A DNA stretch of 64,000 bases, taken from contig NC_047018.1 of NCBI RefSeq assembly GCF_902652985.1, positions 43,772,001 to 43,836,000 on the forward strand. Reading direction: 5' to 3'. The translations under genes and the position numbers were made by a program. Shown here in pieces: positions 1 to 64,000 of the stretch. The stretch is from Pecten maximus (lineage: Eukaryota). How positions within the stretch are numbered: the first letter of the stretch is position 1; each line of letters opens with the position of its first letter. The notes under the pieces were generated by a model. That model was not told the origin of the DNA. It did no database searches and worked only from the letters and a program-made list of their open reading frames with translations.

Positions 1-2252
1 TGCGTGTATCATCTGACAAACCAAAACACATGTTCTACAAAATAATGTTGGAAAACGAAACTGTTCAAAGAGTACAATACTTGAATATCCACATATCCAT
101 TTCAGGATATACATGTATATATTGGCAAACTTTCCATTCACTATCCAGACACACCCTACATTGCTAAAGGCCGTCGTATAAAAGCTGTCGTTGATATATA
201 CCTTGTGAATGTTTGTACTTATAGACAACGCGCCATTCAATCAGATTGTCCCCTACCTGAAAGATATGAACTCATTACTCATATGATGAGTTTGTCATAT
301 TTTACATACTAGTATGACGAGGACTGACACGGAATCGGCAGATGTACTTTTCACCGTGAAGTAAAAGGTGAGTTTGATTTGAAAATACAATCACAATAAA
401 ATAGATACGTGCTTCTGTAAAGATTTATTACAATTATTTGTCTTGTCATTATAAATTGAATTCTTGATTAAAATTCTTTCATACTTGCTTCAAAACTGCA
501 AGAACACAAAAAATATCAACACAGGAAATGGATGTTATCTTGGGGCAAAGGTCAGTATGTCTGGCGCTGATTGGTTACTTTAATCAACAAATTGTTGAAC
601 TTTTTATGACAATGGATCTTCAAAAGGACTGTCCGGTTGGAGTAAATGCAAGAGAGAGAAAAAGCTTTGCAGGATTCGAACCCGTTAAAGTGTCATCGGT
701 ATCTCTATGTCCCTATATGGATATCCACTGATCTGTAGTCAACGTTTACTTGGTCGGGTATTCACTATTTTTGTTATGGTACCTTCATTTCCGCAGCGCG
801 CATAGCAATCGCATTGTTTACACTATTCCCAATGATAATGATGTAGAATTTCTTTAAATCTATTTTTGAACCTTTTAGAAACCGTACGTGACAATTTTTG
901 AATATCATAATTAACAAAACGTGCAGAACATACTTTTAAAATGCTATAGAACAATTCTTATCGGATGAAAAATCTGGCCATAGTGTCGCATTGATAAATG
1001 TCGTTATCTTAGATATTTGATAATTGTACATAACAAGTGTGTATATTCTGTACCTGTAATACTATTCTCGAAAAAAACCTAATTTGTCATGGATGAGAAT
1101 ACGACTCGGGGATTAAAAAAAACAGCAATGAAATATTGATCTGTTGTTTAATCAATAATTACCTAATTTGCATATTCCTTTTATTAATAGTCATTAAGGT
1201 GTTAATGCTCTGTTTATAGAGCAAGGGTACCTAGATGTTTGATTGGCACATAGGGAGAAGAGAAAATAAAACGCAAATATATGATTATGAAATAAATATA
1301 CATATATATTATCTTATTTAATATTTGTAATTATATAATAATTGTTTCCATGAAATAGTGATTACATACAATTGGTTAAGTGTTGTGATATGCAGTACCT
1401 TCGTGTATATATGTTTGTCATTTCGTTATTTCTTTGTCGTCAGTGAACAATTTGAATAACACGTTATCCTTTGACGTTGGTGGCAAATTGCCCACCTTTA
1501 AAAGTAAAATTAGAAAGCAAAGGGAAAATAGAAAAAGAGAAAAGTTTTCAGTGGCGCGGGGTGCACACGCTTATTCACGCCTCAGTGCGCAGATATGTAA
1601 ATGAACGTAAAGCATAATGTGAGTTAGGATTGAGAAGCATCAAAATGTGTTTACAATCCTATATGAGATCTATATACCGGTTTCAAAGGTCTACTGGTGC
1701 TTTCGAAGCGTGAACCTATAGCTAGGTGTTCTTAAACAAATATTTAACATAGGCGGGCTAACAAATCGGTACTTTTTCAATAACATCGCATTATGAAGAT
1801 AATTGAGAAAGAAAATTCTTGATAATTTCTTCCCTCATGGCATGGTTTTCATAAAGGCAAAGTAAGTTTGGCCAATATTGTATATTGATTAAAATTACAA
1901 GCACGGGTTCACCTTGCTATATAAAGTAATGCTTGGATTGAAAAGATGTCGTCAAAAGACGAGAAAGTATGTCGGAAATGTAACATTATTTGATGTGGTT
2001 TTCTCACTTTATTGGGGACCGTGACATACAATCGACTTTATTTGAGTATTGTGTGATTATTAAGGTCGCCAATGATTCGTTCTTTTTACATAAGAAGCTA
2101 CATAAGATCGAACAGATTTGAAAAAAACAAAGAACTACCTATATAACGATAATTGGCCAAGGCAACAAGGACAGGGATATTCATTATTTGTAGTAATATA
2201 CAGTTGTACATTTAACTATGAAAAGAGATTTGAAAAAAAAAATCAATTAACT

Positions 2253-3064
2253 TAAGTCATTAGCAAGAAACTATAATCAATTAGCATGACACTCAAGTCA
2301 TTAGCAAGGGACTTAAAGTCATGACCATGAAACTAAATGTCATTATCAAGAAACGAAACTAAAAGTCATTCGCAAGGAATTCAAAGTCATTAGCAAAGGA
2401 ATTTTAAGTCATTATCAAAGAACCAAATGCCATTAGCAAGGAACTAAAAGTCATTAGCAGGGAACTTAAAGTCATATGCAAGGTACTAAGAAACAATAGC
2501 AAGGGACTAAATGAAATTAGCTAGGAACTAAAGGTCATAAGCAAGGAGCTAAACGTCATTAGTAAGGGAATAAAAGTCATTATCAAGGAGCCTAAAGTCA
2601 TAAACAAGGAACTAAAAGTAGGGAACTAAATGTCATTAGCATAGGAACTAAGTCATTAGCAAGGAACAAAAAATCATTAGCAAGGAACTAAAGGTCATTA
2701 GCAAGGGACTAAATGTAATTAACTGTGAACTAAAGGTCATAAGCAAGGAACTTAAACTCATTAGCAAGAAAATGAAAGCCATTAGCAAGACACTTAATGT
2801 CGTTAGCTAGGAACGAAAGGTCATAAGCAAGGAACTTAAGCCCATTAGCAAGAAAATGAAAGCCAATAGCAAGACACTTAATGTCGTTAGCTAGGAACTA
2901 AAGGTCATAAGCAAGGAACTAAAAGTCATTAGTAAGGAACTAAGTCATTTCCAAAAAACTCAAAAAAGTCATTAGCAAGAAACTATAACTCATTAGTAAA
3001 ACCATAAAAGTAATTAGCAAGGGACTTGAATTCATTAGTAAGGAGCTAAAAGTCATTAGCAAGA
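2253..3064. repeat. Degenerate ~21-22-bp minisatellite
   Basis: Repeating AAAGTCATTAGCAAGGAACT-like units. Confidence 0.9.
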
Positions 3065-3369
3065 ATATGAAATATTTTTAGTGGACATACATATCCTCGC
3101 GTATAGCAGCAACGTTTTTATACAGAAGAAACAGGACTCTTTATAATGTGAAAGGTTGATACTCAAATAGATATGAATTGTCGAATAGTCAGATTATCTG
3201 TAAATTCATGAATTATTTTTTAAAACAAAACATGCCAAATATATCTGATTCTCATTTTGACGAATCTTTATTAACGATGATTATTGTACATAAATGGCAC
3301 ATCTTGTGTTGTAAAGATACATGTAGGTGAAGAGCAAGTTGAAGTACTAATAAAAACGTGTGCATTTGT

Positions 3370-3530
3370 TTGGTTTGATTTATTTTAACGTCCTATTAAC
3401 AGCCAGGGTCATTTAAGAACCTGCCTGGTTTTGGAGGTGGAGGAAAGCCGGAGTACTCGGAGAAAATTCACCTACCTACGGTCAATACCAGGTAACTGTC
3501 CCACCTGGGTTTCGAACTCGCGGCCCCGCG
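3370..3530 (-). mobile_element. tRNA-derived SINE with internally deleted head
   Basis: Minus strand reads GGGGCCGCG, B-box GAGTTCGAAACC, TTTTCTCCGAGTACTCCGGCTTTCCTCC core, tail TTAAATGACCCTGGCTGTTAATAGGACGTTAAA and an (AAAC)-like end; 12-bp TSD GTGTGCATTTGT at 3358-3369 and 3531-3542. Confidence 0.85.
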
Positions 3531-3899
3531 GTGTGCATTTGTAATGGTGTGTGAAGAGTTGACCAAAATTCCTTAATAAAACGCAGGCAGATATATGAAT
3601 TGTTTCAATTTTTTGTGCAAAAAAGAACTTGTTCAAAAGGAAGGAAATCAACAACGTTCAGTAAGAGGATTTTGAGGATATCTGAAATCAAAATGTCATT
3701 TTAGGAGTTTGATTTCAACCACAATTCATTATCTTTGACTGCATGTGATAAAAGACAGGGATAAGTACAATATTTGCTTTCATTGATCAATTTCCTATCC
3801 ACATAATCATGTACTTAGAGCTAACTCATGACGTTCTTGGTGTACTCCCTCAAACAGATTGGATAAAAATATATGAATAAAGTACAATCCATTTTATAT

Positions 3900-4450
3900 G
3901 AGAGTATGTATGATGACAACGAAACCAATAGGCACATCACCAAGCATCGAGCACGTCTGACTTCATATCTCAGAAGGAAATAGAATATTTCCAAATCACC
4001 TCATGATGTCGTCCATTAAGCTTTTACCATGCTCTCCATCGACCTGTTACACGTGAAACCTTGTGTTGTTCATTTGGCTTTCAGTAGTGGCTATCTGATA
4101 CGGAAAATAACACAATTGCAACAACTCATCTTATATCGAATCAACGGAAACATGTAAAAACCGTAGGTAGGAGGAGCAGGAATGTTACCATTAAGAAAGG
4201 AAAGTTAACAATTGGAAATTGAAATAATCACGCTTATCATGCAGCTTAGTTAAAGATTCCCTGCTGGTTACATAGTCAGTAAAATCGAGGCTGGTGACTG
4301 GTGTTGAAGAGTCTGTAGTGTCTTTGGTTCAATTTCACTTCATACACTGTATATCCAAACGACATTGCCAAAACAGTGTTTGTGTTTTTTAAGATAACAT
4401 GTCGTCAATATAGCTATAGGTGAACTCGAAGGGTAAACAATGGATATACA
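3900..4450 (-). mobile_element. Decayed Penelope-like reverse transcriptase fragment
   Basis: Minus-strand remnants FTYSYIDDMLS, KDTTDSS, KLHDKRDYFNF, IVNFPFL, NIPAPPTYG, broken by stops and frameshifts; these match the RT YIDD motif and the C-terminal region of invertebrate PLE-type RTs. Confidence 0.75.
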
Positions 4451-6439
4451 ATGTAAATCGTGTCGTGGTTCTGTATTTTAAATCTATCCTGTGTTACATC
4501 CATGCCTATAACTGTTTGCATTTTCATTTGTAATAGTGAGATTTACAAGAATCATTTATGCCTGTAGCTATTGTATTGTAAAAGAGGACTAGCAACTGTT
4601 GATTATTCGAAATGTATATTGCTTCTACAGCTTTTATCATCTTTATACAATAACTATGAATGCCATACAATAAATAGAATTCAACAGATCACAAAAACAT
4701 CGTGTATATGCTTTGAACAATTTTAATAATAACAAAGAAGGACTATTCTGGCCAAGGATGTCAAAAGTTTTCCTTGAATGTGACATTTAACAACAACATT
4801 GTAGGTACTCAAACAATATCTACGATAACACAATGATTTGGCAATAATGAAAAATTTCAAAATCCTTGGGTCCTTTTTCAAATTCCACATTCATATAACT
4901 GTCGTTACAACAATAAGAATGGAAAAATAACTAACAATGATTCTTAAGAAACAAGTTATATACTCACAGATCACTCTTAACCATAAGACTGTCGATAACT
5001 GGTCATCTCCATTATAACGAATTCTTTTTGATGTCTCTGCATCATAAACGCAGTCATTCGTATACTGTATAGTTGTTAATATTTGCGAGGAATTTAATTT
5101 CGCTATATTAGTGGTCATTGAATATACCGCGAAAATAAATACCCAGCAAATATTTATAATTTTAACAACTATACAAGTATACATTATATACAATTTTGAT
5201 GACAACAAGAGAAAAGATAACATTGGCTAGATCCATGTGACAAAAGTAATATTGGCTAAATCCACGTGACAAAAAATAATATTGCATGTTAATGTATACC
5301 CGCGCCTGACAAACTACCACACATAATATCACAATCAAACCATCGAACACTATCAGGACCAATGGTTCTCTTCGGAACAGTCAGATAATACATTTACATG
5401 TGTCATAGAAAAATAAATTTGAAATCTGTTTAAAATTAAGATTTTTGCAGTAAACTCAGCTGAACTTACGTTAAAGAGGCATGGATTAACTTTAATCAAT
5501 GGACATTAAACATATTCTTAAGTTATTGGTTCACCATTATAGGTGATTCTCGTATTGGAATAAATAATCAGATCCATGCAAATCAATTATTGTCATAATT
5601 CATAATAGAAAACATAAAAATGAAAGTGTTTTTTGTCGATGGCATTGCTCATTTGACAAGAAAATATTGGCTATAAAAGCGGAGAAAATAATCATGAAAT
5701 TTTGGCAGAAATATTTTTAAATGCAAGATCGGTATTACTGGTAAAAGACGATATCTTATATACATATATAATCATCACAGTAATGTAATTTATGAATAAA
5801 TTAATGATGTAATGTACAAGCCAACAATACAAAGGATTTGGTCCCATCTAGCCATACGGAGTATTAGTTGAAAGTCAATGGGCTTAACATATACACAAAG
5901 AGGCAGATACCTTGTAAACACAATTGGAATAAAAACTTACATGCGAAATACATGCACTTGTAATGAAGTTCGCCTACCACGAGGTCCGAATCATTAAATG
6001 ATGTTCTCAAAGATTCTGAATCCTGACTCACTGTATTCTCAGCACTCACTACCACGCTATTTTCATTCATATCATTACCCTTTGTGTACAAATATGTTCC
6101 ATATGAATACTTTTGACTGACATTCTTTCATCTATTAAATTACATGTACATTCACTTGCATAAATGCAACATTCCTTCCCCTAAGCATACAAAAAAATAC
6201 TGTGTCGATCATTGACTTGCTTGCGTATAAAGTTCATTCAATAATGATAACCCTTTCATGTACAAAGTTCAGTCGGAAATATCCGAACTACAAGGAATGG
6301 ATTGAAATTGAATACCGCGCGAAACAATGCTAACATACTATATATCACAGCAACAAACAAGAACAAGAAATAAAATGAAATAATGCAGTTCTCGCCAAAA
6401 AATGTTGAGACGAGATGCGTTGTCATGGTTACACTCCTT

Positions 6440-7320
6440 TCAAGCACATTTGCAGTCTTGAACAATCATATCAGCAAAGTCAGTAAATACTAAATTGTTA
6501 TAGGCGTCCTCGTGCAGGATTGTCAGGGGTTTGAATGACGATGGTATGCAACATGGTGCCGAGAAACGGGTAGGGTCCATTTTATGAAGAGTTGATTTGA
6601 TGCTTGTAAAAGTGTTCGCCATTTTAAATCGGTCCGGGCAAGTTCCTTCGCAGTGAAAGGCTTCATATTCTGTTGGAGCTATTACCCAATCCCAACCAAT
6701 GACTTGAAAATTGATTTGAGTTCTAAACCTACAACATCTCTCCTCTCCATCACCTTGAGTACAGTCTCGACGGCCAGCCTGTCGTTTGGCGCGTTTAAGA
6801 ATCGGTCGTTCCTCCGCATCCAATTTCAGTAATGGGAGAGAAGAGCCTGATGGATGCGATGGTATATGTAGATCTCTGCTGTCGTCATTGTGGCTATGTA
6901 AATTTCTTAACATTAAGTTCTCGTCGGCGAAAGAGAAGAGTTTTGTAACATTATGAGTATCTGATGATATCATAAGTCCGTGGTTTGACTCAGGGTCATT
7001 AATCCACCCACGTGCTGCTTCTGATAAATCGAAATCCTCCCATCCAGGTATTGAAATATCAATTGTCTTCGAGGATATTTGTTTTCCTTTCACTAATTTC
7101 ATATTTTCATTCTGCTCAATATTAAACACTTTGACGTCCATTAATGATTGCTGTCTTGTGTTTGAGTCAGAAAGATTTGTTTGTTTTTTTAATAACTGCA
7201 AAGTTGCGGAAAACACAATAAGTTCCCTGTATATATCCTTTGTGATTTTGTCTTGAATATCATAAAACAAAACTTGTCCATCCAGGTCACTGCTATCAGC
7301 TATCTGTTGTTTGCGGTAGC
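6440..7320 (-). CDS. TGF-beta superfamily ligand precursor, coding exon 2 (prodomain, furin site, 9-Cys mature domain; GDF15/Maverick/activin-myostatin-like)
   Basis: Acceptor cttgttacag|GC at 7320 matches the phase-1 donor (G+GC=Gly), giving a 1233-nt CDS / 410 aa. Prodomain motif GWEDFDLSEAARGW..NHGL; KRAKR cleavage; mature domain 6781..6443 (113 aa) with C..CC..CxGxC..CC..CxC cystine-knot pattern; stop TGA 6442-6440. Confidence 0.96.
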
Positions 7321-7823
7321 CTGTAACAAGTAATCATATTCCAATGTTATCAAATTGATACAACTAATAAATATCATAAAATCACACAATATGATATAGA
7401 ATTTCCGACCATTTATTCGAGAGACTGATAATCCCCGCAAATGCCATCCAAAGTTCAATAAAGATCTACATCACCATCATTATCAATTATTATCTCCCAT
7501 AGCAGATATAATACATTACTGACAGGTAAACAATGTATCGTGTAATTCAATCAGTGAGCTTCATAGGAAGGGGCTGTCCTAATCCCCCGTCCTCTAGTTT
7601 ATGTTACGTGATAATAATCCTAACATATTATATACTCTATATACTCTGTTTTAGGTATATTTCAACAATCCCTCTCTTTTTCACACTTATGTTATTTTTA
7701 CAAGAAAAGATATGTACTTGTTGTGCTTATTTAAGTATTTTGTTTGTATATGAGTGTTATCGTGTAAATTTTAAAGTGTGTTGTTGTTGTACCTTATTTT
7801 AAAGGACAATATTGTAGAGTAGA

Positions 7824-7824
<1 letters not shown>

Positions 7825-7863
<39 letters not shown>
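7825..7863. repeat. (CAT)n microsatellite in the TGF-beta intron
   Basis: About 13 CAT units. Confidence 0.95.
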
Positions 7864-9059
7864 TACAAATTATGTTTTCTTTAAATAGGGACCTTTTATC
7901 TTGCTTATCATGTCATTGAAAACATATATATCTAAAGTATTTCTATAGCATTCCACTACAATCCTGTTAAAATTTAGACCTAAATACGTCCCCATTGATC
8001 TCATCCCAATCATTGAATGATAAGATTAAGGGCCTATATATTTGTGTCTATCAACAGGCAAACTATATTCCTATAATCTCTGTCCTTAGTAGCAACTGTT
8101 TCTGTGATCCGCGCTAGGTAAGTATTTTGCACTCGTGCTATGTATGTATTTATATAAATATATACCCATACATAGAAGACGGGATGAATGTAAACAAGAG
8201 CTTCAATAACTGCTGAATGGTAAAGTTTAAACAGATGTGTATCGTTCTTTAGAATCTCATTTCTATCTAGTTATAGGACCGAGGTTTGACACCTAGCTAA
8301 ACCATCAATATCATTTGAAAGATTACTGTAACTCTTAAAAGCTTGTCTATTTAACATATTACACGTTTTAGCTGACAACGTTTTCTATTTGATCGCTCTG
8401 TGAGTCACCATAATGAAAAAGTGTGATAATGATTATTAACTATAATCAATAAAAAGAATGCGATGGTTTAGTTAATTCTAAATATCCCGACGTTTTGCTA
8501 ATTGAAATTATCCATTTCTGTTTAAAACTTACACTGTGTAGAGCTTAAAATCGTGTTTAAAAGACATTTTACAATGTGCTAATATTAGCATTGAACAGAT
8601 AAAGAAAACGATATACTACACTGACATTAACGTACTATTTCAATAAACTATATAAACTGTAAATAAAATTTATCGAAGTGATTATCTAATCTACATTCCA
8701 AGATCTTTGATCATGATGTATTAGTGATAATTGAAACTGACATCTACTATTACCTTTTAATGAGGATGTGGCAGTGCTAATCTAAACAGTTCCTAGGCTA
8801 AACACGTTTAATCGAAATTCTCTAGCATAATTTCAACTCATAAATGAGTTAATAAAAATGTCACAGAGCTAATTCAAATATTTCATCAATTAAACCTGTT
8901 TTATAGATGTATACATATATGTGTTTACATACAGAAATGTTTTTAATAGTATAGGATTTCCTAACAATAGTAGATGAAAGTACATTAAATGATGTTTTAA
9001 CAAAATCTGGTTGTCTTCTTTTCGATAAGAAAGTGTTATAGTATCATTACAGTATCCTT

Positions 9060-9255
9060 GATACATATAATTATATAGTATAATAGTAAATTATTTATCA
9101 TTAAATATTGTATAATATACTATATATAATATAATATATATAATATAGTATTATATATATGATAATTTATGATTCATATATAATATAGTATAATATATAT
9201 AATATATTATAATATATATGATAATTTATAATGTATATATTATATAGTATGATAT
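9060..9255. repeat. AT-rich low-complexity (TATAA-like) tract
   Basis: Almost pure A/T imperfect repeats. Confidence 0.8.
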
Positions 9256-11082
9256 TTATTTTGTAAAATAGCGCATACGTATGATCGAGTATCCATTTCA
9301 CAGTGGATGATGCGGTAGAGACGTGTTTATTGCCAAAACACAAGCTACTACTCTACGCAAGTCAAAGAGTAGACTCGTTATACATTGAACAGAAATGACG
9401 TGAGTCAATGTGAAAGACTATCCCTCGCAGCATTCCTCAATATAAACCTTTTAACAAGTTTTATTTTAAAAGTTATATTTATTACTTTAATGATAGTCAT
9501 CATTTTGAATCGCAGTGTAAATACTACAGCCATTGAACTAATGAAATTTGTTCGAATCCATTTAGCGTTATGTATCAATATGGCGAGGACACCTGCCTCC
9601 GGAATGCTTCTTACATTTTATTAGGAAATAAAGAGATGGGATTATCAGTAGTTATTGGAAAGTGTACGCCGGACGGACGACTTACTACGCACGACTGGTT
9701 CATGGAAAGTGAACTTAAGCGACTGTACTGAGTTCTATTTAAAAAGAGATTAGAGACGTAAGAACGCTAGATTTTCGATGGCATCCCGTCCTATTAATAA
9801 AAAGTGATGAGTTAAATGTATGTATATATATGGAGATTAAAGTGATTTTGTGGCGAGCCCACGTGTTGACAAGGTTTTCGCGCGTGGAATGGATATGCTC
9901 GGTTTCACTCAGTATTCTACGTCCATATTTGTGTATAAAGTCTTGCCAGGTAACTAGCGATTAAAATTCACTTTAAACGCAGGCATGCATTTACAACACA
10001 GGGCTAGCCGTACTATCTATATTCCGGAGCGATAAGGGACGTCATGCGGATGTCGCACATGTTTCAAATATTTCAACCACTAATAAATCCTTGTCCATAA
10101 TGATTGCCTTTCAAATATACGTCTCTGATGTATCTCCACTATCATACACAAGGGGCAGCACATTACAGTAAATGTTCATCGCATGCTGCAATTTTGTACA
10201 GGAATTTACATATGTGTTATGGTAAGCGTATTGTGGTGTCTACAGGTATAGAGCAGGTGCAAGCTAGCACTCTGACACCTGTGTAGGTCGATGGTTGGGC
10301 CTTTAGCATAGTGTTTTCATTGGGCTATGTGTGCAGTTGTGTTTACAATCGTTATGTAATTTAAAATTGAAAGACAAGGTAATGCCGTATCTAGACTTAA
10401 GTTAAATCTCTTGATAGATATATAAATATAAATACGTAAACAGGTTTATAACATCTCAAAGGGGTATATGAATGAATGAAAGGTGATCAAGAAACAAGAT
10501 GAATGATATTGAGTTTAAGAAGATATGTATACAGTCTTCAGTTAGAAAATGAACCAATACTGCCGATTAAGCAAAGATTCTGAAATGAATTATCACTGAA
10601 TGATGCATTGATAGGTAGTGATGCATATCCTGCTAGTCTCGGTAGGCTTAAGATGGTATCGGTATTCATATCTCGTTATGAAGTATTCAAATCATAATAA
10701 CTCTGGTTTGAATTATATGGAATGCTTTCATCATACACTATCTGTATAGATCCCCCTCTTTAACTATTGTTATGGCCGACATGAACTCTTACTTGAGTAC
10801 GCCATCAATTTATTGCTAAATCATTCTTTATTTAGACTTTTAACTCCAATATCGATTAATATACAAAGCACAACTTTACGTCGGTTGTAGATTTATCAAG
10901 AGTGTATTTTTATAACGTAGGAAAATCACACACGTTGGTAGCAACGCTTAAGGATAACATGATTACATGATTTAGCAGTACTCACGTGCTACACGTTTTA
11001 CCTACTCGAATATATATCAGCTCATCACATACTAATTAAGTAGAAAGTGAAAGTACACAATTATAGTTAAATGACCCCTTAC

Positions 11083-11434
11083 CTTTATAGGTATGCTGCA
11101 CCCTTTTGGATTCTCTCTCCATTTCTTCCCTGTCAGGTATATGCTGCATGTCGTTTTTACTAATGAGGTAATCCCTGAATTCACGTATCTTTTGACGTTT
11201 GGTTTCTATACTATGGGTAACGTTTGAAGCATTTGATGGAAGTGAATCCCCTATCTGTTCCAATATGCTTTGTTTAAAGGCCTCGATCCGAAGTTTTGAA
11301 ATGTCAACTTCTTTCTCAGCTTCTGACACCTGTTTGGAAGCTGACAATGCTGGTTTGCCTGTAACAATTGCTAAGTGTAATGCTAGTAGCAGGACCGTTA
11401 AAACCACGGCTCTACTTAAAACATATAATATCAT
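11083..11434 (-). CDS. TGF-beta superfamily ligand precursor, coding exon 1 (signal peptide and N-terminal prodomain)
   Basis: ATG at 11434-11432 with an in-frame TAG upstream; hydrophobic signal peptide MILYVLSRAVVLTVLLLALHLAIVTG; prodomain helix LRIEAFKQSILEQIG (cf. TGF-beta1 RIEAIRGQILSKL, myostatin RIEAIKIQILSKL); donor AAAG|GTAAGG after 11083, phase 1 (352 nt). Confidence 0.92.
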
Positions 11435-11550
11435 AGCGTGTCCCAACAAAATTCGGTTAGTATCTTTCTCCTGACGCTAAGTTTGGATGTCTTCAGTAAT
11501 CTATGGTAGTTTAAGCTTATTCCCACTTTGTATAGTTGTCGTCTGTTCAT
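11431..11550 (-). promoter_or_regulatory. Upstream ORF (39 aa) in the predicted 5' UTR; stop overlaps main start (ATGA)
   Basis: ATG 11550-11548 (A at -3), open for 39 codons (MNRRQLYKVGISLNYHRLLKTSKLSVRRKILTEFCWDTL), TGA 11433-11431 overlapping ATG 11434-11432. Depends on the TSS being upstream of 11550, as the TATA position implies. Confidence 0.55.
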
Positions 11551-11640
11551 AATAGCTTATGAAAAGCCAAAAACTAGATCGCAAACTCCGAATTATAACT
11601 CCAACGTATAAGTATTACAGTGCCGAGTGAACTCAAATGA

Positions 11641-11817
11641 TTATATATATAAGGGGGTGTATACGTTTGAACTGTCACGATATCAGATGCCGGCTAGCCC
11701 CGCCCATAAACCGTGAATGAGAACCTTCACGTCCATGTGCTTCTGTTTATTTCACACGTAAAGCCGTACCTAACTTAGGCGTATACGTCTTCTGTGTATT
11801 CATTGGCTATGACGTCA
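11641..11817 (-). promoter_or_regulatory. Proximal promoter of the TGF-beta gene: TATA box, GC box, CCAAT box, CRE
   Basis: TATATATAA at 11641-11652 (~210 nt upstream of the ATG); GGGCGGGGC 11697-11705; CCAAT (ATTGG on +) 11802-11806; TGACGTCA 11810-11817. Order and spacing are typical of a Pol II promoter. Confidence 0.7.
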
Positions 11818-13502
11818 CACTCATTCACAAAAAGTCGTCGGCGAAGCAACATGTGGAATGTGGCGTAGCTGTCTATATCATTACTGGTGTACCCAGCTAG
11901 CAGTTGTTGTGACAAGGTTTGATGAATGCGCACACACACATCACAGTAACACTACGGGATATCGAAGTGTACCAGAGATTAACATTGTGTAGGCTTAATC
12001 CAAGGGTGGAAATTAAAACAATATCTTGATTGTGTGCTTTGGAAGGACATGTTAGTGTTTAAACAATTAAACAAACTAATCTGAAACTATCTTTAGATAA
12101 AACCATCTAATTGACTATTAATAGCTGATATAACACAACAAAACATCACAGCGATTGGAAGTCGTCTGACATGTGACGCTTCATTAGGATTTATTTATGA
12201 CGCTAGATCAAGGTTTACTAGTCACTAAAGTAAAGCTGTTGGGCGTCGTCTGTTGAACACATTTGTTATGAAAGTCAATAAACAGTTTATATTAATTAGT
12301 CAAATAATATACTACAACAAACAAAATAACATAAAGCAGTATTTGTACACATGGCAGTGTTATCCTTACGTGATACATTTGTTTAACATTACACCAAAAG
12401 TCATAGATTACAATTGGATAATTAACATAGACGGTTTAATGTAGAATATTTATCATAATTAAAATTACCACAGTTTTATTGTATTTTAGAAAGTAATAAA
12501 TCATCTATATGAATTGTATACACTACTAAGTACTTGAGATCTTGAGAGATCATTTGACAGGGAAAGTTCAACAAGGTATAACAGTTCTGAATCCTGACCC
12601 TCTGACCGTACCTACATCACATAGTTTCACGCGTCATAAGAGGTCAGTTGTTTAATTAGGTGCAACTGAATTTAAATCAGGATGGGTAACCAGGGACCGG
12701 GCTTCCTAGTACTAGAATCTATAAATAGAGATGATGAACCGTATAAGGTTAGTATATACCGGCCGGCGTATATCTACTATTTGTTCAATTGTCTGGGTAT
12801 TGTGTGAGTGTAAACACTTACTCGGCGTTATGTAGATGATAACACTGCTTAACTTTTAATAATGGGAATATAAAATATGTGTATTAGGGGCGAAAACAAT
12901 ATCAAAATGAATAGCCCAAGCCATGCAGAGTGACAGGAAGGTCTCTCTGGTTCTCCTGCCTAACAACAGGTTAGATCAAATATTCACCATTACTACTAAT
13001 GTATGGGACTACAATGGATTAATCTGTGTTAGAGAAGCTGCCTGTAAAACAGTGCTTATTCAAATATTTAGACAATGTATTGATCTATCACACAAAAAAA
13101 TGAGACAAGGTATTGATTTGTCACACAAACTGTTGCTTTGTGATCGTAAGATTAGCAACAAAACTTACCAATGTGCTTCAAAGCAGTGTGAAGTCGTATT
13201 TTTGTTAAACTTCGAACTTTGTTTAAAACTATTTACACTGATAACAATAGCACATTTCCCTCAGCGCCTCCATTATGGCGTGACAAGCAGTATTGATCTC
13301 TTTGGATAAGAACGACTGCATATCGAATATTAGATAAATCTGTTTGGCTAGGAATTTCATCATCTCGTAGAGAAACATCAGTTTCATATATTTGCAATAT
13401 ATCAATATCAGAAACTAATAGAACAACACGCTAGAAATAGATCGATGCTAGTTCGGTACTGACTGTCGTTTGGATAACACGAACTTATGGCTTCAAAATT
13501 AG

Positions 13503-16500
13503 CTGACAATACACAATCTACCAGGTAACGGTCAGTCTTGGTAACTAACAATACACCATTTACCAGGTTACGATAAGTCTTGGTAACTAACAATACACCA
13601 TTTACCAGGTTACGATAAGTCTTGGTAACTGCCAATACACCATCTACCAGGTTACGTTCAGTCTTGGTAACTAACAATACACCATTTACCAGGTTACGAT
13701 AAGTCTTGGTAACTGCCAATACACCATCTACAAGGTTATGGTCAGTCTTGGTAACTAACAATACACCATCTACAAGGTTATGGTCAGTCTTGGTAACTGC
13801 CAATACACCATCTACAAGATTATGGTCAGTCTTGGTAACTGCCAATACACCATCTACCAGGTTACGATAAGTCTTGGTAACTGCCAATACACCATCTACA
13901 AGGTTACGGTCAGTCTTGGTAACTAACAATACACCATCTACCAGGTTACGGTCAGTCTTGGTAACTGACAATAAACCATCTACAAGGTTACGGTCAGTCT
14001 TGGTAACTGACAATAACAATCTACAAGGTTACGGTCAGTCTTGGTAACTAAAAATACACCATCTACAAGGTTACGGTCAGTCTTGGTAACTGACAATAAA
14101 GCATCTATAGGGTTACGGTCAGTCTTGATAACTGCCAATACACCATCTACCAGGTTACGATAAGTCTTGCTAACTGACAATACACCATTTACAAGGTTAC
14201 GGTCAGTCTTTCTAACTGACAATACACCATTTACAAGGTCACGGTCAGTCTTGGTAACTAATAATACGCCATCTACAAGGTTATGGTAAGTCTTGGTAAC
14301 TAACAATACACCATCTACAAGGTTATGGTCAGTCTTGGTAACTGCCAATACACCATTTAAAAGGTTACGGTCAGTCTTGATAACTGACAATACACCATCT
14401 ACCAGGTTACGGTCAGTCTTGGTAACTAACAATACACCTTCTACAAGGTTACGGTCAGTCTTGGTAACTAACAAAACACCATTTACAAGGTTACGGTCAG
14501 TCTTGATAACTGACAATACACCATCTACAAGGTTACGGTCAGTCTTGGTAACTAACAATACACTTTCTACAAGGTTACTGTCAGTCTTGGTAACTAACAA
14601 TACACCATCTACAAGGTTATGGTCAGTCTTGGTAACTGACAATACACCATCTACCAGGTTACGGTCAGTCTTGGTAACTGACCATAACCATCTACAAGGT
14701 TACGGTCAGTCTTGGTAACTAACAATACACCATCTACAAGGTTACGGTCAGTCTTGGTAACTAACAATACACCATCTACAAGGTTACGGTCAGTCTTGGT
14801 AACTAACAATACACCATCTACAAGGTTACGGTCAGTCTTGATAACTGACAATACACCTTCTATAAGGTTACTGTCAGTCTTGGTAACTAACAATACACCA
14901 TCTACAAGGTTACGGTCAGTCTTGGTAACTAACAATACACCATCTACAAGGTTATGGTCAGTCTTGATAACTGACAATACACCATCTACAAGGTTACGAT
15001 CAGTCTTGGTAACTAACAATACACCATCTACCAGGTTACGATAAGTCTTGGTAACTGCCAATACACCATCTACAAGGTTATGGTCAGTCTTGGTAACTAA
15101 CAATACACCATCTACCAGGTTATGGTCAGTCTTGGTAACTAACAATACACCATCTACCAGGTTACGATAAGTCTTGGTAACTGCCAATACACCATCTACA
15201 AGGTTATGGTCAGTCTTGGTAACTAACAATACACCATCTACCAGGTTACGATCAGTCTTGGTAACTGCCAATACACCATCTACAAGGTTATGGTCAGTCT
15301 TGGTAACTGACAATACACCATCTACAAGTTTATGGTCAGTCTTGGTAACTGCCAATACACCATCTACAAGGTTACGGTCAGTCTTGGTAACTAAAAATAC
15401 ACCATCTACAAGGTTATGGTCAGTCTTGGTAACTAACAATACACCATCTACAAGGTTATGGTCAGTCTTGGTAACTGCCAATACACCATTTACAAGGTTA
15501 CGGTCAGTCTTGATAACTGACAATACACCATCTACCAGGTTACGGTCAGTCTTGGTAACTAACAATACACCTTCTACAAGGTTACGGTCAGTCTTGGTAA
15601 CTAACAAAACACCATTTACAAGGTTACGGTCAGTCTTGATAACTGACAATACACCATCTACCAGGTTACGATCAGTCTTGGTAACTAACAATACACCATC
15701 TACCAGGTTACGGTCAGTCTTGGTAACTGACCATAACCATCTACAAGGTTACGATCAGTCTTGGTAACTGACCATAACCATCTATAAGGTTACGGTCAGT
15801 CTTGGTAACTAACAATACACCATCTACCAGGTTACGCTCAGTCTTGGTAACTAACAATACACCATCTACAAGGTTACGATCAGTCTTGATAACTGACAAT
15901 AACAATCTACAAGGTTACGGTCAGTCTTGGTAACTAACAATACACCATTTACCAGGTTGCGGTCAGTCTTGGTAACTAACAATACACCATCTACAAGGTT
16001 ATGGTCAGTCTTGGTAACTAACAATACACCATATACAAGGTTACGATATGCTTGGTAACTGATAATACACCATCTACCAGGTTACGGTCAGTCTTGGTAA
16101 CTGACAATACACCATCTACAAGGTTACGGTCAGTCTTGGTAACTAACAATACACCATCTACAAGGTTACGGTCAGTCTTGGTAAGTGACAATACACCATC
16201 TACAAGGTTACAACCAGTCTTGCTAACTGACAATACACCATTTACAAGGTTACGGTCAGTCTTGATAACTAACAATACACAATCTACCAGGTTATGGTCA
16301 GTCTTGGTAACTGACAATACACCATTTACAAGGTTACGATAAGTCTTGGTAACTGACAATACACTATCTACCAGGTTACGGGCAGTCTTGGTAACTAACA
16401 ATACACCATCTACCAGGTTACGGTCAGTCTTGGTAACTGCCAATACACCATCTACAAGGTTATGATCAGTCTTGGTAACTGACAATAACCATCTACGAGG

Positions 16501-19500
16501 TTATGGTCAATCTTGGTAACTGACAATACACCATCTACAAGGTTATGGTCAGTCTTGGTAACTGACAATACACCATTTACAAGGTTACGATCAGTCTTGG
16601 TAACTAACAATACACCATTTACAAGGTCACGGTCAGTCTTGGTAACTAACAATACACCATCTACAAGGTTACGGTCAGTCTTGGTAACTGACAATACACC
16701 ATTTACAAGGTTACGATCAGTCTTGGTAACTAACAATACACCATTTACAAGGTTACGGTCAGTCTTGGGAACTGCCAATACACCATTTACAAGGTTACGG
16801 TCAGTCTTGGGAACTGCCAATACACCATTTACAAGGTTACGGTCAGTCTTGGTAACTGACAATACACCATCTACAAGGTTACGGTCAGTCTTGGTAACTA
16901 ACAATACACCATCTACAAGGTTACGGTCAGTCTTGGTAACTAACAATACACCATCTACAAGGTTACGGTCAGTCTTGATAACTGACAATACACCTTCTAT
17001 AAGGTTACTGTCAGTCTTGGTAACTAACAATACACCATCTACAAGGTTACGGTCAGTCTTGGTAACTAACAATACACCATCTACAAGGTTATGGTCAGTC
17101 TTGATAACTGACAATACACCATCTACAAGGTTACGATCAGTCTTGGTAACTAACAATACACCATCTACCAGGTTACGATAAGTCTTGGTAACTGCCAATA
17201 CACCATCTACAAGGTTATGGTCAGTCTTGGTAACTAACAATACACCATCTACCAGGTTATGGTCAGTCTTGGTAACTGCCAATACACCATCTACCAGGTT
17301 ACGATCAGTCTTGGTAACTGCCAATACACCATCTACAAGGTTATGGTCAGTCTTGGTAACTGACAATACACCATCTACAAGTTTATGGTCAGTCTTGGTA
17401 ACTGCCAATACACCATCTACAAGGTTACGGTCAGTCTTGGTAACTAAAAATACACCATCTTAAAGGTTACGGTCAGTCTTGGTAACTGACAATACAGCAT
17501 ATATAGGGTTACGGTCAGTCTTGATAACTGCCAATACATCATCTACCAGGTTGCGATAAGTCTTGCTAACTGACAATACACCATTTACAAGGTTACGGTC
17601 AGTCTTGCTAACTGACAATACACCATTTACAAGGTCACGGTCAGTCTTGGTAACTAACAATACGCCATCTACAAGGTTATGGTCAGTCTTGGTAACTAAC
17701 AATACACCATCTACAAGGTTATGGTCAGTCTTGGTAACTGCCAATACACCATTTACAAGGTTACGGTCAGTCTTGATAACTGACAATACACCATCTACCA
17801 GGTTACGGTCAGTCTTGGTAACTAACAAAACACCATTTACAAGGTTACGGTCAGTCTTGATAACTGACAATACACCATCTACAAGGTTACGGTCAGTCTT
17901 GGTAACTAACAATACACCTTCTACAAGGTTACTGTCAGTCTTGGTAACTAACAAGACACCATCTACCAGGTTACGATCAGTCTTGGTAACTAACAATACA
18001 CCATCTACCAGGTTACGGTCAGTCTTGGTAACTGACCATAACCATCTACAAGGTTACGATCAGTCTTGGTAACTGACCATAACCATCTATAAGGTTACGG
18101 TCAGTCTTGGTAACTAACAATACACCATCTACCAGGTTACGGTCAGTCTTGGTAACTAACAATACACCATCTACAAGGTTACGATCAGTCTTGATAACTG
18201 ACAATAACAATCTACAAGGTTACGGTCAGTCTTGGTAACTAACAATACACCATTTACCAGGTTGCGGTCAGTCTTGGTAACTAACAATACACCATCTACA
18301 AGGTTATGGTCAGTCTTGGTAACTAACAATACACCATATACAAGGTTACGATATGCTTGGTAACTGATAATACACCATCTACCAGGTTACGGTCAGTCTT
18401 GGTAACTGACAATACACCATCTACAAGGTTACGGTCAGTCTTGGTAACTGACAATACACCATCTACAAGGTTACGGTCAGTCTTGGTAACTGACAATACA
18501 GCATCTATAGGGTTACGATCAGTCTTGGTAACTGACAATATACCATTTACAAGGTTACGGTCAGTCTTGCTAACTGACAACAACCATTTACAAGGTTACT
18601 GTCAGTCTTGATAACTAACAATACACAATCTACCAGGTTATGGTCTGTCTTGGTAACTGACCATACACCATCTACAAGGTTACAACCAGTCTTGCTAACT
18701 GACAATACACCATTTACAAGGTTACGGTCAGTCTTGATAACTAACAATACACAATCTACCAGGTTATGGTCAGTCTTGGTAACTGACAATACACCATTTA
18801 CAAGGTTACGATAAGTCTTGGTAACTGACAATACATTATCTACCAGGTTATGGTCAGTCTTGGTAACTGCCAATACACCATTTACAAGGTTACGGTCAGT
18901 CTTGATAACTGACAATACACCATCTACCAGGTTACGATCAGTCTTGGTAACTAACAATACACCTTCTACAAGGTTACGGTCAGTCTTGGTAACTAACAAA
19001 ACACCATTTACAAGGTTACGGTCAGTCTTGATAACTGACAATACACCATCTACAAGGTTACGGTCAGTCTTGGTAACTAACAATACACCTTCTACAAGGT
19101 TACTGTCAGTCTTGGTAACTAACAAGACACCATCTACCAGGTTACGATCAGTCTTGGTAACTAACAATACACCATCTACCAGGTTACGGTCAGTCTTGGT
19201 AACTGACCATAACCATCTACAAGGTTACGATCAGTCTTGGTAACTGACCATAACCATCTATAAGGTTACGGTCAGTCTTGGTAACTAACAATACACCATC
19301 TACCAGGTTACGGTCAGTCTTGGTAACTAACAATACACCATCTACAAGGTTACGATCAGTCTTGATAACTGACAATAACAATCTACAAGGTTACGGTCAG
19401 TCTTGGTAACTAACAATACACCATTTACCAGGTTGCGGTCAGTCTTGGTAACTAACAATACACCATTTACCAGGTTGCGGTCAGTCTTGGTAACTAACAA

Positions 19501-22500
19501 TACACCATCTACAAGGTTATGGTCAGTCTTGGTAACTAACAATACACCATATACAAGGTTACGATATGCTTGGTAACTGATAATACACCATCTACCAGGT
19601 TACGGTCAGTCTTGGTAACTGACAATACACCATCTACAAGGTTACGGTCAGTCTTGGTAACTGACAATACACCATCTACAAGGTTACGGTCAGTCTTGGT
19701 AACTGACAATACAGCATCTATAGGGTTACGATCAGTCTTGGTAACTGACAATATACCATTTACAAGGTTACGGTCAGTCTTGCTAACTGACAACAACCAT
19801 TTACAAGGTTACTGTCAGTCTTGATAACTAACAATACACAATCTACCAGGTTATGGTCTGTCTTGGTAACTGACCATACACCATCTACAAGGTTACAACC
19901 AGTCTTGCTAACTGACAATACACCATTTACAAGGTTACGGTCAGTCTTGATAACTAACAATACACAATCTACCAGGTTATGGTCAGTCTTGGTAACTGAC
20001 AATACACCATTTACAAGGTTACGATAAGTCTTGGTAACTGACAATACACTATCTACCAGGTTACGGGCAGTCTTGGTAACTAACAATACACCATCTACCA
20101 GGTTACGGTCAGTCTTGGTAACTGCCAATACACCATCTACAAGGTTATGATCAGTCTTGGTAACTGACAATAACCATCTACGAGGTTATGGTCAGTCTTG
20201 GTAACTGACAATACACCATCTACAAGGTTATGGTCAGTCTTGGTAACTGACAATACACCATTTACAAGGTTACGATCAGTCTTGGTAACTAACAATACAC
20301 CATTTACAAGGTCACGGTCAGTCTTGGTAACTAACAATACACCATCTACAAGGTTACGGTCAGTCTTGGTAACTGACAATACACCATTTACAAGGTTACG
20401 ATCAGTCTTGGTAACTAACAATACACCATTTACAAGGTTACGGTCAGTCTTGGGAACTGCCAATACACCATTTACAAGGTTACGGTCAGTCTTGGGAACT
20501 GCCAATACACCATTTACAAGGTTACGGTCAGTCTTGGTAACTGACAATACACCATCTACAAGGTTACGGTCAGTCTTGGTAACTAACAATACACCATTTA
20601 CAAGGTCACGGTCAGTCTTGGTAACTAACAATACACCATCTACAAGGTTACGGTCAGTCTTGGTAACTGACAATACACCATTTACAAGGTTACGATCAGT
20701 CTTGGTAACTAACAATACACCATTTACAAGGTTACGGTCAGTCTTGGGAACTGCCAATACACCATTTACAAGGTTACGGTCAGTCTTGGGAACTGCCAAT
20801 ACACCATTTACAAGGTTACGGTCAGTCTTGGTAACTGACAATACACCATCTACAAGGTTACGGTCAGTCTTGGTAACTAACAATACACCATCTACAAGGT
20901 TACGGTCAGTCTTGGTAACTAACAATACACCATCTACAAGGTTACGGTCAGTCTTAGTAACTAACAATACACCTTCTACAAGGTTACTGTCAGTCTTGGT
21001 AACTAACAAGACACCATCTACCAGGTTACGATCAGTCTTGGTAACTAACAATACACAATCTACCAGGTTATGGTCAGTCTTGGTAACTGACAATACACCA
21101 TTTACAAGGTTACGATAAGTCTTGGTAACTGACAATACACTATCTACCAGGTTACGGGCAGTCTTGGTAACTAACAATACACCATCTACCAGGTTACGGT
21201 CAGTCTTGGTAACTGCCAATACACCATCTACAAGGTTATGATCAGTCTTGGTAACTGACAATAACCATCTACGAGGTTATGGTCAGTCTTGGTAACTGAC
21301 AATACACCATCTACAAGGTTATGGTCAGTCTTGGTAACTGACAATACACCATTTACAAGGTTACGATCAGTCTTGGTAACTAACAATACACCATTTACAA
21401 GGTCACGGTCAGTCTTGGTAACTAACAATACACCATCTACAAGGTTACGGTCAGTCTTGGTAACTGACAATACACCATTTACAAGGTTACGATCAGTCTT
21501 GGTAACTAACAATACACCATTTACAAGGTTACGGTCAGTCTTGGGAACTGCCAATACACCATTTACAAGGTTACGGTCAGTCTTGGGAACTGCCAATACA
21601 CCATTTACAAGGTTACGGTCAGTCTTGGTAACTGACAATACACCATCTACAAGGTTACGGTCAGTCTTGGTAACTAACAATACACCATCTACAAGGTTAC
21701 GGTCAGTCTTGGTAACTAACAATACACCATCTACAAGGTTACGGTCAGTCTTAGTAACTAACAATACACCATCTACAAGGTTACGATCAGTCTTGGCAAC
21801 TAACAATACACAATCTACCAGGTTATGGTCAGTCTTGGTAACTGACAATACACTATCTACCAGGTTACGGTCAGTCTTGGCAACTAACAATACACAATCT
21901 ACCAGGTTATGGTCAGTCTTGGTAACTGACAATACACCATTTACAAGGTCACGGTCAGTCTTGCTAACTGACAATACACCATTTACAAGGTTACGATAAG
22001 TCTTGGTAACTGACAATACACCATCTACAAGGTTACGAGCAGTCTTGGTAACTAACCATACACCATCTACAAGGTTACGGTCAGTCTTGGTAACTAACAA
22101 TACACCATCTACAAGGTTACGGTCAGTCTTGGTAACTAACCATACACCATCTACAAGGTTATGGTCAGTCTTGGTAACTAACAATACACCATCTACAAGG
22201 TTACGGTCAGTCTTGGTAACTAACCATACACCATCTACAAGGTTACGATAAGTCTTGGTAACTGACAATACACCGTCTACAAGGTTACGGTCAGTCTTGA
22301 TAACTGACAATAATACACCATCTACCAGGTTACGGTCAGTCTTGGTAACTGCCAATACACCATTTACAAGGTTACGGTCAGTCTTGGTAACTAACAATAC
22401 ACCATCTACAAGGTTACGGTCAGTCTTGGTAACTAACAATACACCATCTACCAGGTTACGATATGCTTGGTAACTGATAATACACAATCTACCAGGTTAA

Positions 22501-23186
22501 GATCAGCCTTGGTAACTGACAATACACCATCTAACAGGTTACGGTCAGTCTTGGTAACTGACAATACACCATCTACAAGGTTACGGTCAGTCTTGGTAAC
22601 TGACAATACACCATCTACCAGGTTACGATATGCTTGGTAACTGATAATACACAATCTACCAGTTTAAGATCAGCCTTGGTAACTGACAATACACCATCTA
22701 CAAGGTTACGTCAACCTTGGTTAAAATCCACAATGTTACGTTCAACCAAGAAAACTGAAGTCATTTGTGTATACCATCTCCAAGGTTACGCTCAAACTTG
22801 GGTATACTATCTACATGTACAAGGTTACGGTCAACCTATATAACTGACAGTTCGCCATCTAAAAGGTTACAGTCAATCATGAGAACTGACATTATATCTA
22901 CCACAAGGTTACGGTCAACCTTGAGAACTGAAAATACACAATCTGAAAGGTTACTGTCAACCCTGTGAAGTATAAGGTAAACCTCTGGAACTGACAGTTA
23001 AGCATCTACAGGGTTACGGTCTACCCAGAAAACAGACAGTGTATCATCTACGAGGTTAGGTCAACTTTGGTCACTGACAATACACCAACTACAAGGGCTA
23101 CGGTAAGACTTGTCAACTGATAGTAATGTCATCTACAAGGTTAGCTCAACCTTGGACACTTACAATACACCATCTACAAGGTTGCG
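13503..23186. repeat. 42-bp satellite array (~220+ units) with higher-order duplications
   Basis: Unit AATACACCATCTACAAGGTTACGGTCAGTCTTGGTAACTGAC; homogeneous to ~22710, then degenerate to ~23186; identical variant blocks recur at kb-scale offsets. Confidence 0.97.
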
Positions 23187-26100
23187 AGGTGTGTTATTTT
23201 TTTTGGTTTGCACTATATCATTGTATTTTTTATGATATTCATATGCATCTTTGTCACATGTCCAAGACATGATACTACCTTAAACGGAAGTCATATTCAT
23301 GTTACTGATTATCTATTATTTAAGTGAAACATAATCATATTTCACTTAATTTTACATCTTTTTTTCAAAAATCATGAAAAGTCAACGGTTGTTGATTTTT
23401 TTGAGTGCAAGGTTACGTCAAGGTCAAGGATGAGAGCATTTCAATTTGAAAAATGAAAGTAGACTCATCTGTTACCCAACCATAAACACATGTAACACTA
23501 CCTGGCATCCATTTATTGGGAAGGGACTGTTTTAAACACATTATTACAGAACTGTACTGGGTTTTTTTTTATTCAAATACGTGGTAAATATATTTTAATA
23601 TTATCCACGCATAATTAATGATATACAATTATACACCATGCACATGCCAATTTTACACTGTTCAGTACATACGACTAACGTAACCGTTGATTTACTGGCG
23701 CTATAGGTGAGAAATGATAACATCACCCAAGCGTTTTATGAAGCATGTGATATGTTTTAATCTATTTTTACATTTTTACGGAACTTAAGATAAGTAATCC
23801 AAAGTTTGTGCGTCTAAGACACACAACGACACTAAAAAAGTGCAGTATTATATATGGTGTACTGAATTGTTATAAGTTGTGACCTTTAAACCTCTGCCTA
23901 ATTGTCAAACATCTGACGTCACTGACAGAATCTTTAAATATAACTGTTGACAAGAAGACATGTTCTATATATCATATTATCATATTACGAAAAAATATAT
24001 TAGAATTAATAAAGCTAAAATTTACAAAGTCGTATTAAAGTGCAGTCACGAGCACAGTGTATTTCCTAATCAATTCATCAAATAAATCCGCTTGCATCGT
24101 GAAGGATAATTTATGAGTTCCTATCGTTAAAAAAAGATCGGGTACTGGGTGCAGCTCTTAACAACATATAATTATATCTAGTCTATTTTTTATTTGTTTT
24201 AATTTAGTTTTTTGCTTGATCCGAAATCTAACTTATCAGTATATTTTTGATATGACAAAAATAAGCAGTGAAGTTTCTATGATTTTAAAAATGATACACA
24301 TTTTTTTTTATTCAAAATTGAATTAAGTTGTGTACATCTGAGCGTAGTGTACTTTGCTATATCTTCAATTTTAATAACAGTATATATTTAAACTCTGTTA
24401 ACTTACCGGTTAAAAACCAATGAATTAAATAACTTTGATATTGATCAGAATTCATAAAGCTTCTTAAGAATCGTCAATGGTACATTGAAATGTATTTAAG
24501 ATGTAATCTTAAACAAAGAAATTAATTTCATGCCAGTCGAGATTTTTTCTAAATTAAGTTTTAAAGTTTCACTTAAAATAGGGGTTAAGCTGACAATGCA
24601 TTATGCATATCAGACTTGATATACTACCTTACTAGTGATTGATTTTCTATCAATCAATTACCTTTCTGTTCATTTGATTGGTACCATAAGCGACAAGCGT
24701 AGCCTGCATTCCAATTACTTACAATGCGTGACCTGTTACGTATGTATATATTTAAATCCAAGCCCTGTCAGTCTCAGAATATATCTTAAATACCTATATT
24801 TTCCTCTGGAATTTCAATACATTTCTCTTACGTGTCACAATTCACATTTGCAGGAGAGGCGAAATTAATTTTCCTTCTTTCCAATACTCTATTTTACTTT
24901 TGTTTCAAACTCAACGAAGATGTGTCCTATAATTAGATTACCTTAAAAAGGTGTTTTGTCTGGAAGAGAATAAACACACTACTTAGTATATAAAATCGCT
25001 GATTAGTCACTCCATGTATATATGCACACATTAGGCTTAATTAGTAACCCATTGTTGATCGTGTATGTAATGATTTCCTAAACACACTAGGTAATGAGAC
25101 AGGTAAAACATTGATATAACATCCCTCATTCTATATGATAAAATTTCACACGACAGATTCAGAATGCACCGATGATTCTTATTCACAATTACCGGAACAA
25201 ATGATTCGAATTGGAATCACATTAATTTCACAATAAATCATCAAGTTTGAAATATGTCTTTAAAAAGATACCATCAACGACATTTATAAATACTTTAGAA
25301 TAATAGATAAATACTAAGTAAATCAAACATGGAATAGATAAGAACACTATTTATGTACTGTATATTATACACTATCAGAGTAATTGGTATATTACAATAT
25401 CGTAGACAACACAATACAGAGATAAGGAGTAATGTTGTGCCGTATCTAATATAGTGTGAATTCAATCGGCGATGGCGTCAACTGTTTTCATGCTTAGAGA
25501 TAGGAATTAACACGATTTAGGGACCAGATATACAATCCATTTATACCAGGCTTCATCAGGCTAATTAATGACAAATTAGAGCAAATCCACTGTTTGTTTA
25601 AGATTATTGACAGAAGTAAACGATCGGGTTGGTTTGCTTCAAAATCGTTGACATGTGAATGAACTAATTTTGTACGCACCCCGTTTGTATTACACAAAAT
25701 GTAATGATACTGAATACTGCAGGATAATGATGATTTATTAATGTGTTTGCATAAATAACACTTTTTTTGTATAGCACCTCCGGAATAAGGCTACCGAGTT
25801 CCAAATCTTAAGAGATAGATTTAGTTTTTGTAAAACAGAGTATCCATCAGCTAATAATAGTACCATTCCTAACCTGACTAAACAAACCAGGTTCTAAGAA
25901 ACTCTTCCATATATCTTATTTAAGCATGTGCTTTCTTTAATCAATAAGACTAATTGTATTTTATCATTTCCTTTTTATATCATGAACGTTACATGATATC
26001 ATCTAAAACACTGATATCTACATTAGAACGTTATATAATGAAGATATCAGTTAGCTTCTCATTCACCTTTTAACCTTTTAGTTCAAGTGTGATGTGTTTT

Positions 26101-27240
26101 CTTTCTGTGGGTGTCCTTTTAATCTTGTGTTGTTACCCCTAATGACTGAAATTGTCACTAGGCCGTAAATCAATACTATGCTCTACCATAATGTAGATGT
26201 GCACATGCAGCATTACAATGAACACTTAATGCCATTGTCTCAAACATTACAACTTTTGTTAACTCAATAGTCGGCAGAACATCAATATGATTTCCTCCTA
26301 TCTTATTCCAACAGTTTTTATTATAGAGAAAGTCTCGTTTATTGTATCTTCAAATCAAATACTTTATAAGCCGTTTCTCTCCGCAAATATCAAATATCAA
26401 CTTACGAACTGCCAATTATCCTACTGTAAAACTGTAAACGTGGTTATTTTTCGCGGGAGGGGTGTGTGTGTTTGTTAATTTCGCGATTTCGATATGTAAA
26501 CTATACGCATGGCGGTAATTTTTCCGATCATGTTTTACATTTTTTGTATTTCATTTGTAGTTTCAGATTACGTTAAAGTATTTTTGGGCATCAAATAGTT
26601 TTGCACCTAGCTAAAAGGTAAATAGTAAAAAAAAAAATGAAAAAAAAAAAAATAAAAATAAGAAAGTACGGTCATTAACAAAGCGTGGAGTAGAGCGTAT
26701 ATTGAAATCTGTTCAGAAGAAACCTTAGCTGCAAGAATATTATATTTTATGTCATAAATTCATGAGTATAATCAGTATGTATTTTCAAACTTTCCTCATA
26801 TCAAAAGGCATGGGTTTAAAAGATTATGTAGTGAAAACAGTCACGCATATACGGATGTATTTGCCCAGGCGAGTATATGTTATAGCTGTTGTTCCCGGTG
26901 ATTACAATTTTCATTACTGCACCGAAGTAACCCTGGTCTAGTATTTAAACCTTGTAACACCGTCACCTCATAACTCTCCTTACATAGGTCAGCTAAACAT
27001 AAACATGTAAACACAACAGATGTGCCTAGACGGAAATGATAATACATGCTTAAATGCACAGAGTATTTGCGTAAAAAACAACAAGAATAAAATATACTTA
27101 TCTAAATTGCAGGTAATTCGTTTAATTATAAACAGAATACAGCATATTATGTTTTATTAAGATTGGAAAAAAGAAGATTTTTTTTGTGCTTTTTGCGACC
27201 TTGAAATATGGCATACTACACATTCGCACGATTCAAGTAT

Positions 27241-27635
27241 ACAGAGGATATCTAACGGTATCTCCAGTAATACCAAATATATTTCACGAGTGGGGCTAAT
27301 ATTTTGATACTTTTCACGAGTGCGCAACACGAGTGAAAAATATCAAAATATTAGCCACACGAGTGAAATATATTTGGTATTACGGGAGATACTGTTAGAT
27401 ATTCTGTTTATTACATTTTTATCAACGAAAAACCTACCCCGTATGCTAACTAGGCCTACAGCGAAAGTTTGCATACGTTTATAGCAGTTCCCCCTGTCCA
27501 GGTGCTGACATATATGTCGGGCTTTCTGATTGGTCAATTATTTTGGTATTTTCTAATCATTAATTTGATTGGTCAAATCAGCAAAAGTGACATTTTTCAC
27601 TAATTTTTGATATTTCACTGGTAAAAATGTAATAA
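27241..27635. mobile_element. Palindromic non-autonomous element (long hairpin plus short IR-bounded body)
   Basis: Imperfect inverted repeat with ~80-bp arms, 27241-27407; short IR TTATTACATTTTT (~27408-27420) / AAAAATGTAATAA (27623-27635). Confidence 0.7.
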
Positions 27636-27693
27636 ATTGATTTACTTAATTACACTCACATTCAGTTCTTTATATTATATTATGCCAAATACC

Positions 27694-28117
27694 CAATCTA
27701 ATTAAAATCTAGATGGTCATTATCACTACGTTACATGAACATCTAACAACATCCCATAAGGGGTCACGGCAGGGTGACCTTTTGGATTAGCCAATCAAAT
27801 GACTACTTCCAGAAACTTGGAAGTGAATTCTATATGTCCGAATTAGCATGACTAGAGTGCATAGCTTGTATAATCTGTCAATTTCTTTCAAGTCATTTCG
27901 TCCCGTAAAGTATATAGATATAATGTGCCGAAATGGTTTGCTTCAGATGCATGCTGTGACGAAATGTCTTGCTTCGATGATATCGACAAAATGCCAATTC
28001 GCCCTGACCGTGAAATACACACATCTGAGAGGTCATCAGAAACGTGACCCCTTATGGGATGTTGTTAGATATTCATGTAACGTAGTGATAATGACCATCT
28101 AGATTTTAATTAGATTG
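27694..28117. mobile_element. MITE with ~85-bp TIRs and 9-bp TSD (Mutator-like)
   Basis: TIR CAATCTAATTAAAATCTAGATGG..GGGTCACG, 27694-27778 / 28043-28117, near perfect; TSD CCAAATACC at 27685-27693 and 28118-28126. Confidence 0.9.
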
Positions 28118-31100
28118 CCAAATACCGTGGGAGAATTAAAAATAGTTAATTCATTGAAAATTATATATTTCAATAAAGCGTCTCAAAAACCCCAATAAGA
28201 TCGTTATAAAATTATATGGATATATATGAATATAAAGTTATTGCGATAGGTAAAAGCGTTCGCTTTCAATTGGCTGAGATTATCGGATCAATATTAATAA
28301 TTCTTTATCCCTTCTGGAAAATATTGGTAGTTCAGATACTAGAACATCATCTACGTACAATTCGTTAATCCGGAACGAAATACTCACCCTTGGCTGTAGT
28401 ATATTCGCGGTACAGTACTTATCACTTAATCGACCTGTTATCGAAGTCAGAAATCGATTGTGACGTCATAATATTGACAAGACGTTACGTCATGAATTTA
28501 AAGTGATGCATCCAAATGGCTCTTCTATTTTCTTTGTCATCCAAAGTGTGACTTTTTGACTTTAAAATCTTGAGCACATGCAAGTTCTCTGACTGAGGTG
28601 ATAAAAACTATCTTACATTTATATTCATTCTTTTTGAATGAGATTTAATGAAACACGTCTTCTGTCTTGGAATTTCAATTTCAGCCCACTAAAACTCGCA
28701 AATTTACAAAAATTAAGATTCATTTCTTCAAATTTGATATTAGATGAAATCCCATTTAAAAGCAAGGTACATACTTTGATTGAAGTTGACCTTGAAATCC
28801 GGGCACCAGCAATAAAGGTTATATAAAATGTAGTAATACATTATTTTACCGATTTCCATTCGGTGTTTAAAAAATAGACCAATTTATTTTCATTTTTGAA
28901 AATTTTTAAAGGGTTATATCTTAAACTTTCAATTTTAAAGTAGTTAATTCACTCCTTTAGTTTAGAAGGTCGTATTTTACCAATACTGATCATTTTGTTG
29001 AAATCAAGCAGTCAAAGGCGAAAGAGTACATTTGTTTCAGGTCCAACTATTCTGATATTTCACCTTTCACTTTATCTAGTGGATTGTTAATACAATCAGA
29101 GATTCTGATTAGTACGAACCCCATGGAAGGACACTGATATCTCATATTTTGTTCCGGATGTACCACTAGATAGGCTAAAATAATCAGGGTATATATTTGT
29201 TTGAATAAGAACGCATACACCTCCTCAAGTATATTAGAAGTAAAACGGTCTATAACGGAGCCATGCTGTTCCAAATGGCTACCTTATAGTGGTGTACGTA
29301 ATGTACTGTTTAGTTATTAGCTGTTATATAGAGGATATCGGGTGGAAGACATAAGCATTTTTCCATAAGTGAGGCCAAAGTTTGATTTAGATTGACTCCG
29401 ACATTTCTAACTTAAAGGGGAAAAAAATCTATGTCCTAAATCATGACGCTATTTGATAATAGAACAAAAAGTGGTCCGAAACCTCCCGTTGATCAACATA
29501 CATGCAAGGTACATTGTCTTAATGTGCATTTACCTATCGCAAAACAAACGGGTGCGCGAGTTCGTAGAAAGTGGTCACATAACGTGCTAGAGATCAAAGA
29601 GATTTATCTGACTGACAAATCAATTAATTATTGATTGATATGCACTCGATGTCAGAGATCAATCTTAATCGTAATTAACCTGTAATAAAAGATAACAGGT
29701 CGCTGCTAATTGATAATTATATCAACGTATTTAAGCGTTTTATTGCCGGAGATAAGGTCGATAGCAATGTATTGATATCATCACTAAAACGTAGAGCGCG
29801 TACGTACGTATATAACGAACCAATAGGCTTTATTTGGAATTAAGAATCACGTACGTCTAGCTAAAAATAATTACTTGTTCCACTTGGCACCTAATTCAGT
29901 CAGTCTGTAGAACAGTGCCATCAGATAAAATAAGGAATTTCTGGCAACTGTCTTTTCCGTTTTTTGAATTCGAAGTTGCAAGAATTCGATCGAACTTTAG
30001 TTCTAGAAGATTGGCGACATGGAATATTGTGTCCATGTCATTTTTGTAATTTATATATACATATATCATTGTTTGGTAATGGCGAGAAGGTACAGAGGGG
30101 CACTTGTATATAAAAATGCCATTTATTAAATCAGTTTTTCATCAAATAAGGTTGTATAATAATAATGAAGCATAATGAAAAATTAGTATTTCAGAAAAAA
30201 ACCAGTTATAGTGTTGTCAAATTATGTTTTTAATTTTGACTGATAACAATTAAAAAATTAGAACCTCAATCAATTTGATATTTGAGATTGACAGAAACAA
30301 TCAGACGAAGACAATGATAGACGTTGATTTATGTACACAAAAGACATCAGATGATTTATTACAATGTCGGAAATGTACAACATTAAAAGAAATGCCCTAA
30401 CTTCTATGTCTATCAAAAACATAAGATCGTACATGCAAGCAGTAATAATATTCAGACCGATAAAATCATATCTTACCATCTATCTGAAATACATATTTCG
30501 CAATATTTAAAGAAACTTGCACTCAAAACACACTACCAATCAAAACCAAATCAAAATGATAAAAAAAAAGTTCAGAGAATAGCTTCGTGTACTTTTCTGA
30601 GATTCCAATGTGATACATATAAACTCTGCTGGCCAATTTAAAACAGCCCAAGGATTAAGTACATGTCACTTGTTAGATTATGGGAAAAATTGAGTATATA
30701 CATGCATAAACCTTATTGATTTTACCAACGGTATAGATATATTTTAATAATATCAAAACGATATTTCCTCTTCTGTGAATATGTAACATTTTAGCATCTT
30801 CATTACTGAAGATTTCATGACGTCACATTGCAAAAGCTACACATATGCAATAGACATCGTTATATTAAACGTTCATTAGAAATCTAGATTTTCTTTTAAA
30901 AATTGTATTTATTTATTTTTTATTTATTTATTTTTGTTATATAAATGACGCCCTTTTCAATATCATTGACATTTCTTTGGTATTGTTTTCTAATTGTTTA
31001 CCTTGGTATTTGTATTGTTCTCCTGTGAAAACATTTGATAATTTTCTATATTCTGATCAAAATTTATATGATATTCCACGGAAAACCATTTAATATATTC

Positions 31101-34100
31101 AATCAAAGGATGTGCAAAAGCAAATTAAATACTTATTAATAGCCATTTATAGAAAATCACAAATTATTCTCCAAGATTCTTCAGAGGAAAGTATATTTAA
31201 TACATTAATTCGTTTAAACTACGCAGAGCATGTAAGGTTTAAGGCAGGCCATTCGAATGTCTTTCATACTCCTTCGACACAATGCAGATATAAAGCCTAT
31301 CTACCACATATGTTATGGGAACCAACTAGCTTCATGACCTAGTATTTAGTAATGACATGTAAAAGGAACAGTTTAACATCAAACCATATTGTTATCGATA
31401 GGTATGTCTTTTGTATCAATCCTAAAGTTATCATTAATTAAGGTAAATCTAATGGGGAGAAATTGATTCATTTTTTATGACAGTTTTCCTGACAGTCGTC
31501 ACATAGTGACGGAGAAATTAACAGCTCAACTTTTCTAGAGCTGCAGGTTGATGAAGATGATGTGGGAGTTTTATAGTCGATATCAGGATATCATTTGGAA
31601 AATATTTTATGTTCAAATATAATATTAAGTCAGGTGTTTAATACTTGTTGATATGCTCAGTGGTTCCATCGTAACCACCCTAGTTCTCATTATGAGAATG
31701 TGACTTGACCCAGGTTTGACATAGATTTGAATGGCGAGTGTTGTAAATGAATTGGAAAGACGCTTACTTCACTGGAACTCCTGTTCGTATTTTTCTTTAA
31801 CTTTTTCAATGGTCTCCATATATTTTTTTGCTGTTATTTTTTTCCTCATTTTATTGATTTTTAGTTGAAATAATCTGTGTTATTATGTCGGTATTCTTTG
31901 TTATATTACAAAAGATAAAATGGCTCTTCAGTACTGTCTTTTCATCACAGTATAACAGTGAGTTACGACTAGGAAACCTGTTGTATATAAAGTTTTCTAC
32001 AAATACATATTATCCTACATTAAAGCACTCCTGAAGGTTACAAATTGTCAGATTCCTATCTTTACTACAATTAAAATGTATAAGAATCTAATTGATTCCT
32101 GGTAACAGGTTTTGATTAACTTTCTGAAAGTGTGTCTAATTCACATCACCTCTTCAAATTAACCAATTATCAATTAGCAATAGACATTCATGGGAGAATT
32201 TTAAAATTTCTTCTCACATTGGAATTAACTATATGGCAGCGAGACGAGACCTCTGACGCGTAGACAGTCTCTTATCGACAAGGAGACCTGCACTGCATTT
32301 ATATAGTTTTCGCTGTAGTCTTTAGGTATGGAGTTATTAATTTATGAATTTGTTAATTTCAGATACTTATATAATTGATTGCAGTAACCCATAAAGAGAT
32401 GTTATCGGTCCTGTCAGATTTTGGCAGTTACATGGGCATAGTCTATACCTCGCGACATTTACACTTTCACTGCATCGTACTGGTTAAGGCCAAAGTTAAA
32501 ACATTATCTGTGTTTCGTCCTCAAGCTCTAGAATTATTCTAATTGACATTTATTGCTCTGTGCTGAATATACATAAATACCCTGTGTGAAACATGAACAC
32601 ATTTAATGCATATACACCGTACATATATATGAATATATCGATGCGATATAAATAATGAAGAATTAAATTTAATGGTAAAATATGAAAACAATGCAAACTG
32701 TAGTTATTTCCCAACAATTGCGAACAATTAATATAAACTTTTACTTTATATAAACTTCTTCACCTATGTTTAATGTTTGTGCGTTACCACTGCCACATGA
32801 CGTCCCAAAAGTGAAAAGATATTGTTTCACTATTCTAGATTGATTTATAACTTACAAGGAGGACAAATAACGAAGGACTGGTTGTAAACTGTCATCAAAA
32901 TCATATCTGTAATCAAATGCATTTAAAACTCTTTCTTTGTAAAGGGAAGTTAGAAAAAATAAAATTTCGTTCAAAAGAAACAATAATCAAAAAATGAAAA
33001 ATAACCAATCTGTTGAAATTCGTTTAATTTTTGAATTTATGTTCAGTTTTAACGCACAAGTGATCAATAAATTCATTGAAAATACACCTCACAATATTTG
33101 AAAATTAGATATGAGGATATACATAATGTAGGTAGGAAAAGGATTTCTAATCCTAAATGTTTTCAGTCATTCTATTTTTTAATACATTTTTTTCACAAAA
33201 CATATTACAAGAACAATCATAAACTTAAAACATATTGCTTATTAACTATCCTGAATCCACATATCTCTCTCTTTCTCTGTATGTTTGACTCTCTGTGAGA
33301 CTTTTGACGCCAAAATGATATTTTCCATCAGTTTCACTTTCTATTTTTCGAAGCTGTTCTATACTTGATTGTGTTATACTGAGTCTTCTTATCAGACTTG
33401 CCATTTTGTTTATTTTTCCTTGTTTATTAAAATTTCAATGTATTGTTATTTTTCATTGTACCTTATTATTATGATAATTATTATCCTTTTTTTTTTAAAC
33501 TAAGATTGTTTGAAGTAGAAACTATTTCAAACTACTGCTCAACGTGCGGAGGCTCTAACAAGCTCGGCATGTGACTTTACCTGGATTTGACATTGGTATT
33601 AACACGGTTGTCATCGATGAAGCAGAAAATGCTCACCCCTTTTGTTGATTTAAATAAGAAATATGACTAAAAACTAATATATCATGGCCTATCATAATGT
33701 TCGGCCGGCGAGGTGTAAAACATCAGCATAGGCCACTCAAGATGTAATCGTTGGTTGGAGGCGATAAGTTCAGTCAGTGAGGGACTACCTAATTACTGCG
33801 GCGATACGTGTTAAATGTCACACAAGAAAGGAACAGGTCCATTATCAGCGCCCACTGGTTCAATGTCACAGCACAAAGGTCATCCTAAGTTGACCACACT
33901 CTTTATAACCCTAGATTACATCAGATTTTATTCCCATATCTTTGTGAGTGGATTTACGAGATGCATGCTCTGAATAAATATTCTGCATTCTTTCATTTAC
34001 GTCACTGCACCACAGCATTAACCTAACGAAATGTTAAATGATATCTGTTCAACTTATACTTAAGTACATTTATGTGCTAATAATTCTGATGGATAGTTTG

Positions 34101-34247
34101 ATTAAAAGAATATAATGTATATGATACATAGTTTATCGTAGACTATCGCAGAGTCTTTTAGCTTAAGTGACCTGACGTAGCTAGTCTGCAGTGTTATTAG
34201 AACAATGGTTAAAGAATGACTGCATTGTGTGTAATACAACAATAAAC

Positions 34248-34637
34248 CTGGGCCCAATTTCATATATTTTCTGGAACCTTCCAAAAGATATTATAACAGA
34301 ATTTCAGGAAAGTTCCTGGACTAAGATTATTTTTTAAAATCTAGTAATGGTTTCCAATGGACAATTTTAAGTTAAGACATTTCCTAAAGTTAAGGAATGT
34401 TGATGAAACCTGGCCTTGTTCCAGTTGCAACTTGAAATTTCGATAGAAAAGCATTATAGTAAGAAAAACATCTTTGCTAAGGAACCTTCCCTATGTTCCT
34501 AAAATTTTATTTAGGAAAGGATTACGGAATTTACGGGAAAACCTTAGTTAAGGAAGTTTCGTTAAATTCAGCGTCCTATGGGAAAATTAAGTTAAGATAT
34601 TGTCTTACGTTAAGGAAGATTGTTTAAACTGGTCCCA
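34248..34637. mobile_element. Degenerate MITE-like element
   Basis: Ends CTGGGCCCAATTT..AAACTGGTCCCAG; two tandem copies of a right-end-like segment AATTAAGTTAAGA..GTTAAGGAA..AAAC. Confidence 0.45.
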
Positions 34638-35957
34638 GATAGATAGGGTTCTTAGTAGTTTCACAACAACATTACTTCGTTTGGTACATAATACACCAAT
34701 TCGAAACCATAGTGGCATAGCTTCTTAAAGGTTAAAAACGTAAGATATTGCAACGTAAGAAGAAGAATCATTCGACTAACACTAGATGGCATTATTAAAA
34801 ATCAGGGTTAATAGAGATTTATTTAAAACAAAGTCGGAAGAAATTTGCTCAAGGTAAAAAGACAAAAGAAAGCAAAGAACAATAATTCTTCAAACCCCCT
34901 CCTCCCCCCCCCCCCCCCCCAAAAAAAAAACAACAAAAACAAAAACAAAACAACGCCTGTTGTTATAAAACATTTGTCATCAGAATATTGAAAACCATAC
35001 GCCCGACTCGGAGCCATGTGGCACCCTTTTTGTAAGTGTCACTTCATAAAGGGGTTCAAGAAATGTTTAAAATGGTGCGTATTGGTTAAGAACTACTTGG
35101 TAGTATGATCACAGATAGAATACGGCCATTTGCGGTTTTTGAGCGACACCTTGTTAGCACACAGTTAGTTAGAAAGGGAATATATGTACTGCTATCGCAA
35201 TTGCCATCGGTCGCTCTATCTGTTTAAATTTTGTGATTTTAATCTAAATCTACACTTTCTAATTTACTTCCATCATTTACTACATACGCAATATGTGTCT
35301 ATCACCTGTTTCTACCACAATAGAATAGCTATTCTGATAATGAATAGACCTGTTTCGTGTAAGGATACCAACTGAAGTGAAATGCCGCTAATATATGCAA
35401 AAACCGACACTTATGTGTACAGATATCACAATTTATTATTAATCAAAACAAATAATTAACAGTTCATTATTTTCCAAAGCAATAATTTGACATCAATCTA
35501 TATAAAAAAATGACGTATTACAAAAAACCGATGCGGACTACTTTTTGCATGTCATCATTTCCGTGCAGCGGCCTTCGAATGTTAGCAAATCAAAACCCGT
35601 CGAACCACGTGATTGGGAAATAGTTCAGGTCACAGGTTTGTTATTCAACAGTTTCAATGATTATGTCATGCCTTAGGAGTTGAATAACACCACCTATTGT
35701 GGTAGAAATAATCTTTACAATTCGGTGCTGTGCGAAATTTAATATCCGCAAACTGGAACAATCGCTGATTCTAACTTTTCTAACTTCAGTACATTGGCAT
35801 CGTTCTTATAATAAGCAGTTCAGATTACCATTTTTGTAAAAAAAAGTGTTGTTGATCTTAAAACGTTCGTTTCTGAAATGGAGCATGAATAAGAATCAAT
35901 TCATGATTCAAGTAAATATCATGGAACTTCATCGGGCTTCAATTATGTTTGAAAGAA

Positions 35958-36140
35958 GAACCTGAAATTGCACATTTAAGAAGTAGTTCTTTTAATGAAC
36001 CTTTGAGCGATATACCTGATATTGCACATTTAAACATTGGTTCGTTTGATGAACCTTTGAACGTTATACCTGATATTGCACATTTAAGCATTGGTTCGTT
36101 TAATGAACCTTTGAACGTTATACCTGAAATTGCGCATGTA
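35958..36140. repeat. 54-bp tandem repeat, ~3 copies
   Basis: GAACCTTTGAACGTTATACCTGATATTGCACATTTAAGCATTGGTTCGTTTAAT units. Confidence 0.85.
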
Positions 36141-38069
36141 ATCATTGGTTGAGATGAAGGACCTATGCGCGTTATATTACCAGCGATTACAGACATCGAA
36201 AGCAACTTTCTTATCCTTGAAGGAGCTTTATAGTACAAAAAAACATAAGTCAGTGGCACATTTTAATAAGGATTTAGTGATATATAAACGGTTTTAGTCC
36301 TCCAGCACTCATCAGTGACAAAAAGTGGAATTCCAGAAGGGCGAAAAGGAAAAATCAAGATTAGTCGAAACACAAATTAAAAAAGGCGAATCACTTATAT
36401 TATATATATATATATATTATATTTCTTTATTGATCAATTTTAAATGATTGTTAAAATGGTTTTATTCCCTACCGCTATTCGTTAGATTTTAAGTGTGACA
36501 AGCAGGGACGGCAAACCTTCAGGGCTTACAGTACAGTATTGTTTATTTGGCAGAATGAAATTAGATTTAGGGAGAACACAGTTCATACCATGCAAAGTAA
36601 TCTATAAAAATTGAAAACAACTTCAACTACCATTAAATCATCACAACTATCATTAAATGGTGAATATTTGGCATGAACATCCATGACGCAATCAAAGAAT
36701 GACCCTTGCTGAACAAAACCAAATCTTCTTTATTTTGAAGGATTTACGATTACAAACGGTTGGTTTGAATATGATTTAAACAAATTCTTCTCAAATTTGG
36801 AACTAGCACTGTTTCACTGGATCTGATCAGATTCACTTTGTTTATACGTTGAAAGTTATTTCTCTTTATATCACTCAACCAATATTAATCCAGGTTTTTA
36901 CAGTGTATTCATCAAAATTTTAAAATGTTGGCAAATAAATTTCAAACAAATGTTTATTAATTTTTTTATTTCTATTGATTCATTTATTGACATTTATTTA
37001 TTCATTTTGTTTGTTTTGTATACTAAAACTGCTATATAAAGAAATATTTTTTTCTATAAAAACAGCAGCAATTGATCAATAGGGTTAGAATATTGCTTCA
37101 ACGATACCTAAATAACCAAATGAATCGCCCTATGAAATCGAAGCAAAATAAAGTTTAGATAGATTAATTAGAAAATTATAAAAATTAATACGAGTCTTTT
37201 CAGTATAAAAGAAAAATATCTTTTTTCACTGTTACGAAAACTTATCATTTTTACTGTCACGAAAACTATAGTTTATCCTTCTTTACGGAAATCTGGTATA
37301 AAAGGATTTCTATGTTAGTCCAGAATATATCTTGTACATGTAACGCCGAACGTGGAAGTGACCCCGTCAGGTTGTTGACCCATATATTACTCCTTGTGAA
37401 ATATGGAATGCAATATTACTTCCGGGGACGTGACGGAAGTGATGTGAGTAAAAGCATACAGCAGCCGTGTCTAATGTGGTTTATAAAGCTCTTAAGTGTT
37501 TCGCGGAAGGCGGTACTAACGTAACAATGCCCACACAAGTATTTCTTAAGTACACATGATGGAAAATCACTACGGTAATTTTTATATTAAAAATTACTGA
37601 AATATATATTTGTTACCTAACCCTTAATCGAGAAATAGGAACGCCCGTACGTGCCGTCTCGCCAGTTCAGAGAGCAACGCGAGATGGCATGCATTTTTGT
37701 ATTTAATGAATTGATGTGCCCAAGGTTAATTTACCAATGTTACGTTTTAACGGCATTCATAATGCTATGATAACATATAAAGTATCAATAAGAGTGAAAA
37801 TACAGACGATTTGAAGATTTATTATCTTAGATCTTGCTATTATACGATTGTTATCTATCGTGTATTTTGTTCGACCTTGGTGAAGTTGACGGGATATATC
37901 TTTAGATTGGTAGACTACTGTGAACGCAGTGAATCTAAGCAATAACTTGCAGTAAAAAAAAGGCAAAAGGACATAATAATGAAACCGTAATTCTAACTCA
38001 AAATTGATAAAAAGGGCAATAAATGAATAGAAAGTATAGATATGGATAACATGTAAAAGTAGAGAATAT

Positions 38070-38700
38070 GACCAGGTGTTCAGGAAGAATAAGCGCCTTC
38101 TGCTTCATCGACGCTATCGCCATGCAAAACTAGGTCACGACGACACCCGCCATACCAAACTAGGTCACGACGACACCCGCCATACCAAACTAGGTCACGA
38201 CGACACCCGCCATACAAAGCTAGGTCACGACGACACCCGTCATACAAAACTAGGTCACGACGACACCTGTCATACAAAACTAGGTCACAACGACACCCGC
38301 CATACAAAACTAGGTCACGACGACACCCTGCCATACAAAACTAGGTCACGACGACACCTGCCATACAAAACTAGGTCACGACGACACCCGCCATACAAAA
38401 CTAGGTCAAATCACGGCTACGTCACATTCTCAAAAAAGCAAGCTAGGTTGGTGATAACGGAACCACTGGACATATCAACAAGCATCAAACAAGTCTGACT
38501 TCATATCGCACAAGGAAATAAAAATATTCCTAAATGAAATCATGATGTCAGTCCGAAAACACTTTCCCATGATCTTCATCATCTGCATCCCTCGGAACTA
38601 TGTTTTGCTGATTTTCCCTTAGTAGTCGATATCTGTGACGGAAATCGTGATCATGTGAACAAGTCCTTGAATATATCGAACACGGACGCCGATGTTTCCA
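38070..38700 (-). mobile_element. Penelope-like element 3' relic containing a 30-bp minisatellite
   Basis: Shares GACCAGGTGTTC.GGAAGA.TAAGCG.CTTCTG with 57298.. and (inverted) 47450-47500; shares GTCTGACTTCATATC..AAGGAAATA with 3955-3985. Confidence 0.65.
38110..38408. repeat. 30-bp minisatellite, ~10 copies
   Basis: CATACAAAACTAGGTCACGACGACACCCGC units. Confidence 0.95.
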
Positions 38701-39605
38701 TCACCGACAACCCACTGTGACATTTTTTCGTTATTATCGTAGTGTATTTAAATGTCAAATCAACTCGCATGTAAAACAAATATGCGATACCAATAAATTA
38801 TATACATAGTAGAGTACTTGTCAGTGTTTCTCGAACCAATGTTATAGGTGAGAGTGGTCTGGAGCTTACGATTGACTTCACTCTTTTGGAATCATTATTT
38901 TTTTTCCCTTCCTTTCCTGTGTTTTATTTTTCCCTGTCTGTTCTGTCTTTATGTGCTTCCGTCTACATTTATAGTCTCTCTCTCCTTGACACCCGTCCGT
39001 ATAAGACCCTGGCTGTAACAATAATCACGTCAGCATTATATTGCCAGCGTACTGGAGATCACGTTTATCGACAGCCAATGATGGTTGGAATTTGCGATAG
39101 ATAGAGAAGAACAACGCTTTCGTAAGAGTGATTTATCGGATATAACCAAACTCTGCAAGCCGGAGATAAAATGTGATGTCGATTTTTTGAAAATGTTTCG
39201 AACATTAATGACATCATGTCATAAATGAAAAAAAAATATGAAAAAAATTGTAAAGACTTTTATATACCATCTCAATAATTACCAATGTATTGTATATGAA
39301 CCTTATGTAATGACACCATGAATATCTTTCCCGCGAAAATATTAATAAAGGAATTGATAATATTCATAATTTTGGTACATTTTCCTAGAAATTAGCATTA
39401 ATAACGCAGGCAACCACGCGATGTGTTTTTCATGTCTGTTCTTAGTCTCCCGTGATAAGTGATTGTTACCTGTTTCCGGCTAACGTTTGTCTGACTGCCG
39501 CCATTAGTCTACTTCACCTGCAACGACTGTCTTAAAATTGACCCCTTAACCCCGAGCTACAGAGACTATCTTCTTAATAAGTTCTGATTCCATACAGTAA
39601 CGTAT

Positions 39606-39998
39606 TGATGGATGGATGGATGGATGGATGGACAGCCGTCCGTTCCAACGCTACTTGTGGGGATAAATTCCTTATGTGTCTGCCCTTGTTAATTCAGCCA
39701 GTGGAGTTTTATCCACTAAACGAGTCCACTTTTACTTACCTTATATACATATGAAATTGTGTGTATCTAAAAATAACAAGGCGATTGTTCGACTGTGTTC
39801 CTGCTCTGGCAGATGATGTAACATAATCATGCCAGTGACAAAAAAAAATGATAATACAGACCAAATACATACAGACATTTCACAAGTGACGATTTTTTTT
39901 GTCCGTCATCAAAGGCTGAATTGAGCACGGACGGACGGACGGACGGACGGACGTTGTGAATTCAGTGCAATATGCTAACTTCGTTAATTACGACATAA
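39606..39998 (+). mobile_element. Two relic ends of pearl/HINE-like elements: (GGAT)n and (GGAC)n microsatellites followed by decayed short palindromes
   Basis: (GGAT)n at ~39606-39632 followed by ..GTGGGGATAAA; (GGAC)n at ~39928-39953 followed by ..ACTTCG..CGACATAA. A microsatellite plus terminal palindrome is the known layout of bivalve pearl/HINE elements. Confidence 0.4.
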
Positions 39999-41053
39999 TT
40001 ATACAATACAGTGCTTCAAACTTTCCCCAAATTGTTCACCGAAAGAGCTTGTTTGTCAACAGAAATATCACATATACACAACAGAATCCTGAAGATGCTC
40101 TCTATATCAATTAATTAATGATATATCTTTAACACAAAAATAAACACATTGTCTTGTTAGTACACTGGAAATATTGGTTAAATCATCCTTTTAATGAATA
40201 CATCTGTGGTTTATGCTAATCATAATCACATTCCTTTGCTAACGTCATTTACCTGTCAATCAAAAACACCTACGTATTCGTTTGATGTAATTATGTATTA
40301 TTACGCTGTTCACACCGCATTTCATTAATCAACTTGATATTTGAGGTTTGGAAAGAGGTAGAAGAGCTATATTTAACAGGAGATGGATAGTATAAACTTA
40401 TACCCCGACCCCACAGGGATATTAGCTACATATTTAAAGTTTGTTACTTTACGTCGAACACTGAAACCGCACACGTTATTACGTTAGTCCGTGGTTTGTG
40501 TGACGGATTCATGAATTCATCCGTCATCGTTACGACAGCTGACAAACCATTCCTCATATGTCTGGTTAGTCTGTTCAAATAAATTAAAAATAAAGAATTT
40601 CATAAACAAATGGAATTATTTTAATTTTTTTATTGTTTACATTATTTTTTTTGACATTTTAGTGCGAACCATATTTTACCCTATTATTGAGGTTTGAAAG
40701 CTTGAGTTCAACAGTCTACAATAATAGCACTGCTTTGATATCTGTCTGTCAAATTAACAGTGTTAGAATTGCTGAATATTCATTAAAATATCAATTATAT
40801 GATACAACTCCTTTTTATCATTTCAGATAAAGGCAAAGCTGTTGAGTTTCTTCACCCAATTTCATAAACTTTACCATGCATATATTTCCATAATCCCGTC
40901 AGCTTTTAATTGAACAATGAATTAAAAAGGCAACTTTGAATTCATTATATCACTTTTGCATGTGAGCACTTCTTTGGTTATTTCACAGAGCGGAATGCAT
41001 TTTAACAAAAAGAGAAATATCGGTTTTTATTTGATAATTCATATTATCCCATC

Positions 41054-41786
41054 TGTTTGTTTGTTTGTTTGACGGGTTGAACGTCCTCGTAACAGCCAAG
41101 GTCATTTGAGGACGAGTGCCAAGGTCACACCAACAGCCAGGGTCATTTGAGGACGAGTGCCAAGGTGACACCAACAGCCAGGGTCATTTGAGGACGAGTG
41201 TCAAGGTGACACCTGGAGTAAAGGTCATTTGAGGACGAGTGCCAAGGTGACACCTGGAGTTAAGGTCATTTGAGGACGAGTGCCAAGGTGAAACCTGGAG
41301 TAAAAGTCACTTGAGGACGAGTGCCAAGGTGACACCTAGAGTAAAGGTCATTTGAGGACGAGTGTCAAGGTCACATCAACAGCCAAGGTCATTTGAGGAC
41401 GAGTGCCAAGGTCACACCAACAGCCAGGGTCATTTGAGGACGAGTGCCAAGGTCACACCAACAGCCAGGGTCATTTGAGGACGAGTGTCAAGGTGACACC
41501 TGGAGTAAAGGTCATTTGAGGACGAGTGCCAAGGTGACACCTGGAGTTAAGGTCATTTGAGGACGAGTGCCAAGGTGAAACCTGGAGTAAAGGTCACTTG
41601 AGGACGAGTGCCAAGGTGACACCTAGAGTAAAGGTCATTTGAGGACGAGTGTCAAGGTCACATCAACAGCCAAGGTCATTTGAGGACGAGTGTCAAGATG
41701 ACACCTGGAGTAAAGGTCATTTGAGGACTAGTGTCAAGGTCCCATCAACAGCCAAGGTCATTTGAGGACGAGTGTCAAGGTCACAT
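41054..41786 (-). repeat. SINE-type 3' tail followed by a 41-bp satellite (~17 units, 7-mer higher-order repeat)
   Basis: (TTTG)n tail, AACGTCC..TAACAGCCAAGGTCATTT, then units AACAGCCAGGGTCATTTGAGGACGAGTGCCAAGGTCACACC / TGGAGTAAAGGTC..; a rare variant recurs at a 287-bp offset (41290 and 41577). Confidence 0.9.
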
Positions 41787-42584
41787 CTTGAGTAAGAAAA
41801 CAAAACACAGAGCGACAGAGCAGTGAGGAAACAAAGGAAAGGTTTAAGATCCAAAATGATAAATGAAGGCATGAATGGAGGCAGAAATGGAGGCAACTTT
41901 TAGTTGCGTTTTACGATCATCATGCAGTGAGATACAACGGGCCTTAGTTTTGGCTTTCCAATGTCACCAGAACCAAGACAACTGAGAAACACCTCGACCA
42001 TTTTACAATCCAACATAATGCTAAGGAGGGAGCATTCATTGTGCCTACATTATACCTACATATACACAATGTAAGCATACAATGTCTTTTTTTATTGGCT
42101 TATTAGTGTTAGAGAAATTTTTACTGATACAATAATGTAACAATTCTTAATCAGTAAGCCTTATAACTCCCTTACCTTTTGTTTTTGTTCTAGAGCTCAA
42201 ATTATGAGACGAGGTTGGAACGAAGTTAACCTTTCGTTAGGGGGTACAAATAAGACAACCACATGTGGATTTTTAGATGACAATAGGAATATCTATATTA
42301 TCCACAGGCGTCTGAATCTGCTTAGTACTCTTGGACATTTTGTTGAACACCACAGAGTATTCCTATAACTTTTTTTCGGTGTACAGTTCATGAACGTTGA
42401 GAAAACGGGAATGATTTCGGCCATGTCGCATCGGCGTCCCCGCCATGTGAACGCCGACACGGCGACAATGCCTCATGCGACAAATTATAGCCCCCCCCCC
42501 CCCCCCCCCCCCCCCGATACAAAAGGGCGACAGAATTTTTGTGGCACTGTCGCATAATTTTGTCGCATAGCGCGTTCATTTATC

Positions 42585-42900
42585 GCATGACGCACTGCCG
42601 CTCTTCACATGACGCACTGCCGCTCTTCGGATGGCGCACTGCCGCTCGTCACATGACGCACTGCCGCTCTTCGGATGGCGCACTGCCGCTCTTCACATGG
42701 CGCACTGCCGCTCTTCGCATGGCGCACTGCCGCTCTTCGCATGGTGCACTGCCGCCATTTCGCATGTCGAACTGTTGTTCTTCGCCTGGTACAATGTCTC
42801 TCTTCGCCTGGTATAATGTCACTCTTTGCATGGCGAATTGTTGCTCTTCGCTTAGTACAATGTCTCTCTTCGCCGAGTACAATGTCTCTCCTAGCATGGC
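42585..42900. repeat. 22-bp GC-rich minisatellite in a repeat element, preceded by poly(C) at 42491-42515
   Basis: CGCACTGCCGCTCTTCGCATGG units decaying rightwards. Confidence 0.85.
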
Positions 42901-45900
42901 GTACTCTTCATTTGGCTTGGGTGCCAATATGACAGCACAACATACTTTTTATATTACAAACACCGATAAGGCTATGTGTATGGTGCGTTCACTTCTTTTA
43001 TTAGATTTGTTAATATCTTCATTTAAGTCAGATTTACAGTCTCTCCCGTCTATATATTTTGGGGACAGTGATCGTAATTATAGGAATAGTTTGCATTCAA
43101 GGATAAGACGCGAATGTAGTTCCTTGATTATGATCTTTTCGGCCAAACCTCGTAAATAATGAAGCTTGTACTTGAGAATGTCTCTAATCATTTTATAGAA
43201 TGTTGTCTTAAACGAAAGGATATCCTTATCCAAAAAGTTTATTCTTTAAATGTTGAATTCAATTGGGAACAATTTGTTTGGATACATGCATCTTACCGTG
43301 AATCTGAATTCAAATGTATTTAGATATGAGAGAACATTCATTAAACCCAGCAACCGATTTTGATGATTTATTATTGTAGAAATATGTTTTTTTTGTGTTA
43401 CTAGTCTTCTATGGACAAATGTCTATGACGTCAATTCTCTTCTATGGGCAAATGTCTATGACGTCAATTCTCTTCTATGGGCAAATGTCAATGTAAATGT
43501 GCCTAATCCTTTGTTAGATTAAGATCTTGACTGTATTTGATAGGGCGGTCTGTGTTTTCTTATTGAACATTCTTCTATCTGACATAATGGCAATAAGATA
43601 ATTTTATGTGATCTCCAATTTGCTAAAAGTATGCCATGAATGCGTAAACAAATGTCAGACATCAAAATATATTTTATATAAAAAAATAAATAAAAAATAA
43701 ATAAATAATGATGATGATTGATTTTCTTGTTGACCATATTATTGAAATCGACACGCTGTGTTCAGGTGCCTGTTGTAAGTGTTAATGATAACATCGATCA
43801 ACACATAACATTCGGCATTACATATTTTACAAATAGTTCATATATAATAATCATACATAATAAAGTTAATATAAATGACTAGTATGACGCATAGTGCGGT
43901 TGAAATTAAAATGGTAGAGGTATTGAACAATATTAGTTATAGCAATATTTCAAAATTGTAAAAATGAGCATTTTTTAACTGATTGGCTCATTAAATGACA
44001 GTGATATCGATTTATACCAATATATTTCAATTACGAAAGTGAAAGTGATTGATTATCTGTGCTTCATGTTACACTTTACATTCGCTTTGACAATATGTGT
44101 ATACATTTTGAATATATCTATTTACATATTGGAGAATATTTTGAATTTGTTTTTGTCCATTTTATAGAGTAATGATAGATTTTGTTGTATGTTTATTTAA
44201 TTTCTAGGAATTTCCTGAGAATCATACTCATCAACATGGTTGATACAAAGGTACAATGTACCATATGTGTTGTGCAAAGCGCTAACGTAACGTAGGTCAA
44301 CATGGTGCCAAAATGACGTCATGCTATTATCACGTGATATATAATTGATATATTCGCACATTATTTAGTGATTCAATAGCGTTTACAGTGGTATAAACCG
44401 AATGGGGTCCAGGCATATTCTAAACGAAGCACCAGCGAATATGTCTTTATCCATTGCATTCATACCGCCGTAAATGCAATAAAAGCGCAGTTCAACCCTT
44501 GATATATCTTAATTAGTACTTATAATTTGATAATTATGTTCTGTAATAACTAAAAATTTTGAAGACGATATTGAAACTGCGTAGAAATGTGAGTGATAGA
44601 AGATAGCGGTAAATGGCGCTTTGCAAATCGAGGAGGTGGTAGCATATTTCTTAAACTTTCTGATGCCATTTCCCTATATTTTTGATAAATATTCCCAGCG
44701 TCAGAAGAAAAAGAGACGACCTAATTGGTAAGTAATGCATTAACTATGCTAATTATAAAAACTGAAAAACCACAGGAATTACAATTGGAGGTCTGATGTA
44801 AGTACAGAAAACGACAAGGAATGAGAAAGGAATTTAACCATATCGTTGAAGCACTGTTGAGGGGAAAAAGTGTTATGTTCACTTGTTGAAAATTTTATCA
44901 TGAAGTCTGACGCGACGTAAACACCGCCTTTGCCAAATATTTACAAGACTATATATGTAGACAAATTACGTCATAAATCGATATAAAATCAAGGTATAAG
45001 ATCGAAAATCCTGAACAGAAGACGAACTCATCGGTACCACCAGCCGGCAGACAAGTCGTGATGAGTTGTTAAGTAACATGGTCAATAGAGCATAATTTAC
45101 TCATATTTTAAAAATAGTGTTGTAGAGCATACCAAAGGTGTATAGAGACAACTAAAATGATAACAATATGCAATGAAGTCCTTTAGATGTATCACTGACA
45201 CAAACAGTGTTACACGAAAGTTCTAGCTATCTAGATATTAGGTGGATTTTAGGTTAAAATGATATCGACGAGCCAGCACGTTTTATAATGTATTTAAGCG
45301 TAACTAATGTAATTCTCTCTGGATAATTGACGGAAGCATAACCTACTTACATTTTACAAAGATTTTCTTAATCAACTCTACGTACGAAACCGATTTCTAA
45401 ATCCCATCCCAATCCAACAAGAGCGTCGAGCGAAGGACCTTTGATATTGTTTACAAACACGTCCTGGTTTTGAGCAGGGCGTACGTATTTCACCGTCAGA
45501 GTAAACGTTAGGGCACGCTCTGGCTATTTCGAGACATTGGTATGTTGACAAAATGGGCAAGTGGTTTGCTTAATTGGAGATAGACTGGCGGAAGATACAG
45601 AAAGCAAATTTGTGAGGAAGGAGAATTCATTAAAACTGAAAGTATGTACTTAGAGATCTAAAAATATTAGTCTATTACGACTATTGTTGTAAACTCATTC
45701 TTGGCACGTGCTAGGTATTTGAAATTGCACCTTACTCATTAAGAGCCTGCAAGCGTTACATCACCGGCAGATCTCGCATAGAATGTTTCTCGTATTTATT
45801 TACAGGTGTGTACAGGGCTGAAACACCGATATTGACGGAGGTTTTATAACTGATCATTATATGCACATTAAATCCGTAGAATATCGAGAATGCAATATAG

Positions 45901-46879
45901 TTATCACTATATACTAAATTCTGAAAATATGTACACGTACCAAACTTCAGTGCATTCACGCATCTTCACTGAATCATACTGATTTCGTCTAATACCAATC
46001 ATGGATTAATTCATGCTATTGTAGCTTATGCGTCGCTCATGGTCGTTCATACTCTTATGCTTAATGCTCAGTTGCATATATATTTATGTTGCACAGTTAA
46101 AAAAGACCACTACAAAGTCAAAACAAAAAATAAAACCTTCACTCGAAACCTCTTGTGCATCCCATGAAAATGTACTCGGTATACAGTCATTTCCTAACCT
46201 TTCTGCTCAGTTAGACGATATGCCAACAATGCGAGGCCATGTACCGTATACATTTGTAATTTATCAACAAATGCGTTAATGCGGGGCATCTGGTGGAGAT
46301 AGAATGTAGGAGGCTGGTCAATAATAGAACTATCTGTAATTGAACCTCGAGGAAGAGATGTGTTAAAGTTTATATGAACATTTGTATTTATTCTGTCGTT
46401 TTCTGACACAATGGAATAGCTATGTCGAAAATTGTTTTCGGTGCTTGTTTACAACCCGGTATTTCTGGAATTATTGTAATCCGACAGAAATATCTTAAGA
46501 ATGTCTCGTGTAGTATGAGGATTTCCACTACAATACTCAAATGCACCCAAATGTTGAACGAGGAATGGCTCCATCGAAAACGTCGTAGAGAATGCAATTT
46601 TGTAATATGTATGGTATGTAATCCCTAATTTGGATACAAGAAGAAATTCATCTTTAAACGTTCTATTTTAAGAACAGAGCAACTTTCTTGTATGTACTTC
46701 ATAACCGTGTCGCCATTACGAATTCGAAAACATTGCGCTGCCATGTTGTCTAATCGGTGGCTGGTTGGTCGATCAACTATATGAATTTCTTCGCCATAAA
46801 TTAATCAAGTTTCCCGAATATCAAGTTATGATGATACCAATACATCATCCTTAAAAGTCAGAAACAGAAAATCGTGGTA

Positions 46880-47281
46880 TAATAGGTTTATGACAATAGG
46901 TTTATGACAATAGGTAAATGACAATAGGTTTATGAAAATAGGTTTATGACAATAGGTTTATGACAATAGGTTTATGACATTAGGTTTATGACAATAGGTA
47001 AATGACAATAGGTTTATGACATTATATTTATGACAATAGGTTTATGACAATAGGTAATCGACAATGGGTTTATGACATTAGGTTTATGACAATAGGTTTA
47101 TGACATTAGGTTTATGACAATAGGTTTATGACATTAGGTTTATGACAATAGGTTTATGACAATAGGTTTATGACAATAGGTTTATGACATTATATTTATA
47201 ACAATAGGTTTATGAAAATAGGTTTATGACAATAGGTTTATGAAAATAGGTTTATGACAATAGGTTTATCACAATAGGTTG
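46880..47281. repeat. 14-bp minisatellite, ~28 copies
   Basis: TGACAATAGGTTTA units. Confidence 0.95.
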
Positions 47282-47284
47282 TAA

Positions 47285-47500
47285 GGCCGACATCATGACC
47301 TCATTGTGAAATATATTTCCGTCTTTGATAGCATTATTGACGACTTCGAGTGTTGTTACATTTGTTATTTACCTCTTGGCTCTATTGTCATCAGCTTCTT
47401 CATTTGAGAACGAGATATCAGGTGAATCAAACCAAGATATACATGGCGGGCGACGTCAATGAAACAACAGAAGACGCTTATTCTTCCGGAACACCTGTTC
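47285..47500 (+). mobile_element. Penelope-like element 3' relic
   Basis: GRHHDLIVKY remnant plus the 3' motif AGAAGACGCTTATTCTTCCGGAACACCTG, the reverse complement of the motif at 38070 and 57298. Confidence 0.6.
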
Positions 47501-48203
47501 AAACTATCTTTCCTTTGATGTGTATAGTCGTTATGAATGCCAGAGCTTTGCAGCACAATGCCATGTCTGTCTGTGTCATTCTTTTTTATTAAGTTTTTAG
47601 ATTAACTAGAAATGTTCATTTAATTTCTTAACTTGTTTCTTCTATGGGAATTTACAGAATTAAAGGAATTCTTCCGATCTCCTTTCTTTTTTTTACATCA
47701 AGTTATGTTTTCCTATGAACAAACTAAAGGGATTTATCTAAATTGAATTATTTTCTAAAACATGGGTCTGATTGTATTTCAGGAAATATGTGTAAGTGTC
47801 TCCGATATTTACCCCAGAGTCTAAAAAATGTATAATGGTACATCTATGATGCTTTAAATCTAGATGTTGTTATCAATACAAGTTATTTTTGGGAATGAAA
47901 GCCCTCCGTTTAAAACATACGTCACAGTTTTAGAAATGTGCGGATGCAAATATCTAAAATAAAATTCAAAGAAAATATTTACATGAAATTATAACAGTTT
48001 TACTTTTCACATGTAAATTTCGTTGTTATTTCGATTGATTTCTTTAATCATTTAGAATAAATAGTCTATGTAAAATGATATTACTTGTGGAGAACAATAT
48101 TTTGTCTCTTGATTCATTCAAATAGGATTTGCGGACAGGGTCTTAGTCATGTTGGAAAAAAACCCACTCGTCTCCATGTCGTTGAAATCGAATTTATGCA
48201 TGT

Positions 48204-48435
48204 GGTCAGGTGGCACAGTGGTAACACCTTTCACCTAGGCGACCGGGGTTCGATTTCCCGGTCGGACGTGAAAAGGTATTGGGTCATCGGCCCGACCACG
48301 TGGGTTTTCTCCGGGTATTCCGGCTTCCTCAAACAGTCATACCCTCGCGCTCTTCAATCCGGGCCAACAGGCGTGATTAATATGAGATAATATATTTTGT
48401 TTTGCAATTGTTGTAAAATTAATAAAGTTTAAATT
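48204..48435 (+). mobile_element. tRNA-derived SINE, second family
   Basis: A-box TGGCACAGTGG, B-box GGTTCGATTTCC, core GTGGGTTTTCTCCGGGTATTCCGGCTTCCTC (V-SINE-like), AATAAA-containing tail. Confidence 0.8.
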
Positions 48436-49139
48436 TTAATATATGCAATGTAATGTTAACAATATCACCGTTTTTGTGTTCTCCGAAAAACAACGAATCT
48501 GAATAATTATACAACATGAATTATTGTAAATAGAAATAATATGTTGTCAGCTAATTACAATTAAAAAGACATAAATATTCGTGACAAAAATTGCTTTGTT
48601 GAAGCTTTATATTTCAAACACTGTTTCGATGACTTAGATTTTGACGCATGAATTCCACCTACTACATCACGATATTGCATCAGAAATCATGTCCCTGTGC
48701 CACGACAACGTGTTGTCTGTGACCTAAAATAGCCAGACTACAAGTCACGAACGCACAGTCCATACTGTATTCAAATATTCCTTTTCTCAAATGGGACATT
48801 TACAACGTCAGCATGCTCAGTGCGTATGAATATGTACCTGATTTCACACCATTTATCAAGTATCAATCCGCCGTGATTGCAGAAAACTTTTGACTCTTTT
48901 ACATGTATATTGAAATATGCAAAAAATAACAAATTTAAAAAGAGCATATTCTCGTTTTCATTCTGTTTAATTGTGTCTTTCGCATCGAGCATTCTTTGAC
49001 GGATTAAATATTGCATCATAGCCTTGCACAAGTTCCGGAATAATGTTTCATATAGAAGACACACTCATGTAATAGGTGTTAACAGCAATTTTAATTGAAA
49101 TATAACAAGAAATATATTTAAGATAAACGGCATAGTTTT

Positions 49140-49478
49140 AATGCTGGTGGTTATAATGTAAAACTGCTGGTGAACAAAATTAACGAACTAATGCGTTTCA
49201 GCACGGATAACAAAACTATATCAGTTTGAATCATTTTTGGTGATAATAAGACTGCATTAGAATCAGGAATATTATTTTATTCATGTGTCATTTGAAAAGA
49301 TACATCTACTTATTCAGCGTGCATTCAATCTTAACTTTGTTTCGTTTTTAACTGCATATCTGTATTTTGCATTTACCGCTACATTGACCATCACATACTT
49401 CATCTTGAACAGTTACGCCACCTGTCGCGTCATATCCGGGGCCGAATTAAAGAATATTATACGGCTATGCCGAAAAAA
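49140..49478 (+). repeat. Dispersed repeat, left copy of an inverted pair
   Basis: Reverse-complement match to 52966-53251, e.g. CGCCACCTGTCGCGTCATATCCGGGGCC and GCATTCAATCTTAACTTTGTTTCGTTTTTAACTGCATATCTG. Confidence 0.85.
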
Positions 49479-50292
49479 TCTAGATCATATATGTTGTTGC
49501 TTAAAGTAACCAACGCCCTTTCGCCGTTAATCAGCAAATATAGCAACTTATGTTAACCCAACCAAAAATTTCTATTTTCAAAAACGAATGAATAAAACAT
49601 CCATAAAATAACGCGATAAATGCCAGCTTTATGATTCCTATTTCGTCAATGCATTCATATACAGATTAAACGACACATGAAACGGCCATATTAACACAGA
49701 ATGATTCAAAAGAATACAGTTAAAAATGTTCCAAACAAATCACGGTATGAATCAGCAGAAATGCATGGTGCCAATACAATGATGAAATTGCATATCATCA
49801 CAATGTCACAATGTTTGTTTTAAATTCATCATTCAAATAATGTGTCCATGTTATACAGACGCTTAAAACCAGTTCATTTATGTTTACTAGCTGTCAAATT
49901 CCACCCACACTAACCTCTACCTCCCAGAGAGGTCGGCCACACACACCATAGCATACGTACATTACGTACTTATAGATCAAATCAAACAATAATCGATAAT
50001 AATGAATTACATGAAAACATTATCAAAAGTAGTTAATTAAAAGCTTTCTAAAAAGAAATCTCCCAAGCAGCCATTCTTTCCTGGCCAAGTATCGTGAAAG
50101 ACTTGATTCATGCCGTCGATAACTTCCAAAGTGTGTCGGACGCTTATATACATTGGCATCAAATCCGAACACTAGGGGGCGTTGATGAGATACTTCCCCA
50201 TATTTCCAAGCTCCTTATACACACCCAACGTCAATGAAGAAGACCATTTCGTCAATTCACCCGTCAGTGTAAAACGCACCGTTGATTCTGTC

Positions 50293-50298
50293 TTTATT
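50293..50298 (-). terminator. Candidate HINT3 polyadenylation signal AATAAA
   Basis: TTTATT on +, ~150 nt downstream of the HINT3 stop codon. Confidence 0.4.
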
Positions 50299-50449
50299 CA
50301 CAGTCACTAAAATGATTGCAGGCGCTGATGTTAAAATGAGCAATTTAGTCCGTTTAATGACAATGTGTTTTATGGATATTTCGACAGCACCCCCGCAAAT
50401 GGTATCACAGTTCGTCCAAATGGCCTTTCATCTGCATATATGATCGCTC

Positions 50450-50497
50450 CTAAGACTTGGTATCCATTCCTTTCAATCTGCTTATGAGCCACTCTGC
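50450..50497 (-). CDS. HINT3: HINT3 terminal coding exon
   Basis: tatctattgcag|GCA, phase 0 matching the donor at 61787; AEWLISRLKGMDTKS*, resembling the HINT3 C-terminal helix (human ADHLIEKL). Confidence 0.85.
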   Translation of the reverse strand, partial: AEWLISRLKGMDTKS

Positions 50498-50700
50498 CTG
50501 CAATAGATATAAAACCAATGTTATATGAAGACCAAAGACAATCGATAAATGAGACGTAAGTACAGCGGCATTGCAGGGAATATTGGTGATTTTGAAACAC
50601 TAAAAGGATGGCAGGCATTGCCGATCAAAATTCTTATATTCAATTTTAATTTAAGTCAACGGGTTTAAGGCAAAGCGGTTAAGTCCATAGCAGAATCTAT

Positions 50701-52585
50701 CTCATATACACCCCAATCCTTCACACCAGATTCTCCCTCATATACATCCCAATCCTCCACACCAGAAATACACACCAGAGTCTCCCTCATATACACCCCA
50801 AACATCCACACCAGAAATACACACCAGAGTCTCCCTCATATACATCCCAATCCTCCACACCAGAACTACACACCAGTCTCCCTCATATACACCCCAATCC
50901 TCCACACCAGAGTCTCCCTCATATACACCCCAATCCTCCACACCAGAAATACACACCAGAGTCTCCCTCATATACACCCCAAACATCCACACCAGAGTCT
51001 CCCTCTTATACACCCCAATCCTCCACACCAGAGTCTCCCTCATATACACCCCAATCCTCCACACCAGAAATACACACTAGAGTCTCCCTCATATACACCC
51101 CAAACATCCACACCAGAGTCTCCCTCTTATACACCCCAATCCTCCACACCAGAGTCTCCCTCATATACACCCCAATCCTCCACACCAGAGTCTCCCTCTT
51201 ATACACCCCAATCCTCCACACCAGAAATACACACCAGAGTCTCCCTCATATACACCCCAACCCTCCACACCAGAAATACACACCAGATTTTCCCTCATAT
51301 ACACCCCAATCCTCCACACCAGAAATACACACCAGAGTCTCCCTCATATACACCCCAACCCTCCACACCAGAAATACACACCAGAGTCTCCCTCATATAC
51401 ACCCCAATCCTCCACACCAGTCTCCCTCATATACACCCCAATCCTCCACACCAGTCTCCCTCATATACACCCCAATCCTCCACACCAGTCTCCCTCCTAT
51501 ACATCCCAATCCTCCACACCAGAGTCTCCCTCATATACACCCCAATCCTCCACACCAGAAATACACACCAGAGTCTCCCTCATATACACCCCAATCCTCC
51601 ACACCAGTCTCCCTCCTATACATCCCAATCCTCCACACCAGTCTCCCTCCTATACATCCCAATCCTCCACACCAGAAATACACACCAGAGTCTCCCTCAT
51701 ATACACCCCAATCCTCCACACCAGTCTCCCTCCTATACATCCCAATCCTCCACACCAGTCTCCCTCATATACACCCCAATCCTCCACACCAGAAATACAC
51801 ACCAGAGTCTCCCTCATATACACCCCAATCCTCCACACCAGAAATACACACCAGATTCTCCCTTATATACACCCCAATCCTCCACACCAGAGTTCCCCCC
51901 ATATACACCCCAATCCTCCACACCAGAACTACACACCAGTCTCCCTCATATACACCCCAATCCTCCACACCAGTCTCCCTCATATACACCCCAATCCTCC
52001 ACACCAGAAATACACACCAGTCTCCCTCATATACACCCCAATCCTCCACACCAGAGTCTCCCTCATATACACCCCAATCCTCCACAGCAGAGTCTCCCTC
52101 ATATACACCCCAATCCTCCACAGCAGAGTCTCCCTCATATACACCCCAATCCTCCACACCAGAAATACACACCAGATTCTCCCTCCTATACACCCCAATC
52201 CTCCACACCAGAAATACACACCAGATTCTCCCTCATATACACCCCAACCCTCCACACCAGAGTCTCCCTCATATACACCCCAACCCTCCACACTAGAAAT
52301 ACACACCAGATTCTCCCTCCTATACACCCTAATCCTCCACACCAGAAATACACACCAGAGTCTCCCTCATATACATCCCAATCCTCCACACCAGAGTCTC
52401 CCTCATATACACCCCAATCCTCCACACCAGAACTACACACCAGTCTCCCTCATATACACCCCAATCCTCCACACCAGAACTACACACCAGTCTCCCTCAT
52501 ATACACCACAATCCTCCACACCAGTCTCCCTCCTTTACATCCCAATCCTCCACACCAGATATTAACCTCATAATCTCCCTCATAC
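50701..52585. repeat. C-rich modular satellite (34-36-bp core with optional 13-bp insert)
   Basis: CATATACACCCCAATCCTCCACACCAG(AG)TCTCCCT with optional AAATACACACCAG. Confidence 0.95.
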
Positions 52586-52965
52586 ACACCACATCGTATA
52601 TTATTACCAATATTGTTTTCAAGTTTCTTGTTACAGAAATATATAAACAAAAACTGATCACTTATTTTGCCTAAATCTAGTATATTTATTGCTTTAATTC
52701 CTTGTCAATCTCGAAATTCTCAAATAACTCTACCCAATAAACATTTAATATAGTGTTTAAGGTGTGCACTGGACAAAAATGGTTATACAATAAGAATTCG
52801 ATCCCGGGGGTGTCCTTGGGCGCGATTGTGAAGTTAACCCTATAGTATTGCAAGAACACGTTCTCGTTAAATCTCGCCCAAACGACGAGAACACGACCGA
52901 GAACAAGATGGAGGTCACCATGCGGGGAGTTAGTTTATAGAGACAAACTAGTACTGGTTCGTCGG

Positions 52966-53251
52966 TTTTTCGGCATAGCCGTATAATATTCTTTTGGCCC
53001 CGGATATGACGCGACAGGTGGCGTTACTGGTCAAGATGAAGTATGTGATTGGTCAATGAAGTGATAAATGCAAAATGCAGATATGCAGTTAAAAACGAAA
53101 CAAAGTTAAGATTGAATGCAATCTGAATAAGAGAATGTATCTATCCAAACGACACAGTAATAAAATTATATTCATCTAATTTTGTTATCAGTGCTGAAAC
53201 GCGTTCGTTAATTTATTTCACCAGCAGATTTACACTATAACCACCAGCATT
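52966..53251 (-). repeat. Dispersed repeat, right copy of the inverted pair (HINT3 last intron)
   Basis: Inverted, gapped copy of 49140-49478. Confidence 0.85.
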
Positions 53252-53455
53252 GACGGACCTGTAGATGTAAATACAGGTCTTTGAAGTCTTTGTCAAGGCT
53301 CGTTTGAAAGCAACATAAAATCATTAAAATATTTCATTAACCAACAACTCTGGTCCTACTGGTCAAACGTACAAAAGATGTATTAACGGCCATGGTCAGG
53401 ATCACTTGTTCCGGGAACAGTGTTCCAGGTCGGTGTTCTTTGTGTTTGGACAATT

Positions 53456-53555
53456 GGGGCCGCGGATGTCGAGTGGTAAAGGTCTCCTCCAAAACCATGG
53501 CACATCCTTAAATGACCGTGGCTGTTAATAGGACGTTAAACAAAATAAACCAAAA
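53456..53555 (+). mobile_element. SINE of the same family as 3370..3530, with large internal deletion
   Basis: GGGGCCGCGG head plus A-box-like TGTCGAGTGG joined to CCTCCAAAACC..TTAAATGACCGTGGCTGTTAATAGGACGTTAAA tail; imperfect TSD TTTGGACA. Confidence 0.8.
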
Positions 53556-56500
53556 TTTGGACATAATTTCACCACAAGAACAATTTCCCCGTGTCAAAAA
53601 TATCTCGCCCAAGGTCGTCGAAGTGCGTGATTTGCGACTTTCGATCTACTGCTTAAAAGAGCTTTCATTGCTGTGACGTCATGTTCAACCAGTATGATCC
53701 GAAAGTGTTAGCTGTACAGGGGTTAAACACGATTTTTTTTTGGAATTCGATTATGGTAAGAAGATTAAAATTTAATGTTTAAAGCGACTGCTGATTTCTA
53801 CATAGAAATAGTGAAACAGGTTTAAAAGTTATCGATACACGATCGTACATCAAAAATCAATCTTAATTTCAGGTATCTGTTTTATAAAATGGAATATTTT
53901 CACAGCTGATTTGTAGAAAATCAATCAGGTTAAATTTCGCACACAAACTAACTGCAATTAACTTCCATTTACATTTTCGTGCACTTTCTATTGACACGCT
54001 CAATTTCGCTAGAAATCTAGACTGAAAAGTACATGTACATATCAGAACGCCAGCCCAAAGTACATGTACATATCAGAACGCCAGCCCAACAACGACCGAT
54101 ATTATATATGTGTGTGAGCGTGTGTGTGGGTGTGTGTGTGTGTAAGTATTTCAGACATTTTGGAGTGAAAACACACTTATATCATTTAAATTTAATTACT
54201 CTATCTATCATCTCTCTGATTCTGAAAGAAAAACCAGAAAACAAAATTAATCCTGTCTATGATTCTAAATGTCGAATGTCGATACAACTGGCCATAATTA
54301 CGAACAGCTGTCATAACGATAATGTGTTTTGGAGAGTAAAATGATAAAATCACCGATTGGAATGAAGGCAAATCGTCACACCCTCGGACGATACGCATCG
54401 GGGGGCCTATTATAGACGTACAGTATAATTACGTATGTTGTGAAATGGTCATTGCGTGGGCCTCGTTTATGTCCAGTTTTTACACCCATACCGCGATATC
54501 CTCAGCAGAAAAGCGGCGACGATCACGAGCGTCACCTAATCTCGCTCGACATCGCACAGACTAATCCGACTCGCGTTTTAAAGCTACCATACTAAGTTTT
54601 ACTGGTATAATTGTAATTAGTTCTACAAAAAATATTCGTCAAATATAGAAAATAATATTGATTGCTTCTTTATTTCACACCTAAGACACATTTACTCAGA
54701 CAGAGCCTAGTTTGGGTCAGTCATTATACGTCTTGTTTTCGCCCAAATCGATTAGCGGTGTATAATGGGCAGTTTTACACGCGTAATGGATAATTTTATC
54801 ATACAGCAATCTGCGATATAACGATGAGAGCGATATCATAAAGAAAAAAATAACCCTGTGTTTTTGTAGTCTGATTTTAATCAACAGTGCCGAGCTGTGT
54901 ATCAAACAAACCCTATGATGAAAACTACTACTTAATGAATAACAATATCAATTTTGTTTACCAATGTTAAAAAACTGCCAAAACAGCAAATTGCTTATAG
55001 GGAGCAAACACATACGTTTATCAATATTTGTTATTCCCGCAATGTCAGCATATTTTTACGGCCATTTGCGCAGTCGGGCGAGTTTGTTTCACACGTGCTG
55101 ACACTGACATGGCACGCTTACAACGTTTTGTATTTCACATTAAAGCTGATTCTGGGGACTGTCTTGTGGTTGTGTCCTTTGACAAGACTTTTTTTTTTAA
55201 TTAGACAAGAAAACATTTTATCTGAAGTGATCTGTCTGTCATACGACGGGCCTCTCGTATATTGTTCAGCGGGAGTAGCCACCAACTACTACAAGGAGTA
55301 TCCGCCTCAAAATGAACCTGCCTAGGCACTGAGCGATAAAACCAGCATGTACAGGGATGATGCAAGATGAAATACGGCAGTTTTCGAATAATTCCTCTCT
55401 GAAATATAATAGTTACCTATACTTTTCACACATTCGCCATTTTGACCGCCTCGAAGAATGAAACTTCAAACAACACTTATCCGTACATGTTTTTATGCAG
55501 ATTTCATTCCTTCACAAACAGAAATACATAATCTGCCTATACTTGGTGAGGTTGTTATTTTATTTTGATTTATTTGTTGTCGTTTTATACATAAATAAAT
55601 TCCGACGCTAGACGGGGTAGGAGTAAACTTACATAGGGTCACATTTGCGTTTGACGCATATGCTAACAAGTAAAAGGCAGAAATAAAAGAGTCTGGTTGG
55701 GAACGATTGAATAGAAAGGTTATTCTGAAGGGGTATTTGCCTCAAAATATGTACATAACCTGTTTATGCAACTAGTTTCAACTTGGGAAGTTTTCTCTGT
55801 CATTTATTTCATTACATGGTGACGTAAAAAGCTAGTTGTCATTCCCGTATCATGCAATTACGCAAACAGGTGTGATGTGGGTGGCGATAGACATTGGTCG
55901 GGTTCTTCGTTATCAGTAGATCAGGTATCACTGACGCCATGTAAATAATGTAGTTATGACATTTCATTGATTTTCAGAACTTTTTGTTTGTTTCCTTCAA
56001 GCAAAACAGCGAGTATTTCAGGACAGGAAAAAACTCTGCATCACTGGTCTTTCGGACAAGGTCGAGTCAAAAGTACAATGATGCACTTGCCAAAATAAGG
56101 TACAATAGTGGCACAATTAAACTGAATTGGAAACACCATAAATTTCCCATAGGAATAGGTGAAAATTGCGAAATTTTGCACTTGCCTAACGGCCAATTAG
56201 TCACCGATATTCCCTTTCTAACATACCACATATACTTGCCCTGGGATCTGATTGTATGTGTATTTCAGAGATATTCGCGCAAAAAGGCACAATGTTGATT
56301 CAGGCAAGTTGTACATCCATTTGGCTATGTCCATTTCCAACTCTCGCCCGCGACAGGCGTTACGTGTTTAAAGCCATGGAGACGGACCTATCATCACTTT
56401 ATCGTAACGATTTGGTACCGTATCATAAAACAGCTAACTTGGTACTCGTTAAATCAAGTCATTTAGATATCACTTCGTGATAAACTGTTTCACTCTACCT

Positions 56501-57297
56501 TCAGGCTCAGGAAATGGTTTACTCTTCGGGAACATAGTCATGCATATTTCAATTTAATTCGGGTCCATTTTAATTGTTTATTTTCATATTACATTACATC
56601 ATTGAAATTATGAAAAAAAAAAAAAAAAAAAACATATATATATACAAAAAAAATAATCGGTTGAATTAGATGACAGAGTTTTTGCTGAAATGGTTTTCTT
56701 GTTGAAGTCAAAGCGTTTTGTTGACGCATTGTTGAAAATGTAAACAATATCTCCCTTGTCTTCGAGAGTGAAATCACAGCTGCATGACACAAAAGAAAAC
56801 GATAATGGCTACACGAAGTGCATGTATTCTTAAGCTCGCTAAGCTTTATTTTTTGTTCTTTAGAAGGATCAAACATGGAAATATCTACACCATAGCCGGA
56901 AGAAGACATACCAATAAAAAGTTAGTGAACGTCTTATATGTTTGTTTGCTTGCTGGGTTTATCCCCCGGGAACAGCTAGGGTCATTTTAGGCAGGGTCTC
57001 CATGTAGTAGTCGGTGACTACCTTCCTGAACAACAAACGGGAGGCCATTCACATGCCACCTAGAGCAATAAGGGAAACATTTCTAGCCCTAAGACAAAAC
57101 CACGACAGCATATCAGCCTCAAGACTTACACATTCAAGGCAGAGTTTGACATAAGCCAATGTATTAGGGACGTAAATCTAATCCTGTCATATCGTGGTGT
57201 ATTTTACGGTACAAAATATGACACGTGTATAATATAGGAACTTGGCACGAATTCCCAACCAACCCATGGACTGTATATATGTTTATAGTTATAATAA

Positions 57298-58005
57298 GAC
57301 CATGTTCTCCGGAAGAGTAAGCGTCTTCTGTATTATGGACGACACCCGCCTAGGTCAAGTCAGGGTTAAGTAACGTTCTCAAAAGGAGAACTAGGGTAGT
57401 GGTAACATAACCAGTCCGCATATCAACAATCATCGAATACATCAGACTACATATCGCATAAAGAAATGGACTATTTCCAAATGAGAGCATGCCATCGACC
57501 ATAGAATTTTCCCATTGTCTTCATCAACCTGTATCTCGAGAATCCTTGTTTTGCTAATTTCTCAGTCAGTAATCGACACCTGTCTCAATGACAATGACAA
57601 TTGTTTATTCTTGTAAACAGTACAGTGCCGAGAATATGAACATTAACAAATGGATAACAATGATACATGGTAAAACAGGATGGACGTCAGTATTGTGAAT
57701 TAATTATCTCATTTGTATCAATATAGATACGGAACTCATAAAAATTAACTGGGCCATGTAAACACCGAAGGTAGGGAAGCAATGATGCTACTATCTAGAA
57801 ATGGAAAATTAGAAATCGAAAATTGAAATCGTCAGACCGTTCATACTAGTTAGTTGTAATTGTAAGTAAAGATCACGGTAAGTGTCTGATGTTGAAGAGT
57901 GTGTAATCCTTGATTTCAAATTCTACAGGGTATATTCGGTCGACAAGGTCAATGAAGTTTTTGTTATTTCAAGATAGCAAGTCGTCTATATACCCATAGA
58001 TGAAA
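57298..58005 (-). mobile_element. Decayed Penelope-like RT fragment interrupted by a short insertion with an (ATTGTC)n tail
   Basis: Minus-strand remnants FIYGYIDDLLS, IYPVEFEIKD, DFNF; paralogous to 3900..4450. The insertion at ~57585-57700 ends AATAAACAATTGTCATTGTCATTG. Confidence 0.7.
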
Positions 58006-58865
58006 CAGAATTGGAAAGGCCTCTGCTGCCTATCGGCCAACGGATACGGCTAAAGGGAGATAATTCTATTTTTAATTGATACGAAATATCCACTGCATAA
58101 AATACGCAGCAGTCTTATATTTATGTTAGTTATAAAAGCTTTATGGATAGTCCTTTGTTAAAATTGAGGGAAAAGATTCTTGAAATATTTTATATTTGAT
58201 GTTCGTTTAGGAGCTAAATCGGTTACTCCTTTAACATAAGATCCGACAATCACATAATTGTACAGACTCTTAGGTCAGTTTCTCGCCGACTAATCCTCTA
58301 ACATTTAACAGATATGCGTTTTATTTCAACACGATGAACAGACAGACTAACTATGTTCAGATGAAAGTATTAATCATACTTTCCCCTGCAGTAATCACAA
58401 CAATATATAATCTTATTTAGCTGAAAACAGTCGTGAAATTTATATTAAACGGTCTTGTAGGCCTAGTAGATAATGGTGTACATTTCTATCGCGGCTGATG
58501 AGAACCATTAGCTTTTTCGCTTTATCGAACCGAGAAAAGCCGCAAAAAACGGCGCTTTTTCGGTCCGAAAGGAGAAAAATTCAGTCGGTAATTAGGAGTT
58601 GCTCATTTTGCTCTTTCGTGGTACAAATGGTGCTTGATTTTCGGAGGCGAAAAAGTGCCATTTCAAAAAATCAAACCGTACTTTGCCACTATTTCGCTCT
58701 GAAAAAGGGACAGTTTAATTTTATCTATTTTTTTATGCTTATCCGGTTAAAAAAACTAAAAAACGACGTCCCACGGAAAAAGCAAAATAAGCAACTCGCT
58801 AATTAATAACCAAGGTAGGCCCCTTTTCGGTTTTTCGCCCTACGAAAGCCAAGTTGGCCCTTATG

Positions 58866-61588
58866 CTTGGGTTGACCGTGGATCATACTGTACTAGGGCT
58901 GGGGTTGACCGCGGTTCATACAGTACTAGGGCTGGGGTTGACCGTGGGGTTGACCGTGGATCATACAGTACTAGGGCTGGGGTTGACCGTGGTGTTGACC
59001 GCGGATCATACAGTACTAGGGCTGGGGTTGACCGTGGGGTTGACCGTGGATCATACTGTACTAGGGCTGGGGTTGACCGTGGATCATACTGTACTAGGGT
59101 TTGGGTTGACCGTGGGGTTGACCGTGGATCATACTGTACTAGGGCTGTGGTTGAGCGTGGATCATACTGTACAAGGGCTGTGGTTGACCGTGGATCATAC
59201 AGTACTAGGGCTGGGGTTGACCGTAGGGTTGACCGCGGATCATACAGTACTAGGGCTGGGGTTGACCGTGGATCATACAGTACTAGGGCTGGGGTTGACC
59301 GTTTGGTTGACCGTGGATCATACTGTACTAGGGCTGGATTGACCGTTTGGTTGACCGTGGATCATACTGTACTAGGGCTGGGGTTGACCGTGGGGTTGAC
59401 CGTGGATCATACTGTACTAGGGCTGGGGTTGACCGTGGGGTTGACCGTGGATCATACTGTACTAGGGCTTGGGTTGACCGTGGGGTTGACCGTGGATCAT
59501 ACTGTACTAGGGCTGGGGTTGACCGTATGGTTGACCGTGGATCATACTGTACTAGGGCTGGGGTTGACCGTAGGGTTGACCGTGGATCATACTGTACTAG
59601 GGCTGGGGTTGACCGTATGGTTGACCGTGGATCATACTGTACTAGGGCTGGGGTTGACCGTGGGGTTGACCGTGGATCATACTGTACTAGGGCTGGGGTT
59701 GACCGTGGGGTTGACCGTGGATCATACTGTACTAGGGCTGGGGTTGACCGTGGGGTTGACCGTGGTCATACAGTACTAGAGCTGGGGTTGATCGTGGTCA
59801 TACTGTACAAGGGCTGGGGTTGACCGTGGGGTTGACCGCGGATCATACAGTACTAGGGCTGGGGTTGACCGCGGATCATACTGTACTAGGGCTGGGGTTG
59901 ACCGTGGATCATACTGTACTAGGGTTTGGGTTGACCGTGGGGTTGACCGCGGATCATACTGTACTAGGGCTGGGGTTGACTGTGGGGTTGACCGCGGATC
60001 ATACTGTACTAGGGCTGGGGTTGATCGTGGTCATACTGTACTAGGGCTGTGGTTGACCGTGGGGTTGACCGCGGATCATACTGTACTAGGGCTGGGGTTG
60101 ACCGTGGGGTTGACCGCGGATCATACTGTACTAGGGCTAGGGTTGACCGCGGATCATACAGTACTAGGGCTGGGGTTGACCGTGGATCATACAGTACTAG
60201 GGCTGGGGTTGACCGTTTGGTTGACCGTGGATCATACTGTACTAGGGCTGGATTGACCGTTTGGTTGACCGTGGATCATACTGTACTAGGGCTGGGGTTG
60301 ACCGTGGGGTTGACCGTGGATCATACTGTACTAGGGCTGGGGTTGACCGTGGGGTTGACCGTGGATCATACTGTACTAGGGCTGGGGTTGACCGTGGGGT
60401 TGACCGTGGATCATACTGTACTAGGGCTGGGGTTGACCGTTTGGTTGACCGTGGATCATACTGTACTAGGGCTGGGGTTGACCGTGGGGTTGACCGTGGA
60501 TCATACTGTACTAGGGCTGGGGTTGACCGTATGGTTGACCGTGGATCATACTGTACTAGGGCTGGGGTTGACCGTAGGGTTGACCGTGGATCATACTGTA
60601 CTAGGGCTGGGGTTGACCGTAGGGTTGACCGTGGATCATACTGTACTAGGGCTGGGGTTGACCGTGGGGTTGACCGTGGTCATACAGTACTAGAGCTGGG
60701 GTTGATCGTGGTCATACTGTACAAGGGCTGGGGTTGACCGTGGGGTTGACCGCGGATCATACAGTACTAGGGCTGGGGTTGACCGCGGATCATACTGTAC
60801 TAGGGCTGGGGTTGACCGTGGATCATACTGTACTAGGGTTTGGGTTGACCGTGGGGTTGACCGCGGATCATACTGTACTAGGGCTGGGGTTGACTGTGGG
60901 GTTGACCGCGGATCATACTGTACTAGGGCTGGGGTTGATCGTGGTCATACTGTACTAGGGCTGTGGTTGACCGTGGGGTTGACCGCGGATCATACTGTAC
61001 TAGGGCTGGGGTTGACCGTGGGGTTGACCGCGGATCATACTGTACTAGGGCTGGGGTTGACCGTGGATCATACTGTACTAGGGCTGGGGTTGACCGTGGG
61101 GGTGACCGTGGGGTTGACCGCGGATCATACAGTACTAGGGCTGGGGTTGACCGTGGGGGTGACCGTGGGGTTGACCGTGGGGTTGACCGCGGATCACACT
61201 GTACTAGGGCTGGGGTTGACCGTGGATCATACTGTACTAGGGCTGGGGTTGACCGTGGGGGTGACCGTGGGGTTGACCGCGGATCATACAGTACTAGGGC
61301 TGGGGTTGACCGTGGGGTTGACCGTGGATCGTACTGTACTAGGGCTGTGGTTGAGCGTGGATCATACAGTACTAGGGCTGGTGTTGACCGTAGGGTTGAC
61401 CGTGGATCATACAGTACAAGGGCTGGGGTTGACCGTAGGGTTGACCGCGGATCATACAGTACTAGGGCTGGGGTTGACCGTAGGGTTGACCGTGGTCATA
61501 CAGTACTAGGGCTGTGGTTGACCGTGGATCATACTGTACTAGGGCTGGGGTTGACCGTAGGGTTGACCGCGGATAATACTGTACTAGG
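58866..61588. repeat. G-rich 33/45-bp satellite with 914-bp higher-order duplication
   Basis: GGGTTGACCGTGGATCATACTGTACTAGGGCTG plus optional 12-bp GGGTTGACCGTG; near-identical ORFs at 59347/60261 and 59820/60734 (offset 914). Confidence 0.97.
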
Positions 61589-61621
61589 CCAAAGTAACAA
61601 AATTACATCATCAACCAAACC

Positions 61622-61724
61622 CAATTTAATTAAAATCAGATGTACATTTGCACTACGGTATGCTACTCTCTGTTCATACAGAGAGTAGCATAGTGCAATG
61701 GTACATCTGATTTTAATTAGATTG
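61622..61724. mobile_element. 103-bp hairpin mini-MITE with TIR related to 27694..28117
   Basis: CAATTTAATTAAAATCAGATG..CATCTGATTTTAATTAGATTG; almost entirely self-complementary; flanks AACCAAACC / AACCAATTC. Confidence 0.8.
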
Positions 61725-61787
61725 AACCAATTCGAAAGAACATTTTAACTATGAAATGAGAAGGGAGTATTTGTATAACATACTTAC

Positions 61788-61914
61788 TGTGACAAACCAG
61801 AAAGAATTTGGTCTAAATATACATCGAGCTATAAATCCCATATCTGATGTGGGACTTAACACGTGTAAATGGAGGTGGCTGACACTTGTAAATGGTGGCC
61901 AGTGGAAACCAAAT
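61788..61914 (-). CDS. HINT3: HINT3 exon carrying the HIT motif (probably exon 4)
   Basis: tttacag|A..ACA|GTAAGT; 127 nt; RFGFHWPPFTSVSHLHLHVLSPTSDMGFIARCIFRPNSFWFVT with HxHxH triad and the HINT3-type GFHxPPF motif. Confidence 0.95.
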
Positions 61915-62363
61915 CTGTAAATAGTAACAAAGATATAAAGTTGACAAATTTTCTGACCAAGAGAGAGAAACGGTTTCAAGAAAGGCTCTCCGAGTCTTTG
62001 AATAGTTCTACTAGTGTTGCAGACAGTTAAGTAAATTCTACTGGAAAAAATATAAGAAAAATGCCCCATTGCATATACTTACCAGAAGTGTCTTACTCAA
62101 ATACAAGAATAGATTAAATATTTTGAAAACTGTTGCTTTAATAATTGATGTTTTAATTTTTGGAAAAGATATAATTAAACTAATATTTAACACATAATCT
62201 TCAAAATAATGCCATAATAATTATAGTTTCAATTTCGAAAAAAAAAATGTCAAAAGTACCTGATTAAACCTATATGGGAGTGGTATTCTGTAACTAAACT
62301 TAACTTCTAAAATTTATCAGGAAAATCTATCAAACTATACATTTAAGAATAATAGAACTATAC

Positions 62364-62430
62364 CTTGCTTCATCAACATCCGCACTTTGCTGTTTGAGGA
62401 AGTCTCTTCCCACCTCTACTAGTCTGTCCA
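62364..62430 (-). CDS. HINT3: HINT3 internal exon (probably exon 3)
   Basis: ttttcag|TG..AG|GTATAG; 67 nt, phase 1 to phase 2; (V)DRLVEVGRDFLKQQSADVDEA(R); frame-compatible with both neighbouring exons. Confidence 0.88.
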
Positions 62431-63176
62431 CTGAAAATAATCAAATCTGATCAAAGAGCGGGTCGACGTCGTTTCCCGTTACACAGAGTTATCTCCCTTA
62501 TACCGTAAATTTCCATTTCAGTTGCCAGGCCGTTGTTATGAATAGCCAAAATTGAATTTTGATTTAGGCCTTTCCATATTTCATTACAATTAAAATGGGA
62601 AACCTGAAGACCTGTCGGACGAATAGAATAATACAATAGGGACCACAGGGGCCTGATAATTTGTTACAGTTCATGCTGGCCTATATATTTAATACGTTTT
62701 ACGGGACTAGATTAACAGCGGATAAACAATAACATCCTTGTTGTTGATTATGTAATAAACAGTGAACATTGACTTGTCAGATGAAAGACGGATGTAAAAC
62801 CCGTTAAATAAATAAATTAAAACCAATTAATGAGAATAGCTGCTATCTTCAAGAAATATAATATGCCAATAGGTTTTTCGACATAAAAATGAATAATGGC
62901 CCTTTTTTTTGATTGTTTGTCTGTGACACATGTGGCAGTTATACCAGTAGGTTTGCCGCATCTAGGCAGTTTATCGCTTATATTTACGTTCTATTAATGA
63001 ATCTAAAATATTAATATTAAAATCTCATGTCAATGTGACTTTACAATGTATGGCGGCCATCTTTGTTTACAGGGCAACTTCAGTTATACTCTCATAGATG
63101 AAGCTGCTTTTGGTAGGGATTTACTAGTAATATATAAGGGCATTGCCACACCAAATGTAAATATTGTGGTATAAAT

Positions 63177-63270
63177 TAGCCCGCGTTTTCTCTGGCACTG
63201 AGACCATGACTCGTGTAGGGACACATACAAAAAATGTACATGGTGTCAGGGCCAGAGAAATTTCGGGCTA
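63177..63270. mobile_element. 94-bp MITE with ~30-bp imperfect TIRs and 9-bp TSD
   Basis: TAGCCCGCGTTTTCTCTGGCACTGAGACCATG / CATGGTGTCAGGGCCAGAGAAATTTCGGGCTA; flanks GGTATAAAT / GGTATTAAT. Confidence 0.75.
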
Positions 63271-63338
63271 GGTATTAATATACATATAAAATGCTATAGT
63301 GGTAGATTTAAAATGAAATTTGTTTCTGTTTTCCATAC

Positions 63339-63456
63339 CTAGCGACAGATGACTGTTGTCCAGGCTCTTGGGGTTCTTTATATGATGTTTGGGGACCACG
63401 AGGTAATGATGGCGGGTGGCGGGTTTGATGTCTTTGAATATTACAAGCTCTTCATT
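63339..63456 (-). CDS. HINT3: HINT3 (histidine triad nucleotide-binding protein 3), internal exon (probably exon 2)
   Basis: tttacag|AAT..CTA G|GTATGG; 118 nt; NEELVIFKDIKPATRHHYLVVPKHHIKNPKSLDNSHLSL, matching the HINT3 FKDIKPAATHHYLVVPK motif. Confidence 0.92.
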
Positions 63457-64000
63457 CTGTAAAGAAGCCGCCGTTTATAATCATATAAAATTTACATATT
63501 TTCATTGCTAACTTGGCCTCCATACGATACACATACATCCCACTCCATACACAGGGGCTTGGCACTCGTCATAGGAACGTATCAGGTGCCTGTGACTCCA
63601 TATTGAAGGAGGCGACTAGGTTTGGACCACAGGGGCTTGGCACGATTTTTCAAATGATGGTCCATATACATATTGACACTATAATACATATATATGCCAA
63701 GCCCCTGTGGTTTGGACGGGTTTTGAATTATGTCTGGTTTCTATGGTTTCTCGATGTCCTCCGGTTTGGGGACTTTGAAGACATCAGGAATGATTATGCG
63801 TGTATACAAAATGTCTGCTTCATCGTTCTGCATGTGAAGCGTGATAGACGAGTCAAGTGGGAGCCAGGGTTTTCTTCTCCTCAAGTTTGTATTATTATGG
63901 TGGCATGGATCTGCCATCACATAGCGAGATAATTTTGTCAACATAGCGAGATAAATATACCATATAGCGAGATAAAACAACCGACATAGCGAGATAAAAC

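Follow-up and report, generated by a model that had tools for sequence, protein, structure and literature searches.

Mammalian GDF15 acts through GFRAL and RET. The Panda/Maverick/GDF15 family of TGF-beta ligands was defined in 2015 and has been known to span the bilaterians since then (PMC4564238), and Drosophila Maverick is assigned to it both there and by Viswanathan et al., 2024 (PMC11239237). The family tree of the latter includes the Pecten maximus protein XP_033738705.1 as "pecten Panda-like", while the scallop cluster VII ligands termed "GDF15-like" (TGFB-07) by Zhang et al., 2024 (PMC10763453) are its orthologs from other species. A search of Zhang et al. for the term "maverick" gave no match, and neither Maverick nor Panda appears in the portion of its reference list examined. 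The gene and its family membership are already known in print, and the novelty implied by an earlier note on this DNA is not supported, with the family known across bilaterians since 2015 and the exact protein in the 2024 tree.

The window analyzed here is a 64-kb stretch of P. maximus DNA (contig NC_047018.1, positions 43,772,001 to 43,836,000), in which positions 6440-11434 of the minus strand hold an intact, spliced two-exon TGF-beta-type ligand gene. The coding part of exon 1 (11083..11434; 352 nt with a GT donor at 11082) covers amino acids 1-117 plus one nucleotide, including the likely signal peptide and the N-terminal prodomain, and that of exon 2 (6440..7320; 881 nt including the stop) encodes the prodomain arm, furin site, mature domain, and stop. 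The sole intron between them (7321..11082; 3762 nt) is GT-AG and in phase 1. The spliced coding sequence of 1233 nt translates letter for letter into a 410-aa protein (P0004) identical to XP_033738705.1. The splice junction is visible as a contig loose end that leaves the genomic sequence at the acceptor and runs on into exon 1 sequence in two of four runs (X1 and X15), whose near-identical rows count as one dataset and whose RNA status is a guess; contig cover across the intron is sparse. A likely 3' UTR on the same strand (5200..6439) extends past 5200, as a single contig is unbroken over 5200-7074 in runs presumed to be RNA. The likely proximal promoter (11644..11817, minus strand) is predicted from a TATA-like element at ~11651, a GC box at 11705, a CCAAT box at 11806, and a CRE palindrome at 11810-11817, among which only the GC box is rare within the window. 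Stress elements in this promoter do not count as evidence, because the window holds eight copies of the CRE and HRE-like sites are no more frequent than background.

The product has the architecture of a TGF-beta superfamily ligand, with a cystine-knot domain behind a furin site, a prodomain, and a signal peptide (the last by sequence only). Matches to Pfam TGF_beta (PF00019; E 1.4e-24) and TGFb_propeptide (PF00688; E 1e-9) were far beyond chance. All features lie on the minus strand. The likely signal peptide (about aa 1-26; 11357..11434) has a hydrophobic N-terminus that forms a helix at residues 2-24 in the AlphaFold model, and cleavage is presumed. It is followed by the prodomain alpha-1 ("latency") helix (aa 38-61; 11252..11323), a RAKR furin-type site (aa 294-297; 6782..6793) that is probably cleaved and whose R294 never varies across 19 aligned relatives, at least 90% of which also have R297, and the mature domain (6443..6781). 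As the earlier note had described, the latter comprises 113 aa with nine cysteines (304, 313, 314, 341, 345, 374, 375, 407, and 409, of which Cys374 is the retained dimer-forming residue), the single intron is in phase 1, the protein lacks RGD, and the quoted motifs are present; the human GDF15 string it quoted also agrees with PDB 6q2j. No cysteine occurs elsewhere in the protein, leaving the prodomain without any. The helix is predicted in the model, and the family profile aligns it with the same helix of pro-myostatin, in keeping with the note's myostatin-like reading, and of pro-activin; exon 1 by itself had no PDB match and the link appears only with the profile. As pro-activin shares the alpha-1 helix, a latent complex of the TGF-beta type is a putative state here. 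The structure model matched pro-myostatin, pro-TGF-beta2, and pro-activin, while the ESM Atlas gave generic TGF-beta clusters only, with low recognition, and was uninformative on subfamily.

Phylogenetic analysis indicated that the gene almost certainly encodes a scallop ligand of the Panda/Maverick/GDF15 family. In full-length trees (40 rows, 352 columns), the family and vertebrate GDF15 formed one clade with support of 100/98 (LG+G4 and LG+C20) apart from myostatin, and the clade was recovered by FastTree at SH-like 98 from 154 mature-domain rows; the mature domain alone in 62 rows gave just 89/80. Together with the two published phylogenies (PMC4564238; PMC11239237), these trees bear out the GDF15/Maverick-related lineage proposed in the note. 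Tree rows were picked by similarity to the query and did not comprise fly Maverick, Paracentrotus lividus Panda, oyster "GDF2" CAD67714, TGF-beta, Lefty, inhibin-alpha, GDNF ligands, vertebrate activin, or vertebrate myostatin. Chelicerate members (sea spider and tick) fell inside the clade, as did a Diadema protein (P0160) with Panda marks. A five-row arthropod-group profile intended as a fly anchor retrieved 40 proteins, none of which was named Maverick, and the grouping with Drosophila Maverick follows PMC4564238 and PMC11239237. P0004 was the single family member among 12 ligand rows from the P. maximus genome. A further sequence character of the subfamily, present in P0004, is common to myostatin, activin, and TGF-beta and is therefore necessary but insufficient for assignment.

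That the protein is a diverged paralog of myostatin/GDF8-11, activin, or BMP, with a likeness to GDF15 gained by convergence, is very improbable and already largely refuted. Pro-myostatin was both the best PDB match of the family profile and the best fold match of the model, in a match set containing no pro-GDF15 chain for comparison, and the top mature-domain match was GDF5 (92.8 bits vs. 84.4 for GDF15). Naming the protein after this best PDB match was set aside, since union with GDF5/6/7 is rejected (AU p 0.0004). Placement inside myostatin, which the note had named as decisive against its reading, was rejected on full length (AU p 0.027), whereas the mature domain by itself left it standing (p 0.188). 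The scallop also has its own activin and BMP genes and a separate myostatin (L006) that sits in the myostatin clade at 99-100 support, excluding P0004, and the scallop survey (PMC10763453) concurs with the two published phylogenies. Orthologs carry the pipeline names BMP2-like, GDF8-like, BMP7, and dbl-1-like, mislabeling that the note had anticipated, and the RefSeq label of XP_033738705.1 is "BMP2-like"; such labels are corrected by the family placement.

Vertebrate GDF15 shared the clade with P0004 in all trees along with the nine-cysteine pattern, and mature-domain identity averaged 38.5% to 43 GDF15-clade rows vs. 33.9% to six myostatin rows. Exclusive sister status with vertebrate GDF15 was neither shown nor rejected (p 0.134). 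The two differ in that P0004 retains an entire myostatin-like prodomain including its alpha-1 helix, which is largely lost from a colugo GDF15 row, and in a knuckle Thr where most GDF15s have Val. Among scallops, AiTGFB-07 and CfTGFB-07 (PMC10763453 supplement), among the matches listed, have this motif too and resemble P0007/P0005 in sequence, and exon 2 identity to a four-species scallop set was 73-77%. Synteny with vertebrate GDF15 was weak: five of six neighbor families searched were located, of which Jun and SSDP (2/5) lie on the ligand's chromosome C4 at 6.4 and 3.2 Mb from the gene, ELL and UPF1 on C9, and ISYNA1 on C18, while PGPEP1 was not found by an insensitive exon-by-exon genome search. 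A crude composition-score scan found no GDF15 neighbor within 100 kb either side, and the 23 of 3393 ORFs from these 200 kb of flanks that were passed to Pfam matched C-type lectin, EGF-like, and retroelement pieces only.

Receptor use was considered from the type II receptor knuckle, where Thr384 (6521..6523, minus strand) is equivalent to BMP2 Ser88 and Panda Pro461, a site where Ser/Thr goes with ActRII agonism and Pro with antagonism (PMC11239237). That study gives mollusc members Ser at this position and predicts them to be agonists, whereas P0004 has Thr, as do 14 of 23 mollusc-group rows; Ser and Thr are handled alike there. Thr384, the short beta6-beta7 loop, and both retained Trp of the type I W-x-x-W motif, which is eroded in Maverick (PMC11239237), favor reading the protein as an ActRII agonist. 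A scallop ActRII ectodomain exon was identified at C2:48357472, with top PDB matches to ActRIIB/A at 52.8 bits vs. BMPRII at 34.5. The predicted complex of the ligand dimer with scallop ActRII lends weak support: it scored 0.52 vs. 0.00 for the best of three controls, with runs concurring in at least 89% of contacts and a partner pLDDT of at least 78. In this score range (at most 0.60), however, just 5 of 78 solved complexes passed the benchmark mark, as did each of the four mismatches that passed at all. The pass may also reflect memory, since activin, BMP, and GDF11 complexes with ActRII have been solved. Thr occurs at the knuckle in 7 of 43 vertebrate-GDF15-clade rows as well and, as mammalian GDF15 uses GFRAL/RET, does not discriminate between receptors.

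On the type I side, the wrist residue Leu51 of BMP2 is reported to be missing from the family, whose binding to type I receptors may therefore be poor, and overexpression of Panda did not strongly activate Smad1/5/8 (PMC4564238). By alignment, P0004 also has no Leu51, its pre-helix loop being shorter than that of GDF5 and without Leu, with Phe349 the hydrophobic residue closest to the missing position. Scallop orthologs were expressed very weakly or not at all in adult tissues, with changes under heat plus hypoxia in two species (PMC10763453).

The locus is, on balance, best explained as encoding a probably secreted, furin-cut, dimeric family ligand that would act as an ActRII agonist. After secretion and signal-peptide removal, processing at RAKR would release a disulfide-linked dimer to which the prodomain may stay bound, without integrin (RGD) activation. 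The dimer would likely be an agonist at an activin type II receptor, signaling with a type I receptor and Smads, and ActRII-type agonism is somewhat favored as a main route; ortholog expression suggests use as a low-baseline, stress-regulated signal. An additional RET route may exist, as in fly Maverick.

A Panda-like antagonist, binding ActRII without signaling and restricting Nodal in the early embryo, is quite improbable. The scallop ligand shares its family and a single intron with sea-urchin panda (PMC4564238), and Nodal and ActRII genes are present in the scallop. Yet none of the three antagonist marks, all of which the aligned Diadema row shows, occurs in P0004, which has no Pro at the knuckle, no insertion in the beta6-beta7 loop, and an intact Trp motif, and the change of Pro to Ser at the knuckle made Panda an agonist (PMC11239237). 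An adult or stress role of the scallop ligand, as opposed to the maternal role of Panda, is suggested.

Alternatively, the protein may be mainly a RET ligand requiring a GFR-like co-receptor, as for vertebrate GDF15 and partly fly Maverick, serving as a stress or neural/gut signal; this is a credible but not favored possibility. A RET ortholog is encoded in the P. maximus genome (RET_CRD E 6.6e-18 at C1:4453980), with exons for its cadherin-like, transmembrane, and tyrosine-kinase parts following in order across ~50 kb and a kinase exon whose ten best PDB matches were all RET (61.5 bits vs. 45.3 for KIT); a RET_CLD4 search gave two matches, both below cut-off. Fly Maverick is reported to be a ligand of Ret, alongside which it uses canonical receptors (PMC13232516), and RET use in two distant family branches would make an ancestral link parsimonious. 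A mussel haemocyte transcript annotated as GDF15, a putative ortholog, rose 11.4-fold after LPS (PMC7773633). Against this, fly Gfrl failed to mediate Ret phosphorylation in cis (PMC3527400), sea-urchin Panda binds ACVRII (PMC11239237), and the genome searches proposed in the note, which recovered RET, detected no GFR-like or GFRAL-type co-receptor such as mammalian GDF15 uses: PF02351 gave one match from one candidate, a single-exon GAS1, and the scallop GAS1 protein retrieved only itself. The co-receptor search is insensitive, as fly Gfrl has more than 20 exons and the same exon-by-exon search missed pyroglutamyl peptidase. The note's suggestion of GFR-like/RET rather than classical receptors is neither supported nor refuted by these results, in which the knuckle residue and the weakly supported complex fit ActRII. 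A stress-induced GDF15-like axis of ligand, as yet unfound GFR-like co-receptor, and RET, with ActRII also usable, is somewhat doubtful. If true, GDF15-RET signaling would be an ancestral bilaterian system that arose before the GFRAL of vertebrates and before the GDNF ligands, with the scallop protein as an intermediate that uses both receptors.

The gene itself is ordinary, being annotated and already placed in the family in print. The three studied family members use different routes, namely ActRII antagonism in the sea urchin, canonical receptors and Ret in the fly, and GFRAL/RET in the mammal, and no study testing the receptor of a mollusc member was found in the literature searched. Since P. 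maximus encodes ActRII as well as RET and its ligand has a knuckle of the agonist type, the protein offers a direct means of asking which of these routes is ancestral.

The minus-strand gene at window positions 6440-11434 comprises exon 1 (11434-11083) and exon 2 (7320-6440) separated by a phase-1 GT-AG intron of 3762 nt, and its spliced 1233-nt frame encodes 410 aa identical to P0004, deposited as "bone morphogenetic protein 2-like [Pecten maximus]" (XP_033738705.1). TGF_beta and TGFb_propeptide (Pfam) both scored above cut-off, the 113-aa domain C-terminal to RAKR holds all nine cysteines of the ligand, and RGD was absent from the whole 410-aa product, confirming the single intron, nine-cysteine mature domain, and lack of RGD described in the earlier note; the human GDF15 string given there was also correct according to PDB 6q2j. 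In two of four runs, which are probably one dataset and whose RNA nature is a guess, a contig departs from the genome at the exon 2 acceptor and runs into exon 1 letters. This splice junction is a modest addition of the present analysis. A 9.2 kb minisatellite (13503-22721; 42-bp unit, 220 copies, 90% matches) begins approximately 2 kb upstream of the start codon and yields long spurious ORFs, with other tandem arrays at 2249-3065, 41097-41793, 50722-52593, and 58900-61588 (units, as listed, of 21/42, 41, 36/49, and 33/45 bp). The CRE palindrome occurred eight times in the window versus 0.77 expected from shuffles (11810, 23914, 28461, 30818, 43426, 43459, 44314, and 53674), two of the eight being inside a tandem repeat.

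Placement of the scallop ligand in the Panda/Maverick/GDF15 family is already known. Haillot et al. 2015 (PMC4564238) defined one subfamily of Panda, Drosophila Maverick, oyster "GDF2-like," and vertebrate GDF15 that also includes hemichordate and amphioxus "myostatin-like" genes, while Viswanathan et al. 2024 (PMC11239237) list the present protein as "pecten Panda-like: XP_033738705.1," term the family "not well-resolved," and predict an agonist role for mollusc members. Orthologs from three scallops form cluster VII "GDF15-like" in Zhang et al. 2024 (PMC10763453), and Maverick is already handled as the GDF15-like ligand of the fly (PMC13690580). The GDF15/Maverick-related lineage proposed in the earlier note was therefore correct, yet in print beforehand. 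Table 1 of PMC10763453 gives AiTGFB-07 as 459 aa and AiTGFB-08 as 406 aa and supplement S1 gives AiTGFB-07 as the 406-aa ortholog, such that the labels seem exchanged for that one species.

HMMER found 2605 matches among 1.84 billion representatives, and the best 150 were taken; entries retrieved for 20 of these (4 without a name) included oyster, abalone, clam, Lingula, amphioxus, hemichordate, sea spider, tick, Diadema, shark, lamprey, alewife gdf15, and colugo GDF15, plus GDF8-like and GDF5 outgroups. Trees were built from rows chosen for similarity to the scallop ligand and without fly Maverick, TGF-beta, Lefty, GDNF, vertebrate activin, and vertebrate myostatin. With 154 mature domains (17 duplicate or partial rows removed, 11 scallop paralogs added), FastTree grouped the ligand with every vertebrate GDF15 row in a clade of 104 rows (support 98) and separated a myostatin clade including the scallop's own myostatin (support 97). 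Family support dropped to 89/80 in IQ-TREE with 62 hand-picked mature domains, where the AU topology test ruled out union with GDF5/6/7 (p 0.0004) and tolerated union with myostatin (p 0.188). The family clade reached 100/98 under both LG+G4 and LG+C20 with 40 hand-picked full-length rows (352 columns), where union with myostatin was ruled out (AU p 0.027), so that the GDF8/11 placement named in the earlier note as contrary evidence was rejected on full length; the tree did not recover a clade restricted to mollusc members and vertebrate GDF15, and the test did not reject one (p 0.134). The mature domain's top PDB match was GDF5 (92.8 bits vs. 84.4 for GDF15), which counts against the GDF15-family reading.

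The dimer-forming cysteine was missing in 11 of 23 mollusc-group rows, including P0008; P0018, P0020, P0071, P0072, P0092, P0104, P0107, P0119, P0142, and P0151, near the abalone protein and without this cysteine, are mostly unnamed, vary in their knuckle residue, which is Pro in one of them, and are possibly an expanded, non-covalent sub-lineage. GDF15-clade proteins from shark and other vertebrates (P0036, P0054, P0067, P0069, and neighbors) are annotated BMP2/BMP4, and the shark row retains the first prodomain helix and Thr at the knuckle. At L003/L004 (G000:C1:8801199-8802797), a pair of Nodal-like mature domains 1290 bases apart is identical except for one residue, the second frame being shorter; either tandem duplication or an assembly artefact may account for the pair.

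GDF15, JUND, SSBP4, ISYNA1, ELL, UPF1, and PGPEP1 are grouped on chicken chromosome 28 (PMC7379350). Five of six neighbor families searched were located in the scallop genome: Jun at C4:37.40 Mb and SSDP at C4:40.62 Mb, the latter through a short match of low complexity, on the contig of the ligand gene (43.78 Mb), ELL and UPF1 on C9, and ISYNA1 on C18. The chance of at least two of the first four families sharing the contig was 0.018, its weight lowered by the fifth family lying elsewhere, and the arrangement is a weak addition that only hints at GDF15-type synteny. C-type lectin exons, an EGF-like exon (likely a membrane protein), and a retroelement fragment occurred 50-90 kb past the window end (L056:9265-9957, L058:5643-5927, L060:8454-8900, and L056:1924-3421).

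Modeled by AlphaFold from a 19-row alignment (mean pLDDT 73), the ligand resembles pro-myostatin, pro-TGF-beta2, and pro-activin, with low whole-chain TM-scores because the domains are placed differently. The first prodomain helix aligns to that of pro-myostatin, as the earlier note's myostatin/TGF-beta-type latency helix implied, and likewise to that of pro-activin, therefore indicating a full prodomain rather than latency as such. Thr384 occupies the knuckle site that is Ser88 in BMP2 and Pro461 in Panda, the beta6-beta7 loop is short, and the type I motif retains both Trp residues, in contrast to the Diadema row with Pro and an insertion; an antagonist Panda was ruled out by these published criteria. 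Finding Thr in place of Ser at this site is a modest addition. As Thr occurred in 14 of the 23 rows from the mollusc group and in 7 of the 43 from the vertebrate GDF15 clade, it alone cannot separate ActRII from GFRAL use.

Mammalian GDF15 signals via GFRAL/RET, and the main rival to ActRII use, less likely than not, is that the scallop ligand signals by RET with a GFR-like co-receptor. A RET ortholog, also a modest addition, was located at G000:C1:4427652-4483146 (L018, L022-L027) with exons for cadherin-like, transmembrane, and kinase segments arranged in order, a cysteine-rich domain (Pfam, E 6.6e-18), and a kinase exon nearest to RET (61.5 bits vs. 45.3 for KIT). Fly Maverick reportedly uses both the canonical receptors and Ret (PMC13232516; PMC7017013; bioRxiv 10.64898/2026.10.11.758319). 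LPS induced 11.4-fold a mussel transcript annotated as GDF15, a possible ortholog (PMC7773633). RET was recovered from the GFRAL/GfrL and RET search suggested earlier, and no GFR-like co-receptor was found by a genome domain search insensitive to many-exon genes, its sole GDNF/GAS1 (PF02351) match being a GAS1 ortholog that is encoded in a single exon and carries two GFR-like domains (L017:1093-1872; G000:C9, about 36.559 Mb); this is no proof of absence because fly Gfrl has many exons (PMC3527400) and the search missed pyroglutamyl peptidase. A literature search, with most subscription journals outside its reach, found no published receptor test of any mollusc member.

Signaling via ActRII, whose ectodomain exon lies at C2:48357472, is weakly supported by a predicted ligand-dimer/ActRII complex scoring 0.52 (best of three controls 0.00), with runs sharing at least 89% of contacts and partner pLDDT of at least 78. 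In the benchmark, the mark was reached by 51 of the 78 solved complexes and by 2 of the 108 mismatches; scores of 0.60 or under included only 5 of the 78 but all 4 of the mismatches that passed. The score may reflect the predictor's training because like complexes are already solved. Cluster VII genes were reported as silent or barely expressed in adult scallop tissues, with expression altered by combined heat and hypoxia in two species (Zhang et al. 2024, PMC10763453). Most likely, at slightly better than even chances, the scallop ligand would be secreted, cleaved at RAKR, and dimerized via Cys374 to act as an agonist through ActRII and a type I receptor, and would be kept at a low baseline under stress control.
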